Notes under the pieces: generated by a model
Databases searched by the model: none
What the model was told of the DNA's origin: nothing
Seen by the model: the letters and a program-made list of their open reading frames with translations, nothing else
Program-made: the position numbers and the translations under genes
Assembly: GCA_964528025.1 (NCBI GenBank)
Contig: CAZGOZ010000004.1
Span: 1-45,089, forward strand
Source: an uncultured Planctomycetia bacterium
GTDB taxonomy: Bacteria; Omnitrophota; Gorgyraeia; Tantalellales; Tantalellaceae
DNA length: 45,089 nt
Reading direction: 5' to 3'
Shown: one piece after another, positions 1 through 45,089 of the stretch
Layout of the letters: each line of letters begins with the position of its first letter
How positions within the stretch are numbered: the stretch's first letter is position 1

Positions 1-978
1 AAACAGGCTTTCTCCCAGCACCGCGACCATCGCAGCATTGTCGGAACAAAACTTCCGGGGTGCCAGACAGAGCTCAATGTTCTCTCTGCGGCAGCGTGAA
101 GCGAGCCGCCGGCGAAGCATTTCGTTATTAACCACGCCTCCCCCGACAGCGAGTTTTTCCGTTTTTTCGGCGAATCGCACGGCCCTAATCACCTTCTCCT
201 CGATTATATCCAGCACGGCTTCTTGAAATGAAAAACAGATCTTGTCTTTTTCGGCCTCGGTCTTCGCGGAATCTCTCCAGTAATACATCACGGCTGTTTT
301 GATTCCACTGAAACTAAAGTCCAGATTCGAAGCGTCCCCAAGAAGAGCGCGCGAAAAATTAATCTCTTTACCGTTCGTGAAATTTGCCGCTCTTTCCTCC
401 ACAACCGGACCGCCGGGATATCCCAAGCCAAGTATTTTGGCAACCTTGTCAAAGGCTTCTCCGACAGCGTCATCCAGTGTTCTGCCTATAAGGATGAAAT
501 CCTTCAAGGATTTGCAGATATACATGCTGGTATGCCCGCCGGATATAACCATTCCGACGAAGGGAAAAATAGGGACGTCACCCGCGAGGGTGACGTCCCT
601 ATTTTTCCCTCTTGCTCCAAGAAAACAGGACATGATATGCGCCTGCAAATGGTCCACTTCTATCAATGGTATTTTTCCGGCAAAACTGAGCGCGTCCGCA
701 AACGCGCGTCCCACAAGAAGTGACCCGGGTAATCCGGGCTTACACGTCACAGCCACCAGGTCAATATCCTTTATCCCGCAATGCGCGTCCGCAAGCGCCT
801 GTCTCGTCACAGACAGAATAAATTCCGTATGAAAACGTGACGCTATCTCGGGAACAACCCCCCCGTAACGCGCGTGAAGATGCACGCTTGAGGATATCTC
901 GCTGGAAAGAACGCGGCCGTCGCGAACTACCGCCGCCGCTGTTTCATCGCAAGAAGTTTCAATTCCGAGTGTAATCAT
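1..978 (-). CDS. tsaD: tRNA N6-adenosine threonylcarbamoyltransferase TsaD (Kae1/Gcp family); C-terminus cut by the window edge
   Basis: Absent from the ORF track because there is no stop in the window. Manual translation from the ATG at 976-978 gives MITLGIETSCDETAAAVV...VDHLQAHI...ISGGHTS...GLGYPGGP...VGGGVVNN...CSDNAAMV. The frame stays open to base 1. Confidence 0.9.
   Translation of the reverse strand, partial: MITLGIETSCDETAAAVVRDGRVLSSEISSSVHLHARYGGVVPEIASRFHTEFILSVTRQALADAHCGIKDIDLVAVTCKPGLPGSLLVGRAFADALSFAGKIPLIEVDHLQAHIMSCFLGARGKNRDVTLAGDVPIFPFVGMVISGGHTSMYICKSLKDFILIGRTLDDAVGEAFDKVAKILGLGYPGGPVVEERAANFTNGKEINFSRALLGDASNLDFSFSGIKTAVMYYWRDSAKTEAEKDKICFSFQEAVLDIIEEKVIRAVRFAEKTEKLAVGGGVVNNEMLRRRLASRCRRENIELCLAPRKFCSDNAAMVAVLGESLF
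561..610. repeat. Perfect 23-bp-stem palindrome (4-nt loop GCGA) inside the tsaD coding frame
   Basis: Bases 561-583 are the exact reverse complement of 588-610. The segment reads through in the tsaD frame as GKNRDVTLAGDVPIFP. Confidence 0.95.
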
Positions 979-990
979 AATAATAAAAGA

Positions 991-1059
991 CGTAGGGGCG
1001 GGGTTACCCCGCCCTTTATCCCGATCCCCGCGTTAGGGCGGGGTAACCCCGCCCCTACG
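991..1059. repeat. Pair of GC-rich hairpins forming a 24-bp perfect inverted repeat (GTAGGGGC...GCCCCTAC family)
   Basis: cgtaggggcggggttaccccgccc (991-1014) is the exact reverse complement of 1036-1059. Each half is itself a short hairpin. The pair lies between the tsaD start and the stop of the upstream gene. Confidence 0.9.
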
Positions 1060-1869
1060 ACGCTCTTGTATAAATTCCGAAAGGCGCACGAAACGGATTC
1101 CTTTTTCCTTCATCCCGGCAACGGTCTCTTTCAGAACGCTTATGGTTCCCGGTCGGTCGTGTCCGATCGCCACCGCAGAACCATTGTCCAGCACCATGCG
1201 TTCAAATTCCAGAATCTGCCCCCTGATATATTCGGCTTCGTTCTTGTTATCCAGAAAAATGTCTCTTTTTATACAAGGAACACCTTTCTCAAGTGCTATA
1301 TCAACGCAAACCGAATCTTTCGTAGTATATGAATCCAGAAAAAAGATGCCGCGCCGCGCCATGTCTTCAAGCACAAGCGACATCACCCGGGCATCAGCCG
1401 TCGCACGGGATCCCATGTGGTTTGACGCGCCTTTGGCCGACGAAACCGACTTAAACGCGCTTATCATGATCTCTTTTACTTTTTCCTCGCCCATCCCTAT
1501 CGCAATCGTATCTTCTTCTGCCCGGATATTTTGGCCTTCGGGCTCCATAGGAAGATGCAGAATTACTTCAAACCCGTTTTTCTCCGCGAAAACACACACT
1601 TCTTCCGTATAAGGGGCATGAGGTAAAACCGCCATGGTCAAAGGAACTCCCACCTCTTTCAGCGCGGCCAGATTCCTTCGGCTATATCCAAAATCATCAA
1701 GGATCAGAGCCGCCATGGGCAGGGGCTTTTCCGGTTGCACTATTTCCACGGGAGAAACGAGCGGCTTCATTTTTCGACCCGGAAAAATGCGTATCGCGAA
1801 AACGAGGACGACCAATGCTGCTACTGCCAGAAAAATCCACGATCTTGTTTTTAAGACAGGTCCCCACAT
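1033..1869 (-). CDS. Divergent polysaccharide deacetylase family protein (YibQ-like), N-terminal TM helix
   Basis: 278-aa ORF with ILDDFGYS...LTMAVLPH...NHMGS motifs. The ATG overlaps the gatB stop (TAATG). The last ~9 residues (RRRGGVTPP) are encoded by the GC hairpin repeat. Confidence 0.75.
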   Translation of the reverse strand: MWGPVLKTRSWIFLAVAALVVLVFAIRIFPGRKMKPLVSPVEIVQPEKPLPMAALILDDFGYSRRNLAALKEVGVPLTMAVLPHAPYTEEVCVFAEKNGFEVILHLPMEPEGQNIRAEEDTIAIGMGEEKVKEIMISAFKSVSSAKGASNHMGSRATADARVMSLVLEDMARRGIFFLDSYTTKDSVCVDIALEKGVPCIKRDIFLDNKNEAEYIRGQILEFERMVLDNGSAVAIGHDRPGTISVLKETVAGMKEKGIRFVRLSEFIQERRRGGVTPP

Positions 1870-3329
1870 TATTTTTCAATCTCTTTGCGCAGCATTTCGC
1901 CGGCTATTTTAGGATTTGCCTTACCCGATGTTTCCTTCATGACCTGGCCGACGAGAAAACTCAAGGCGTTTGTTTTACCGTTCCTGTAATCAGCAACGGA
2001 TTTCTCATTCGCAGCGATTACCTTACGCACAACTTCCAGAATAGACGTCTCGTCTGAAATCTGACCGAGTTTCTTCTCATCCACAATCATCGCAGGATCT
2101 TTTCCGGTATCCAGATAAATTTTCAGCGTTTCTTTGGCCGCAAGGCCGCTTAAAATCCCTTTTTGGGCCATTTTTATAATCTTCGCGATCCCTACTGAAA
2201 GCCCGCTGTTATCTCTTTCCATTCCGGCGATATCCGTGCCGTGTTCGTTCGCATGCATCATGAGCGGCCCTTTTATCCAATTACACGCTGCTTGGGCGTC
2301 ACCGCTCTCCTCGGCAACTTTTTCAAAAAAATCTCCGGTTTCCCGTGAAATTGTCATGTTTTCTGCATCCTTATCCCCCAGCCCGTATTGACTTTGGAAG
2401 CGGCATTCTTTTGCTTCCGGCAGCTCGGGAATATCCTTGCGTACCTTTTCCACGAGAGCGCCCTGAACTTCAAACGGGACAAGATCCGGTTCCGAAAAAT
2501 ACCGATAATCCTGCGCTTCTTCTTTTGACCTCATGGAAACCGTTATGTTCTTCTTTTCATCCCAAAGGCGGGTTTCATGAGCCACAGCTTCTCCCCGACC
2601 CAGAACATCCGCCTGGCGCCTTTGTTCAAAGGCAAGCGCATCTCTAACGGCCTTGAATGAGTTCATGTTCTTTATCTCCACTTTTGAACCAAGCGCGGAT
2701 ACCCCTTGTTTTCTCAGTGATATGTTTGCGTCACATCTCAAGCTTCCCTCTTCCATGTTGCAATCCGACACTTCGAGATATTTTACTATCCGTTTCAGCG
2801 TAACCAAATATCGGGAAGCGTCTTCAGGTGATCGTATGTCGGGTTCCGAAACTATCTCAAGAAGAGGTGTGCCGGTGCGATTGAGATCCACATAACTATA
2901 TGGACGTTCCGGATCATGTAAAAGTTTCCCCGCGTCTTCCTCTATATGAATGCGAGTGATACCGATACTTTTCATCTTTTCGGGCCCGTCGGGTATCTTC
3001 ACCTTACCGTTATACGCCAAAGGCATATCATACTGACTGATCTGATAATTTTTCGGAAGGTCAGGATAATAATAATTTTTCCGGTCAAACTTAACCGTTT
3101 TCTGGATATCACAACCAAGGACAAGCGCCACTTTTATTGCATACTCAAAGACCTTTTCGTTCAGTACCGGCAATACCCCAGGAAGGCCAAGACACACAGG
3201 ACATACCTGGGTATTGGGCTCAACTCCAAAGACCGTTCTGCACCCACAGAATACCTTTGTCTCCGTGGCAAGCTGCAGATGCACTTCCAGGCCTATTACC
3301 GTCTCGTATTTACCGCCTGAGTCCTTCAT
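1869..3329 (-). CDS. gatB: Asp-tRNA(Asn)/Glu-tRNA(Gln) amidotransferase subunit B
   Basis: YETVIGLEVHLQL, CPVCLGLPG and a C-terminal GatB/YqeY-like tail. Start moved to the internal ATG at 3329 (MKDSGGKYE), which has a GGAGG RBS. The upstream part of the 564-aa ORF overlaps gatA. Confidence 0.93.
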   Translation of the reverse strand: MKDSGGKYETVIGLEVHLQLATETKVFCGCRTVFGVEPNTQVCPVCLGLPGVLPVLNEKVFEYAIKVALVLGCDIQKTVKFDRKNYYYPDLPKNYQISQYDMPLAYNGKVKIPDGPEKMKSIGITRIHIEEDAGKLLHDPERPYSYVDLNRTGTPLLEIVSEPDIRSPEDASRYLVTLKRIVKYLEVSDCNMEEGSLRCDANISLRKQGVSALGSKVEIKNMNSFKAVRDALAFEQRRQADVLGRGEAVAHETRLWDEKKNITVSMRSKEEAQDYRYFSEPDLVPFEVQGALVEKVRKDIPELPEAKECRFQSQYGLGDKDAENMTISRETGDFFEKVAEESGDAQAACNWIKGPLMMHANEHGTDIAGMERDNSGLSVGIAKIIKMAQKGILSGLAAKETLKIYLDTGKDPAMIVDEKKLGQISDETSILEVVRKVIAANEKSVADYRNGKTNALSFLVGQVMKETSGKANPKIAGEMLRKEIEK

Positions 3330-4797
3330 CTGCCTCCTTCCCTTTTCCCGAAACCGGTGGAAGAAGTTTATCGTATTCCGTGTCTCTTTCAAATGCATGG
3401 GCCATCCGAATAAGAATCTCTTCGTTGAACGGCGCAGCCATGAGCTGAAGTCCCACCGGTAAATCGTTCTCTCCAATGCCGCACGGAACTGTAACAGCCG
3501 GCAAACCTGCAAGATTAGCCGGAATCGTGAATATGTCGGACAGATACATCTGAAGGGGATCATCCGTTTTCTCTCCGATTTTGAAAGCGGTTGTCGGAGT
3601 CGTGGGGGTCAACACGCAATCACAAACGCCGAAAGCATCTTTGAAATCACCGGCTATCCGGGTCCGGACCTTTTGCGCTTTGAGATAATACGCGTCGTAA
3701 TAACCACTGCTTAAAGAATACGTTCCCAGAAGAATCCTTCTCTTGGCTTCAGCGCCAAACCCTTTGCTTCTGGTGGCCGTATACATTTCAATAAGTCCTT
3801 CGGCATCGGGATCACGATAACCATAGTGCACGCCGTCAAAACGCGCAAGATTGGAACTGGCCTCCGCCGGCGCGATAATATAGTAACAACTGACGGCATA
3901 TTTCGTGTGCGGCAGTGAAATGTCCACAATCTCGGCCCCAAGTTTCCGAAAAACCTCAATGGCCTCCTCAATACGTTTTCTCACTTTCTCATCCATACCC
4001 ACAGAAAAATATTCCGCCGGGATACCGATCTTTACCCCTTTTATCTTTCGCGAAAGATTTTTGGAAAAACACGGAACGGGCTGATTAACAGAAGTTGAAT
4101 CCCTGCGGTCATAACCGGACATGACTTCAAGAAGAATGGCGCAATCGGTTATATTTCTGGTTATGGGACCAATCTGATCCAGACTGGAAGCAAAGGCAAT
4201 AAGCCCGTAACGCGACACCCTTCCATATGTTGGTTTAAAACCTACCACGCCGCACATTGCAGCAGGCTGGCGGATTGATCCTCCCGTGTCCGATCCGATT
4301 GCAGCAACTACCTCTCCGGCTGCCACAGCGGCGGCAGACCCCCCGCTGGAGCCTCCCGGAGTTCGCGATAAATCCCACGGATTACGCGTGAGACCGAAAT
4401 ATGACGTCTCGCAGGAAGAACCGAAGGCGAACTCATCCATGTTCGCCCCATCTATCAAAAGTGCTCCTTCATTTTCCAGTTTCTCGATGACAGTCGCGTC
4501 ATATGGCGGACGAAATTTTTCCAGAATACGTGAGCCACACGTGGTAAGAGCCCCCTTTATACATATATTGTTCTTAACGCCGATGGGAACCCCGTTCAAC
4601 CGCCCGTTTTGCACGGCTTTTGCTGCTTTTTTTGACCGCGCCATAACGGCTGCCACATCGCTTCGCATGAAAGCCTTAATATCCTTATCTAGCGCAGCCG
4701 CTCTTTCCGCCAGAAAACGGGCCGAGACCTCCGCCGGCTCCGATCTCTCTTTGAGCCATTGTCTAAAACTGTCTATGCTTGAAAGTATGTCTTCCAT
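3310..4797 (-). CDS. gatA: Glutamyl-tRNA(Gln) amidotransferase subunit A (amidase signature)
   Basis: GGSSGGSAAAVA, GSDTGGSIRQPAA and KPTYGRVSRYG. Start set at ATG 4797 (MEDILSS), next to the gatC stop. Confidence 0.93.
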   Translation of the reverse strand: MEDILSSIDSFRQWLKERSEPAEVSARFLAERAAALDKDIKAFMRSDVAAVMARSKKAAKAVQNGRLNGVPIGVKNNICIKGALTTCGSRILEKFRPPYDATVIEKLENEGALLIDGANMDEFAFGSSCETSYFGLTRNPWDLSRTPGGSSGGSAAAVAAGEVVAAIGSDTGGSIRQPAAMCGVVGFKPTYGRVSRYGLIAFASSLDQIGPITRNITDCAILLEVMSGYDRRDSTSVNQPVPCFSKNLSRKIKGVKIGIPAEYFSVGMDEKVRKRIEEAIEVFRKLGAEIVDISLPHTKYAVSCYYIIAPAEASSNLARFDGVHYGYRDPDAEGLIEMYTATRSKGFGAEAKRRILLGTYSLSSGYYDAYYLKAQKVRTRIAGDFKDAFGVCDCVLTPTTPTTAFKIGEKTDDPLQMYLSDIFTIPANLAGLPAVTVPCGIGENDLPVGLQLMAAPFNEEILIRMAHAFERDTEYDKLLPPVSGKGKEADEGLRR

Positions 4798-4798
4798 T

Positions 4799-5116
4799 CT
4801 AGGGATTTCCGATGATCCTGGGGACCTTGAAGAGATTTCCTTTTTTCTCGGGGGCATTGCTCATAACCTCCTCCACGGAGAGAGACTCTGCCGGTTCGTC
4901 CTTCCTGAACACATTTTTCATAGAAGAAAGGACATGCGTGGTCGGAAAAGTATCTTTTGTTTCCACCTCGTTTAATTGCGTTATATATTCCAGAATGCGT
5001 GCAAGTTGTTCACGAAACTTTGCAATCTCTGACTCGTCGATATGCAAACGAGAAAGCTTTGCCGCGTGCCGGACTATATCTTCTGTGATCGTCTTTTTTT
5101 TGCCGGTGTTTTTCAT
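4799..5116 (-). CDS. gatC: Glutamyl-tRNA(Gln) amidotransferase subunit C
   Basis: 105 aa with AKLSRLHIDESEIAKF...QLNEV, typical of GatC. gatCAB gene order. Confidence 0.85.
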   Translation of the reverse strand: MKNTGKKKTITEDIVRHAAKLSRLHIDESEIAKFREQLARILEYITQLNEVETKDTFPTTHVLSSMKNVFRKDEPAESLSVEEVMSNAPEKKGNLFKVPRIIGNP

Positions 5117-5150
5117 TCCACTACAACCCTATCATATAACAATTCCCAAG

Positions 5151-6011
5151 TCAATCCGGACGGACGCAGGTAATCTCGCCTACCATATCAGCCATTTTCG
5201 CATAGTCGGCGAGAGACAGATTCTCGGCGCGGCTTGCGGCATCAATGCCGCAACGTCTCAACACCTCTTCCCATGTGCCCTTTTCTATAGACATAAACCC
5301 TTTTCCGGACAGGGGATTTATTATTTTTTTTCTTCTCTCTGAAAATACTTTCCGTATAAGAGCGAACATGAGGCGTTCATCCTTGACGGAAGTACTTGGC
5401 TCACGCAATATACGCAGTTTCAACAAGCATGACCCCACATTAGGCGTCGGGTAAAACGAATTCTTTTTTATCCTGAAAAGCTTTTCCGGCTTGGTGTAGA
5501 ATTGGACAAAAAAACTAATCGCCCCGCACGCCCTGGATCCCGGGGCGGAAACAATCCTGTCCGCCAACTCTTCCTGCATCACAAGATAGGCCTCATCCAC
5601 ACATCTCCGGCTCTTGATAATCTTCTCAATAATCGGCGTGGAAACGTAGTACGGAATATTTCCGAATACCGTGGCCCTTTTTCTTTTTTCCGTAAAAGCG
5701 CATAAATCCACATCAAGTATATCCGCGACGAGAAGTGTGATATTACCCTTTCTCTTGAGGCGGGGCTCTATAATCCTGCAGATTCGGGTATCTTTCTCAA
5801 CGGCAATCAACCTGCCGCATCTTTCGGCCACAAGAAAAGACATGACCCCGAAACCTGCCCCTATTTCGATTACCGTGCCGCCGGCTTTCGGGGAAATGCT
5901 GCGCAGAATATTATCCCTTACGTTCTTATCAATAAGAAAATTCTGCCCGAGTTTTTTCTTGGGGCGAAAACCATGTTCTCGCCATATCTCTTTGAGCTCT
6001 TTTAAGTCCAT
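5151..6011 (-). CDS. rsmA: 16S rRNA (adenine1518/1519-N6)-dimethyltransferase
   Basis: LGQNFLID and the VIEIGAGFG SAM-binding motif. 286 aa. Confidence 0.92.
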   Translation of the reverse strand: MDLKELKEIWREHGFRPKKKLGQNFLIDKNVRDNILRSISPKAGGTVIEIGAGFGVMSFLVAERCGRLIAVEKDTRICRIIEPRLKRKGNITLLVADILDVDLCAFTEKRKRATVFGNIPYYVSTPIIEKIIKSRRCVDEAYLVMQEELADRIVSAPGSRACGAISFFVQFYTKPEKLFRIKKNSFYPTPNVGSCLLKLRILREPSTSVKDERLMFALIRKVFSERRKKIINPLSGKGFMSIEKGTWEEVLRRCGIDAASRAENLSLADYAKMADMVGEITCVRPD

Positions 6012-7027
6012 TTCAACCGCGCGGCCTTAACAGCAAGTTTAATGGCCCTTTCCATGGAAACGGCCCCGGCAATCCCTTTTCCCGCTATATCAAACGCGGT
6101 GCCATGATCCGGCGAAGTCCTCACATCGCCCAGCCCCAGCGTCAGATTAACTCCAACGTCAAACTCCACCATTTTAAAGGGGGCAAGGCCCTGGTCATGA
6201 TACATCGCGATAACTATATCCACTTCTTTCTTCATGGCCTTATAAAACACCGTGTCCGCTGACAGAGGACCATTTATGCCGTTGTAAAAACCCTTCGCCT
6301 TTTTTACTGCCGGCGCAATCATGTCTATCTCTTCGTTCCCTATTTTGCCGCCTTCACCGCAATGCGGATTCAAGCCACACACAGTGATACGGGGGTTTTT
6401 CTTACCGCTTATAAGAAGGCGATTTTTGCTTACCTGGATCAGCGTCTGCACTATCAGATCCGCTGACAATCCTGCGGGAACATCCTTCAGCGGGACATGC
6501 CTTGTCACCGGAACAACACACATATTTTCCCCAACCATGACCATCGTGACCAGTTTCGAAGAATAGGCAGTTTGAAGATATTCAGTATGGCCCCGAAAGC
6601 CTGGCGAAACGCGCGCAATTCCTTCTTTACTGACAGGGGCAGTCACCATTGCTTTCCCCGCGCCTCGCGGTGCCTTCCGGATCATCCTAACGGCAATTTC
6701 CAGGCACTTCAACGCTTTTATAGAGCCCTTCTCCGTGGGAACGCCGGGAGTGTCTTCGCCTTTCGAAAAGCCCGGATCCACAATATTTATGTGTTTTTTA
6801 TTCAGCCGGATATCCTTCGCTGCGGTAAACCGGTGAAACACCAGATTCTTTCTACATGCCGAAGAGGCCGCGCCCTCCATTACGCGAGCATCGCCCACAA
6901 CAACAAAAACGGCAAGCTCCCGAATCTCGGAACTTGCCATTGATTTCATTATCACTTCCGGCCCTATGCCAGCCGGGTCCCCCATGGTCACGAACACCAG
7001 AGGTTTACTTGTAGGCAATATACGCAT
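6002..7027 (-). CDS. pdxA: 4-hydroxythreonine-4-phosphate dehydrogenase
   Basis: GDPAGIGPEV, HTEYL, GLNPHCGEGG and SPDHGTAFDIAGKG. Start uncertain: ATG at 7027 or 7042; the ORF-track start at 7069 is TTG. Confidence 0.88.
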   Translation of the reverse strand: MRILPTSKPLVFVTMGDPAGIGPEVIMKSMASSEIRELAVFVVVGDARVMEGAASSACRKNLVFHRFTAAKDIRLNKKHINIVDPGFSKGEDTPGVPTEKGSIKALKCLEIAVRMIRKAPRGAGKAMVTAPVSKEGIARVSPGFRGHTEYLQTAYSSKLVTMVMVGENMCVVPVTRHVPLKDVPAGLSADLIVQTLIQVSKNRLLISGKKNPRITVCGLNPHCGEGGKIGNEEIDMIAPAVKKAKGFYNGINGPLSADTVFYKAMKKEVDIVIAMYHDQGLAPFKMVEFDVGVNLTLGLGDVRTSPDHGTAFDIAGKGIAGAVSMERAIKLAVKAARLKWT

Positions 7028-7973
7028 TCTTTCGTTTCTCATCAATCCACTTACCCATACCCTCCTCAAATTTTTTCATAAATAGCTGTTCACGCAAGAA
7101 ATCGCTGACCTCATTAAACTCCATCGCATGCTCTTTCTGTATGTCCTCAACCACAAATATGTGATACCCCAATTTCGTTTCTACAATGTCTGATACTTTT
7201 CCTTTTTTTAATTTAAAGATCACTTCGTCTATTTCCGGAATTATCTGCCCGGGAGACACATATCCCATATCACCGCCGTTTTTCGCGTATGGCCCTTCCG
7301 AATATTCCGTCGCCGCCACCGCAAAACTCTTTCCTTTTTTTATTTCCGAAGCTATTTCTTTTATTTTTTTTGACAAATTTTCACCCTCATTATTCGCGGA
7401 CTTGCGTATCATAATCCCCCTCACCTTAATCCGGTCAGGCGCTATGAGTTTTTCCTTATTCTTGATATAGAGGTCCTGCACTTCGGTCGGTGAGATTACA
7501 ACCCTTGACGAGACTTCTCGTTCAACAAGTTTTTGCGCCAACAGTTGGTCCTTCATTTCCTTTTTATACTCGCTTAAAGTGGTGCCCTTAGCATCGAGGG
7601 TCCGCAAAAATTCATCTTCAGAACCGTAATAAGACCTTATTGCATCCATGCGTTTTTTCAGCTCTTCTTCGTTGACCTTTACTTTTTCTTTTTTGGCCAG
7701 GCTAATCGCGAGCTTGGAGTTTATTATCTGTTCCAGAAGGCCTTTTCTGGCCTGTTCCAACTGTTCTTGCAATTCCACGCCCTTAAACCTTTCTTCATAA
7801 CTTTTCTGTATGGGATAGAATGTCCTGTCAAATTCCCGCTGTGTCACGACCTCATCATTGACCACTGCCATTACTTTATCCACAACCGCGGCATTCGCGA
7901 CATGGGTGGCCAATAACACGGAGCATGCTAATATAATAAGCAGCACGCTACTAATCTTTTTGGAAAAATTCAT
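7005..7973 (-). CDS. SurA-like periplasmic chaperone / parvulin-type peptidyl-prolyl isomerase
   Basis: Signal peptide MNFSKKISSVLLIILACSVLLATHVANA, a SurA_N-like helical region and a PpiC domain (GGDMGYV...TKLGYHIF). GAGGAG RBS before the ATG at 7973. surA-pdxA-rsmA-type neighbourhood. Confidence 0.8.
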   Translation of the reverse strand: MNFSKKISSVLLIILACSVLLATHVANAAVVDKVMAVVNDEVVTQREFDRTFYPIQKSYEERFKGVELQEQLEQARKGLLEQIINSKLAISLAKKEKVKVNEEELKKRMDAIRSYYGSEDEFLRTLDAKGTTLSEYKKEMKDQLLAQKLVEREVSSRVVISPTEVQDLYIKNKEKLIAPDRIKVRGIMIRKSANNEGENLSKKIKEIASEIKKGKSFAVAATEYSEGPYAKNGGDMGYVSPGQIIPEIDEVIFKLKKGKVSDIVETKLGYHIFVVEDIQKEHAMEFNEVSDFLREQLFMKKFEEGMGKWIDEKRKNAYIAYK

Positions 7974-7993
7974 ACACTCCTCACTTTCAGCAC

Positions 7994-8035
7994 TATTTAA
8001 ATAACCAAGATACAAATAATGTCAAATAATGAAAT
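7994..8035. repeat. Solo arm of the AT-rich palindrome family
   Basis: ctatttaaataaccaagatacaaataatgtcaaat matches the outer arm of the copies at 31096 and 16446. No opposing arm is present. Confidence 0.7.
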
Positions 8036-8041
8036 TCGTAC

Positions 8042-8061
8042 GGGCGAATAATCATTCGCCC
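8042..8061 (-). terminator. Short stem-loop immediately after the stop of the PrsA-like gene
   Basis: gggcgaat-aatc-attcgccc forms an 8-bp stem. The U-rich tract is interrupted, so intrinsic termination is only plausible. Confidence 0.35.
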
Positions 8062-8937
8062 TTACGTGTCGCTTTTTTTCGCTACTAACGCTTCCTCATT
8101 AATCCTGATATCGGCGTCTTCTCTCAATCCGGCGAGCAGTTTATTAAATATTCTCTGGCGTTCCACGATACGCAGCTGGGATTTTATCTCCTCTGCAACC
8201 TGTCCGACCGGCCTTTGCTGCGGTTCTTTCCTATCCGTCAATTTTATAATATGATACCCGAGTTTTGTCTTTGTCACTCCGCTTGTCTCGCCTATTTCCA
8301 GTTGCGCACAAGCGCTTTCAAATTCCGGAATCAGCTGTCCTTTTGGGAAATACCCGATATCGCCGCCTTTCTGAGCCGTAGGATCCATGGATTTCATTCT
8401 GGCCAGATCCTCAAAAACCGCGCCGGCCTTGAGTTCTTCCGAAATGCGTTCGGCACTCTCCGGCGAAGTAGCCAGAATGTGGGACACGCGCATGACCTCG
8501 GGGGTCATATATTGCGCGTGGTTATCGTTATAAAACTTTATGACGTCTTCTTCCGTGATGCTGATAACATCATCAACTTCATCTTTTAATAACCGCGCTA
8601 TCAGTATCTTTTTCCTGGCCTCCTCAACCACCTGCCTAACTTCTTTGTCCTTGTCCAATCCTCTCCGGACTGCTTCTTGATAAAGCAACGTATCGTTGAT
8701 TAATTCCTGCAGATATTCTGCCTTCTGGTTGTTAATTACACTGCGATATCTGACCGGGAGATTTGATATCCTCTCTTCAAAGTCCGCTACGGTTATCCCT
8801 TGACGGCCGATCATAGCCAAAACAACACTTTTTTCCGGCTGTCGCCCGCAACCGGTCCAGACTACCGCGCAACATAAAGCAACTCCTGCCGCAAGGAAGA
8901 CCGGTCTCATTTTTACCCGTCCTGTAAAATCTTTCAT
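8062..8937 (-). CDS. PpiC/parvulin-type peptidyl-prolyl isomerase, PrsA-like, possible lipoprotein
   Basis: N-terminal hydrophobic segment ending ...VWTGCG, and a PpiC domain (GGDIGYFPKGQL...TKLGYHIIK). Alternative ATG at 8910. Confidence 0.8.
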   Translation of the reverse strand: MKDFTGRVKMRPVFLAAGVALCCAVVWTGCGRQPEKSVVLAMIGRQGITVADFEERISNLPVRYRSVINNQKAEYLQELINDTLLYQEAVRRGLDKDKEVRQVVEEARKKILIARLLKDEVDDVISITEEDVIKFYNDNHAQYMTPEVMRVSHILATSPESAERISEELKAGAVFEDLARMKSMDPTAQKGGDIGYFPKGQLIPEFESACAQLEIGETSGVTKTKLGYHIIKLTDRKEPQQRPVGQVAEEIKSQLRIVERQRIFNKLLAGLREDADIRINEEALVAKKSDT

Positions 8938-8977
8938 TAAATCCCCACCATGAAATATGTGTTAATAAACAGATTAG

Positions 8978-9006
8978 ATGATACCAAAATTATCCGCTAC
9001 CTTCAA
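8978..9006 (-). promoter_or_regulatory. Candidate sigma70-type promoter for the PPIase-pdxA-rsmA-gatCAB run
   Basis: Minus strand reads TTGAAG, a 17-nt spacer, then TATCAT preceded by a TG extended -10. It lies ~40 nt upstream of ATG 8937. Confidence 0.4.
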
Positions 9007-9039
9007 GATTTTTCGCCAAGGTTTGCCCGTGTATAAAAT

Positions 9040-9550
9040 TCGTAGGGGCGGACCTACGTGTCCGCCCTTCGCCGCGCCCCGCGAAACGTCCGCCCATCGC
9101 CTCGCACGACCCGACTCCCCCCGTGCCTTGAACGACCCGGAGAATTGCCTGAGGGCCTTGCTCTCGGAGATGGGCAAAGAACCCGCTCGAAATTCCTTTG
9201 CAATGTATTTGGATAGGACACGTTGGGAGTGTTTCTACCGGACATAGTCCGTACGAAACACTCCCAACGCGTCTTTTGCGGTAAAAAGTAGTGTAAAAGC
9301 TGGGGTGTGGTTTTTTGTGTGTGGGCGCATAGGGCAAGGCCCTCAGGCAATTCTTCGCACCGTACTTCGTTCGCAGACAAAATTTGCTCCGCAAATTTTG
9401 CGTAGAAGCGGGGTCACCCCACCCTTCGGGGCAAGCCCTCCGCCCCCAGTCAATTCTCCGCATCGTCCGTAATTGTGACGGAGACCGCATAACCATATTT
9501 AGTGTTGGTGACACCAAAAAGCCCTCGGGATGCCAAGGGGCCCCCTTGGC
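9040..9550. repeat. ORF-free GC-rich cluster of hairpins and repeat units
   Basis: Hairpins at 9044-9068, 9221-9269 (15-bp stem) and ~9521-9552 (tgccaagggg/ccccttggca). A 21-bp inverted repeat pairs 9141-9161 with 9334-9354. Only low-quality R/G/C/P-rich ORFs cross the region. Confidence 0.75.
9064..9230. repeat. Dispersed repeat, copy A (partner at 44953-45089)
   Basis: 9098-9230 aligns by eye with 44959-45089 at roughly 85-90% identity, same orientation. Copy A has a ~28-nt extra segment after gcccttcgcc. Confidence 0.85.
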
Positions 9551-9554
9551 ATGT

Positions 9555-9690
9555 AAATAACCAATAACCAAGATACAAATAATATTCAAATTACAATAAC
9601 CAAATAGTGGGTTTTCCCTTATTTGTTTGGTTATTTGAATTTGGTTATTGATGCTTGTTTGGTTATTGTCTCTTGTATCTTGGTTATTTG
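9555..9690. repeat. Long AT-rich imperfect palindrome (subfamily aaccaataaccaagatacaa)
   Basis: Left arm aaataaccaataaccaagatacaaataatattcaaattacaataaccaaata. The right arm is its imperfect reverse complement, ending tcttgtatcttggttattt. Confidence 0.85.
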
Positions 9691-9776
9691 CCTCACATAT
9701 CCCAGGGGGCGAGGCCTCTAATAATGAGAGAAAAGGCGTTAAATAACCCGACGGGGAAGGGAAATGGGATGTGTCC

Positions 9777-11681
9777 CTATTTAATTAAATTTTTCGCTCC
9801 AAGCTTTTTTATTTCTGCCTTGAGTAAACGGCAATAAAGATCAAATCCAACCTGATCTATGAAGCCGCTTTGCTCAATGCCGAGGATATTGCCGGCGCCT
9901 CTCATTTCCAGGTCCCTCATTGCAATCCGAAACCCCGCGCCCAGATGCTGATACTTTTTTATGGAATTTAGTCTTTTCTGCACCTCATGAGTGAGCGTGG
10001 AGAAATCCCTGACCATGAAACAGGCGTAGGCCTTGCGGTCAAATCTCCCAATCCTGCCCCGCAGCTGATAAAGATCGGCCAGCCCGAACCTGTCAGCATC
10101 GTCAATGATCATTGTATTAGCATTGGGAATATCAATCCCCGATTCGATAATCGTGGTACATACCAGAATGTCTACTTCGCCTTTAATGAATTTAAGCATT
10201 GTCGCCTCAAGAGTTCGTGATTGCATCTGCCCATGCCCCACCATGACTCGAGCGCCCGGGCAAAGTTTACCGACTTCTTGAGCCACTCCGGCTATTGTCT
10301 CCACACGGTTATGAACGTAGTATGCCTGCCCTCCTCTGTCCAACTCTCTCGCGAGCACCTCTTTAATCTGCTTTTTATCGTATTCAATAATCTCAGTATG
10401 AATGGGCAGCCTTTCCAGCGGAGGCGTCTCTATAACCGATATGTCCTTGCCTCCCATGATGGCGAGATACAATGTCCTCGGAATCGGTGTTGCCGTGAGA
10501 GTAAGAATGTCTACGTTTACCCGCATTTCTTTAATCTTATCCTTGTGACGCACACCGAACCGCTGTTCTTCATCAACAATCAAAAGTCCCAGATCTTTGA
10601 AGCAAACATCATCGGAAAGTAGACGGTGCGTACCGATGATCACGTCAATCTTTCCCTCTTTCAATTCGGTCAGGATACGCTGTTGTTCTGTTTTTGTCCG
10701 AAAACGATTCAGCATGCGGATCTCCACGGGGAAATCCCTCAGTCGTTTAACAAAGGTATTAAGATGCTGCTCCGCCAGAATCGTGGTGGGAACGAGCAAC
10801 GCCACCTGTTTGCTATCCATGACGGCCTTGAAAGCGCCTCTTAAAGCGACTTCTGTCTTGCCATACCCGACATCGCCGCACAAAAGACGATCCATCGGAC
10901 GAGCTTGTTCCATGTCTCGTTTGACTTCTCTTGTCGCTTTCAGTTGATCCGGCGTTTCCTTATAGGGAAACGCCTTTTCCACCTCTTGTTGCCAGTCAGT
11001 ATCTTCCTTAAACTCAAAACCAGCGGCCCTCTCTCTCTTTGCCTGAAGCATCAAAAGATCCTTTGCCAAGAGAGCAGCACCCTTTAAAGCGTTCTTTTTT
11101 GTTGTTTCCCATTTTTTACCCTTAAGGGAGTGTAATTGTGTCCCACTTCGATGAAAGGAGATATATCTCTGCAGTTTATGGAGGTCACTGTCCTCTACAT
11201 AGAGCTTATCACCGCCTTTGTACTCCAGAACGAAATAATCGCTTAACTTGCCGTTGTGACGCATCCGCTGCATTCCGAGATATTTTCCTATCCCGTAATC
11301 GACATGCACCGCAAGATCCCCCGGTTCAATGTCCACAAACGAATCTATTGGCTGCTCGCCGGTTCCAATGGAAATACTCTTTTTTACGCGCTTGCGTCTC
11401 AACACCCCGACAGGGAGAATGATGACGCCATTATGCTCGTCAATGCTTCTAAAAGACAACGCATCTACACTCTTTATTGAAACCACTATACCGCGGGAAA
11501 GATCCAGACGCACCGGATACTCAAAAGTGGCGGGAAAAATTATCAGGATATCTCCCGTCAGGCTATAATCCCCGCAATGAGAAACACTGCGGCATCTCGA
11601 ATATCCGTATTTATCCAAATGGCGCAAAACGTCACCCAATTCCACCGTTTCGCCGATATAAAATTTAAGTGAATCAAACAT
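9777..11681 (-). CDS. mfd: Short Mfd-like transcription-repair coupling factor (partial D1b + RNAP-interacting CarD/TRCF domain + SF2 translocase); no D1a/D2, D3 or C-terminal D7
   Basis: GDLAVHVDYGIGKY (RID), GDVGYGKTEVA (Walker A), DEEQRFG, QLRGRIGR, and RGAGNILGIEQSG (TRG-type motif). Start set at ATG 11681 because the TTG at 11738 lies in the palindrome. The ORF stops ~15 aa after GFDLYCRLL. Confidence 0.85.
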   Translation of the reverse strand: MFDSLKFYIGETVELGDVLRHLDKYGYSRCRSVSHCGDYSLTGDILIIFPATFEYPVRLDLSRGIVVSIKSVDALSFRSIDEHNGVIILPVGVLRRKRVKKSISIGTGEQPIDSFVDIEPGDLAVHVDYGIGKYLGMQRMRHNGKLSDYFVLEYKGGDKLYVEDSDLHKLQRYISFHRSGTQLHSLKGKKWETTKKNALKGAALLAKDLLMLQAKRERAAGFEFKEDTDWQQEVEKAFPYKETPDQLKATREVKRDMEQARPMDRLLCGDVGYGKTEVALRGAFKAVMDSKQVALLVPTTILAEQHLNTFVKRLRDFPVEIRMLNRFRTKTEQQRILTELKEGKIDVIIGTHRLLSDDVCFKDLGLLIVDEEQRFGVRHKDKIKEMRVNVDILTLTATPIPRTLYLAIMGGKDISVIETPPLERLPIHTEIIEYDKKQIKEVLARELDRGGQAYYVHNRVETIAGVAQEVGKLCPGARVMVGHGQMQSRTLEATMLKFIKGEVDILVCTTIIESGIDIPNANTMIIDDADRFGLADLYQLRGRIGRFDRKAYACFMVRDFSTLTHEVQKRLNSIKKYQHLGAGFRIAMRDLEMRGAGNILGIEQSGFIDQVGFDLYCRLLKAEIKKLGAKNLIK

Positions 11682-11720
11682 TTTAGAAGTAGGATTTGGC
11701 TTAAAGATCCATGAATGGAC

Positions 11721-11899
11721 AAAATAACCAATAACCAAGTTACAAGATACAAATAATATTCAAATCACAATAATCAAACAACACAGCAGTTTATCAAAGT
11801 TATTGATAATTGATTTTTTGGTATCTTCTCTCGTGTTTGGTTATTGAAATTTGGTCATTGGTTATTGTTTGTATCTTGTTTCTTGTATCTTGGTTATTG
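11721..11899. repeat. Long AT-rich imperfect palindrome
   Basis: Arms aaaataaccaataaccaagttacaagatacaaataat... and ...ttgtttgtatcttgtttcttgtatcttggttatt, between the argS stop and the mfd start. Confidence 0.85.
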
Positions 11900-11923
11900 C
11901 GTATAGCCGTTATCCCGCACCAC

Positions 11924-13618
11924 TTACATACGCTCAGGTAGCGTAATATTCAAGAGATTCAGGCCGTTCGCCAGTACAATGCGGGTGCATTCAACCAGGA
12001 AGAGACGGGCTTTTGAAAGTCCGGTATCTTCGGAAATAACCCGGCATTTTGTATAAAATGAATGAAAACAACGGGCCAGATCATTAAGGTAGGTCACGAG
12101 CCGATTCGGTTCCAGTGTGCTTGCGCTTGAAGCGACGGCAAAAGGAAATTCTCCAAGCTTTCGCATGAGTTGTTTTTCTTCCTTCATCGTCATTAATTCC
12201 GGGCGGGTTTTCCGAAAAAACAGATGGAACCGATTCCTGCGGCTATATTTTTTTATGCTGCATATTCGCGCGTGCGCATACTGGATATAAAAAACCGGAT
12301 TATCCGCTGATTCTTTTTTTGCTAACGTGATATCAAAATCAAGATGACTGTCCAGCCGCCTTGAAAGGAAAAAAAACCTTGTTACATCCTTACCCAATTC
12401 GTCTATAAGCTCCCTCAGGCTTATGAATTCCCCCTTGCGCGTGGACATAGAAATAGTCCGTCCGTCCCTCATAAGCGTCACCAGCTGTGCTATAAGCATG
12501 TTCAGGGATCCCTCCGGGTGTCCAAGGGCCTTAACCGCTGCTTTCATTCGTTTTATATACCCATGATGGTCCGGGCCCAGTATGTCTATCAGCCGAGTGT
12601 ATCCTCTCCGGTATTTATCCGCATGATATGCTATGTCCGGCGCCAAATACGTATAAGAGGCGTCACTTTTTACCACGACCCTGTCTTTGTCGTCTCCAAA
12701 TTTAGTGGACTCAAACCATTGCGCGCCATCTTTTTCGTAAATATACCCGTTTTTCTTTAAAACACCGAGGACCTCTTCCACCTCTTTATGCTTCTCCAGC
12801 GATGACTGGCCTGTCCAAACATTGAAATGCACCCCGAAATCTGCCAGGTCTTTAGTTATCAAAACCATCATGTACTCGAGCGCATAATTACGGAAAAACC
12901 CGGACGCCTTCGCGGAGTCTGCAACGAGAGAATCGCCCCGCTTAGTCTTTATCTCTTTTGCTATATCTTCTACATACTCCCCCATGTAGCCGTCTTCCGG
13001 CATGGGGTCGTTTTTCCCGAACAAATTACGGTAACGCGTTCCCACTGATTCTCCCAAAAGCCGCATCTGCCGACCGATGTCATTCAGATAGTATTCTCGC
13101 GTTACCGCAAAACCGCTAAAACTCAGGATACGCGCAAGAGCATCGCCGATTGCTGCTTGTCTGCCGTGCGCTATTGTAAGAGGTCCGGTAGGATTGGCGC
13201 TGACAAATTCCAGGTTAATACGCTTCTTCCGGCCGGCATCGGACCGACCGAAATCGTTTCTTTTTCCGTATATGTATGTAAGGGTTCTGCTGTAGTACAG
13301 GCTGGAAAATCGAAAATTTATAAAACCACTTTTAAGATTGACGCTTTCAATAAAAGGGGCAAGATGTGTTTTTTTTATGCGCTCTCGGAATGCTCCAATT
13401 ATTCCCTCGCCAAGCACGGCAGGATTTTTTCCGATAACGGATGCCAGTCGCATCGCTACATTTGAAGTTAGGTCGCCATGAGCCGGGTCCCGGCTTATCT
13501 GAAGGGTTACTTCCATGCCGTCAGGAAAAGAAACATCGGGCAAATTATCCCTGAAATATTCCTCCGAGGCCCTGAAAAGGCATTTTCCTAATCTTTTCGC
13601 GACGTTTTCACAAAACAT
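11924..13618 (-). CDS. argS: Arginine--tRNA ligase
   Basis: 564 aa with SANPTGPLTIAHGR (HIGH-type) and the MSTRKG motif, plus a DALR-like anticodon-binding C-terminus. Confidence 0.93.
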   Translation of the reverse strand: MFCENVAKRLGKCLFRASEEYFRDNLPDVSFPDGMEVTLQISRDPAHGDLTSNVAMRLASVIGKNPAVLGEGIIGAFRERIKKTHLAPFIESVNLKSGFINFRFSSLYYSRTLTYIYGKRNDFGRSDAGRKKRINLEFVSANPTGPLTIAHGRQAAIGDALARILSFSGFAVTREYYLNDIGRQMRLLGESVGTRYRNLFGKNDPMPEDGYMGEYVEDIAKEIKTKRGDSLVADSAKASGFFRNYALEYMMVLITKDLADFGVHFNVWTGQSSLEKHKEVEEVLGVLKKNGYIYEKDGAQWFESTKFGDDKDRVVVKSDASYTYLAPDIAYHADKYRRGYTRLIDILGPDHHGYIKRMKAAVKALGHPEGSLNMLIAQLVTLMRDGRTISMSTRKGEFISLRELIDELGKDVTRFFFLSRRLDSHLDFDITLAKKESADNPVFYIQYAHARICSIKKYSRRNRFHLFFRKTRPELMTMKEEKQLMRKLGEFPFAVASSASTLEPNRLVTYLNDLARCFHSFYTKCRVISEDTGLSKARLFLVECTRIVLANGLNLLNITLPERM

Positions 13619-13971
13619 CTGTCATCAAACCGTTCTGTCGGAACATCGGCCCACAACCGTTCCAGACCGTAAAACGCCCGTATATTCTCATGAAAAACAT
13701 GAACAACAACGTCCCCATAATCCACCAACATCCATCCGGACGCATTTTTCCCCTCCACACACAGGGGAAAAACACCTTTCTTCGATAAATTTTTCTGGAT
13801 TGTATCGGAAATGGCCCCTATCCTACGGGAAGAACTCGCGCTGATCAGAACAAACCAATCAAACGAAGTAGAAACGCCTCGCATATCCATGAGGACTATA
13901 TCGTCCCCTTTTTTTTCTGCCGCAAGATATGCTACCGCACGCGCCTTATTCAGAGCTGTCGCTGTTTTCAC
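13588..13971 (-). CDS. rsfS: Ribosomal silencing factor RsfS (Iojap family)
   Basis: DIVLMDMRGVSTSFDWFVLISASSSRR...VDYGDVVVHVF...YGLERLW. GTG start. Overlaps the argS start by 31 nt. Confidence 0.85.
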   Translation of the reverse strand: MKTATALNKARAVAYLAAEKKGDDIVLMDMRGVSTSFDWFVLISASSSRRIGAISDTIQKNLSKKGVFPLCVEGKNASGWMLVDYGDVVVHVFHENIRAFYGLERLWADVPTERFDDRCFVKTSRKD

Positions 13972-14066
13972 TGATTGAGTTTATGTTATCCCAGAATGCG
14001 CCTCGGGGGAAATATTGACTCTGTGTCTGTTTCCGACCTAAGATGCCACGAGAAAACGAGATACGA

Positions 14067-14210
14067 TTATTTTCCGAGTATCCGATACATGCCCGTTCCA
14101 CAGGATGGACATTTGCCTTTCATTGCTTTTCTTCCGTTCTTCATTGTGACTTCTTTGGCATCTTTCATCTCTTTTTTCGCTTTACATTTTACACAATAAC
14201 CTTCTGCCAT
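14067..14210 (-). CDS. Small zinc-ribbon protein, 47 aa (DUF5679-like)
   Basis: Below the ORF-track size cut-off. An AAGGAGG RBS precedes the ATG at 14210. Translation: MAEGYCVKCKAKKEMKDAKEVTMKNGRKAMKGKCPSCGTGMYRILGK, with CxxC...CxxC. Confidence 0.7.
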   Translation of the reverse strand: MAEGYCVKCKAKKEMKDAKEVTMKNGRKAMKGKCPSCGTGMYRILGK

Positions 14211-14253
14211 GAACACACCTCCTTGGGTTTCTTCTTACATAAACATTTCGTTA

Positions 14254-14281
14254 AGTTTAGCATACGAATACTAAAAGTCAA
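14254..14281 (-). promoter_or_regulatory. Candidate sigma70-type promoter for the zinc-ribbon gene
   Basis: Minus strand reads TTGACT, a 16-nt spacer, then TAAACT, ~45 nt upstream of ATG 14210. Confidence 0.35.
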
Positions 14282-14367
14282 GAAATTACCGTACATGCTC
14301 CTGTTGCCGAATGAATTTAAATCACCTATAGCCAAAATAGTGAACAGTAATCAGTGCGTAGTAAACA

Positions 14368-14542
14368 GTAAAATTCAAATAACAAAGCACAAAATTCAAA
14401 ATAAATCCAAAAGCTCAAATTCAAATAATAAAACCTTAGATTTTTGCCTGGTATTTTGTTTTTTGAATTTTGTTATTTGTGCTTATTTTGTGCTTTGAAT
14501 TTTGTCATTTGACATTATTTGTATCTTGTATCTTGATTATTC
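14368..14542. repeat. Long AT-rich imperfect palindrome, composite of both subfamilies
   Basis: The left arm, aaattcaaataacaaagcacaaaattcaaaataaatccaaaa, is ~90% identical to 29144-29205. The right arm ends in gtcatttgacattatttgtatcttgtatcttg, the reverse complement of the 31096 left arm. Confidence 0.85.
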
Positions 14543-14580
14543 CCACAGTGACTATGGAATAATCCGGACAAATATCAGTG

Positions 14581-15153
14581 TTACCGATACAGTCCGTGGC
14601 GCTGTATATATTGAAGAACCTCGTCAGGAATTAAATTACTCACGTCTTTTCTCTTCCGAATCATATCCCGAATAACACTGGAAGACACCTTCACGGGTGG
14701 GATTTCAAGCCGCTTAATCTTTTGTTCATAAGAGGTTAGTTCTTTCCATCCGGGACGACTGGCAACAACAAAAGTAGTCAAACCTAAAATCGTATCCACG
14801 TCCTTCCAGGTAGAAAGCTCTCCGGCCACATCAGCCCCGGTCAAAAAGAATAGATTCGTCTCTGTCGAATATGTTTTTTTGAAATAGCGTATTGTGTCAA
14901 TGCTATATGAAGTCCTGCCGCAGTCAATCTCGTATGAGGACGCCTCGTAACGTTTGTCTTTGCCCAGAGCCAACCGAACCATATTCAGTCGATCCAGAGC
15001 CGAAGCATCGCCTTCCACCTCTTTGTGAGGCGGCACATACGCGGGAATAAAGAACACCTTATCAAGTATAAGCCGGGCGCAACACTCCGAAGCTAGGGCT
15101 AAGTGCCCCGTATGAATAGGGTTAAAAGTCCCGCCAAGCAGTCCGATCTTCAC
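14581..15153 (-). CDS. nadD: Nicotinate-nucleotide adenylyltransferase
   Basis: GGTFNPIHTGHL plus a C-terminal SSSVIR motif. GTG start with an AGGAGG RBS. Confidence 0.9.
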   Translation of the reverse strand: MKIGLLGGTFNPIHTGHLALASECCARLILDKVFFIPAYVPPHKEVEGDASALDRLNMVRLALGKDKRYEASSYEIDCGRTSYSIDTIRYFKKTYSTETNLFFLTGADVAGELSTWKDVDTILGLTTFVVASRPGWKELTSYEQKIKRLEIPPVKVSSSVIRDMIRKRKDVSNLIPDEVLQYIQRHGLYR

Positions 15154-15167
15154 TAACGGGCCTCCTA

Positions 15168-16430
15168 TTATTCCTTGATTTGTCCGTTACCGTAAATCAC
15201 GTATTTATAGGTAGTTAGTTCTTCCACGCCCACGGGCCCGCGTGCGTGAAGTCGATCCGTGGAAATCCCGATTTCCGCGCCCTTCCCGAATTCGCCGCCA
15301 TCGGTAAATCGTGTGGACGCGTTCACGTAAACCGCTGCAGAATCCACTTTTTGCGTGAATTCCATCGCGGTTTCCTTGTTTTTCGTTATTATTGCATCGG
15401 AGTGATTTGAACCAAACATGGTAATATGCCGAATGGCGTCTTCGGTCGTCTTGACCACACGTATGTTCAAAACAAGATCCAGCCATTCCGTAGCATAATC
15501 TTTGTCTTCCGCCGTATCAGCCACACCTCGCCCCAGAATCCGTCGTGTTTCCGGACAGCCCTTAAGCACTACACCGGCTTCGCGCATTCTTGCAGCCAGC
15601 CCCGGAAGAAATTTTTCCGCAACATCTTCATGAACAAGCATTGTCTCCATAGCGTTGCAAACCCCGGGCCTTTGAACCTTGGCATTAAAGCATATGTTTT
15701 CCGCCATGTCCAAATCCGCATGCGCATCCACGTATATGTGGCAAATCCCCTTGTAATGCTTTATAACTGGCACACGGCTTTTGTTTGTGACTTCCTCAAT
15801 AAGAGATTCTCCTCCACGCGGCATGATGAGATCTATACCAGGGGACGCCTTGAGCATTGCGTCCACAAACACCCGCGCGGTATTCTCAATAAGAATAAAC
15901 GCATCCGCATTCAGTCCTGCCTTGCGCGAGGCGTTCCTTGCCGTTTCATATATCGCTTTATTTGAATTTATCGCATCCCGTCCTCCGCGAAGTATGACGG
16001 CATTGCCCGATTTGAGACACAGGGCAATACATTCCGCGGTCACATTGGGACGCGACTCATAGATAATTCCTATAACACCTATCGGCACCCTTACCTTTTT
16101 GATAATAAGTCCGTTCGGCCTTTTGATACTCTCAAGAACCGCGCCGACAGGATCGTCAAGAGCGGCTACTTCTCGCATCATTGCGCACATTCGGTCTATT
16201 CGGCCATCGGTCAGCCGTAAACGATCAAGAAAGGCCTCTGGCTTTCCGGCATTTGCCGCGGCAGCGATATCCTTTTCGTTGGCCTTTTTAATGCGGGGCT
16301 TTGCCTCGTTCAATGCTTCCGCCATGACCAGCAAAAGACCATTTTTTTTGTCTCGCGACATGGCAGCAAGAACAAGAGCGCCTTCCCGCGCCCTTTCAAC
16401 GATATCTCTCATCTTGCCTGCCGTATTCAT
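15168..16430 (-). CDS. proA: Glutamate-5-semialdehyde dehydrogenase (gamma-glutamyl phosphate reductase)
   Basis: 420 aa with IGIIYESRPNVT, VCNAMETMLVH and NASTRFTDGGEFG. Confidence 0.93.
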   Translation of the reverse strand: MNTAGKMRDIVERAREGALVLAAMSRDKKNGLLLVMAEALNEAKPRIKKANEKDIAAAANAGKPEAFLDRLRLTDGRIDRMCAMMREVAALDDPVGAVLESIKRPNGLIIKKVRVPIGVIGIIYESRPNVTAECIALCLKSGNAVILRGGRDAINSNKAIYETARNASRKAGLNADAFILIENTARVFVDAMLKASPGIDLIMPRGGESLIEEVTNKSRVPVIKHYKGICHIYVDAHADLDMAENICFNAKVQRPGVCNAMETMLVHEDVAEKFLPGLAARMREAGVVLKGCPETRRILGRGVADTAEDKDYATEWLDLVLNIRVVKTTEDAIRHITMFGSNHSDAIITKNKETAMEFTQKVDSAAVYVNASTRFTDGGEFGKGAEIGISTDRLHARGPVGVEELTTYKYVIYGNGQIKE

Positions 16431-16445
16431 CTCATAACCTCTCTA

Positions 16446-16585
16446 TTTAAATAACCAATAACCAAGAAACAAGATACAAATAAATCTCAATAACCAATAA
16501 CCAAACAATGGTTTTTCCTGTTTGGTTATTTGAATTTGGTTATTGATTATTGTTTGGTTATTGTTTCTTGTATCTTGGTTATTTC
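16446..16585. repeat. Long AT-rich imperfect palindrome between proB and proA
   Basis: aaataaccaataaccaagaaacaagatacaaataa... paired with ...ttgtttggttattgtttcttgtatcttggttattt. Confidence 0.85.
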
Positions 16586-16596
16586 CTTCCTGTCTC

Positions 16597-17703
16597 CTAC
16601 TCCAAAATGACTAGATTATCGCGGTGGACGACTTCATCATAGTCCTTATATCCCAGCTCGGTTTTTATCTTATCGGATCTTTTTCCCTTAATCTTTCCGA
16701 CCTCTTCCGCTGAATAATTCGCGAGGCCTTTTGCCACGAGCGTTCCGGAGTGGTCAAGGATATCAATGACATCCCCTTTTTTGAACTTTCCATGCGCTTC
16801 CGTTATACCGCTCGGGAGAAGGCTTTTTTTGCCGCTCAAGAGAGCATTGCAGGCGCCTTCGTCAACACGCACGGTGCCTTTCGCCTTCGGCCCGAACGCA
16901 ATCCAACGTTTACGCGCCCTCATGGGGCTATGTGAAGGATCAAATCTTGTGCCCCTCTCTTTACCCTCAACAATATCGGTTATCACTCCGACGCGGCCAC
17001 CGTGAGCTATAACACAGGGAATACCGCTCTTCACGACATTCCTGACCGCTTCAAGTTTTGTAACCATCCCGCCGGTGCCTTCGGAGTTTACTTTTTTCCG
17101 GCAAAAACCTGCAAGATCATCTTTTATCTTCACGCCTCGCCCAACATGTTTGATAACTTTTCCTTTACCATCGTAAAGCCCTTCCACATCCGTAAGTATT
17201 ATAAGCATGTCGGAATCGGCAAGATCCGCTACAAGCCCGGAAAGCCGGTCATTGTCGCCGCATCGTATCTCATCGGTCGCTACCGAATCATTCTCATTGA
17301 TCACGGGCACCGCCCTTAATCTCAGAAGAGTGTTCAGCGTATATCGTATATTTAAAAAACGCTTGCGATCGTTAAAGTCGTCCTGGGTGAGAAGTATCTG
17401 TCCCGCGGCGAAGCCTTTTCTGTTGAAGTTTTCGTTGTAGACGTCCATGAGATGGTTCTGACCAATGCTCGCGACTGCCTGCAATTCGGAAAGCGACCTG
17501 TGTTTCCTCTCAAGTTTCATCAATCCGAGACCGGCTCCTATCGCGCCGGAGGAAACCACAACAACATCAATTCCTTTTGACATCAGTGCGGATATCTCAT
17601 CGGCAAGTCGTCCTATTGTCTTGCGGTTAATCCCGCTTCGCGTGCCGGTAAGAACCCTAGTGCCAATCTTGACCGTTATTCTCTTGAGTTTCTTTTTTGA
17701 CAT
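16597..17703 (-). CDS. proB: Glutamate 5-kinase with C-terminal PUA domain
   Basis: ITVKIGTRVLT, VVVSSGAIGAG and NENDSVATDEIRCGDND, with a PUA-like C-terminus. Start at ATG 17703 (AAGGA RBS). The longer ATG at 17754 overlaps obg by 98 nt. Confidence 0.9.
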   Translation of the reverse strand: MSKKKLKRITVKIGTRVLTGTRSGINRKTIGRLADEISALMSKGIDVVVVSSGAIGAGLGLMKLERKHRSLSELQAVASIGQNHLMDVYNENFNRKGFAAGQILLTQDDFNDRKRFLNIRYTLNTLLRLRAVPVINENDSVATDEIRCGDNDRLSGLVADLADSDMLIILTDVEGLYDGKGKVIKHVGRGVKIKDDLAGFCRKKVNSEGTGGMVTKLEAVRNVVKSGIPCVIAHGGRVGVITDIVEGKERGTRFDPSHSPMRARKRWIAFGPKAKGTVRVDEGACNALLSGKKSLLPSGITEAHGKFKKGDVIDILDHSGTLVAKGLANYSAEEVGKIKGKRSDKIKTELGYKDYDEVVHRDNLVILE

Positions 17704-18658
17704 CTTCAATCCTTCGGTAAATCTCACCAATAAGTTCCGACAAACCCTTCCCATTTAACGCGGAAATGGAATAGACCTCACAACCTATCGCATGAGCAAA
17801 TTCTTTCGCTTTTTCATCGGCTCCCGGAAGATCCACTTTACTCGCGACCACCACGCGTGGTTTGTCATACACGGCTCCGCTGTACAATTCAAGTTCTTTT
17901 TCCAGCTTAAAATAATTCTCTGCCGGCGATGATCCGTCCGCGGGACATACGTCAACTATATGCACAAGAACGGATGTTCTTTCAATATGTCGCAAAAACC
18001 GATCCCCAAGTCCGCGGCCGGCGTGCGCGCCTTCTATCAGGCCCGGCATGTCCGCCACCACAAACGATTTTTCATGAAATTTTACAACCCCAAGTTTTGG
18101 ACTTCGCGTCGTGAAGGGATATGGCGCAATCTTGGAATGGGCTTTTGATATGCGTGAAACAAGCGTGGACTTTCCGGCATTGGGAAACCCGATAATCCCG
18201 GCGTCAGCCACGAGTTTCAACTCAAATAGGAGCGTTTTGATCTGGCCCGTTTCACCCGGCGTAGCAGAACTCAACTTTGCGTTTCCTTTGCCGCCGGCGC
18301 CGCCTTTTGCTACCACGACACGTTCGCCCTCGACCGCGAAATCTCTTATCACAAAACCGTTCGCCTCGTCCCTGACCACGGTCCCCACAGGAACCTTTAT
18401 CAGACAGTCCTTGCCTCTTCGGCCGTTTTTTCTGTTGGATCCGCCATGTTTACCGGAAGCAGCTCGATGATGTTGCTGATATTTAAAGTCCAGAAGTGTC
18501 CCAAGGCTGCGGTCACTTTCAATCACCACACCCCCTCCATCTCCGCCATCCCCGCCGTCAGGAATACCTCTGCGATGAAAAATATCCGTAAAGAAACTGT
18601 GGCAGCCCTTGCCGCCATTACCACCCTCAACGTAAATCTTTGCCTGATCTATCAACAT
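17657..18658 (-). CDS. obg: GTPase Obg/CgtA
   Basis: An Obg fold with a glycine-rich N-terminus (GGNGGKGC, GGDGGDGG), then GFPNAGKST, DMPGLIEGA and SKVD. Confidence 0.93.
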   Translation of the reverse strand: MLIDQAKIYVEGGNGGKGCHSFFTDIFHRRGIPDGGDGGDGGGVVIESDRSLGTLLDFKYQQHHRAASGKHGGSNRKNGRRGKDCLIKVPVGTVVRDEANGFVIRDFAVEGERVVVAKGGAGGKGNAKLSSATPGETGQIKTLLFELKLVADAGIIGFPNAGKSTLVSRISKAHSKIAPYPFTTRSPKLGVVKFHEKSFVVADMPGLIEGAHAGRGLGDRFLRHIERTSVLVHIVDVCPADGSSPAENYFKLEKELELYSGAVYDKPRVVVASKVDLPGADEKAKEFAHAIGCEVYSISALNGKGLSELIGEIYRRIEDVKKETQENNGQDWH

Positions 18659-18659
18659 T

Positions 18660-18902
18660 TTAACCGGGAATTACACTCACGATACGCGTACCGGAAAAAG
18701 TAACAATACCGGCACAGAGAGCAAAAAGCGTGTCGTCTTTCCCTTTTCCGACATTCGTGCCCGGAGTGTATCGCGTTCCTCTCTGTCGGATAAGTATACT
18801 TCCCGAGGTTACGCTCTGTCCCCCGAAACGTTTAACACCCAACCGCTTCGAATTAGAATCGCGACCGTTACGTGATGATCCCTGACCCTTTTTATGCGCC
18901 AT
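18660..18902 (-). CDS. rpmA: 50S ribosomal protein L27
   Basis: [24 protein letters not shown]... Confidence 0.95.
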
Positions 18903-18939
18903 GACTTCTCCTGATTGTTATTTCTGTTTTTTCGGCGGT

Positions 18940-19254
18940 CTACGCCAGAGAGATATCCGTGATTTTGAGTTCCGTCAACTCCTGACGATGCCCTTTTTTC
19001 GACTGAGAACTCTTTCTGTCCCTGTATTTAAACGCGATAACTTTCTTGCCGCGTTTATTTGCCGTTATCTCACATTCAATAAAAGCGTCTTTCACATAAG
19101 GTGTTCCGACATAGTACGTGGTACCTTTTTTTCCGAAAAGCACTTCTTTTACCTTGAAGGTCTTTTCTGACTGGTCTTTCAGCCTGTTAATAGTAATCTT
19201 ATCGTTTTTTTCAACTCTTACCTGAGTACCGTTCACTTCCATTATCGCATACAT
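18940..19254 (-). CDS. rplU: 50S ribosomal protein L21
   Basis: MYAIMEVNGTQVRVE..., 104 aa, directly upstream of rpmA. Confidence 0.93.
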   Translation of the reverse strand: MYAIMEVNGTQVRVEKNDKITINRLKDQSEKTFKVKEVLFGKKGTTYYVGTPYVKDAFIECEITANKRGKKVIAFKYRDRKSSQSKKGHRQELTELKITDISLA

Positions 19255-19340
19255 TACTACCCCCTACGGTTCCATAAGTCATTTTATAGTAAAAAGTTAC
19301 AGCAAGAGAACTGGTCTACGGAAGCCTAAAATACCGTATA

Positions 19341-19369
19341 ATGGTATCAGATAGTGAAAATCTTGTCAA
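19341..19369 (-). promoter_or_regulatory. Candidate sigma70-type promoter of rplU-rpmA-obg
   Basis: Minus strand reads TTGACA, a 17-nt spacer, then TACCAT. This leaves a ~85-nt leader before ATG 19254. Confidence 0.45.
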
Positions 19370-19393
19370 GTTCAAATAGCGTCTCGCCGGTAT

Positions 19394-20524
19394 CTATCGG
19401 TTCCAGCTGACGATCTCGACTTCTGTTCCACTGTCACCCGTACCCGTACCGGTAGGAATCGTTCTGACATAATTGTAATCAATATTGGCAAACACGTTGT
19501 CAATGTTTATCTTGCGGCCGGCAAGCAGAATACCGTTAATATCCACGATAGCCCCCCACTGCACGGCAACAAAATCCTGTTGCGCGTAAATAAGGGCTTC
19601 TTCCGTGTCTATGCGGCCAAAAACGCTTATGTTTCCCCCGCGAGCCACTACCATGTTGTAATCCCCATATTTTTTCTGGATCAAAGTTCCGTTTATACGG
19701 ATCTTCTCTGCCACAATACCCCCGCTCACCGTGCATACACCCTTGAAAGTCGCAATGCCTTCCACATAAACAATGCCGTTAGCCGGCGAAAGCGTCGTAT
19801 CAGTAAACGTTTTATTGCCGGAATAATAATCTCCGGAATCGATGGCCGCCGCCTTATGTAATTCATAATCAAATACGGGGAAATCTATCCGTGGAGCGCC
19901 TTCTTCCACGGTAGCACTGTCATTACTCTGGCCGTTAATATAGACATTCTCATCAAATTTATCCTGGAGATAATGAATGGTGCCTTCCTTCACTTCTCCC
20001 GTCGCCGACACTTCTCCCGTTATATCCATTCGCCCGAGAACAGGCCCTCCTGAAAGATAAACCATGTCATTCGCATGAATATCGCCATTTAAGCTTATGG
20101 TCGCGAAAGGGAAACAACGCAGCCGGATGGTATTTCCGACCCCAATCAAATAATCCAGGGCCGATGCCGCATTCTTCCGGATCTCAACCACCACGGTTCT
20201 TGAAACCCCTCCGGACGTACCTACTGACGTAACGAGATACCGGGTTCCAACCTGTGAAAACGTGACGACATAACTTCCCGTGTCCATAGTTGTCGCAAAA
20301 TCCGTCTGGGAGTCAAAACCACCCGCTTCAAGCTTTGCACGGGCATGATTTATGCCGGATTCGGCTATATTCTTCGCCTGTTCATTCAGCGTGGCGCGTT
20401 TCACCAATTCTATATCGCCTCTTAGGACGGAAGTAAATGCAAGTACAGTCGCTGACATCAGCAGCACAAAAACCATGACCAATATCAGAATGCTGCCTTT
20501 ATTTTGTATTTTAGACTTTATCAT
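19394..20524 (-). CDS. PilX_N-like minor pseudopilin, module A (no Glu5; repeat-rich C-terminal region)
   Basis: Start moved to ATG 20524 (MIKSKIQNKGSILILVMVFVLLMSATVLA) because the longer ORF begins inside a GC hairpin. Paralog of 23337-24473; both end in VSWNR. Confidence 0.7.
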   Translation of the reverse strand: MIKSKIQNKGSILILVMVFVLLMSATVLAFTSVLRGDIELVKRATLNEQAKNIAESGINHARAKLEAGGFDSQTDFATTMDTGSYVVTFSQVGTRYLVTSVGTSGGVSRTVVVEIRKNAASALDYLIGVGNTIRLRCFPFATISLNGDIHANDMVYLSGGPVLGRMDITGEVSATGEVKEGTIHYLQDKFDENVYINGQSNDSATVEEGAPRIDFPVFDYELHKAAAIDSGDYYSGNKTFTDTTLSPANGIVYVEGIATFKGVCTVSGGIVAEKIRINGTLIQKKYGDYNMVVARGGNISVFGRIDTEEALIYAQQDFVAVQWGAIVDINGILLAGRKINIDNVFANIDYNYVRTIPTGTGTGDSGTEVEIVSWNR

Positions 20525-20537
20525 TTGGATTCCTACT

Positions 20538-20590
20538 GGGCGGGTATAAAACCCGCCCCTACTCATTTCGGGCAGGTTTAGAACCTGCCC
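20538..20590. repeat. Two tandem GC-rich hairpins (GTAGGGGC...GCCCCTAC family)
   Basis: gggcgggt-ataaa-acccgccc followed by ggcaggtt-tag-aacctgcc, each followed by ctac. They sit between the stop of the giant pseudopilin and the start of the PilX-like gene. Confidence 0.85.
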
Positions 20591-22882
20591 CTACTTACTC
20601 GTGTTCCTCGGTTCTATTTCCAGTCTATTTTCTTCTTGTAAGATTCTGCCGAAAAAATCCACGGACGCTTTCATGTCCACGATAAGCGTCTTAATCAGTT
20701 CTCTTCCGTCAACCGTCACGGTTACCTGACCGTAATCATTTCTTTTAGCGATATCGCCACTGATCGTGCACACGCGATCTTTGCCCGGCCAGTCAACTTC
20801 AATGTCGTCAACCCATACCGAAGTCACTCCCGACACGAGAAACTCGCCGCTATATAAGGGGAACTCATAAGACGCTAAAGATACCTGTTCATTTACATAG
20901 TCCTCATAACTTTTCTTGCCTCCTCCGCCCGATATCTCCCAATACGGCACGGTTGAAAGTTCCGCCATGGACTGAACATAGCGTCCGGCAACGGCCGGAG
21001 GCGATCCGGAAGAAAGTGTTTCCCACTCTGCCGCACCGCTCATATTTTCGTCGTCTGAAGCCCGGGCTTTCACGGATGCCGCAGTGCCGACCGGACTGTA
21101 TTCCGACCATCTAATCGTGTTATACGCCGGATTATCCAGGGCCGTATTAAAAATCTGAGATTCAACGGTTCCGACCTTCCGCCAGCTATCAATTTCCGCA
21201 ACGGCAAAAATCTCGTCAGTAGAACCTTCCGGCGTGTAAACGCCCTGCCATGCGGGCGTCCCGACGGCCTTCTCTAAATCTGCCAGGTCGTATCCCGCGC
21301 CTGTAAGATAATAAGTATTAACCGAACTCCCGGGCCAGTATTTACAGGCTCCTCCCGCGGGGACGGTGACAAGATATGTTACAAGATAATCAACCGCGTT
21401 TCCGACGGAATCCGCTGTGATAAGCGGAAAGGCCGTCCACTCGCTCCACGCCTCCCCTCCCTGTGGCAAGCTTGGCAGTATTGTTATTCCGGAAACTATA
21501 TCATCAGTGACTCCATCGCCGTCAAAATCCTCGATGGTATCCCTGAAAAACAATTGCTGATGCATATGGTACTCTTTTGCATCTTCTCCGGGTATCGGAT
21601 TATCGTTTTCAAGACCGTCATAATTTTCCGCCCCGACAGCATTGTTTTTCCTTGTAATATAGGCCTTCTCTATGCGGAGACTGCTGCCGGCAGAAGAAGA
21701 TGTCATAAATCTAATCCGGATGAGATCCTTTTCTCGATTCAGGACCAGATACTGACTTTTTATCAGCGTCCTGATAACCATGGGATCATCGGCTTCGCCT
21801 GCCGGATTGGACGGATTAGCATATCCGTCAATTTCATTCGCGCCGGTCTGCTGCTGCGCATGCCATGCCACCTCTTCGGGATCGGTAGCATAGCCCGGCA
21901 GATCAAAGGCATTAGGAAGGTCAAGCGCGACTCTTTCCTCCTCTCCTGTAAGAGAAACGTTATCTCTAGATGCCACTTCAAAAGAAGAGTTCCGCCACAA
22001 ATCATAACCGTCCGTAATCTCTATCCAATCCCCGCTTCCCATGGCGGCATATTCAAGGTAATTGCCGTTTCCCCATTTGTCGCCATATACTCTCGAAGCC
22101 GTGAAGCCATTAGAGTTGAACATCCCCGGCAAAGCAAACGTGGAAATATAGTATTCGGCTTCCCGCACGCTTCCGGAAGGCGTAATCTTAAGATTATCTA
22201 TCCCGAAGGCATATCCGGATGAAGATGTATTTTTCCCCGCTACCGTAAAACGTATATCATGAGAACCGAGGCCGAGCTGAACATGACCAAAGGTAACATT
22301 TTTTTTGCATACGGCATCGGCGGATTCATCATAAAAATCAGTTATAGGAGAAGACGACGAAATTTCAAAACTTTCAAGATCGGTTCTTATAAGGTCCTTA
22401 TAGGAATCACCTGCTAACGTGCCGGATGCCACGTTCGCCAATTGGCCGTATCTCTCCTGCCGCCCCCATCCGCTGTTCCATGAATTAATAACCGTCCGCC
22501 GGAGTTTTTTTCCGACCCCTGCTTCTACTATTACATGATATATAACGGTTTTGTCCCAGGCAATTTTATTTTCGCCGTCAAGCGAATAAAGGCCGTCATC
22601 GTCAGCCTCAGCCAAAGGCATGCTTATGGCCGTAAAAACCGCGCCACCGGTGGGATAAAACAGCATATAAGTGCCGCTTGACAGACGAATATCCCTTCTT
22701 ATCGTTTCAAGGCCCTTCATCATATCTACACGCAGGGCGCTGCGGTACCTTTCGGCTGTCCACACTTTATGGAAAAATGTCCAAATCGAAAGGGTGGTTC
22801 CCAGAACAAACAGCGCAACACTCACCGCAATCAACAATTCCATGATTGTGACGCCTTTTCGTCCGAATATGCCGCCGTTCAT
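20591..22882 (-). CDS. Giant pseudopilin, module A (prepilin-type N-terminus, 763 aa)
   Basis: MNGGIFGRKG/VTIMELLIAVS (Gly-1, Glu+5). AAGGAG RBS before ATG 22882. Aligns along its whole length with 24481-26784. Confidence 0.75.
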   Translation of the reverse strand: MNGGIFGRKGVTIMELLIAVSVALFVLGTTLSIWTFFHKVWTAERYRSALRVDMMKGLETIRRDIRLSSGTYMLFYPTGGAVFTAISMPLAEADDDGLYSLDGENKIAWDKTVIYHVIVEAGVGKKLRRTVINSWNSGWGRQERYGQLANVASGTLAGDSYKDLIRTDLESFEISSSSPITDFYDESADAVCKKNVTFGHVQLGLGSHDIRFTVAGKNTSSSGYAFGIDNLKITPSGSVREAEYYISTFALPGMFNSNGFTASRVYGDKWGNGNYLEYAAMGSGDWIEITDGYDLWRNSSFEVASRDNVSLTGEEERVALDLPNAFDLPGYATDPEEVAWHAQQQTGANEIDGYANPSNPAGEADDPMVIRTLIKSQYLVLNREKDLIRIRFMTSSSAGSSLRIEKAYITRKNNAVGAENYDGLENDNPIPGEDAKEYHMHQQLFFRDTIEDFDGDGVTDDIVSGITILPSLPQGGEAWSEWTAFPLITADSVGNAVDYLVTYLVTVPAGGACKYWPGSSVNTYYLTGAGYDLADLEKAVGTPAWQGVYTPEGSTDEIFAVAEIDSWRKVGTVESQIFNTALDNPAYNTIRWSEYSPVGTAASVKARASDDENMSGAAEWETLSSGSPPAVAGRYVQSMAELSTVPYWEISGGGGKKSYEDYVNEQVSLASYEFPLYSGEFLVSGVTSVWVDDIEVDWPGKDRVCTISGDIAKRNDYGQVTVTVDGRELIKTLIVDMKASVDFFGRILQEENRLEIEPRNTSK

Positions 22883-22906
22883 ATTATCTCCTTGCGTATC
22901 ACTCAC

Positions 22907-23335
22907 TTACTCACTGGTATTAAAAAACACCGCTTCCATTGTTACTGGATGTCCCGATTCAACACCGTCCTCAAGTCTGTCTACGCTGACTTTTATCCTC
23001 AAAAGGTCGACATAGCCGGAATAGTCCTCAAAAACTTCGGTGGTCCGGTAATAGTCCGTTATCCCATCTCCGTTTGTATCAACGGACGTCTTCGTCTCCG
23101 GGGCTATAACGGGCAAATCACTGAAGGGAAATTTTCCGAGAACGTCTATCTGACGTTGGGCCAGAATAGAAGCCGTGTATACCTTATCGGCCTGTCCCGT
23201 AAATGTCACGCACCGGACTACCGCTACGATCAGAGCCACGAGAACCATAGCCATTATCCCGCTTGCCAACACCACTTCCACGAGGGTGAAGGCCGATTTA
23301 TATCCTGAACGTTTTTGGGGGGAATAGATTTTCAT
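22907..23335 (-). CDS. Small pseudopilin, module A (142 aa)
   Basis: ...GYKSA/FTLVEVVLASGIMAMVLV prepilin-type segment. ATG at 23335, next to the stop of the upstream gene. Contains a DTNGDGITD loop. Confidence 0.7.
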   Translation of the reverse strand: MKIYSPQKRSGYKSAFTLVEVVLASGIMAMVLVALIVAVVRCVTFTGQADKVYTASILAQRQIDVLGKFPFSDLPVIAPETKTSVDTNGDGITDYYRTTEVFEDYSGYVDLLRIKVSVDRLEDGVESGHPVTMEAVFFNTSE

Positions 23336-23336
23336 C

Positions 23337-24473
23337 TTATCGGTTCCAGCTGACCACCCTGACCCCGCTTGTCTCATCGGTCATGAAAAGCGGATAAATA
23401 TACGTATAAGTGTATGCGAGATCCGTCTTAACGTTAAACATGTCTATGTTTCTTTTTGCCAGCATTATACCTTTAACTCTGACAACGGGGGTTACCCACC
23501 AGACTGTTGCATGTGTTTTGATGTCCTGTGAAGCATAGACGCAGGCTTCCCGCACGTAAAGTTCTCCTCCGATATCTATATCTCCGTCTTTGGCGATTAC
23601 AACATTTCTGTCACCGCGTCTGAACTGATTAAGCGTGCCGTTAACATAAATATTATCGGCAATTATTCCGCCATTAATCGTGCAGGACCCTTCTATGGTT
23701 ACATCTCCGTCAACATAAACTATTCCGTTTTTCGGCGTCATGGTCTTGGAAGAAAATATCTGGGATGACTCGTAATAATCATCCGAATCATCGGCCGCGT
23801 CTTTATAGCTCGTATAATCAAACTCCGGGAAAGAGGCCCTTTTTGTGTCCTCATATACTCTTGCGCCGTCTCTGGCAACACCGTTAATCTCGACGTTTCG
23901 GTCCATTGTATCGGGACGATCGTGCCTTGTTCCTTCCCGGACAATATTCGAAGCGGAAACGTCTCCATCAATGGATAATTTGCTAAATATCTGCGCTACC
24001 AGAATAACATCGTTATTGGCGTGAATGTCTCCGGTTATGGAAAGCTCTTCCACCCCGGCATAGGCCTGTATCTTGATATTATTTCCGGCACACGCGATAT
24101 AATCCAAAGACGTTGGGGTTAAATCCTCTAATTCCGCCGATACCGTCGAAGAAGCCCCGGAAACGGTCCCTGTCGAAACCACAAGATGCTTGCCGGAGCT
24201 TTCAAGAAATTCCACGCTGTAAGAACCATTATCAAGACGGTCCGTGAAATTCGTACGTGAAACAAACCCGTTCTCCTGCAGTTTAGCAAGGGCATGATTT
24301 ATCCCCGCCTCGGCCATGTAACGCGCCTGTTCTCTCTCCGTGACAGCCTGGATAAACTTCACATCTGTCTGGACCATAGTAGATAGAGAAACCGTGCTGA
24401 AAGCCATTATTGCCACGAAAAGCATCACAACTATCAGAACTATTCCCTGTTCTTGTGTGGATCTTTTTTTCAT
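23337..24473 (-). CDS. PilX_N-like minor pseudopilin, module B
   Basis: MKKRSTQEQGIVLIVVMLFVAIMAFSTVSL...AEAGINHALAKL. 378 aa. Paralog of 19394-20524. Confidence 0.7.
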   Translation of the reverse strand: MKKRSTQEQGIVLIVVMLFVAIMAFSTVSLSTMVQTDVKFIQAVTEREQARYMAEAGINHALAKLQENGFVSRTNFTDRLDNGSYSVEFLESSGKHLVVSTGTVSGASSTVSAELEDLTPTSLDYIACAGNNIKIQAYAGVEELSITGDIHANNDVILVAQIFSKLSIDGDVSASNIVREGTRHDRPDTMDRNVEINGVARDGARVYEDTKRASFPEFDYTSYKDAADDSDDYYESSQIFSSKTMTPKNGIVYVDGDVTIEGSCTINGGIIADNIYVNGTLNQFRRGDRNVVIAKDGDIDIGGELYVREACVYASQDIKTHATVWWVTPVVRVKGIMLAKRNIDMFNVKTDLAYTYTYIYPLFMTDETSGVRVVSWNR

Positions 24474-24480
24474 CCAGCTC

Positions 24481-26784
24481 CTATTTTCCGGTATTTTTCG
24501 GCTCTACTTCCATGGTATTACCTATTTCCAGGGTTTTACCCCTGATCTCGGTTGATACTTTTGCCGTGACTGAAAGGATCTTCGTCACTTCTTCTCCGTC
24601 AATCAGCACCTTTGCCCGGCCATAATCGTTTTTCCTCGCCACATATCCCGAAACGACACAACTTGTCCGTCGCGCGCCCGGCCAGCTTATCTGGACATCG
24701 TCCAGCCACGGATATTCGACAGTCGCAGCAAGTAATTCTCCTGAAGCGTCACGCGGGAAAATATACGGATCACCCTTTCGTTGTCTTTGCACATAATCGC
24801 TATAATTAAGCTGCTCGCCGGACGATTCCCACAAAAGACCGGCCGTTAATTCCGCCAAAAATTGCACATACCTTTGGCTGCTTATGGATAAAGCATGGGG
24901 ATTGGACGTTCGCCCGCTTATGTCTTCCCAATCACTTGCTCCGTCCATAGCACTATTTGCCGAAGACCGCGCTTTAAGTCGTATCTGCGTTCCCCCGGGA
25001 CGGTTCTCTGACCATTTCATGCTGGCGTAAGCGGGGCTTGTTTTGGCGGTATCAAAGATTTGTGATTCCACCGTTCCGGTTTTTTTCCAGGTATCAATCT
25101 CCTCAACAATAAAAATACGGTCATTACCCCAGTAATCCCTGTTTTTCCTTTCAATTCCCAGATTCTGTGACCATGAAGGCGTTCCGGCAATCTCAATTCC
25201 ATGCGCATCACTGTTTATGTCGTTGTCTTTCACATAAAATGAGAGGTCTGTCTTCCCCCTCCAATATCTGCAGTCCGGCTTGCCACCATTGAATGTCTGA
25301 AACTCCGCCGGAAAATCAACATCCTCAAGTTCCGGAATATAAATCGCTATCATATAATCAACGTCTCTGTCGGCAGAGTTTTTTTGGACAAACGGAAAAG
25401 CGGTCCATTCACTCCAGACTTCCGAATTAGCAGGAATATATACCTCTTCCAGCAGATCTTCAGCTCCGCTGGGATTTCTCATATCATACGCATCTCTAAA
25501 AAACAACTGCTGATGCCAATGATACTCTGGAATCTCATTCTTGCCGGGTTTTTGATTCGGAAGGCCATCCACCTCTTCCCCGCTTTCTCTCCTCATTATA
25601 TAGGCAGCGGATATTTTTAGGGGGTTCTCCGAGGATGATCGAAACTTTACTCTGATAAGATCGGCATCGTCAATTATGAATCCGTTCTCTACAATCGTTC
25701 GAATAACGACAGGACATGTCGGCAGGTTTCCGTCTCTTCCTCCCAGAGTTGCGTCACCGGTTTCTGCAGCGGACGACCAGGCTATCTCCACGGCCTCTAC
25801 GCCTTCCTGAGGGACATCCAGCTCCACGTGCACTTCTTCTCCGGCTTTCGTAGTATTATCCAGAGTAGCCGACGCAAAGGAAGATTCTCTCCATAAATCG
25901 TAATAGTCTTTAAATTCCACATAAGCCCCTGCGCCGCCGGCCTGGAATTCCAGATAATTATTGTTCTCCCAGACGGAATCATACACGCGTTTGGCCGTTC
26001 CGCCTGTTACCGTAAGAGCCCCATCCGGCGCGAAAGAAGAATTATAATATTCGGCTTCTCTCCAACTCCCGCAGGGAGTGATGCTAATATTATCTATCCC
26101 TATTCCGTATCCTGAAGATGCGGGATTTTTCCCGTCTATTTCAAAGCGTATCGTGTGCTCTCCTGCGGACAATCTCGCTTCGCCAAACGTTATTCTGTCA
26201 ACTTTCACGGGAGTATCGGATTCATCGTAAAAATCAACCAAAAGCGCCAGGGGATCTACAATGAAAGTTTCCAGATTCCGCAGAAAATTCTTATCCGTCG
26301 TTGAGTCGCGGCCCCCATCCCCACTGTCAACGGTATTTTTCAATTGTTTATACCTCGCGGCATCGGTCAAGTCATTGTCCCGCGGGTCATAAACCGTCCG
26401 CCTCAGGGTAGCCGTTCCGTCCTCTTCGCTAAATATGTGATAAACAACCGTTTTGTCCCATTCTATCGCTTCGTCGGCGTCAAGTTTCAAAAAACCCCCG
26501 TCATCGGTGTCCGCCACAGGCAGGCTTATCGCGGAATAAGATGTTTCTTCGGCGGGATAAAACGACATGTACCTGAGACTGGATCTGCGTATATCTCTCT
26601 TGATAATCTCCAGCGCTTTCATGAGATCCACCCTCAAATGTGTCTCGTCGCTTTTTTCAACCCAGGTCTTATAGATAAAAACCCACGCGGACGTTACACT
26701 CCCGATAATAACTACCGAGACCATAATAACGAACATTATCTCTGTCAACGTAAACCCGCGCTGATTTAACCTTTTTCGCCACAT
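24481..26784 (-). CDS. Giant pseudopilin, module B (767 aa)
   Basis: MWRKRLNQRG/FTLTEIMFVIMVSVV prepilin-type N-terminus. GAGGAAGAGG RBS. Confidence 0.75.
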   Translation of the reverse strand: MWRKRLNQRGFTLTEIMFVIMVSVVIIGSVTSAWVFIYKTWVEKSDETHLRVDLMKALEIIKRDIRRSSLRYMSFYPAEETSYSAISLPVADTDDGGFLKLDADEAIEWDKTVVYHIFSEEDGTATLRRTVYDPRDNDLTDAARYKQLKNTVDSGDGGRDSTTDKNFLRNLETFIVDPLALLVDFYDESDTPVKVDRITFGEARLSAGEHTIRFEIDGKNPASSGYGIGIDNISITPCGSWREAEYYNSSFAPDGALTVTGGTAKRVYDSVWENNNYLEFQAGGAGAYVEFKDYYDLWRESSFASATLDNTTKAGEEVHVELDVPQEGVEAVEIAWSSAAETGDATLGGRDGNLPTCPVVIRTIVENGFIIDDADLIRVKFRSSSENPLKISAAYIMRRESGEEVDGLPNQKPGKNEIPEYHWHQQLFFRDAYDMRNPSGAEDLLEEVYIPANSEVWSEWTAFPFVQKNSADRDVDYMIAIYIPELEDVDFPAEFQTFNGGKPDCRYWRGKTDLSFYVKDNDINSDAHGIEIAGTPSWSQNLGIERKNRDYWGNDRIFIVEEIDTWKKTGTVESQIFDTAKTSPAYASMKWSENRPGGTQIRLKARSSANSAMDGASDWEDISGRTSNPHALSISSQRYVQFLAELTAGLLWESSGEQLNYSDYVQRQRKGDPYIFPRDASGELLAATVEYPWLDDVQISWPGARRTSCVVSGYVARKNDYGRAKVLIDGEEVTKILSVTAKVSTEIRGKTLEIGNTMEVEPKNTGK

Positions 26785-26809
26785 ACTGCCTCTTCCTCTT
26801 TATGCCGTT

Positions 26810-27256
26810 TCATGCAACATCTGATATCAGCGTTTCCATTACGATCTTCTCTTCGCCGAAAACCGGAGCGCCGCGTCCCACCCGGGTCACCGTCCCTCCA
26901 AGGGTAATCCCCACTTTTTTAACAGTTACTTTAACTTTTGCCAGATGTGAATTATTATCATAATTCGCTGTGACCTCCATGGTCCGCGAAAAATCGTCCA
27001 GTCCGTCTCCGTCAACATCTACGCGAAAATCATCCTCGGCGCCCGCCGACAAGAGCTGATCAAAATCAAACCTTCTCAGCTGATCTATCCCCGACTGAGC
27101 CAAACAAGAGGCTGTATATGCCATGTCTATCCGTTTTGAGAACACAGAACTCTGGGACATGACAGCTATCAACGCCCCCATCACAACTCCGACAATGGCG
27201 ACAGAAATAACAACCTCTATCAGCGTCAATCCTCTGTTATTTTTCGTTTTTGCCAT
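26810..27256 (-). CDS. Small pseudopilin, module B (148 aa)
   Basis: MAKTKNNRG/LTLIEVVISVAIVGVV, with a DVDGDGLDD loop. Starts 11 nt after the rng stop. Confidence 0.72.
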   Translation of the reverse strand: MAKTKNNRGLTLIEVVISVAIVGVVMGALIAVMSQSSVFSKRIDMAYTASCLAQSGIDQLRRFDFDQLLSAGAEDDFRVDVDGDGLDDFSRTMEVTANYDNNSHLAKVKVTVKKVGITLGGTVTRVGRGAPVFGEEKIVMETLISDVA

Positions 27257-27267
27257 TATTAAGACCT

Positions 27268-28815
27268 TTAACGTTCATCGATAATAACGTCTTCTATATG
27301 CAGCGTCCCGTCTTCCTTAAGCTCTATTTTACAGCGATATTTACGCTGAATTTCACTCAGCATCCTTGCCTGATCCAATACGAGAGCCGCATGAACATCC
27401 GGATGCAAAGTAACACGCACATGTTTTCTTTTTCTTGTGCTCTCGGCGATTATCCTGTCTGTTCTGCGAACGGCCTCTATCGCGATCGTTTCCACGCTCT
27501 TGATCATTCCTTTTCCCCCGCAATACGGGCATTCCACGTGCGATGACCCTTCCAGGCTTTTTCTCATCCGCTGACGCGTCATTTCAACTACGCCAAACGG
27601 AGAGATGGGATGCAAATTTATCCTCGCTTTATCCGCCTGCAGTTTTTGCTGCAGAAGATTAAAAAGCCGGTCTCGGTGATCCCTGCTGTCCATGTCAATG
27701 AAATCGATTATGATTATGCCGCCTATATCTCTCAATAATAACTGGCGCGGAATCTCTTCCGCAGCATCCATGTTCGTTTTATACGCGGTCTCTTCCAGGT
27801 TTTTCCTGCCGACAAAACTGCCGGTGTTCACGTCTATCACGACCACACCTTCGGTCTGCTCGATTACGAGATGTCCACCGCTTTTGAGTGTGACTTTTCT
27901 TTCAAATATCTCATCTATTTTTTTGTCCAGATTATGTTTTTGAAACAACGGCTCCTTTCCGGTATACAGCTTGACTTTTTTTCTGAGCGACGGCATGAAC
28001 GCATTCAGAAACTTGTTAATGCGGGCATATTCTTCCCGCGAATCAACCAGAAGTTGTGTTACATCTTCGGTAAAGATATCCCTGACTATGCGTAACACTA
28101 CACCATACTCCTCATACACGGTTATGGGAGAAGATTGTCGGTCGGCCCTCATTTTTATGCGCTTCCACAGATTTAACAGATATTTGATCTCATTCTGCAA
28201 TTCTTTTTCCGTCCGTTTTTCCGCAACGGTCCTGACAATACAACCAATCTTATCCGGAAGTTTCAATTTATCAAATATATCTCGTATTCTTCTGCGTTCG
28301 GCCTTGTCCGTTATTCGACGCGATATGCCTATATTATCGTCATGCGGGGTTAAAACAACAAATCTTCCCGGAAGACTCACATACGTGGTCAACCGCGGCC
28401 CTTTAGTTCCTATAGCTTCCTTAACGACCTGCACCATTATTTCTTCGCCTGTTTTCAGGATTTCCTTTATGCCCGGAGCTCTTTTTCTTCTTTCCGTTTT
28501 AACGACAGGAACATCTTCACCGGGAAGAAGCGCCCGAAACGCGGAACTTTTATCCAGGACATCGCTCACATGGAGAAATCCGTTCTTCTCCAGACCTATG
28601 TCTACGAAGGCCGCTTCGATGCCGGGAAGGATAGATTTAACCCGTCCCTTATAGATGCTTCCCGCGTAATGCTCGAGACTTTTCCGTTCCATGAAAAAAT
28701 CAACTAAAGCGCCGTTCTCTACCACGGCTATGCGTTTCTCAACAGGACCGACATTAATCAGTATCTCTCCGCCCTTCTTCTCGGGAGATTTCTCTATGGG
28801 CATTCCTCTTCTCAT
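27268..28815 (-). CDS. rng: Rne/Rng family ribonuclease (RNase G-like)
   Basis: S1 domain (IYKGRVKSILPGIEAAFVDIGLEKNGFLHVSDV), a catalytic core (IIIDFIDM) and a zinc-link-like CPYCGGKG. 515 aa. ATGA overlap with the upstream gene. Confidence 0.88.
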   Translation of the reverse strand: MRRGMPIEKSPEKKGGEILINVGPVEKRIAVVENGALVDFFMERKSLEHYAGSIYKGRVKSILPGIEAAFVDIGLEKNGFLHVSDVLDKSSAFRALLPGEDVPVVKTERRKRAPGIKEILKTGEEIMVQVVKEAIGTKGPRLTTYVSLPGRFVVLTPHDDNIGISRRITDKAERRRIRDIFDKLKLPDKIGCIVRTVAEKRTEKELQNEIKYLLNLWKRIKMRADRQSSPITVYEEYGVVLRIVRDIFTEDVTQLLVDSREEYARINKFLNAFMPSLRKKVKLYTGKEPLFQKHNLDKKIDEIFERKVTLKSGGHLVIEQTEGVVVIDVNTGSFVGRKNLEETAYKTNMDAAEEIPRQLLLRDIGGIIIIDFIDMDSRDHRDRLFNLLQQKLQADKARINLHPISPFGVVEMTRQRMRKSLEGSSHVECPYCGGKGMIKSVETIAIEAVRRTDRIIAESTRKRKHVRVTLHPDVHAALVLDQARMLSEIQRKYRCKIELKEDGTLHIEDVIIDER

Positions 28816-29132
28816 GTTTTTTCTTCCTTTTTGTCTATGGCGGTGATCCCGAGGAGCTTTACCCCCTCAGGCAATTGTCTGTTAATCTGTTCCAGAACCT
28901 CAACCGCATCTTTCTGTTCCGTTAAAAAAAAAGCCATTTCTTCTTCCCTGCTCTCGCGCCCCAGTTTCAACGCCCGCGGTATACTTATCTTTACACGCGG
29001 CGTATATCCTTTCGTCAACACGAAAGGGAGAGACGTCCTACGGACGGCTCTGCGAAAAAGCGTCATCAAATCAAGGTGGGAGATATAAACCATGTCTTCT
29101 TTTTTTTCAAAGATAGCGTTGTACTTTATCAT
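28812..29132 (-). CDS. DUF2344 / TIGR03936-like radical-SAM-linked protein, short form (106 aa)
   Basis: YISHLDLMTLFRRAVRRTSLPFVLTKGYTPRVKISIPRALKLGRES. Start moved to ATG 29132 because the longer ORF N-terminus lies in the AT-rich palindrome. Confidence 0.65.
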   Translation of the reverse strand: MIKYNAIFEKKEDMVYISHLDLMTLFRRAVRRTSLPFVLTKGYTPRVKISIPRALKLGRESREEEMAFFLTEQKDAVEVLEQINRQLPEGVKLLGITAIDKKEEKT

Positions 29133-29143
29133 ACACCTAATCT

Positions 29144-29271
29144 GAATTTCAAATAACAAAGCACAAAATTCAAAATAAATCCAAAACTTCAAATCCAAAT
29201 AACAAAATTTTTGTTCCTTTGAAATTTGTCATTTGGGATTATTTTGTGCTTTGAATTTTGTCCTTTGGATT
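29144..29271. repeat. Long AT-rich imperfect palindrome (subfamily caaaattcaaagcacaaaat)
   Basis: The left arm is ~90% identical to 14371-14430. The right arm (29239-29271) overlaps the last codons and stop of pilQ. Confidence 0.85.
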
Positions 29272-31065
29272 TCCCCCTCCTTCACCGCTTTTCTCCTCTT
29301 TCTTCCCTTCGCCTGCGGGCTCTTTCTCTTTTCTGAAATCCATTATCGGTTTATAGCCCTCTTTCTTATCCTTGAAAGGATTCTTGTCATCCCACGGGAC
29401 TTTCTGCGCTTCAAAATTCTCCCACCTCCGGATGATCTCATCGCTGTCATTCTGCGATTTTCCTATATATTTATCATACTCCGCCATCATCTGGCCGGCC
29501 TTGACGGAATCCATCGCGTCTTTCACGAGATGCACCGTAATGAAAAACACTATTTCCGTTCTTGTTGCGGCCTCAGCCTCATACCTGAACAAATGTCCCA
29601 TAAACGGTACATGTTGGAATATATCCCCCAGAACCGGAACTTTATTATCTTTTCGCTCTACTTTTCGTTTTATCAGCCCTCCTATAAAGATCGTCTCACC
29701 GTCTCTCGCCCGTATAGTCGTGCTGGCCTCTCTTGAGTTAAAGGTAAGCGCAACCGTGGATAACGTCCCGCCTGCAACCGCCTGTGTAGAAAATCCAGCA
29801 TTCGTGGACACTTCCGGAAAAAGGTTAACGGATATATCGCCGTTCTCATTTACATGCGGGATCACTGTCAGTTTCACTCCGGCTTCCCTAGCCTCCGCTT
29901 CCTCCTCAAACTCAACAGTGACTATACCGGCCGTCTGTGTCGTCTCCTGAGTCTTCTGCAGCATCACTTTCTCCACCACCTTTATCATGGCTTTCTGATT
30001 ATTAAGCGTAGTGATCCGCGGACTTGAAAGCGTCTCCGTATTCAACCTCTCGTCTATAAAACTCATTGTCGCCGTGAAGGTGCTGAAGTCAAGCGAACCG
30101 TATGTAAACGGAGCGGCATAGTTCAGTGTAGTAGTTGAGGTTATCGTTGGAGCAGGGGTAAGATACGGGAAGTCAGAACTCTGTTCAATGGCCGTTTCCG
30201 CGATATTGGACATGTACGGAAAGAACTTTCTCTGGCCGCCGGGAAGAAACCCAAAAACTCCGCTGCGTTCAAATGGAAAAGTCGTGGGCCGTTTGGCCAT
30301 TGACGCGGAAATAATCGCGTTCCAGTCCACACCGAACCGTTCGTCATCATCCAGCTCAATCTCTATAATTTTGGTATCCAGCAAAATCTGCGGTGTTTTC
30401 TTGTCTATTCTCGCGACCATATTTTTCACTTCAATAATTCGGGCGGGAATGGCTGTTACGACTATCGCATTCGCGCTTTGCACAAAAGTGGCCTTTTCTC
30501 CTTTTCCGATGTCAATAATTGAGTTAACGGCCGCCATTAGCTGGATGATGCTTTCTTCCTTCTCCGCCACAGTTATCCCTTCCCCGGATGAAGTACCTTT
30601 TGTCAATTCCACTTCGCGCATGATATGGTTTATCGGAATAACTTCCGTTACCGGCTCTTCACCCTGGAGCTGGGTCTTGGGCATGACCCGAATAATATCC
30701 TGCTTATCATCCCGAAGATATACATATCCGCTATTTCTGGTAACAATATCCAGCGCGGTCTCCCATGGTTTGTTCCTGAGCCGCATGGTGACCATTCCTT
30801 CCACTCCGGGAGAAGGGACGATATCCACCCCGCTGACCTCTGACAGATAATGCAAAACCGTCATGATGTCCACATCCTTGAAATTCACCGTTACGTTACC
30901 GGAAGCCGGAAGAGGTTGTTCGGATTCCTTTTCCACTTCCACTACGGGCGTTCCGGCCGGCGTCGCCATCTGTCCATACAATGGCACCGGGTTCATTCCC
31001 GCAAAAACTATCACGATAAATACAACAAACCCTTTCATTACACTTCCATATTTTCTTATTTTCAT
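29239..31065 (-). CDS. pilQ: Type IV pilus secretin PilQ with a ~94-aa K/E-rich C-terminal extension
   Basis: N0-like domain (VNFKDVDIMTVLHYLSEVSGVDIV) and a secretin core ending VPVLGDIFQHVPFMGHLFRY...EIVFFITVHLV. AAGGAG RBS before ATG 31065. Confidence 0.85.
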   Translation of the reverse strand: MKIRKYGSVMKGFVVFIVIVFAGMNPVPLYGQMATPAGTPVVEVEKESEQPLPASGNVTVNFKDVDIMTVLHYLSEVSGVDIVPSPGVEGMVTMRLRNKPWETALDIVTRNSGYVYLRDDKQDIIRVMPKTQLQGEEPVTEVIPINHIMREVELTKGTSSGEGITVAEKEESIIQLMAAVNSIIDIGKGEKATFVQSANAIVVTAIPARIIEVKNMVARIDKKTPQILLDTKIIEIELDDDERFGVDWNAIISASMAKRPTTFPFERSGVFGFLPGGQRKFFPYMSNIAETAIEQSSDFPYLTPAPTITSTTTLNYAAPFTYGSLDFSTFTATMSFIDERLNTETLSSPRITTLNNQKAMIKVVEKVMLQKTQETTQTAGIVTVEFEEEAEAREAGVKLTVIPHVNENGDISVNLFPEVSTNAGFSTQAVAGGTLSTVALTFNSREASTTIRARDGETIFIGGLIKRKVERKDNKVPVLGDIFQHVPFMGHLFRYEAEAATRTEIVFFITVHLVKDAMDSVKAGQMMAEYDKYIGKSQNDSDEIIRRWENFEAQKVPWDDKNPFKDKKEGYKPIMDFRKEKEPAGEGKKEEKSGEGGGNPKDKIQSTK

Positions 31066-31095
31066 CGGTAAACTCCTTTGTAACACGTGTTGCGC

Positions 31096-31257
31096 TATTT
31101 AAATAACCAATAACCAAGATATGGATAATGTCAAATGACAAAATTCAAAGCACAAAATAAGCACAAATACCAAAATCCAAAACACAAATAAAAGCTTTGT
31201 TATTTGAATTTGAGATTTTGGATTTATTTTGGATTTTGTGCTTTGTCATTTGGATTT
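31096..31257. repeat. Long AT-rich imperfect palindrome, composite, between pilP and pilQ
   Basis: ctatttaaataaccaataaccaagatatggataatgtcaaatgacaaaattcaaagcacaaaataagcacaaata..., with a complementary right arm ending gtgctttgtcatttggattt. Confidence 0.85.
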
Positions 31258-31283
31258 AACGCCTGTCCTCAGTGTTGCAGTTC

Positions 31284-31673
31284 TCATTCGTAAAGCCTTA
31301 CTTCATGTTCCTCTTCGCCTATCTTGATCCGCACGCTGTCGCGCCCTACGGATAAAACGGACACTCTTCCTGCGGTGTCTCCCTCTTTTAATATTTCGCC
31401 GTTCATTATAACGCTCCGGACGCCTTTCGTGCCGCCCACGATGCCCTGAAGGATGATATCATCTATCGTGCGCACTTCCTGTATGTCACCTTTCGTGCCC
31501 GTCTCGGCAACTCCAACAAGCGGGACAAAAGGATCCCGACGGCTGCGTGAATCATATTTCACTTCGTCACTTCCATCCGCGCTGCCGCTGAACAACAAAG
31601 CAGCAAACGCAAGCGTCAGCGCCAATGCGCGGGGAGTCATGACTTTATTCTGTTTTTGTCTCGGTTGATACAT
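31284..31673 (-). CDS. pilP: PilP-like pilus assembly protein
   Basis: Signal/lipoprotein-like N-terminus, RRDPFVPL motif and a small beta-domain, in pilMNOPQ order. Start is ATG 31673 or 31640. Confidence 0.6.
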   Translation of the reverse strand: MYQPRQKQNKVMTPRALALTLAFAALLFSGSADGSDEVKYDSRSRRDPFVPLVGVAETGTKGDIQEVRTIDDIILQGIVGGTKGVRSVIMNGEILKEGDTAGRVSVLSVGRDSVRIKIGEEEHEVRLYE

Positions 31674-32295
31674 AAGTCTTTAAGGCCATTTCTATATTGT
31701 GAATCCTCGGCGTCTTTTTGTTCTGCTTTATCCGAAGTTCTTCTATCGTGACGAATCTTTTGCCACCTTCAAGTTCGCTCACAAATCGCCCCAATTGATG
31801 ATATCCGCTCCTCGCCGTGATAAGAACCGGCAGTTCATAATAATAGTCCGTCTTCGTTTCCCCGTTCTTTTCATCCTCCTGATCAGAAGGGGTTATACCC
31901 GATATTTTAACGGCGGACTCTTTGGCAATTATCGAAAAATCCTCAAGAAACTTTGGTATTTCCTTCTGCTCCGGAAGTCCCTTGGCGTATCCTCCGAGTT
32001 CCTCTCGTAATATTCCCAGACGGTCTTTCATTTTGTCCAGCCGCCCCAGACGGGTTTCTACCAATTCTATATTGTTTTTAATATCCTTCGCTTCCGCTGA
32101 CAATCTGGAAAACCCGGAACAGGAAGGCATGACCACAACCAGTAAATATAGTAAAACAAAGAAAACCATGGCTCCCAGGATTATGTACATCCGCGATTGC
32201 TCATTATCCCAAAGAGGCTTTACCTTCTCATCCCAGAGATTTTTCACTTTCTCATTTACGATCTTATCAAGTATTACCTTTTTTAAGTCGATCAT
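31645..32295 (-). CDS. pilO: PilO-like pilus assembly protein
   Basis: Single TM helix, a coiled-coil and a C-terminal ELPVLITARSGYHQLGRFVSELE motif. ATGA overlap with pilN. Confidence 0.72.
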   Translation of the reverse strand: MIDLKKVILDKIVNEKVKNLWDEKVKPLWDNEQSRMYIILGAMVFFVLLYLLVVVMPSCSGFSRLSAEAKDIKNNIELVETRLGRLDKMKDRLGILREELGGYAKGLPEQKEIPKFLEDFSIIAKESAVKISGITPSDQEDEKNGETKTDYYYELPVLITARSGYHQLGRFVSELEGGKRFVTIEELRIKQNKKTPRIHNIEMALKTYVSTETKTE

Positions 32296-32993
32296 TTCCC
32301 TTTTTTCTTTTCTTTCTTACTATCTGTTGTTTTTTTCTCCGCTCCCTGCGTTTTTTCCTCATCCGGAGAAGGAACTGTCTTTACCGGTTTAACCTGGCAT
32401 CTAATTATGAACAGCATGGCTTCCTTGCCGGTAACTTCACGGCTCCGCATATTTTCAAGCTCTATATCCTCAAAAGCCTCCGAAAAACCCTCCTCACTCT
32501 TCAGGCTCGTAATAAATTTTGCTACACGCGAAGTGGCTTCTTCTCCGCTGCCCAGAGCGTAACCCGTAAGACTCAATGTGACCGGCTCGGCCATCCCTTT
32601 TCTCTTTTTTCCGGCGGTATCACGAAAATCCAGTTCAAACTCGGAAAGCCAGATATTGGAAATCGTGGCCTGGTTCAGTCCGCTGAGTAATCTTGTCCAA
32701 TTCAACTGAGGCTTAGCGATCTTGCGCACGGCAACCACTTTTTTTTCAAGAGCGGCGATTTCACGGGCTATTCTTTCCGTTTCTTCCCGCTGCGGTTGCA
32801 TCTTTTCCCACTGAACTTCCACTCTCCTCAAAGTCCTTTTTTTACACGCCAGCGTAACCAGCAGCGTAATCTGTACAACAATGATTACCGCCGCTACTGC
32901 GATCACCAACATCAATATCGGCAACTTCGGCATCTTGACTGATTGCCGTTTCCTTTTGCGAAATTCTTTGGGGAGCAGATTAAGCTCTATCAT
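32292..32993 (-). CDS. pilN: PilN-like pilus assembly protein with a K/E-rich tail
   Basis: MIELNLLPKEFRKRK (INLLP-type motif), then a TM helix. Confidence 0.75.
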   Translation of the reverse strand: MIELNLLPKEFRKRKRQSVKMPKLPILMLVIAVAAVIIVVQITLLVTLACKKRTLRRVEVQWEKMQPQREETERIAREIAALEKKVVAVRKIAKPQLNWTRLLSGLNQATISNIWLSEFELDFRDTAGKKRKGMAEPVTLSLTGYALGSGEEATSRVAKFITSLKSEEGFSEAFEDIELENMRSREVTGKEAMLFIIRCQVKPVKTVPSPDEEKTQGAEKKTTDSKKEKKKGK

Positions 32994-33019
32994 AAATCAA
33001 TACCTGGTTTCTGAGCGCT

Positions 33020-33964
33020 TCATCTAAGAGCCAGACCAATACCGACAACGAGTTGTAACGCTACTTCTTCTGCGGCTTCTTTAGAAATGCTCTCCGAGAT
33101 TTCTAATCCCGCCATCGGGTCCCATTTTTTTACCGTAACTCCCAGTTTTTCCCCAAGATAACTAATCATGCGTTCTCTATAAGCCACGCCTCCGGAACAA
33201 TAAATACCACTTATCCCCTTGTTATACCTGTTTTCAAAATAGCTCAGAGAAAGCTGCATCTCTCTTATCAGGTTAGAAATAACCGGAACGGAATCCTGGG
33301 CGATTCGTTCCTCATCCGTCGCGATATTCCTGCCCCCAAGCTGCACTTCTCTGGTAAAATAAGGTTGTTTTCCGATTGCAATAAGCATATCGGTTCGCGA
33401 GTGCCCGATATTAAGAAAGATGTTTCCTTCATCCTCCGGCAGGAGATTATTCTCCGTGAAGGCGTTAAACATGGCAAAGGGATCAATATCCACGACACCC
33501 ACCGCCATGTCCAATCCCTCAACTGTTTTCACTAAAGATCCAACGGCTTCCCGTTTGACAGCGGCCAGAAGCACTCTCATCTGACCGGTATCGGGCGCAT
33601 CCCCGAGAATAATAGAATCAAGGATAACATCACTCACATTAAATGGGATGTATTTTTCTGCTTCAAAGGACAAGGCGCCTTCAAGCTGCTCTTTGCTCAT
33701 TTTTGGAAGATTTATAAAACGAACTATCACTTCGGGGCCGGAAAGCGACAGGTTCACCATTTCCGGATGGAGATCAATCTCATCTAATGCCTCTCTGATT
33801 AATGAAGATCGATCGAAGGATTTCACGTCGACGGGAATCTGCTTGATATTATACGCGGCAAGCGTCTTCTTCCCGGACGTCTTATCAATGGCCACGACCT
33901 TTATCGCAAAACTGCCGATATCAAGCCCGACCGTTCTCTCTGTCCTACTGCCAAATTTTATCAT
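33020..33964 (-). CDS. pilM: PilM, actin-like ATPase of the T4P alignment complex
   Basis: GLDIGSFAIKVVAI...FLNIGHSRTDMLI...YCSGGVA. Confidence 0.82.
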   Translation of the reverse strand: MIKFGSRTERTVGLDIGSFAIKVVAIDKTSGKKTLAAYNIKQIPVDVKSFDRSSLIREALDEIDLHPEMVNLSLSGPEVIVRFINLPKMSKEQLEGALSFEAEKYIPFNVSDVILDSIILGDAPDTGQMRVLLAAVKREAVGSLVKTVEGLDMAVGVVDIDPFAMFNAFTENNLLPEDEGNIFLNIGHSRTDMLIAIGKQPYFTREVQLGGRNIATDEERIAQDSVPVISNLIREMQLSLSYFENRYNKGISGIYCSGGVAYRERMISYLGEKLGVTVKKWDPMAGLEISESISKEAAEEVALQLVVGIGLALR

Positions 33965-34024
33965 TATATGGCATGATCTCTTCGCATGTTATATATATAG
34001 AGGAATTAATATTATGTTACAGCA

Positions 34025-34053
34025 AGATTATCATACCAGAATATCATTGTCAA
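34025..34053 (-). promoter_or_regulatory. Weak candidate sigma70-type promoter for pilMNOP(Q)
   Basis: Minus strand reads TTGACA, a 17-nt spacer, then TAATCT. Confidence 0.3.
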
Positions 34054-34128
34054 GTAGGGGCAGGCCTTGTGCCTGCCCTACAACCATAATCATTAATTAT
34101 TTCGGGCACCCACAAGGGGTGCCCCTAC
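34054..34128. repeat. Two GC-rich hairpins (GTAGGGGC...GCCCCTAC family)
   Basis: gtaggggcaggc-cttgt-gcctgccctac and gggcaccc-acaa-ggggtgcccctac. Confidence 0.85.
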
Positions 34129-34184
34129 GATTTTTTAATTACGATACGGATTTCGTGCGGGGCATGTCCTGCGAAAACAAATAT

Positions 34185-34219
34185 AAAAAAAAGGCGGTTC
34201 GCATGAACCGCCTTTTTTT
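34185..34219 (-). terminator. Bidirectional rho-independent terminator downstream of the pilin gene
   Basis: An A-run, ggcggttc-gcat-gaaccgcc, then a T-run. It begins ~30 nt after the pilin stop at 34251. Confidence 0.8.
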
Positions 34220-34250
34220 GCTTTACATACATGTCAAAATGCCTACACGA

Positions 34251-34607
34251 TTATGCCTCTGCTGCAGGCGCGACCAGATAGTGAGTGGTCGGTGAATTCG
34301 GACATATCGGCACACCATCGGTGAGCGTATAGCTCGCCGTACCTGACGGACATAACGGCTCCCGCTTGATGTAATCAGGCGTCAAATTCGCTACCGTAGC
34401 AGTCACGCCGGGGTTATCCAGCGAATATAACACGATAGCACCTTCAACCTGCTTCATGTTCGCAATACAGGCATTTTTCTGAGCATTCTCGCGAGCTTTC
34501 ACGAAGTTCGGAATGGCTATAGCAGCCAATAGACCTATAATTGCAACAACTATCATGATCTCAACAAGAGTAAAGCCGCTCTTACCCATTAATTTACGCA
34601 TCTTCAT
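34251..34607 (-). CDS. Type IV pilin (GspG/ComGC-like short pilin, 118 aa), probable major pilin
   Basis: MKMRKLMGKSG/FTLVEIMIVVAIIGLLAAIAIPNF. AGGAGGGGG RBS before ATG 34607. Has its own candidate promoter and terminator. C-terminal Cys pair (CPSG...PICP). Confidence 0.85.
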   Translation of the reverse strand: MKMRKLMGKSGFTLVEIMIVVAIIGLLAAIAIPNFVKARENAQKNACIANMKQVEGAIVLYSLDNPGVTATVANLTPDYIKREPLCPSGTASYTLTDGVPICPNSPTTHYLVAPAAEA

Positions 34608-34663
34608 TTTTCTCACCCCCCTCCTTTTCTTAACCACAAGGTCCATCATAGACCTCTAACTAA

Positions 34664-34692
34664 AGTATACTCGCGCGTTTTTCGTAATGCAA
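34664..34692 (-). promoter_or_regulatory. Candidate sigma70-type promoter for the distal pilin gene
   Basis: Minus strand reads TTGCAT, a 17-nt spacer, then TATACT, ~55 nt upstream of ATG 34607. Confidence 0.5.
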
Positions 34693-34779
34693 ATTTACAC
34701 CAAACTTTTGTTTAACACCAGTGTTAATAAAACAAAAAGCTGATAACTGTTTTCTTTGTTCCGTTTTTCCTTCGGTTTT

Positions 34780-35121
34780 TTACGAAGAAGAAGTCGGTAA
34801 CTGATGCTCCTCAGGGTCGTTAGAACACACAGGATCGCCGTTTACAATCGTGTAACCGGCCGTCCCCATCGGACATCGGGGCTCTCTCATCAGATAGTCC
34901 GGTACAAGATCAGATACTGCAGCGGGTGTCGTATTAATTTCTAGCTCATACAACTCAAGGGCCGTTTCTAGCTTTCTCAGGTTTGCAATACAGCACTGTT
35001 TCTGGGCTTCTTCCCGGTTGCGAATAAAATTAGGAATAGCTATTGCTGCTAAAAGCCCCAGAATAAAAACCACTATCATAATCTCAACGATAGTGAACCC
35101 TTTATTTCGATTTTTTTTCAT
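34780..35121 (-). CDS. Type IV pilin paralog (113 aa)
   Basis: MKKNRNKG/FTIVEIMIVVFILGLLAAIAIPNF, with a C-terminal CPMG...PVCS pair. Confidence 0.85.
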   Translation of the reverse strand: MKKNRNKGFTIVEIMIVVFILGLLAAIAIPNFIRNREEAQKQCCIANLRKLETALELYELEINTTPAAVSDLVPDYLMREPRCPMGTAGYTIVNGDPVCSNDPEEHQLPTSSS

Positions 35122-35174
35122 TCCCTCTCTTTAGCTGCCTCTCTCCCCTACCGCAGTTTTTCATCAAAGTTCCC

Positions 35175-36395
35175 TTAAAAATCAATCAGTGTCGACATTT
35201 TGAATATCGGCAAGAACATACAAATCACTATGCCTCCTATCACTATACCGAGAAATGCGATAACAAGAGGCTCTATCATGCTGGTTAACCCGTCAACAGC
35301 AATATCAACCTGCTCATCATAAAAATCCGCGATCTTGGTCAGCATTGTCTCAAGTTCACCGCTTTTTTCACCTACGGCGACCATCCGTGTAACTATTGGC
35401 GGAAATATCCCGCTTTTTTCCATGGGCCGGTATATGCTTTCCCCTTCCCGGACGCTATCCGCCACGTTATTGATTGCTTGTTCAACAACCACGTTTCCGG
35501 ACGTTCTGGCTACAATCTCAAGCGCAGAAAGTATCGGTACGCCACTTTTTACAAGCGTGCTCAGGGTGCGGGTAAATTTACTTATCGCGACTTTCTTCAA
35601 TAAAACTCCGAAAACCGGCAGACGCAATTTTATTCCGTCAAGGAAAGTATGCCCCCGATCGGTGCCGAAATACCATTTTCCCGTGACCACCATAGCAGCA
35701 ATAAAAATAGTGACTAAAAGAAAGTATTTTCTCGAGAAATCACTCACATTTATGAGAAACTGCGTGGGCCCCGGCAATTCGGACCCAAACCCTGAAAACA
35801 TATCTTTAAAAACAGGAATTACTTTTACGACCATCACAATCGTAATTCCCATCGCCATCGCAGTCACGACAACAGGGTAAGTCATCGCGGACTTTATTTT
35901 TTTCTGCAGAGTATTCGTTTTCTCCATATAAACGGCCACTCTTTCAAGAACATCATCCAGCATACCGCTCGATTCTCCCGCTTTGACCATATTCACGAAA
36001 TAACCGGAAAAAACGGCAGTATATTTATCCATCGCTTCGGAAAGACTCGCACCGGTATTGACGGAATCGCGGATATCCCTCAGGATGAACTTAAACCCGG
36101 CGTTGTCTGTCTGCTCCGCCAGAGTATCAAGCGATTCAACGATCGTAATGCCTGCCGCCATCATAGTCGCCATCTGCCGACTAAATACGACAAGCTCGTC
36201 CATTTTTACTTTCGTCCGTTTTCGCGATCCAAATGCGGCTAATACTGAGCGTTTTTCCTTGGCCGCCTCAAGTTTGAGGACAACAAGTTCTTTTTCGCGC
36301 AAAACATTCAGCGCATTTTTCTTGTCAGCAGCTTCCACATCCCCTTTCAAGGTCTGCCCTGCCTTATTCTTCGCTAAATACACAAACTTAGCCAT
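35175..36395 (-). CDS. pilC: PilC / GspF-family platform protein
   Basis: 406 aa with two T2SSF repeats and three TM segments. Confidence 0.9.
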   Translation of the reverse strand: MAKFVYLAKNKAGQTLKGDVEAADKKNALNVLREKELVVLKLEAAKEKRSVLAAFGSRKRTKVKMDELVVFSRQMATMMAAGITIVESLDTLAEQTDNAGFKFILRDIRDSVNTGASLSEAMDKYTAVFSGYFVNMVKAGESSGMLDDVLERVAVYMEKTNTLQKKIKSAMTYPVVVTAMAMGITIVMVVKVIPVFKDMFSGFGSELPGPTQFLINVSDFSRKYFLLVTIFIAAMVVTGKWYFGTDRGHTFLDGIKLRLPVFGVLLKKVAISKFTRTLSTLVKSGVPILSALEIVARTSGNVVVEQAINNVADSVREGESIYRPMEKSGIFPPIVTRMVAVGEKSGELETMLTKIADFYDEQVDIAVDGLTSMIEPLVIAFLGIVIGGIVICMFLPIFKMSTLIDF

Positions 36396-36435
36396 TTGCC
36401 TTACTCCGTTCTGTGATCTTTAACCTTAAACAACT

Positions 36436-38139
36436 TTAAGTTGCCCTTAACACCTCTTCAAGCGTGGTCAATCCTTTGATGAATTTTACCATTGCGTTTT
36501 CCCTGAGCGTTCTTACACCCTTTTTCTTCAAATACGCCCTTATCTCTTCTTCCGATTTCTGTTGATTTATCATCTCCCGTATTTCCTCATCCACCAACAG
36601 AGTCTCCAGAGTTCCCATCCGTCCGAGATAACCGGTATCGTTGCATTTTTTGCACCCTTTGCCTTTATAAAACTCTGTAACATCGCTGGCTTCAGGATAT
36701 TCGTCCTTTATTTGTTTTATCAGCTCTTTCGGAATATCCGCTTCAACCTTGCAATGCGGACAGATTTTCCGAAGTAAACGTTGCGCGCACGCAAGGGTAA
36801 GACTTGAAGCAACAAGAAACGGCTCAACGCCCATATTTACCAGACGTGTGATTGCCCCGACGGAATCATTGGTATGAAGAGTGGTAAGAACCATCTGCCC
36901 CGTAAGTGAGGCCTTAATGGCGATATCAGCGGTTTCAAAATCCCGCACCTCCCCTACCATTATGATATCCGGACTTTGCCTCAACAAAGCCCTTAATCCA
37001 CTGGCAAAATCCAAACCTATTTCCGGACGAGCCGCAATCTGAGTTATGCCTGCCACCTGATACTCAACGGGGTCTTCAATCGTAAGTATGTTTCTCTCCG
37101 GCACGTTCATTTCGGTTAATATGGAATAAAGCGTAGTGGATTTCCCGCTGCCGGTCGGTCCCGTTACGAGGATTATTCCGTAGGGCCTTGAAAGAGCTTC
37201 CTTGAAATCGGCCATCGTTGCCGGAAGAAATCCGAGAGTAGACATCCCCACCGAAAGATTGCTCCTGTCAAGAGACCTCATGACAACCTTGTTGCCTGAA
37301 CAGATAGGCAAAACGGATACCCGGAAATCTATTTCTCTTCCATCAAACCGTATCCGGAATCTGCCGTCCTGCGGGGTTCTGGTTTCCGTGATATCCAGAT
37401 TAGACATTATCTTCAGCCGCGCCAGGATAGCATTCTGGTTTTTTTTTGGTAGATCAAAAACCTCGTGCAGACTTCCGTCCACGCGATATCTAATCCTCAG
37501 ACTCTTTTCCTGCGGTTCCACATGAATATCGCTTGCCCGTTTTTTTATGGCCTCGCTTATAATAAGATCCACCATCTTCACGATGGGTGCCGCTTTGCTC
37601 TCTCTGGCCATTTCCAAGAGATCAAGGCCTTCGGTCTTACTAAGAACCTCCATATCGGGATCCTCTTCTTCTCCGACTATGGAGGCAAGTTCCTCATCCC
37701 CTTCTTTGTAAAAAGATTTAAGCGCTTCTTCCAAACCGTTCCGGGAGGCCAGGACAAGTCTTGTTTCGCATCCCGTGACCATTTTAACATCGTCCAATGC
37801 CAGAATATCCGTCGGATCGGAAACGACAAGTGTCAGGTTCTTTCCCACTTTTGACAAAGGCACGATGGAATATCTCCGTATAAGCTTTTCCGGTACAAGC
37901 CGCATGATCCGGGAGTCCAGAGTAATCCTTGTTATGTCTATCGGGGGCAAACCCATCCCTGAGCTCAGCACTGCCAGCAGATCTCCTTCAGAAACCACAT
38001 TTTCTTCGGCAAGCGCGTCTATGATTTCTCTTCCTCTTTTTTTCTTACATTTATCCAAAACACTCTCCAGGCGTTTTTTGTCCACCTTTTCAATCTCCCG
38101 AAGAGCTTTCAGTATTTTTTCCTTAAAATCTTTTTCCAT
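36436..38139 (-). CDS. pilB: PilB/GspE-family assembly ATPase, paralog 1
   Basis: T2SSE_N-like N-terminus, GPTGSGKST, Asp/His boxes, and a tetracysteine (CPHC...CKKC). Confidence 0.9.
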   Translation of the reverse strand: MEKDFKEKILKALREIEKVDKKRLESVLDKCKKKRGREIIDALAEENVVSEGDLLAVLSSGMGLPPIDITRITLDSRIMRLVPEKLIRRYSIVPLSKVGKNLTLVVSDPTDILALDDVKMVTGCETRLVLASRNGLEEALKSFYKEGDEELASIVGEEEDPDMEVLSKTEGLDLLEMARESKAAPIVKMVDLIISEAIKKRASDIHVEPQEKSLRIRYRVDGSLHEVFDLPKKNQNAILARLKIMSNLDITETRTPQDGRFRIRFDGREIDFRVSVLPICSGNKVVMRSLDRSNLSVGMSTLGFLPATMADFKEALSRPYGIILVTGPTGSGKSTTLYSILTEMNVPERNILTIEDPVEYQVAGITQIAARPEIGLDFASGLRALLRQSPDIIMVGEVRDFETADIAIKASLTGQMVLTTLHTNDSVGAITRLVNMGVEPFLVASSLTLACAQRLLRKICPHCKVEADIPKELIKQIKDEYPEASDVTEFYKGKGCKKCNDTGYLGRMGTLETLLVDEEIREMINQQKSEEEIRAYLKKKGVRTLRENAMVKFIKGLTTLEEVLRAT

Positions 38140-38169
38140 TCTATCCTCACCGTGTCCGGGAATAGCCGG

Positions 38170-39891
38170 TCATATTTCTTTGTTTTCAACTGTCGCTCGC
38201 AGCACATCCTCAAGTGAAGCAACACCCGCTAGAACATTCTTTATCCCGTTCTCCCGCAAAGTGGTCATGCCCGCCCGTCTGGCCACCGTCTCAATCTCCG
38301 CGGCCTGCACCCTCTTAAATATGAGCTCCTTAATTTCGGGCGAAAGCTTCATGCATTCTAAGATGCCTATCCTCCCCAGATAACCGGAATACATGCATTT
38401 TTTGCATCCTGCGGAACGATAAATATGCGGAATATGACCTTTCTCATCGTAAAGCCGGTATTTATCCGCAACTGTTTTTGTCGGAGTGTATGCCTCGCGG
38501 CAGGATACGCATAGCCTTCTCAATAATCTCTGTGCAGCGATAAGTTCTACGGAAGCTGCCATAAGAAACGGCTCTGTTCCCATGTTTATCATCCTGATAA
38601 TCGCGCCGGCCGCGGTATTAGTGTGAAGTGTGCTCAAAACAAGGTGTCCTGTCAACGCGGACTTAATGGCAACATCCAGTGTCTCAAAATCCCTGATTTC
38701 TCCCACCATGATAATGTCAGGGTCTTGTCTTAAAATTGAACGAAGACATCCTGCAAACGTCAGCCCGATCTCCTCGTTTATCGCCACCTGATTGATTCCC
38801 TTGAGTTCATATTCCACGGGGTCCTCGACCGTCACGATGTTTTTTTCCGGGTCGTCTATGTGCTTCAGGACGGAATACAGGGTGGTGGTCTTACCACACC
38901 CCGTTGGTCCGCAGACCAGTATCATCCCGTGTGGCAGTTTGCTGACCTCCCGGAGTTTCTTTTTGTCGTCCTCATCAAAACCAAGACTATCAAGGTCTAT
39001 CATCGCCTGTCCTTTGTCAAGGACTCTCAGCGCCACTTTTTCACCCAGGCTCGAAGGGACGATGGACACCCTGAAATCCACTCTCCTGCCCTCCAGTTTT
39101 ATTCTGAACCGGCCGTCTTGAGGCAGACGTTTTTCGGCAATATCAAGGTTGGCCATTACCTTAATCCGGGATATCAGCGCCTGATGAAATTTGCCCGGCG
39201 GAGAATACCTTTCATGCAACATGCCGTCTATCCTGTATCTGACTCTGGAATTTTCCTCCATGGGCTCTATAAGAATATCGCTGGCACGCTCCTGCACGGC
39301 TTTTCTCACTATCATGTTCGTGAGCTTTACGACAGGGGCTTCTTCGGTTATCCGCAAAAGTTCAACCGAGGACATCTCTTCGCCTTCTCCCGTGACCATT
39401 TCCATCTGGGCATTTTCGATATCCTGCACGATCGTGCTAATCTCATCATCGGCGGATGCCTCATAATACTTGCTTATAGCTTTTTTCATGTCGGCCGCGC
39501 TGGCTATGACGGGACTGACACTCATATTATCCAGAACATTAAGATCATTAAGCGCAAATATGTTCAACGGATCGACCATGGCAACCGTAAGTTGCTGCTC
39601 TATTCTGGAAACCGCCAACATTTGATATGTAACCGCTATTTCCTTAGGAATAAGACCCAGCACGTCTTCGGCTATGTTAAAACGAGAAAGGTTGATTGGT
39701 GGGAACCCGAGAATCTCACTCATCGCTGTCAAGAGATTATCTTTGGAAATAACGTTCATTTTAACCAGAATATCGCTAAGACTGCCGCCTTTTTCAGCGC
39801 ATACTTTCCTGGCCTTCCTGAAATCATTTTCCGAAACAAGTTTCTCCTTGACCAACAGGTCACATAGCTTTTTTGTCAATGACAGCGCCAT
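38170..39891 (-). CDS. pilB: PilB/GspE-family assembly ATPase, paralog 2
   Basis: T2SSE_N-like N-terminus, GPTGCGKTT, and a tetracysteine (CVSC...CKKC). Confidence 0.9.
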   Translation of the reverse strand: MALSLTKKLCDLLVKEKLVSENDFRKARKVCAEKGGSLSDILVKMNVISKDNLLTAMSEILGFPPINLSRFNIAEDVLGLIPKEIAVTYQMLAVSRIEQQLTVAMVDPLNIFALNDLNVLDNMSVSPVIASAADMKKAISKYYEASADDEISTIVQDIENAQMEMVTGEGEEMSSVELLRITEEAPVVKLTNMIVRKAVQERASDILIEPMEENSRVRYRIDGMLHERYSPPGKFHQALISRIKVMANLDIAEKRLPQDGRFRIKLEGRRVDFRVSIVPSSLGEKVALRVLDKGQAMIDLDSLGFDEDDKKKLREVSKLPHGMILVCGPTGCGKTTTLYSVLKHIDDPEKNIVTVEDPVEYELKGINQVAINEEIGLTFAGCLRSILRQDPDIIMVGEIRDFETLDVAIKSALTGHLVLSTLHTNTAAGAIIRMINMGTEPFLMAASVELIAAQRLLRRLCVSCREAYTPTKTVADKYRLYDEKGHIPHIYRSAGCKKCMYSGYLGRIGILECMKLSPEIKELIFKRVQAAEIETVARRAGMTTLRENGIKNVLAGVASLEDVLRATVENKEI

Positions 39892-39905
39892 ATAATAATG
39901 TCCTG

Positions 39906-40373
39906 TTATTTGCCATTTTTTTCATAAAGTTTATCCAGGGCCTCGTGTATAGACGTGCCAGTGCTGATAAATACCTGAACCTTCTTCTTTACCATCATCG
40001 CTATATCTTCTATCGCCTTTTCATTCAAGGGATTTGACATCGCTACGGTCAGGATATTCCCGATAACCCCGAGAGAAACAACGCTGTACTGTCTGGCAAC
40101 ATTTTCCGGGATTATCGCCCCGTCTTCCTTTCTCAACTCGTAATTTTCCAGCGGAAGATACGGAAACCCACATTGGACAGTCAATGCCTGGACAATATCT
40201 TTTTCCTTTACATACCCGAGTTTAACCAGAATCTCGCCTAAAAGACCCCCTTCGCGTCTCTGAAAATCGAGGCCTCTCTGCAGCTGAATCTCGGAAATCA
40301 AATCGTTTTGAACGAGAATCTCTCCGAGTTTTTTTCCTATATGTTTTTTTGGTATCATTTTACTCTTTTGCAT
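39906..40373 (-). CDS. Stand-alone T2SSE_N / MshEN-type domain protein (155 aa), predicted c-di-GMP receptor
   Basis: KLGEILVQNDLISEIQLQRGLDFQ, RREGG, then LLGEILVKLGYVKEKDIVQALTVQ: two 24-residue motifs with a 5-residue spacer, followed by the GspE-N1-like fold (GFPYLPL...). No ATPase domain. Confidence 0.75.
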   Translation of the reverse strand: MQKSKMIPKKHIGKKLGEILVQNDLISEIQLQRGLDFQRREGGLLGEILVKLGYVKEKDIVQALTVQCGFPYLPLENYELRKEDGAIIPENVARQYSVVSLGVIGNILTVAMSNPLNEKAIEDIAMMVKKKVQVFISTGTSIHEALDKLYEKNGK

Positions 40374-40385
40374 TTAGGCGCAAAA

Positions 40386-41471
40386 TCAGGATTTACCTGC
40401 CGCGCCTTTGTCCTTAATTAACTTGACCAGCTCTTCAGGATCGGATGACCTGAGTAACGCATCGTCATAGGTTATCTTGCCGGCCGCGTAAAGCTCAAAC
40501 AGCGTATGGTTCATTGTTCTCATTCCAAATTTCTGAGACATTTGTAGGATTGAGTATACCTGGTGTTCCTTGGAATCCCTTATCATGCTCCTTACAGCAG
40601 GATTCGCTACGAGAATTTCGGAAGCTAATACTCTTCCCGGTTGCCCCTTACGCGGTATCAACTGCTGCGAAATAATACCAATCAGAACGAACGACAACTG
40701 CACCCTTACCTGTTTTTGCTGATGCGCCGGAAATATGTCCACTATCCGGTTTATCGTCTGTATGCTGTCTGACGTATGCAAAGTCCCCAGAACAAGATGC
40801 CCCGTATCAGCAATTATCATGGCCTGCTGGACGGTCTCAAGATCACGCAGTTCCCCGATGAGGATGACATCCGGATCCTGTCGTAACACATGTTTCAATG
40901 CATTTTCAAAAGAAAACGTATCCTCATGCAGCTGTCTCTGGTCAATAACGGCTTCTTTGTTTGCATGATCAAACTCTATGGGATCCTCAACTGTCACGAT
41001 ATGACATTTCCGGTTCGCGTTAATCTCATCCACCATCGCCGCAAGCGTCGTAGATTTTCCGCTTCCCGTCGCGCCGGTCACAAGAACCAGTCCCTTTTGG
41101 AACTTACAGAAACGTTTAATAACATCCTCGGGCAGACCGCATTCTTCTATGCTCATAATCCGAAGAGGTATCAGCCTTATTGCGCATCCAACATTATCTC
41201 TCTGTATAAAAACATTGGTCCGAAATCTTCCTATTCCTTTCATAAAAAAAGAGAAATCAAGTTCTTTCTCCTTTTCAAATTGTTCGATCTGCGCCGGATT
41301 CATGAGGTCGTAAATGATATTTTTCGCATCTTCATGTGACAGAACTTCTGTCCTCACATTCACGAGCTTTTCATCAATCCTGTAATGCATCGGAGCGTTT
41401 GCGCTGATATGCAAATCGGAAGCGCGTTTTTCAGGCATCGCTTCAAGAATTTTTTTTATATCATCCTTCAT
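40386..41471 (-). CDS. pilT: PilT twitching-motility retraction ATPase
   Basis: 361 aa with GATGSGKST, GELRD and AHLVLGTLHT-type motifs. No N-terminal T2SSE_N domain. Confidence 0.9.
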   Translation of the reverse strand: MKDDIKKILEAMPEKRASDLHISANAPMHYRIDEKLVNVRTEVLSHEDAKNIIYDLMNPAQIEQFEKEKELDFSFFMKGIGRFRTNVFIQRDNVGCAIRLIPLRIMSIEECGLPEDVIKRFCKFQKGLVLVTGATGSGKSTTLAAMVDEINANRKCHIVTVEDPIEFDHANKEAVIDQRQLHEDTFSFENALKHVLRQDPDVILIGELRDLETVQQAMIIADTGHLVLGTLHTSDSIQTINRIVDIFPAHQQKQVRVQLSFVLIGIISQQLIPRKGQPGRVLASEILVANPAVRSMIRDSKEHQVYSILQMSQKFGMRTMNHTLFELYAAGKITYDDALLRSSDPEELVKLIKDKGAAGKS

Positions 41472-41487
41472 GTTTCACCCTCTGTTC

Positions 41488-41567
41488 TTTGCCGTTGGCT
41501 GTTTGCCGTTGGCTGTTTGCCGTTGGCCGTTTGTCGCATGAGCCATGAGCCAACAGCCATGAGCCAA
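41488..41567. repeat. Heptad-phased tandem repeat block in the GGDEF-pilT intergenic region
   Basis: tttgccg ttggctg, three times (the third copy reads ttggccg), then tttgtcg, then catgagc catgagc caacagc catgagc. All are in one 7-nt register. The second half is partly complementary to the first. Confidence 0.85.
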
Positions 41568-41589
41568 TTCTGCTCTATGCACTATGCTG

Positions 41590-42999
41590 CTACTCCCCTA
41601 CCACTTTATTTTTGCCTGCATCTTTGGCTTTCTCCACATACTGCCGGGCTTTGGCAATGATATCTTTTCCCGTTGCTCCGTCAATCGGGTTTTCCCCGAC
41701 TCCTACGCTTACGGTTATTTTATCGCCCTTACCCGGAGTTTTTAATTTTTCCGTTTTGTCGCGAATACTTTCGGCTATTTCGAGGGCCTCCCTTTTATTT
41801 GTCTCAGGAAGCAGTATTCCAAACTCGTCGTGATCGTTCCTCCCGACCTTTCCGACCGACGGAGCAATTTCGCCTAAAAGCGCCCCCACCTGCTTGAGGA
41901 GCTCTTTGCCCTGTGACATACCGTTTTTTTCCGCGTATTTTTTGAAATCATCCACGTTTACCAATATAAGGGAACAAGGCCGCTGATAATACTGGGCCCT
42001 GTTTATCTCGTCTTCCAGACGCCCCTCAAGACAGGAAAACGTATAAAGCCCCGTAAGGCCGTCAACCATCTCCAGGCTTTTCACCCTTTCAGATATCTGA
42101 GAGCTCTGATATGCAAGGACTAATTCTTTGGCGAATGCTCTCAGAACCTCCACGTCATCGTTGTTAAATTCGACTTCGTCCCCAAAATTAGAGGCAACTA
42201 TTACACCGACAATGGTTGTCTTTATTTTCATCGGGAATAAAATAACATTCATCCGTCCCAGCTTTTCCTTCAGCGTTTTTTGCCACGGGTCACTCGTCGG
42301 GCGGGAATCGGACAGAAGATACTCATTAGAAGCAAAAAGTTTCTCCGTGGACGAAAGCACCTCGCCTATGCTGTCGACATCTGAGTCCCTTCCCGCGTTT
42401 TCAGAAACCGATTTCAGGGAATATTTTCCGGCCTTAGTTCTTATGAATACGGCGCAATACCCCCCATACAATTCACCGGCCATCCCCTTTGTGGCAAAAT
42501 CGGCAACATCGTCAAACGACATGCCCGAGCTGATAAGATCCCCCAGACGCATTAAATTAGTGAGAGTGAGAACTTTTCTGTGAATCTTTACGTTAAGAGA
42601 TGCCGTCTCTTTGCTGTATTCCTGTAACTGTCCCAGATAGCCTCTCATCTTGCCGGTCATGGCATTGACAGCGCTGGCTATATCTCCCAGCTCATCCTCC
42701 CGTTTGAACAGAATCTTTGAATCGTATTGCCCTTCCGCAATGATTTTGGTCTCCAGCGCCAGATTTATCACCGGTAACACGATATTCTTCGCCAGCGTAT
42801 ACCCTCCCCAGGAGATCAGTATGGTCAGAAGAACAATAGCCGTTGACTGGAGCAGCCCTCCCTCTGCGTTCGGAAAAACATAATTTGAGACAAAATATGC
42901 CAAGATGAGAAGAGGGATAACAGACATGAGCGCAAATGCTATCAATAACTTGTACTTCAGGCTGCTCCGCCCCGCAGACTTAAACTTTAAAAATCCCAC
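41590..42999 (-). CDS. Membrane HAMP-GAF-GGDEF protein with a degenerate GGDEF site (DHDEF)
   Basis: GTG start at 42999, 6 nt after an AAGGAGG RBS. Two TM segments and a HAMP domain (ELGDIASAVNAMTGKM). The GGDEF fold shows LTGLYTF..VNVDDFKKY..GRNDHDEFGILL. Confidence 0.8.
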   Translation of the reverse strand: MGFLKFKSAGRSSLKYKLLIAFALMSVIPLLILAYFVSNYVFPNAEGGLLQSTAIVLLTILISWGGYTLAKNIVLPVINLALETKIIAEGQYDSKILFKREDELGDIASAVNAMTGKMRGYLGQLQEYSKETASLNVKIHRKVLTLTNLMRLGDLISSGMSFDDVADFATKGMAGELYGGYCAVFIRTKAGKYSLKSVSENAGRDSDVDSIGEVLSSTEKLFASNEYLLSDSRPTSDPWQKTLKEKLGRMNVILFPMKIKTTIVGVIVASNFGDEVEFNNDDVEVLRAFAKELVLAYQSSQISERVKSLEMVDGLTGLYTFSCLEGRLEDEINRAQYYQRPCSLILVNVDDFKKYAEKNGMSQGKELLKQVGALLGEIAPSVGKVGRNDHDEFGILLPETNKREALEIAESIRDKTEKLKTPGKGDKITVSVGVGENPIDGATGKDIIAKARQYVEKAKDAGKNKVVGE

Positions 43000-43080
43000 T
43001 ATAGACCTCCTTGACTGTCTTCTACACACAGTTTTCAATTAACATTTATATTCTATATATAATTGTCGCGCCCTATATTA

Positions 43081-43109
43081 AGAATACCCTATAGGAATAT
43101 GAAAGTCAA
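43081..43109 (-). promoter_or_regulatory. Candidate sigma70-type promoter for the GGDEF gene
   Basis: Minus strand reads TTGACT, a 17-nt spacer, then TATTCT. Confidence 0.35.
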
Positions 43110-43146
43110 AATGGTGCAATGGATGGTTCGAAGGGTGGTACGTCTT

Positions 43147-44886
43147 TTATTTTTGATATGCTTCGAATTCTGCGCGGAGGGATTGCGGATCGGCGCCCGT
43201 CTTTATGTGGTCCCATGGTAGAGCGTCTCCGGGCGTATAGGTGCGACATGCGTGATCATATATATCCAGACCGTTTTCGGCAAATGATTCCTTCCATATG
43301 CCGAAGTTAAAAAATTCTTTCCAACTGTCCATTTTCGCGCCTTTTTTCCATGCCGTATAGATAATACCTCCCATCCTGCGGTCTCCTCTTGCCATACAAC
43401 CTTCCAGAAAGGATTGCTCCAGGTCATGAAATTTTACGCGAACTTTTTTTGAGGAAAAGGACGTTAGTTCCCCTTTCATGCGAACCAGTTTTTCTTTTCT
43501 TTCCATGCCAAACCATTGCATCGGTGTATGCGCTTTCGGGATAAAAGGGTTTATGCTGATATTTATCTCGGCAGTGCCGCCGGAGACCTTTTTCTTAAGT
43601 CCGGAAAGTTCTCTGGCGAGAGCAATGATCTCTCGTGTCTCTTCGGGCGGCTGACCGGGAAGCCCCATCATAAAATACAATTTTATCTTTCGCCAACCAT
43701 GTTTAAATGCGAGAATGGCCGATTGCGAAAGCACTTCAAGATTAATATCTTTACCCAGAGATTTCCTCACGGATGCGATAGCAGATTCCGGAGCGAAAGT
43801 GAGCCCGGACTTGCGAAAAGAAGACAACGCGTCCGGCAAATCATAAAAGGCCTTATCCACCCGTAATGACGGCACCGATATCCCAACACCCTTGCCGCGA
43901 AAATCGTCTCGCAGTTCGTGAATAACATCTGCAAGACACGGATAATTCACGCTGGAAAGAGACAAAAGGGTAAAACCCTCATACCCCGTATGCGCATAGG
44001 TTTTCCGACATATCTCCCTTATGCGTTCCGGGGTTCTAATCCGCACGGGCCGGTTAATCGCGCTTGCTTGACAGAAACGACAGCCGTTCGGACACCCTCT
44101 CATTATCTCCACTATCGCTCTGTCCTGTACTATCTTTACCAGAGGGACTATTTGTTTTACAGGATAGTAAGCATTTTCAAAATCTCTGACCAGCGTTTTT
44201 TCTATACGCTTCGGGACATCATTGTTTATCGGATTCAGACCCAAGAAATTTTTCCCGGAATAATCCGCTTCATAAAAAAGCGGCACATACGTTCCTTCCA
44301 GCCGTGCAAGGCTTTTGAGAATATCTCGCCTTTCACTGTATTGCTGTTTCGCTTTTTTATACTCCTCTATGAATTTTGGGAGAGATTCTTCGGCATCACC
44401 GATCAAAAAAACATCTATGAATTCACTCATGGGTTCAGGATTATAACAGCATGCTCCGCCGGCGATAATTAAGGGCTCTTCCCGGCGGCGATGGCGAGAG
44501 GCAATCGTTATACCGCCGAGAGAAAGCATATTAAGCACGTTCGTGTAAGTCAGCTCATACGAAAGTGAAAACCCCAAAATATCAAACTTATTTATGTCGG
44601 TCTTTGATTCCAAACTGAAGAGACAACGTCCGGCGGAAATCAACTCTTTTTCCATATCATCTAACGGGGCGAATACCCGTTCACAGGCAACGTCATCACG
44701 CTCGTTAAGAAGATGATAAAGTATGCGCAGCCCCAGATAGCTCATGCCTATCTCATAAGTGTCGGGATACGCAAGCGCGACCGAGACCATCCCCGGCCGC
44801 ATCTTTTTACAGACGCTATTTGTCTCGCCGCCGATATATCTCCCCGGCTTCTGCACTTTATCAAGTATCTCTCGTAATTCTTTCAT
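43147..44886 (-). CDS. B12-binding-domain radical SAM protein (TIGR03960-like)
   Basis: 579 aa. N-terminal B12-like domain, then the MRGCPNGCRFCQA CxxxCxxC cluster motif. Confidence 0.8.
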   Translation of the reverse strand: MKELREILDKVQKPGRYIGGETNSVCKKMRPGMVSVALAYPDTYEIGMSYLGLRILYHLLNERDDVACERVFAPLDDMEKELISAGRCLFSLESKTDINKFDILGFSLSYELTYTNVLNMLSLGGITIASRHRRREEPLIIAGGACCYNPEPMSEFIDVFLIGDAEESLPKFIEEYKKAKQQYSERRDILKSLARLEGTYVPLFYEADYSGKNFLGLNPINNDVPKRIEKTLVRDFENAYYPVKQIVPLVKIVQDRAIVEIMRGCPNGCRFCQASAINRPVRIRTPERIREICRKTYAHTGYEGFTLLSLSSVNYPCLADVIHELRDDFRGKGVGISVPSLRVDKAFYDLPDALSSFRKSGLTFAPESAIASVRKSLGKDINLEVLSQSAILAFKHGWRKIKLYFMMGLPGQPPEETREIIALARELSGLKKKVSGGTAEINISINPFIPKAHTPMQWFGMERKEKLVRMKGELTSFSSKKVRVKFHDLEQSFLEGCMARGDRRMGGIIYTAWKKGAKMDSWKEFFNFGIWKESFAENGLDIYDHACRTYTPGDALPWDHIKTGADPQSLRAEFEAYQK

Positions 44887-44952
44887 GTCGTAAAAAGTCT
44901 CCTAATCTAAATAAATCCACACCATTGTACCACATTTTCGTTCCCGTTCGGA

Positions 44953-45089
44953 GCCCTTCGCCTCCCACGACCCAACTCCCCCCGTGTCTTGAACGACCCG
45001 GAGAATCGCCTGAGGGCCTTGCTCGCGAGGCTGGGGGAAAACCGCCCGAAATTTTTTTGCAATGTATTTGTATAGGACACGTTGGGAGT
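44953..45089. repeat. Dispersed repeat, copy B (runs off the window edge)
   Basis: Roughly 85-90% identical by eye to 9098-9230, same orientation. It ends with ggacacgttgggagt, which in copy A is the left arm of a 15-bp hairpin. Confidence 0.85.

Follow-up and report, generated by a model that had tools for sequence, protein, structure and literature searches.

The long AT-rich palindromes between the genes of this stretch of DNA are probably ORF-less, miniature members of a group of selfish palindromic cassettes that has spread through the uncultured phylum Candidatus Omnitrophota. A full cassette comprises a left arm of CAA 7-nt units, a PF05635 gene of 114-118 codons and a right arm of complementary TTG units; in the copies described here such arms are closed around a short loop. 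Two subfamilies were distinguished. The arms of type A are identical to the arms of PF05635 cassettes, and the type A copies are therefore very likely ORF-less members of the cassette family. For type B we lean, with less assurance, towards membership of the same system, on account of its same architecture, its same niche and the existence of chimeras with type A words.

Elements of the window and the structure of their arms

The window, i.e. the whole stretch of 45,089 nt analysed, belongs to a 112,888-bp metagenome contig and was recognised by protein comparison as a piece of chromosome from Candidatus Omnitrophota. Its GC content is ~47%, its genes lie without exception (100%) on the minus strand, and GC skew, like gene direction, is unidirectional across its whole length. 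Genes identified include gatCAB, ksgA, pdxA, surA, mfd, argS, rsfS, nadD, proAB and obg, together with those for ribosomal proteins L27 and L21, RNase G and pilMNOPQ/BCT, an ordinary bacterial set of housekeeping and type IV pilus functions. An archaeal TATA-box or Borg-like origin, prompted by TTTAAATA and by the one-strand coding, was dropped because the genes proved to be those of bacterial Omnitrophota. No tRNA or tmRNA genes were found in the window, and Rfam searches yielded only chance microRNA-like matches, whether run over the whole window with gathering scores or over positions 8900-9800 with E-values up to 1.

All seven features of the preliminary description, six palindromes (E1-E6) and one solo arm, were recovered where it had placed them (Table 1), and every copy is intergenic, in agreement with its claim that they sit at gene boundaries. 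Each palindrome was predicted to fold into one long hairpin (dG -28 to -59 kcal/mol, z -3.0 to -9.3 versus shuffles) of approximately equal stability on both strands, the arms of the six measuring 49-87 nt and pairing at 71-89%. The loops of the window copies (seven copies) are 3-71 nt long and devoid of ORFs. Comparison of the window with shuffled sequence gave 8 occurrences of AATAACCAAGWWACAA against 0.00 expected, and 7 of CAAAGCACAAAAT against 0.10, so that chance is excluded as the source of these words.

Table 1. Coordinates of the elements and of neighbouring signals in the window; limits of E1-E6 and of the solo arm were refined from profile matches.
Feature	Position	Strand	Details
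Solo right-hand arm	7993..8037	-	sense strand ...TTTGACATTATTTGTATCTTGGTTATTTAAATAG
Conserved promoter of ppiC-like gene	8978..9006	-	TTGAAG-17-TATCAT (TG); downstream of E1 and of a GC-rich repeat
Canonical intrinsic-terminator-like hairpin	9522..9539	-	CCCTTGGCATCCCGAGGG then CTTTTTGG; immediately 3' of E1
E1, type A palindrome, mfd 3' region	9549..9696	-	arms 9555-9605 and 9639-9689
E2, type A palindrome, argS-mfd spacer	11722..11904	-	arms 11724-11778 and 11850-11904; centre 71 nt
Conserved extended -10 promoter downstream of E3	14254..14281	-	TTGACT-16-TAAACT, upstream TG
TNACTGN heptamer array abutting E3	14337..14371	-	TTACTGT TTACTAC GCACTGA TTACTGT TCACTAT
E3, between nadD and the conserved promoter	14368..14543	-	type B core 14368-14518; type A words (CAAGATACAAGATACAAATAAT) 14519-14543
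E4, type A palindrome filling the proB-proA spacer	16443..16590	-	profile match
E5, type B palindrome downstream of pilQ-like secretin gene	29140..29276	-	profile match
E6, chimera between pilQ and the gene upstream of pilQ	31095..31267	+	type B core 31122-31267

The two word sets noted earlier mark true subfamilies: type A, built from AATAACC, AAGATAC and similar words, comprises E1, E2 and E4, and type B, built from AAATGAC, AAAATTC and AAAGCAC, comprises E3, E5 and E6, with E3 and E6 being chimeras that bear type A words at one end. Arms of both kinds are made of 7-nt units that read CAA-NNNN in the first arm and NNNN-TTG in its partner, as reflected in the enrichment of C in the 5' arm and of G in the 3' arm by 2.1-2.8x, 1.7-2.1x and 1.2-1.4x at lags of 7, 14 and 21, respectively. 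Word order differs between the two arms, and each element therefore has a polarity, the forward profile score being about twice the reverse. Neither the 7-nt periodicity nor the polarity figured in the preliminary description.

Conservation of these words across genomes is high. Outer arms are 90% identical between genomes and 91% within them, whole elements 80% between and 86% within, with the inner parts more genome-specific, and whole words are invariant across species of 40-51% GC. An RNAalifold consensus of 17 pairs contained none (0) with a double, compensatory change; the paired columns are near-invariant, which makes the stems too conserved for a covariation test. Folding energy, examined for strand asymmetry as a sign of selection at the RNA level, showed none in either subfamily (type A p = 0.15, type B p = 0.44). 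Unpaired arms are rare, 15 having been counted against 74 pairs, most of them being interrupted by an insert or situated where a contig ends.

The surroundings of the individual window copies place them in DNA that is presumably transcribed. The surA-like gene has the solo arm immediately in front of its Shine-Dalgarno sequence and ATG, and a GC hairpin (8042-8061) is situated upstream of the arm itself. E4 begins 6 nt past the proB stop and finishes 12 nt short of the proA ATG, splitting proBA, and E6 likewise splits the pil operon, inside which its type B core is oriented opposite to the genes and its type A right-arm words (31095-31121) adjoin pilQ. Both E1 and E3 are found upstream of the conserved extended -10 promoters of the next transcription units. 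Inverted pairs of TNACTGN arrays, similar to the array abutting E3, also bracket type B copies at two other loci (L012 and L023) and a nested insert at a third (L073). A terminator scan detected no GC stem with T-run inside any element. The one canonical example is that just after E1, at 9539-9522; E1, placed between it and the mfd stop, therefore falls inside the mfd 3' untranslated region and is not the sole terminator there, which speaks, for E1, against the terminator option that had been offered earlier. Promoter-like sites were no commoner than in shuffles and absent from the arms, with hexamers findable by eye; the sole promoter-scan match within any element falls inside the E2 centre. 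Presumably transcribed spacers and 3' untranslated regions are thus where the elements reside, and they are not canonical terminators themselves.

Distribution, gene context and turnover

The arms recur far beyond this DNA. Three more copies were identified in 15 kb of the same contig outside the window, and a strict palindromic type B pattern of 26 specified bases retrieved 16 loci, 15 of them in 7 Omnitrophota species-representative MAGs, at loci with a GC content of 40-51%, and the remaining one in a Patescibacteria-labelled MAG. The type A 26-mer was found at 43 loci in several JGI metagenomes. The same arms in 7 species MAGs and at 43 metagenome loci bear out the earlier proposal of one repeat family, and show that it is not confined to the window. 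Profiles built from the copies at these type A and type B pattern loci gave 89 matches in 455 kb; 73 of these are full-length copies, 70 of them unique. Phages as vectors found no support, neither arm pattern being present in any of 2.9 million viral contigs. In a run containing the organism at ~35x, assembler contigs stop at every copy and word depth there amounted to 9 to ~170x the single-copy depth; one metagenome assembly ends within E1. Among RNA sequencing runs, none was found to contain the organism. Metagenome contigs matching the window provided no clean empty-site alleles, their joints only linking copy to copy.

At the fetched loci, where genes were called crudely as simple ORFs, 53 of the 73 full-length copies lie between tandem genes, 4 between convergent and 0 between divergent genes, the remaining 16 being distant from any called gene or situated where a contig ends. 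The gap to the upstream stop has a median of 13 nt and that to the downstream start one of 22 nt. Orientation follows gene direction at 46 of the 53 tandem sites and opposes it at 7 (p = 4e-8), a bias confounded with replication direction, given that genes and GC skew are unidirectional throughout the window.

Comparison with relatives revealed an array of changes at these sites. In relatives at ~70% ProA identity the gene order is kept, with proB and proA overlapping or 20 nt apart. A sister species (MAG GCA_043811335.1; protein identity 94-96%) lacks E1, E3 and E4, and its E2 and solo sites are rebuilt. A GTAG-tagged GC hairpin takes the place of E4 there, and at the E3 site 18 nt stand against ~300 nt in the window, homology resuming at the TTGACT-16-TAAACT promoter. 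The outer type A arms of E2 are kept around a centre of ~340 nt in which inverted heptamer arrays are nested together with a palindrome of a third type, and the solo arm is retained beside the surA ribosome-binding site with different sequence upstream. The sister species also carries a full type A copy between tsaD and mgtC, where the genome of the window has a 62-nt spacer. Spacers in relatives are thus not equally long, non-palindromic AT-rich DNA, as the overlap or 20-nt gap of proB/proA and the lack of E1, E3 and E4 in the sister species show. Variation was also observed at a finer scale, in the rluD-aroA spacer of two assemblies of the same population, one with a type B copy and the other with two GC hairpins tagged GTAG...CTAC, between flanks 99.7% identical over 2.3 kb. 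These comparisons show that gain, loss and rebuilding of elements outpace the divergence of species.

The PF05635 cassette and the explanations considered

When arms were paired across the 455 kb, a few lay 370-420 nt apart. At loci L054 and L030, a sense-oriented ORF of 114-115 aa between the arms was found to correspond to PF05635, '23S rRNA-intervening sequence protein' (E = 3.5e-18 and 9.3e-17). PF05635 is the S23p family of four-helix bundle proteins, first seen as the ORF of 23S rRNA intervening sequences (IVS). Family and IVS have been known for some thirty years; to our knowledge neither has an accepted function or an established way of moving, and we know of no PF05635 protein that is a transposase. 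The nearest solved structure by sequence, 2rld, is uncharacterised.

In a sample of type A copies drawn by the left-arm 26-mer, independently of loop content, ~2 of 48 carry a PF05635 ORF, and type A arms flank the gene (114-118 aa) in 7 of the 7 cassettes examined. Five further PF05635 subfamilies were looked up, with the gene in every case situated between co-oriented housekeeping genes: pilB and pilC, hisF and hisI, hisG and a TPR-protein gene, pilC and pilMN, and radA and yacL. In all five, 3-12 nt separate the end of a type A left arm from the ATG, and a type A right arm begins no more than 15 nt past the stop, and RNAfold predicts that left and right arms pair around the ORF. One cassette, with the same protein and arms, was present both between pilB and pilC and between hisF and hisI, its edges reading TAAATAACC...GGTTATTT with no duplication. 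Given that arms flank the ORF in all cassettes and that an identical cassette occupies two loci, arms and ORF travel as one unit. No ORF other than PF05635 was ever found inside the elements, and among type B copies none with an ORF was seen. Remnants of PF05635 ORF ends in ORF-less loops were not significant versus shuffles, those in E2 and at locus L004b being suggestive by eye; the ORF-less copies may derive from deletion of the ORF or, conversely, the ORF may have been captured by a hairpin. More than 2000 close PF05635 homologues were retrieved, most of them on contigs of 0.5-3 kb, and those with a name are called 'four helix bundle protein [Candidatus Omnitrophota]'. One of the two contigs with the identical cassette is probably a chimera joined via the repeat.

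Inspection of 70 copies, and of both loci that contain the identical cassette, revealed neither target-site duplications nor flanking TA, and no transposase gene was seen beside a copy at the loci examined. The polymorphic sites look like whole-spacer replacement and not clean insertion, no empty-versus-filled pair with clean edges having been found among them. The cassette could therefore spread by recombination and not by transposition.

We propose that the elements would be co-transcribed with the host operon and that their arms would pair in the transcript into an A-U-rich stem of 50-70 bp. If the parallel with the 23S rRNA IVS that carry S23p, and with the Correia elements of Neisseria, holds, RNase III might then cut the stem and split the polycistronic RNA, which would separate upstream from downstream cistrons and, in full copies, free the S23p message. 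The sense bias would arise if the ORF depended on host transcription, with miniatures inheriting the orientation. An RNase processing site is the favoured consequence at the RNA level; for RNase III as the enzyme that processes the elements we would put the chance a little short of even. A wider reading, which we consider unlikely, would make S23p/IVS a general class of intervening sequence for any long transcript, one that has colonised the operon spacers of Omnitrophota by the hundred, is excised from mRNA by RNase III so as to punctuate operons, and is driven in its spread by an Avd-like S23p pentamer reading the 7-nt words of the arms. If it were true, the words would be frozen across the phylum because the pentamer reads them.

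Several other explanations were weighed against the cassette. A number of observations argue against host regulatory hairpins specific to each gene pair, i.e. terminators, attenuators or mRNA-stabilising stems kept by selection and not mobile: the sister species and more distant relatives lack the elements at these sites (proB and proA overlap in the latter), operons intact in other genomes are split by them here, and identical ORF-bearing cassettes occur at unrelated loci. Further, an ordinary terminator follows E1, and the stems have neither GC clamp nor T-run. Such hairpins, which we hold improbable, would fit the fixed place after a stop codon and ahead of the ribosome-binding site that follows, the strong orientation bias, the outer arms almost as alike between genomes as within, the location of E1 and E3 at the ends of transcription units before conserved promoters, and the occupation of these sites by GC-rich hairpins in relatives, as though one kind could stand in for the other. 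Later use of the elements by the host may occur. Quite improbable, in our estimate, are binding-site arrays for a protein that reads the 7-nt units on DNA or single-stranded RNA, with palindromy secondary. The clear 7-nt periodicity points in this direction, as do words invariant across species of 40-51% GC with 0 compensatory pair changes, and S1, Csp or CsrA have been proposed to bind intergenic heptamer arrays shortly before start codons in cyanobacteria and Beggiatoaceae (PMC4679880). The reader could conceivably, with doubt of the same order, be a cold-shock or S1-type protein, a nucleoid protein or the S23p pentamer; yet these are candidates, none of them pinned to the arms, and the words come as inverted pairs with few arms unpaired. 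Arrays of this kind would also be compatible with the cassette explanation and would not replace it.

The palindromes are small, multi-copy, intergenic and strain-variable, as expected of classical MITEs of an IS transposase or of REPINs moved by a RAYT tyrosine transposase, and GTAG-tagged GC hairpins of the REP kind coexist with them in these genomes. We regard either as very improbable, given the lack of target-site duplication or flanking TA described above, AT-rich arms with no GTAG or CGTC tag, PF05635 as the sole ORF ever found inside, and no transposase gene adjoining a copy at the loci examined. Of the MITE/REP-like character assigned in the preliminary description, the MITE-like part stands insofar as type A is very probably the ORF-less form of the PF05635 cassette; with no target-site duplication the elements are therefore not classical cut-and-paste MITEs, and as AT-rich, untagged sequences they are not REPs. 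Independent origin at each site by replication slippage and fold-back on heptamer microsatellites resembling STRR might account for the varying number of heptamers between copies, a pure (TATCTTG)n run beside one arm at L030 and a heptamer indel between contigs at 11851, but the same long words, order and arm asymmetry recur in copies of different species; this shared word order largely refutes slippage, which we find scarcely credible as an origin and which probably modulates arm length. The preferred explanation accordingly remains that of ORF-less members of PF05635 cassettes.

In the literature searched for Omnitrophota palindromes, MITEs and inverted repeats there is no description of such elements, nor did we find there an earlier account of an IVS-like element outside rRNA that occurs in many copies both with and without its gene. 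The family explains why Omnitrophota assemblies break every few kilobases, and it suggests that many operons of these bacteria may be cut into pieces after transcription. The fresh gains and losses between close relatives provide material for investigating how such elements move and what S23p does, and masking or bridging the repeats in metagenome assembly is a practical use of the arm profiles, which can also serve as a lineage marker.

Comparison with known repeat and intervening-sequence systems

The elements are small, non-coding and multi-copy with a long stem-loop, like bacterial MITEs of the ERIC, Correia and RUP type; the only longer form seen at the fetched loci, where a parent IS might have shown itself, carries PF05635. 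Integron attC sites (Vibrio cholerae repeats) are imperfect palindromes of 60-140 bp, 3' of each co-oriented gene and with fixed polarity. Similar to these, the Omnitrophota elements are polar imperfect palindromes at 3' ends in a row of co-oriented genes, but the genes beside them are syntenic housekeeping genes and not cassettes, and inspection of the copies' flanks by eye detected no attC core sites (RYYYAAC/GTTRRRY).

Among enterobacterial repeats, ERIC/IRU elements are likewise imperfect palindromes (~127-180 bp) in intergenic spacers, conserved across species, and are co-transcribed with flanking genes in an orientation-dependent manner, as may be the case for the Omnitrophota elements (PMC2229807). 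Their documented effect is exerted via RNase E (PMC2229807). Unlike the elements studied here, ERIC has 7-bp terminal repeats and a TA duplication, with no heptamers and no full-length form bearing PF05635. The Correia/NEMIS repeats of Neisseria are also intergenic hairpins (Correia 100-155 bp), and Correia transcripts have been proposed as RNase III substrates affecting neighbouring mRNAs (PMC2229807). An IHF site, 24-bp terminal inverted repeats and a TA duplication of the target set Correia apart, and the Omnitrophota elements show none of the three. In their presumed mode of action as miniature intergenic palindromes, the Omnitrophota elements come closest to ERIC and Correia. REP/REPIN sequences are extragenic palindromes of the same niche (PMC3116915, PMC3733652), but REPs are 20-40 bp, GC-rich and GTAG/CGTC-tagged, whereas the Omnitrophota arms are AT-rich, 50-80 nt long and untagged. 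GTAG-tagged REP-like hairpins coexist with the AT palindromes and compete with them for the same sites. With the heptamer repeats of cyanobacteria (STRR) and Beggiatoaceae (TAACTGA; PMC4679880), the elements share 7-nt units, intergenic location and a frequent end shortly before a start codon, and TNACTGN arrays flank several Omnitrophota copies; those repeats are direct arrays of one heptamer, in contrast to several heptamers in fixed order and inverted pairs.

The IVS of 23S rRNA genes that carry S23p, found in Coxiella, Leptospira, Brucella and Xanthomonas, offer the comparison most relevant to the cassette (PMC4990558). That of Coxiella is described as a 428-nt selfish element in helix 45 of 23S rRNA, with terminal inverted repeats forming a stem that is cut by RNase III, an S23p ORF with a poor ribosome-binding site in the loop and, depending on the strain, 3 or 2 tandem heptamers (GACAGAT) directly upstream of the ATG (PMC4990558). 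S23p is moreover regarded as a homologue of Avd, which serves diversity-generating retroelements as their accessory protein (PMC10053308). The Omnitrophota elements differ in lying between protein-coding genes and not in rRNA helices 25 or 45, in their many and mostly ORF-less copies per genome, in AT-rich stems of 50-70 bp versus 28 bp in Coxiella, and in that RNase III excision, demonstrated for the IVS, is here proposed by analogy. Shared by both are terminal inverted repeats that form a long stem (in the window copies far above shuffles), a PF05635/S23p ORF in the loop of the full-length copies, an ORF with no good ribosome-binding site, selfish behaviour, and heptamers that abut the ATG, as the arms do in Omnitrophota and as those of variable number do in the Coxiella IVS. 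Since the window copies are themselves ORF-less, we file them as miniature relatives of the S23p IVS and not as full members.

Other repeat elements besides the AT palindromes

Short GC-rich hairpins of the REP kind, tagged GTAG...CTAC, were found (see table for coordinates); in relatives and in another strain they sit in exactly those spacers that carry AT palindromes in the window genome. These two classes of element seem to be rivals for one niche. At locus L005 the tagged hairpins stand as an inverted pair, in a REPIN-like arrangement.

Separate from the AT palindromes, we also identified a GC-rich repeat family of ~220 nt, with terminal inverted repeats of 19-22 bp (GA(A/G)AATTGCCTGAGGGCCTTGC, at 9143-9161 and 9334-9352) and a hairpin in its middle (9221-9269). 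Further copies were found in comparison loci L032 and L064, and word depth was 25-75x that of single-copy sequence. The repeat had no match in Rfam, and looks like a conventional MITE. In the sister species (locus L073), a third palindrome type, with the words AAATCCGAAATA... and GGATTTAGAGATTCGGATTT, was either nested within type A arms or adjoined a type A right arm; this type was absent from the window.

Changes within type A arms

GC-rich palindromes were also observed inside type A left arms. At L084, L033 and L048 these occupy a common insertion spot immediately 3' of AAGATAC, which suggests that the type A arm has a preferred target for such palindromes. Slippage also seems to alter arm length, in steps of whole units: at L030:2915-2960, uninterrupted tandem copies of the heptamer TATCTTG prolong a type A right arm, and a variant with a 7-nt deletion at window position 11851 was found among metagenome contigs.

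Gene content and strand

Every called gene in the window (1-45089) lies on one strand, and plus-strand GC skew is negative in all 1-kb bins across the 45 kb; this co-orientation is unusually strict for a bacterial chromosome segment. Within 19394-27256, a three-gene module is present in two tandem copies, with protein sequences clearly related between both sets. A 47-aa DUF5679 gene, located between the conserved promoter and rsfS, is retained in all relatives examined.

Coordinates of genes and repeats (window positions unless a comparison locus is named)
Feature	Coordinates
Module copy 1: pilin-like, ~150 aa	22907-23377
Module copy 1: ~770 aa	20591-22906
Module copy 1: PilX_N-like, ~380 aa	19394-20566
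Module copy 2: pilin-like, ~150 aa	26810-27256
Module copy 2: ~770 aa	24481-26784
Module copy 2: PilX_N-like, ~380 aa	23337-24473
DUF5679 gene	14043-14186
GTAG...CTAC hairpins	9042-9057; L005:2430-2507; L025:40-70
GC-rich repeat	9138-9357
GC-rich repeat, another copy	44953-45089, running on into L004:9604-9934
Third palindrome type	L073:500-670; L073:3990-4155
GC-rich palindromes in type A left arms	L084:2255-2330; L033:13803-13835; L048:308-340
TNACTGN arrays	14337-14371; L012:835-880; L023:2620-2660, 2815-2860; L073:440-480, 730-770

Heptamer arrays bracketing a palindrome

Arrays of TNACTGN heptamers (TCACTGA, TTACTGT), frequently in inverted pairs, stand on the flanks of a palindrome. These heptamers are one base away from the TAACTGA intergenic repeats known from Beggiatoaceae, cyanobacteria and Bacteroidetes.

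Follow-up and report, generated by a model that had tools for sequence, protein, structure and literature searches.

Results

The window, by which we mean the whole stretch of 45,089 nucleotides analyzed here, comes from an uncultured Omnitrophota bacterium and carries on its minus strand six tightly packed genes that form two collinear trios, each encoding a small (S), a giant (G), and a PilX-like (X) protein. Module B consists of S_B (27256-26810, 148 aa), G_B (26784-24481, 767 aa), and X_B (24473-23337, 378 aa), and it is followed by module A with S_A (23335-22907, 142 aa), G_A (22882-20591, 763 aa from an ATG), and X_A (20524-19394, 376 aa from an ATG). G_A would reach 771 aa if read from an in-frame GTG at 22906, and X_A 390 aa if read from an upstream ATG at 20566; the shorter starts match the ORF lengths in L002, a relative that is 84 to 95% identical. 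Only 11 nt separate RNase G from S_B, 25 nt S_B from G_B, 7 nt G_B from X_B, and 1 nt X_B from S_A at the module junction, while the spacing in module A depends on the start chosen (0 to 24 nt between S_A and G_A and 24 to 66 nt between G_A and X_A). All six ORFs, their shared order, and their tight spacing are thus as an earlier, sequence-only reading had described them. Neither module contains a FimU/GspH-type fourth core pilin.

On the same strand lies a type IVa-like pilus machine (29239-41471), identified by Pfam and NCBIfam matches. It comprises a secretin that scores best as PilQ (29239-31086), a 129-aa ORF (31284-31673), PilO (31645-32295), PilN (32292-32993), PilM (33020-33964), two short major-type pilins (34251-34649 and 34780-35121), PilC (35175-36395), two PilB paralogs, whose scores for PilB slightly exceed those for GspE (36436-38139 and 38170-39891), an MshEN-only protein (39906-40373), and PilT (40386-41471; PilT_fam, 455.7 bits against a cut-off of 319). 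The housekeeping genes for RNase G (27268-28815) and a DUF2344 protein (28812-29198), both assigned by Pfam, lie between the machine and the modules. The best-scoring models for the short pilins (113 and 132 aa) are GspG and ComGC; these pilins are 57% identical to each other, and the PilB paralogs are 43% identical. An adjacent machine is therefore present, as proposed, but with the PilB ATPase and the short major-type pilin each encoded twice, the locus can also be read as more than "a single machine." Consistent with the same proposal, no PilY1 or vWA gene was found among the minus-strand ORFs scanned in the window (110 aa or longer); nor does the window encode a prepilin peptidase, comEA, or comEC.

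Profile searches upheld the pilin-type identity of the trio proteins, with S_B, G_B, and X_B passing prepilin or PilX_N models and the signatures extending across each family. The leader of S_B (MAKTKNNRG/LTLIE, the slash separating positions -1 and +1) exceeds the thresholds of Pfam N_methyl (33.0 bits; cut-off, 21.2) and TIGR02532 (24.0; cut-off, 16.3), with sub-threshold matches to PilV, GspI, and XpsI. G_B (MWRKRLNQRG/FTLTE) passes TIGR02532 (18.3; cut-off, 16.3) and reaches no other Pfam family at the gathering threshold, N_methyl coming nearest at 20.5 against 21.2. G_A alone (MNGGIFGRKG/VTIME) has no Pfam or NCBIfam match; nevertheless, its Gly-1 and Glu+5 fall in register with those of the aligned family, in which both residues are invariant in all 33 members. 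Prepilin-type N termini had been claimed for all the small and giant proteins, and only S_A departs from this: its leader (...GYKSA/FTLVE) has Ala at -1, a state found in only 3 of the 47 family members, whereas Gly-1 occurs in 44 and Glu+5, which S_A retains, in every one. The prepilin HMM matches of S_A all remain below threshold, and the protein is 53 to 56% identical to the S proteins of loci L012 and L010.

The third proteins had been likened to GspK and PilX on account of a hydrophobic N terminus without Glu5. Across the X family, Gly-1 is present in 53 of 53 members and Glu+5 in none, including X_B (MKKRSTQEQG/IVLIV) and X_A (MIKSKIQNKG/SILIL), so this part stands. X_B passes Pfam PilX_N (28.0; cut-off, 25.5), but its GspK match is confined to the N terminus and reaches 34 bits against a cut-off of 130; X_A likewise matches the GspK N terminus weakly. 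In the AlphaFold model of X_B (pLDDT, 92.1), a helix (residues 3 to 68) is followed by four pilin strands, a solenoid, and a last strand at the conserved VSWNR end. Foldseek matched this model best to Thermus ComZ (PDB 6QVI; E = 4.9e-7; probability, 1.0) and next to ice-binding β-solenoids, the same two structural relatives that are named in the ComZ study (PMC6561018). X is thus predicted to be a β-solenoid pilin of the ComZ or cyanobacterial PilX kind, with a tip pilin fold as had been supposed, and to be GspK-like in its N-terminal helix alone. Sub-threshold N-terminal matches among the trio proteins are to PilV, GspI, a PpdB-like family, and GspK, and none of the S, G, or X proteins scores above an equivalog threshold for PilV, GspI, GspJ, or GspK.

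The AlphaFold model of G_B (pLDDT, 85.4) shows a helix (residues 13 to 66) and a pilin sheet, after which come about 600 residues of β-sandwiches that match no Pfam or InterPro-type signature. Foldseek related this model to jelly-roll, concanavalin A, and phage tail proteins, and a profile of the pilin module found no GspJ or PilW structure. The G family profile matched the xanthan-binding module MiXBM (PDB 7EHG; E = 5e-6) over positions 194 to 235, approximately residues 195 to 237 of G_B, and this 42-residue motif match suggests a link to carbohydrate binding; a profile search with the matching region found nothing annotated. G is least conserved at residues 321 to 360 and 481 to 560, where the A and B copies also diverge most from each other (12 to 28% identity, with indels). 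The G family is separate and PVC-wide, comprising no fewer than 308 clusters at 50% identity.

The two modules resemble each other far above chance. Pairwise BLASTP gave 38% identity for the S proteins (E = 4e-20), 41% end to end for the G proteins (E = 0), and 41% for the X proteins (E = 5e-98), in keeping with the 35 to 45% estimated by eye, and every motif quoted beforehand occurs in both copies: WDKTV(V/I)YH; SSGY..GIDN..ITP.GS.REAEYY; GTVESQIF.TA; GINHA.AKL; and the C-terminal VSWNR. The sole DNA-level repeat, of 26 nt, lies at the 3' terminus of each X gene, with a spacing of 3943 nt, which indicates that the duplication is old, as had been suspected. Both modules are maintained under purifying selection, with dN/dS against L002 of 0.12 to 0.29 across all six genes and no dN/dS window above 1, and hence no direct sign of diversifying selection. 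All three module A genes are intact; they share 92 to 93% amino acid identity with L002 (dN/dS, 0.14 to 0.29), and of the two giant-protein genes G_A is the more tightly constrained.

About 30 Omnitrophota loci keep one gene order (secretin, DUF2344, RNase G, n copies of the S-G-X trio, rplU, rpmA, and obg), and in the other PVC lineages Kiritimatiellia, Verrucomicrobia, and Lentisphaerae the trio sits between pilins, PilC, PilB, and PilM or the secretin, a synteny that supports the suggested link to type IV pilus genes. Most Omnitrophota species have a single module. Duplications recur; the copies in L006, L007, and L034 are lineage-specific and do not form two deep functional classes, and pilin number is independent of module number across loci. 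The two trios are paralogous and in tandem, but "tandem duplication" is too simple, because S_A, G_A, and X_A all fall with modules from a different Omnitrophota clade and not with module B (76 of 100 bootstraps place X_A as sister to its counterparts in L009, L010, L012, and L033). Judging from these groupings, either module A stems from an ancient paralogy followed by differential loss, or the cassette was acquired whole.

Discussion

The trios are probably alternative minor-pilin complexes that prime and tip the neighboring type IVa-like pilus, with G as an adhesin in place of PilY1. Behind this reading stand the pilin signatures, the predicted folds, the synteny with pilus genes, the copy-number dynamics, and the purifying selection. 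In this scenario, the proteins of each trio would form a core minor-pilin set that primes, and then caps, the pilus encoded 2 to 15 kb away. S would be the small subunit in the PilV/GspI position, and G a PilW/GspJ-position subunit that acquired its β-sandwich modules, one of them carbohydrate-binding-module-like, and that is probably the tip adhesin. X, with its inserted β-solenoid, would probably be the apical cap or plug. The S-G-X order is the I-J-K or V-W-X order of known systems. Counting against this reading are the equivalog thresholds that the trio proteins miss, the failure of the G pilin module to match a GspJ or PilW structure, the shortness of the carbohydrate-binding match, the missing fourth core pilin in each module, the lack of a prepilin peptidase in the window, Ala at -1 in S_A, and dN/dS values that give no direct sign of diversifying selection.

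Modular tip pilins serve as adhesins, as in Streptococcus sanguinis PilB (vWA module) and PilC (lectin module) and in CofB of ETEC (PMC8179133, PMC9934059). Like these, G joins a pilin module to bulky extras that could fit only at the filament tip, one of which resembles a carbohydrate-binding fold and may bind glycans; it differs in its signature-free extension of several β-sandwiches and its separate PVC-wide family.

X is predicted to share with Thermus thermophilus ComZ (PDB 6QVI; PMC6561018) a hydrophobic N-terminal helix without the canonical Glu+5, a small pilin sheet, a large triangular β-solenoid, and a last strand, and, as in the ComZ-PilA2 pair, it is encoded alongside a small GspI-like pilin. 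X is nevertheless shorter than ComZ (378 versus 554 aa), with TM-scores of only about 0.3 and marginal sequence similarity (E = 0.37), and the Thermus locus lacks a giant PilW-position pilin. In cyanobacteria, two PilX-PilV-PilW-FimT sets (Com and EPS types) prime two filament types from compact cassettes in one genome, and their solenoid-bearing PilX has been proposed to substitute for the PilY1 "tip plug" (bioRxiv 10.64898/2026.02.12.705559). Unlike those sets, the modules described here have no FimT/FimU-type gene, their PilW-position protein is about 760 aa long, and their copies are not two deep co-occurring subfamilies.

One or both modules might instead provide the ComZ-type DNA-receptor tip of a competence pilus, with one set for competence and the other for adhesion or motility, as in cyanobacteria and Thermus. 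We regard this as unlikely: it accords with the best structural match of X being a DNA-binding tip pilin (PMC6561018), with the ComGC matches of the major-type pilins, with the paired PilB and pilins, and with the division of cyanobacterial sets between competence and motility, but solenoid PilX occurs in both cyanobacterial sets, so that the fold is not diagnostic (10.64898/2026.02.12.705559). The prevalence of single modules, the lineage-specific duplicates, the uncoupled pilin and module numbers, and the lack of comEA and comEC in the window also weigh against it.

As pseudopilus tips of the GspI-J-K type, the trios would instead belong to a type II secretion-like system and push substrates, such as the large surface proteins or the hydrolases of Omnitrophota, through the secretin. 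This is rather improbable, even though T2SS or pilus genes often flank Omnitrophota giant-protein loci (10.64898/2026.06.07.730766). As in GspI-GspJ-GspK of ETEC (PDB 3CI0) and FimU-PilVWX-PilY1 of Pseudomonas, the small, middle, and Glu+5-less subunits follow one another beside the assembly machine and have N-terminal matches to GspI, XpsI, PilV, or GspK; among the G homologs are proteins that NCBI labels "type II secretion system protein J," and the short pilins favor GspG and ComGC. Against this, the machine has a retraction ATPase of the PilT family, a PilM/PilN/PilO rather than GspL/M/C platform, a PilQ-like secretin, and PilB-like ATPases; X is predicted to carry a β-solenoid where GspK has an α-domain, and a tip subunit of 760 aa is not known from any T2SS. 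From both the ETEC and the Pseudomonas systems the trios differ in reaching no equivalog threshold, in lacking PilY1 and GspH/FimU within the module, and in a middle subunit roughly four times as large as usual.

In Myxococcus xanthus, several paralogous tip sets, each of PilY1 plus four minor pilins and scattered around the genome, serve one pilus machine; the trios here differ in having three genes, lacking PilY1, and lying in tandem. It is very improbable that module A has no distinct role and is merely a superfluous or decaying copy left behind when a cassette was duplicated or acquired, since the rare Ala at -1 in S_A, the failure of S_A, G_A, and X_A on their own to pass the prepilin and PilX HMM thresholds, and the sufficiency of one module in most species are set against intact genes, retained Glu+5, and a constraint that in G_A exceeds that on G_B.

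If the trios are alternative minor-pilin tips, as we favor, the two modules would supply tips that may be interchangeable on one machine and may differ in ligand, prey, or host-surface specificity, or that may prime two filament types, in an Omnitrophota cell whose presumed lifestyle is attachment to other cells. Nearly all Omnitrophota have type IVa pili, for which a role in host attachment has been proposed (PMC10066038). While multiple minor-pilin sets, solenoid PilX proteins, and modular pilins were already known, this variant of the tip design, including an unusually large pilin as its probable adhesin, has not been described before.

RESULTS

Our analysis confirmed that the region at 19394-27256 contains six ORFs on the minus strand, organized as two collinear trios of a small (S), a giant (G), and a PilX-like (X) pilin-type gene. 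Module B consists of S_B (27256-26810; 148 aa), G_B (26784-24481; 767 aa), and X_B (24473-23337; 378 aa) and is followed in tandem by module A, consisting of S_A (23335-22907; 142 aa), G_A (22882-20591; 763 aa), and X_A (20524-19394; 376 aa). Alternative, slightly longer starts are present for G_A and X_A; comparison with ORF lengths in L002, a close relative, favored the shorter forms. Intergenic gaps measure 0 to 25 nt, rising to at most 66 nt with the short X_A start. The sequence-only reading had thus located both trios correctly; the motifs it quoted are all present, and the paralogs align over their full lengths, as it had judged by eye, with identities of 38% for S (E = 4e-20), 41% for G (E = 0), and 41% for X (E = 5e-98).

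All genes of the window are transcribed leftward, in the order radical-SAM, GGDEF protein, PilT, stand-alone MshEN protein, two PilB proteins, PilC, and two short GspG/ComGC-like pilins, then PilM, PilN, PilO, a 129-aa ORF, a PilQ-type secretin, DUF2344, RNase G, and the two modules, and finally rplU, rpmA, obg, proB, proA, nadD, and further housekeeping genes. Genes for Radical_SAM_N2 and DUF2344 proteins are usually adjacent or fused; here, they (43147-44886 and 28812-29198, respectively) bracket the pilus machine. Since rng and rplU likewise flank the modules, the pilus genes appear to sit as insertions in a conserved string of housekeeping genes, a pattern seen throughout Omnitrophota. The two PilB-type ATPases (36436-39891) are 43% identical, and each carries an N-terminal, c-di-GMP-binding MshEN domain. 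Together with the neighboring stand-alone MshEN-domain protein (155 aa; 39906-40373) and the HAMP-GAF-GGDEF protein (41590-43038), this points to regulation of two extension motors by c-di-GMP. The 129-aa ORF (31284-31673) occupies the interval between the secretin and PilO, the expected location of PilP; it had no significant family match, its sole match being a weak one to T2SSB (E = 0.0055). The two short major-type pilins (34251-34649, 132 aa; 34780-35121, 113 aa) are 57% identical. A pairing of one major pilin and one PilB with each module was not supported, as genomes with a single module encode from one to three short pilins; among Omnitrophota, short-pilin number (1 to 3) varies independently of tip-module number.

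As the earlier reading had noted, no PilY1-type (Neisseria_PilC) or vWA gene was present among the scanned minus-strand ORFs of at least 110 aa, and no prepilin-peptidase (PilD) gene was found in the window. Rfam and tRNA scans of the window were both empty. Promoter-like sites (23 versus 19.3 +/- 4.2 expected) and terminator-like sites (17 versus 12.1 +/- 3.5 expected) occurred at chance level, and operon structure was therefore inferred from gene spacing only.

Type IV pilins are recognized by a short basic leader that ends at Gly-1 and by the hydrophobic helix behind it, which spans about 20 residues and has Glu at +5. In family alignments, both residues are present in all 33 G members, while S has Glu+5 in 47/47 members and Gly-1 in 44, the remaining 3 having Ala. 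Both S and G therefore carry the signature of the type IV pilin/pseudopilin superfamily. The prepilin-type N termini attributed to the small and giant proteins thus hold for the families, with the exception that S_A has Ala rather than Gly before FTLVE; this substitution at the predicted prepilin cleavage site is shared by S_A (22907-23335), its L002 ortholog, and one further member. X has Gly-1 in 53/53 members and Glu+5 in none, in line with the earlier description of the third protein and with the pattern of GspK/PilX-type subunits. The predicted models of G_B and X_B both contain a helix of more than 50 residues.

Profile searches placed all three module B proteins in broad pilin families and none in a specific equivalog. 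S_B scored above threshold for both N_methyl (PF07963) and TIGR02532, G_B for TIGR02532 but not N_methyl, and X_B for PilX_N (PF14341; 28.0 versus a gathering threshold of 25.5). In module A, S_A fell below the N_methyl and TIGR02532 thresholds, G_A matched neither of these two, and X_A had no PilX_N match. At E values of ≤0.01, N_methyl matched 22/33 G-family and PilX_N 14/53 X-family members. The remaining matches (PilV, GspI, XpsI, a PpdB-like family, and GspK) covered only the N terminus and were all below cutoff. S_B reached 23.5 bits against PilV (cutoff, 52.2) and 20.7 bits against GspI (cutoff, 44.35), with S_A lower still; homologs of S from other members of the PVC group scored 30 to 33 bits against PilV, and the S-family profile retrieved only generic pilin-helix matches among PDB sequences. 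Hence, S resembles GspI/PilV in size, position, and N terminus only. For G, nothing beyond a 20-bit N-terminal match to the PpdB-like family pointed to GspJ/PilW, and a profile of its pilin module (residues 28 to 165) retrieved no pilin structure, including GspJ and PilW, from the PDB. The G N terminus is 33% identical over 64 residues to a 192-aa pilin at the same operon position in L001, a homologous locus; gene order and weak N-terminal similarity, including this one, tentatively place G in the PilW/GspJ position.

These profiles also bear on the rival explanation that the trios form the tip of a type II secretion pseudopilus. X shares its N-terminal pattern with GspK, as the sequence-only reading had proposed, but the likeness ends there: X_B scored 34.2 bits against the GspK equivalog, over its first 68 residues only (cutoff, 130), and its model has a beta-solenoid in place of the GspK alpha-domain. 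The Verru_Chthon cassette (TIGR02596-02600), considered on account of weak matches, was rejected; the window proteins scored 9 to 17 bits against cutoffs of 51 to 332, and these HMMs had zero matches in the homologous trios of Verrucomicrobia, PVC, and Ratteibacteria.

The X_B model (44 sequences; pLDDT 92.1; pTM 0.81) predicts a helix (residues 3 to 68), four pilin strands (76 to 117), a beta-solenoid (about 127 to 356), and a last strand (371 to 377) that falls at the conserved VSWNR C terminus. By order alone, these elements are compatible with a solenoid that separates the last strand of the pilin sheet from the penultimate one. Foldseek ranked Thermus ComZ (6QVI) first (E = 4.9e-7; probability, 1.0), followed by ice-binding-protein solenoids with target TM-scores of 0.5 to 0.57; these are the same two structural relatives described in the ComZ study, whose authors argued that a protein of this build can be accommodated only at the pilus tip (PMC6561018). 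With its predicted pilin-like N-terminal domain and triangular ice-binding-type beta-solenoid, X classifies as a ComZ-like, solenoid PilX-type pilin. A rival explanation is that the trios form a ComZ-type DNA-uptake tip. At the sequence level, ComZ was also the best match of the X-family profile among PDB sequences, but not a significant one.

The G_B model (33 sequences; pLDDT 85.4) predicts a helix (residues 13 to 66) and a pilin sheet (74 to 132), followed by about 600 residues of beta-sandwich modules. A modular pilin is an N-terminal pilin module fused to at least one extra structural module (Raynaud et al. 2021; PMC8179133), and G, as modeled, is therefore a modular pilin in this sense. 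The family accepts further module insertions, since the homolog P0023 (L023:481-3549; 1010-1022 aa) carries an additional LamG-like jelly-roll domain (PF13385). The G-family profile matched the last 42 of 138 residues of MiXBM, a xanthan-binding module (7EHG; E = 5e-6), the match covering the conserved G motif G.H.IRF...GKN..SSGY..GID.I, and gave a weak match to CBM32; no Pfam CBM was detected in the family. A profile of the CBM-like region (alignment A6) was uninformative, retrieving 19 short unannotated or HEAT-repeat proteins and not the G family itself. Fold matches of G_B included jelly-roll, concanavalin A, and phage-tail proteins. Whole-G Foldseek searches of PDB and viral libraries were discarded, as they returned only low-TM multidomain matches (phage phi812 baseplate, beta-galactosidase, complement, and jelly-roll capsids), which show the beta-sandwich content of the model and nothing more specific.

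At the search sensitivity used, G_B had 69 homologs, every named one from Candidatus Omnitrophota. A pattern scan with one genome per GTDB species yielded 78 loci, about 40 of them in Omnitrophota (29% to 84% identity) and the remainder in Kiritimatiellia, Verrucomicrobiota, Lentisphaerota, and Ratteibacteria (24% to 35%). An exhaustive G profile search retrieved 308 clusters (50% identity) at E ≤ 1e-30 and 534 at E ≤ 1e-10; besides the prepilin motif, G members contained no Pfam families. In Omnitrophota, tblastn mapping revealed a preserved order, PilM ... secretin, DUF2344, RNase G, [S-G-X]n, rplU, rpmA, obg, with a single trio in most species and two or more in the window, L002, L006, L007, L013, L025, and L034. 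In other PVC phyla, the trio or a G-X pair lies among pilins, PilC, PilB, PilM, and secretin. Of the contextual evidence, this cross-phylum linkage argues most strongly that the trio is part of the pilus system.

The composition of the site varies further. X has multiplied alone, with three tandem copies (55% to 77% identical) at L004:12289-16075 and two each at L012:12356-14998 and L018:5435-7872, and at L006:9571-17579, the genes are arranged irregularly as S G X G X S G. In Ca. Makaraimicrobium thalassicum (L001:6644-9314), a second, different trio in the same order lies between RNase G and S-G-X; it encodes pilins of 132 aa and 192 aa, the latter of normal size, and a PilX-like protein of 566 aa with a match to cyanobacterial HpsA (E = 1.5e-27, below the cutoff). 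Thus, more than one kind of minor-pilin cassette resides at the rng-rplU site. Seven loci (L003, L004, L009, L011, L022, L024, and L042) combine typical Omnitrophota synteny with G proteins that are 43% to 51% identical and are titled "uncultured Planctomycetia bacterium," which is probably a taxonomic mislabel.

The two modules had been proposed to be a tandem duplication. They are indeed old, diverged copies, but a recent in-place duplication was rejected: similarity at the DNA level is limited to a 26-nt repeat whose copies, spaced by 3943 nt, lie at the 3' end of each X gene, and neighbor-joining trees with bootstraps recovered A and B of the window lineage as sisters in 0/100 replicates. 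The G pairs of L034 (92%) and L006 (100%), in contrast, are lineage-specific duplicates. G_B clusters with L005 (84%) and X_B with L017, L018, and L022 (68%), while X_A clusters with L009, L010, L012, and L033 (76%), and G_A with this same clade and L031 (61%). S_A is 53% to 56% identical to S of L012 and L010 versus 38% to S_B. A tree of RNase G and Obg places the window with L001 and L022. Judged from these trees, which are distance based and star-like, module B looks like the resident ortholog, and module A would be either an old paralog that other lineages have lost or a cassette taken up from a neighboring clade.

Relative to L002, all six module genes are under purifying selection (dN/dS, 0.12 to 0.29), a result to be set beside the rival explanation that module A is redundant. 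G_B evolves fastest, with 84% amino acid identity (24481-26784 versus L002:7060-9363), whereas the other five genes retain 92% to 95% and RNase G 98%. Its changes lie mostly in residues 360 to 720, where dN is highest; sliding dN/dS peaked at 0.63, with no window above 1 that would indicate positive selection. Between G_A and G_B, the most divergent, indel-rich stretches are residues 321 to 360 and 481 to 560, also the least conserved family-wide, while the CBM-like region (201 to 320) is the most conserved.

DISCUSSION

Our data largely bear out the interpretation given by the sequence-only reading. The best-supported reading is that each trio constitutes a core minor-pilin set that primes and caps the neighboring type IVa-like pilus. 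X would form the apical solenoid cap, with S as its small partner; G would serve as a pilin-anchored adhesin replacing PilY1, and the two sets would give rise to two tips. Recent work on cyanobacteria describes two minor-pilin sets, both with a solenoid PilX, that prime two types of filament, and it proposes the solenoid as a PilY1 replacement (10.64898/2026.02.12.705559), an arrangement that two S-G-X sets with a solenoid X match. Modular tip pilins are known as adhesins (PMC8179133, PMC9934059), a use matched by the role proposed for G. Type IVa pili are near-universal in Omnitrophota and were proposed as the organ of host attachment (PMC10066038).

This opens the way for a broader hypothesis, which we offer as doubtful. 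In this scenario, G founds a PVC-wide family of modular pilins in the PilW position (at least 308 clusters at 50% identity, without a Pfam model) and took over the role of PilY1, serving ultra-small, host-attached Omnitrophota as the tip adhesin that binds glycans and recognizes the host. At the rng-rplU site, then a cassette hot spot, entire tip modules would undergo duplication, exchange between lineages, or replacement (the HpsA-type trio of L001 being an example), thereby changing host range.

The concept of alternative minor-pilin tip sets that include a solenoid PilX and modular pilins is already established. What appears to be undescribed so far is the family of 760-aa pilins in the PilW position, together with its spread across PVC and the dynamic cassette site of Omnitrophota; we found no published discussion of Omnitrophota minor pilins, and the literature has so far said nothing about the content of their pilus tip. 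G indicates that modular pilins include a large family still lacking annotation, and PVC becomes a third lineage, after Thermus and cyanobacteria, in which a solenoid PilX-type pilin accompanies a lack of PilY1. The Omnitrophota, uncultured and for the most part ultra-small, are presumed to prey on other cells or to live attached to them. If S-G-X is the tip of their pilus, G and X would be candidate host-recognition molecules, and changes in copy number and cassette exchange would provide a readable record of host switching.

Follow-up and report, generated by a model that had tools for sequence, protein, structure and literature searches.

A stand-alone MshEN-domain protein encoded in the type IVa pilus motor operon of Omnitrophota, a candidate detached c-di-GMP-binding subunit of the PilB motors

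Main finding

We describe a small protein from an Omnitrophota contig that consists of a complete single MshEN/GSPII domain and is encoded between the genes of the retraction ATPase PilT and the assembly ATPase PilB2. Based on sequence analysis, structure prediction and comparison of related loci, we propose, with somewhat more confidence than doubt, that it is a detached regulatory subunit of the PilB motors, with predicted c-di-GMP binding and predicted docking. MshEN is one of few widespread c-di-GMP receptor domains, and nearly all work on it has concerned versions fused to the N-terminus of glycosyltransferases or of secretion and pilus ATPases. In the Omnitrophota, an uncultured phylum, a free-standing MshEN is fixed in the pilus motor operon, next to two assembly ATPases that both lack the ligand contacts. 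The following features of the protein, located in the window (the entire analysed stretch of 45,089 nucleotides), are used below.

39906..40373, minus strand: ORF of the stand-alone MshEN/GSPII protein (longest ORF, 155 aa)
40173..40331, minus strand: four-helix MshEN_N subdomain, residues 15-67, with the tandem 24-5-24 motif (NF053729, AF2)
within 40173..40331, minus strand: predicted motif I contacts K15/L16/G17...L31/L35/Q38
within 40173..40331, minus strand: predicted motif II contacts L44/L45/G46...I60/L64/Q67
39921..40172, minus strand: alpha/beta MshEN_C (T2SSE_N1) subdomain, residues 68-151 (PF05157)

Domain identity and fold

Direct translation of the ORF returned the protein given in a preliminary description of this DNA, including the segments quoted there for residues 15-38 (KLGEILVQNDLISEIQLQRGLDFQ), 39-43 (RREGG) and 44-67 (LLGEILVKLGYVKEKDIVQALTVQ). 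The length of 155 aa reported at that time is that of the longest ORF, and its numbering is retained here; the true start is probably Met6 at 40358, yielding 150 aa, because public gene calls (P0001) and orthologs begin at this position. A partial Shine-Dalgarno sequence, AAGAG, precedes the Met6 codon, and none is found before Met1. Members of the family are at present named 'hypothetical protein' or, wrongly, 'PilB'.

The profile search suggested in the preliminary description was carried out. NCBIfam NF053729 (c-di-GMP_motif), a curated 53-residue c-di-GMP motif model with a cutoff of 38 bits, matches residues 15-67 with 63.7 bits (E 9.5e-18; model positions 1-53 of 53), a score that chance does not explain, and Pfam MshEN (PF05157), the sole Pfam domain of the protein, matches residues 69-151 with 57.3 bits. 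An ATPase domain was found with neither the Pfam nor the NCBIfam profiles (no PF00437 match), in agreement with the earlier reading of the sequence, and TIGR02538 reaches 70 bits, against a cutoff of 675.65, on model positions 1-139 of 564. The protein is not a PilB, since the T2SSE core (N2D and CTD, with Walker A/B and tetracysteine) is absent.

In phmmer searches against PDB sequences, the whole protein aligns with the N-domains of Thermus thermophilus PilF and Geobacter PilB (E 2e-24), as well as with those of Myxococcus xanthus PilB and Vibrio cholerae MshE (5HTL). The AlphaFold2 (AF2) model, generated from 53 family members (pLDDT 88.9), displays four helices (16-22, 28-41, 45-51 and 57-68) followed by a beta-alpha unit, and its top Foldseek match is the c-di-GMP-bound MshE structure 5HTL (TM 0.75-0.82, 138 columns, both subdomains), with the PilF GSPII domains next in the list. 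Hence, both MshEN/GSPII subdomains are found, i.e. the four-helix MshEN_N bundle and the alpha/beta T2SSE_N1 (MshEN_C) unit. From the agreement between NF053729, phmmer and AF2/Foldseek it follows that the motif register chosen initially is correct with respect to the 53-residue model and the solved MshE and PilF structures. The gene product is a complete single-domain MshEN/GSPII protein, an assignment we regard as practically certain.

The c-di-GMP motif

The motif was defined by Wang et al. 2016 as RLGxx(L/V/I)(L/V/I)xxG(L/V/I)(L/V/I)xxxxLxxxLxxQ, and position 1 was widened to R/K/L by Neissner et al. 2024 (PMC11731258). The tandem 24-5-24 consensus is matched except at two places, where motif I has Asp at position 10 and motif II has Ile rather than Leu at position 17; Gly-3 and Gln-24 are found in both motifs (G17, Q38, G46 and Q67). 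Lys and Leu in place of Arg in motifs I and II, listed as exceptions in the preliminary description, fall within the extended (R/K/L)LG consensus and are not deviations; the exchange of Gly for Asp at position 10 of motif I, also listed there, lies in a column where Gly occurs in 53% of close homologs.

K15 and L44 are equivalent to K167 and L196 of PilF GSPII-B, and E18 to E170. GSPII-B, with K167 and L196 at position 1, binds c-di-GMP with a KD of 6 nM, replacement of either residue by Arg lowers the affinity, and a hydrophobic first motif residue has been proposed as a marker of very high c-di-GMP affinity (PMC11731258). The place of the guanine-contacting Asp of the C-subdomain (MshE D108, PilF D266) is occupied by N114, as judged from alignment to PilF ...SDP267, and by Asn in 79/79 metagenomic relatives; the Asp is thus missing. 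As this Asp-guanine contact is dispensable in MshE and worth ~4.5-fold in PilF, N114 is not disqualifying. In the predicted apo AF2 model, alpha1 begins at L16 and residues 1-11 are disordered, to be compared with the blocking N-cap and long helix of PilF GSPII-A. By analogy with the latter, a perfect consensus is no guarantee of binding: GSPII-A with restored consensus still did not bind c-di-GMP, which has been ascribed to the N-cap/elongated helix and to inter-subdomain contacts (PMC12002112). We consider c-di-GMP binding by the stand-alone protein likely.

Family and conservation

The gene belongs to an Omnitrophota family. Searches returned 2,256 word-indexed matches at E<=1e-5, the best 120 of which are mostly 141-165 aa in length and without exception (120/120) exhibit the 24-5-24 layout; organism names, where the source provides them, are Candidatus Omnitrophota or that of a named candidate genus. 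Both motifs carry Gly-3 and Gln-24 in all 79 metagenomic relatives (50-76% identical), and an alignment of 52 homologs shows no variation at these residues. Similarly, motif I L2 is found in 79/79 and the position-1 Leu of motif II in 78/79 relatives, and conservation of L16, L31, L35, I60 and L64 is complete or reaches at least 90%. In the more distant members, Gln, a residue outside the published consensus, predominates at position 1 of motif I (48/79).

Differential constraint was assessed as mean pairwise identity over seven syntenic loci.

Stand-alone 53-mer: 75.8%
PilB ATPase cores: 72.9-75.8%
PilB2 four-helix region: 59.8%
PilB1 four-helix region: 44.5%

The constraint on the ligand site has therefore shifted from the motors to the small protein, the ligand contacts of which are under strong purifying selection. 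The N1 subdomain of the stand-alone protein has a mean identity of 70%.

The adjacent PilB motors

Both assembly ATPases of the window have intact ATPase cores (T2SSE 448-458 bits, with Walker A and tetracysteine visible) and an N1D of their own (Pfam MshEN 57-64 bits). The PilB2 N-terminus, KLCDLLVKEKLVSENDFRKARKVC / AEKGG / SLSDILVKMNVISKDNLLTAMSEI as quoted in the preliminary description, retains the 24-5-24 scaffold, with Gly-3 replaced in both motifs (C10 and S39) and Gln-24 lost (C31 and I60). NF053729 assigns 27.8 bits to PilB2 of the window, below the cutoff of 38, and does not match PilB1; across related loci, PilB2 orthologs score 27.8-43.6 bits, with four of nine above the cutoff, and PilB1-type N-termini 20.8 bits at most, if they match at all. 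As the PilB2 scores straddle the cutoff, its degeneracy is not obvious by profile, and the earlier claim of PilB2 degeneracy holds at the level of the contact residues. Gly at motif I-3 and Gln at motif II-24 are each found in 0/69 adjacent PilBs; motif I-3 is instead C, T, Q, S, I, V, Y or K, and motif II-3 is Ser in 54/69. The N-terminal motif of PilB1 is unrecognisable, in line with the description of this paralog as the more degenerate one.

In MshE, G11L abolishes c-di-GMP binding and G40I weakens it 72-fold, and in PilF GSPII-A an alanine at the Gly position, A41, blocks the pocket (PMC12002112). From these data and the loss of the Gly and Gln residues we infer, on good grounds, that canonical c-di-GMP binding has been lost in both PilBs. 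Residual binding may persist in PilB2, because four of the nine orthologs pass the NF053729 cutoff.

Operon structure and gene order

The stand-alone gene is flanked by the following genes.

41590..43038, minus strand: degenerate TM-HAMP-GAF-GGDEF protein, upstream of pilT
40386..41471, minus strand: PilT retraction ATPase, 361 aa (TIGR01420, 455.7 bits); stop 12 nt before the start of the longest MshEN ORF
38170..39891, minus strand: PilB2, assembly ATPase paralog, 573 aa; begins 14 nt past the MshEN stop
36436..38139, minus strand: PilB1, second assembly ATPase paralog, 567 aa, 43% identical to PilB2
35175..36395, minus strand: PilC platform protein (T2SSF), last gene of the conserved motor module
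29239..35121, minus strand: rest of the type IVa pilus (T4aP) locus, with the six entries below
34780-35121 and 34251-34649, minus strand: two pilins
33020-33964, minus strand: PilM
32292-32993, minus strand: PilN
31645-32295, minus strand: PilO
within the T4aP locus, minus strand: 129-aa ORF
29239-31086, minus strand: PilQ secretin

A scan of genome contigs with the single protein gave 11 loci, and a metagenome scan was added; the synteny sample comprises 90 loci, 10 from genomes and 80 from metagenomes, with counts made only where the contig reaches the neighbouring gene. All 10 Omnitrophota genome loci are collinear to the contig ends (radical-SAM, degenerate GGDEF, PilT, MshEN, PilB2, PilB1, PilC, pilin). 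In the metagenome loci, the upstream neighbour is PilT (57) or the degenerate GGDEF gene (15) in all 72 informative cases, and the downstream neighbour in all 65 informative cases is a PilB (57 full-length and 6 truncated where the contig stops) or, in 2 cases, another MshEN gene. The neighbours on both sides are all encoded on the same strand. The survey of the pilT-mshEN-pilB placement that had been called for thus reveals a fixed order, in which the upstream gene is pilT in 57/72 loci.

The MshEN-PilB-PilB-PilC core is kept in relatives that are only 34-42% identical. In such distant loci, the core may follow mreBCD-PBP2-rodA instead, a second stand-alone MshEN may sit between pilB1 and pilC, and a 215-aa form with two four-helix modules occurs; the PilBs beside distant members are also degenerate at Gly-3. 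Two loci, L012 and L099, contain neither the degenerate GGDEF gene nor pilT. The mshEN-pilB spacer spans 11 to ~100 nt in the loci examined. When 34000-45089 was scanned for promoters and terminators, the counts were near those of shuffled sequence, and no terminator fell within the motor genes. The scan lends support to co-transcription and is otherwise uninformative. The transcript shared by mshEN and the type IVa pilus motor genes would read degenerate GGDEF gene, pilT, mshEN, pilB2, pilB1, pilC.

A natural fusion to a PilB2-type ATPase

A metagenomic protein of 765 aa, P0140, the one fused example examined, joins a MshEN of the stand-alone type to a PilB2-type ATPase. Its N-terminal 160 residues share 38% identity with the stand-alone protein (E 1e-34), compared to 25% with the PilB N-domains. 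They are followed by a low-complexity linker and an ATPase with 50% identity to PilB2 across 567 residues, the proximal MshEN of which shows PilB2-type degeneracy. Downstream of the fusion, the contig carries a PilB1-type gene and then pilC, and a separate MshEN gene is absent from it. P0140 thus corresponds to the neighbouring window genes mshEN and pilB2 joined into one. The fusion favours docking on PilB over an unrelated role, and no other evidence at hand points as strongly to an action of the stand-alone protein on or next to PilB2.

Direct fission of pilB2 of the window was considered as an origin of the gene and rejected, as PilB2 has its own complete N1D, only 28% identical to the stand-alone protein. 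The fission or fusion relation is with a two-MshEN PilB such as P0140, and not with PilB2 of the window.

Proposed mechanism

As the neighbouring PilBs appear to lack a sensing site, we propose that the signal for these two motors is probably read by a separate subunit. [quoted passage not shown] The guanines would be stacked upon by K15 and L44 and packed against by the Leu triads, the backbone amides of G17 and G46 would read the Hoogsteen edges, and Q38 and Q67 would hold the ribose-phosphate moieties. PilB2 and PilB1 have retained the N1D scaffold and lost the ligand contacts. In the ligand-loaded form, the protein may then serve as a detachable trans regulatory subunit of the PilB2/PilB1 assembly motor, i.e. 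a non-covalent counterpart of the additional GSPII domains that multi-GSPII PilB/PilF proteins carry at their N-terminus, coupling the c-di-GMP level to pilus extension; the affinity and the sign of this regulation we infer. That the protein acts on this pilus machine is likely, and that it does so by docking directly on PilB2/PilB1 is slightly favoured.

The proposal of a trans-acting adaptor, put forward in the preliminary description, is supported: all computational checks agree with it, namely those of the motif register, the ligand contacts in the stand-alone protein and in the adjacent PilBs, the gene position and P0140. The idea that sensing was 'outsourced' to it goes further, as the word presumes a direction; fission of a two-MshEN PilB could equally have generated the present arrangement.

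Alternative explanations

The complete and conserved N1 subdomain (70% mean identity; Pfam 57 bits) would also suit a protein that binds c-di-GMP and, rather than docking on PilB, occupies the PilM/PilC site, as a decoy or gatekeeper competing with PilB2, PilB1 or PilT and hence a c-di-GMP-dependent inhibitor or motor selector. The N1 domain of GspE binds GspL, PilB N1Ds are thought to touch the stator (PMC11656802), Foldseek matches include 2BH1 and 4PHT, and the gene lies between pilT and pilB in 57/72 loci, all in agreement with such a role. However, P0140 tethers the domain to the very motor it would rival, which fits a cis/trans activator better, and adjacency to pilT is not universal, with the degenerate GGDEF gene upstream in 15/72 loci and neither gene in L012. 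We regard competition for the PilM/PilC site as unlikely, yet worth keeping in mind. The same holds for a further reading in which a dissociable, c-di-GMP-loaded MshEN is shared among the motors and its occupancy picks PilB2, PilB1 or PilT for PilM/PilC. If true, this would constitute a second-messenger switch made from a detached copy of the motor's docking domain, and lineages with two stand-alone MshEN genes flanking the pilBs may then have one selector per motor.

Roles that dispense either with the ligand or with PilB appear improbable, each to a similar degree. PilF GSPII-A is a near-consensus non-binder that may recruit partners, and the stand-alone protein could likewise be a ligand-independent landing pad in which the motif is kept for fold and partner binding only, compatible with N114 at the place of the guanine-contacting Asp and with no active cyclase being seen nearby. 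Nevertheless, the invariant Gly-3 and Gln-24 residues are ligand contacts that the bundle itself does not require, as the PilBs keep it without them, alpha1 is predicted in the AF2 model to begin at L16 with no elongated N-terminal helix, and the K/L signature is that of the tightest known binder. Alternatively, the protein may be a cyclic-dinucleotide receptor with an output other than PilB, such as the degenerate HAMP-GAF-GGDEF protein, PilT, or a buffering or sink function; the degenerate GGDEF gene immediately precedes mshEN in 15/72 loci and is at most one gene away in the majority of the remainder, and cGAMP is also a weak ligand of MshEN. Both proposed partners are however dispensable, as L012 and L099 lack them, whereas PilB-PilB-PilC is always there, and the fusion partner in P0140 is PilB2. 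A non-functional leftover of a third, truncated pilB, or a longer pilB split artificially by assembly or frameshift, would agree with the JGI name 'type IV pilus assembly protein PilB' of some members, but is extremely improbable: there are more than 2,000 homologs, the best 120 mostly 141-165 aa long, the 53-mer is conserved as much as the ATPase cores, the gene is a separate ORF in 90 loci from independent assemblies with a variable spacer to pilB, and in the window it is in a different frame from pilB2, the N1D of which is complete. Conservation and recurrence rule out a pseudogene, truncation or assembly artefact.

Comparison to known systems

The MshEN receptor, its fused architectures, MshEN-only database proteins and trans c-di-GMP input via FimX/PilZ are already known. 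The N-domain of V. cholerae MshE (5HTL) shares the two-subdomain fold, the 24-5-24 motif, Gly-3, the Leu triads and Gln-24 with the protein described here. In contrast, it is fused to a T2SSE ATPase rather than being a separate polypeptide, and has Arg at position 1 of both motifs together with D108, as opposed to K/L and Asn. T. thermophilus PilF GSPII-B (8PDK), part of a (MshEN)3-T2SSE protein, is closer at the ligand site, with the same K/L stacking residues, Glu at position 4 and 6 nM c-di-GMP binding without an arginine, and it is likewise an extra GSPII N-terminal to the ATPase. GSPII-B is however covalently part of PilF, has D266-R268 where N114-L116 are found here, and, unlike the window protein, carries a one-residue deletion in motif II.

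Proteins of the (MshEN)2-4-T2SSE type were reported in Wang 2016. In P0140, itself a multi-MshEN PilB, a linker connects a canonical MshEN to a PilB2-type ATPase whose own proximal MshEN is degenerate; the distal MshEN is part of the ATPase in P0140, but a separate gene product in the window and the 90 related loci. No plain stand-alone MshEN is listed in either the main text or Supplementary Table 4 of Wang et al. 2016. The nearest entry is the partly characterised Pseudomonas aeruginosa PA3740, likewise a small c-di-GMP-binding MshEN protein without ATPase and linked to surface motility (Wang 2016 supplement), the N1 subdomain of which is highly divergent, compared to canonical in the window protein.

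Separate sensors are also known from the PilZ-FimX-PilB system of Xanthomonas and Pseudomonas, in which they dock on the PilB N-terminal domain, likewise in trans (PMC8389850; PMC11656802). The TM score of the AF2 model to the PilB N-domain of the 7LKO complex is 0.67 (Foldseek). There, sensing is achieved by a degenerate EAL domain and a PilZ adaptor, whereas here the sensor would be a paralog of the PilB N-domain; the fold of the stand-alone protein is MshEN, not PilZ or EAL, and the likeness to FimX/PilZ is a functional analogy only. In the literature we found no description of a free-standing canonical MshEN that is fixed, phylum-wide, in a T4aP motor operon beside two PilBs devoid of the ligand contacts.

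If correct, the proposed mechanism would provide a regulatory handle on the type IVa pili of Omnitrophota, nanobacteria for which pilus-based attachment to other cells, or predation on them, has been suggested. Should the protein bind c-di-GMP and dock on PilB, the pair would moreover represent a natural split system for studying signal transmission from N1D to ATPase. [quoted passage not shown]

The degenerate GGDEF neighbour and c-di-GMP supply

The TM-HAMP-GAF-GGDEF protein was considered as a local source of c-di-GMP and rejected, based on its degenerate signature, RNDHDEF (GG to DH), the changed guanine-binding residues and the absence of an RxxD I-site. No active cyclase or other c-di-GMP gene was seen in the 45-kb window. 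Literature searches on c-di-GMP, PilB or pilus regulation in Omnitrophota yielded general statements only. That this organism produces c-di-GMP would rest on the literature for the phylum, in which PilZ genes and GGDEF domains near giant genes are reported and T4aP are near-universal. Orthologs of the degenerate GGDEF protein carry xxDEF in all but one case (L007, FDFGEF), and their gene is the first of the operon in most related loci.

Putative signaling and motor components

41590-43038, minus strand: TM-TM-HAMP-GAF-GGDEF protein, first gene of the pilus motor operon
36436-39891, minus strand: two tandem PilB paralogs, 43% identical to each other
7001-9298 of related locus L099: P0140, in which a stand-alone-type MshEN domain is naturally fused through a low-complexity linker to a PilB2-type ATPase

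In the window and in the majority of related loci, the pilus motor operon is headed by a gene for a TM-TM-HAMP-GAF-GGDEF protein. The GGDEF signature is degenerate, reading RNDHDEF in the window protein, while orthologs display FDFDEF, TEQDEF, FDNDEF and similar variants; the guanine-binding residues are altered, and an RxxD I-site is absent. The protein is probably not a cyclase, and may serve as a scaffold or sensor.

The two PilB paralogs each possess a Walker A motif and a tetracysteine, and both are apparently functional. The tandem is maintained as a pair throughout the phylum, Omnitrophota, which raises the question of heterohexamers or division of labour, as proposed for PilB/TfpB of Acinetobacter. 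In L099, genes of PilB1-type and for the platform protein PilC follow the P0140 fusion gene.

Variation among stand-alone MshEN proteins

40068-40076, minus strand: residues 100-102 of the window MshEN protein (N1 subdomain, first beta-strand region)

At two positions where the family consensus is conserved to at least 90%, the window MshEN protein has a different residue: S100 in place of Pro, and G102 in place of Asp. In a close homolog, P0002 (210 aa), the four-helix module is duplicated internally; the duplication breaks off abruptly at '...GFPYLP|KLGEIL...', and could have arisen by chimeric assembly or by tandem duplication in the recent past.

Other arrangements occur in other lineages of Omnitrophota. 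A second stand-alone MshEN gene is located between pilB1 and pilC in L012 (12034-12486) and again on the P0184 contig, while L043 and L065 harbor two MshEN genes in tandem. L014 (971-1618) encodes a 215-aa protein of (MshEN_N)2-N1 architecture, which could accommodate two molecules of c-di-GMP.

Genomic setting of the pilus locus

43147-44886, minus strand: radical SAM gene (Radical_SAM_N2)
27268-29198, minus strand: DUF2344 gene and RNase G
19394-27256, minus strand: clustered ORFs, some pilin-like and others large and unknown, downstream of RNase G

The entire T4aP locus (29239-43038) is situated between the radical SAM gene and the DUF2344/RNase G genes. Elsewhere in Omnitrophota, lineages exist in which this motor module is instead placed after mreBCD-PBP2-rodA, suggesting that the pilus locus moves as a block within the phylum. 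Beyond RNase G, ORFs of 156, 771 and 390 aa lack a Pfam match, and are accompanied by an N_methyl pilin (148 aa), a protein of 767 aa bearing an N_methyl prepilin motif and a PilX_N protein (378 aa); the cluster may encode minor pilins of giant size or a set of tip adhesins.
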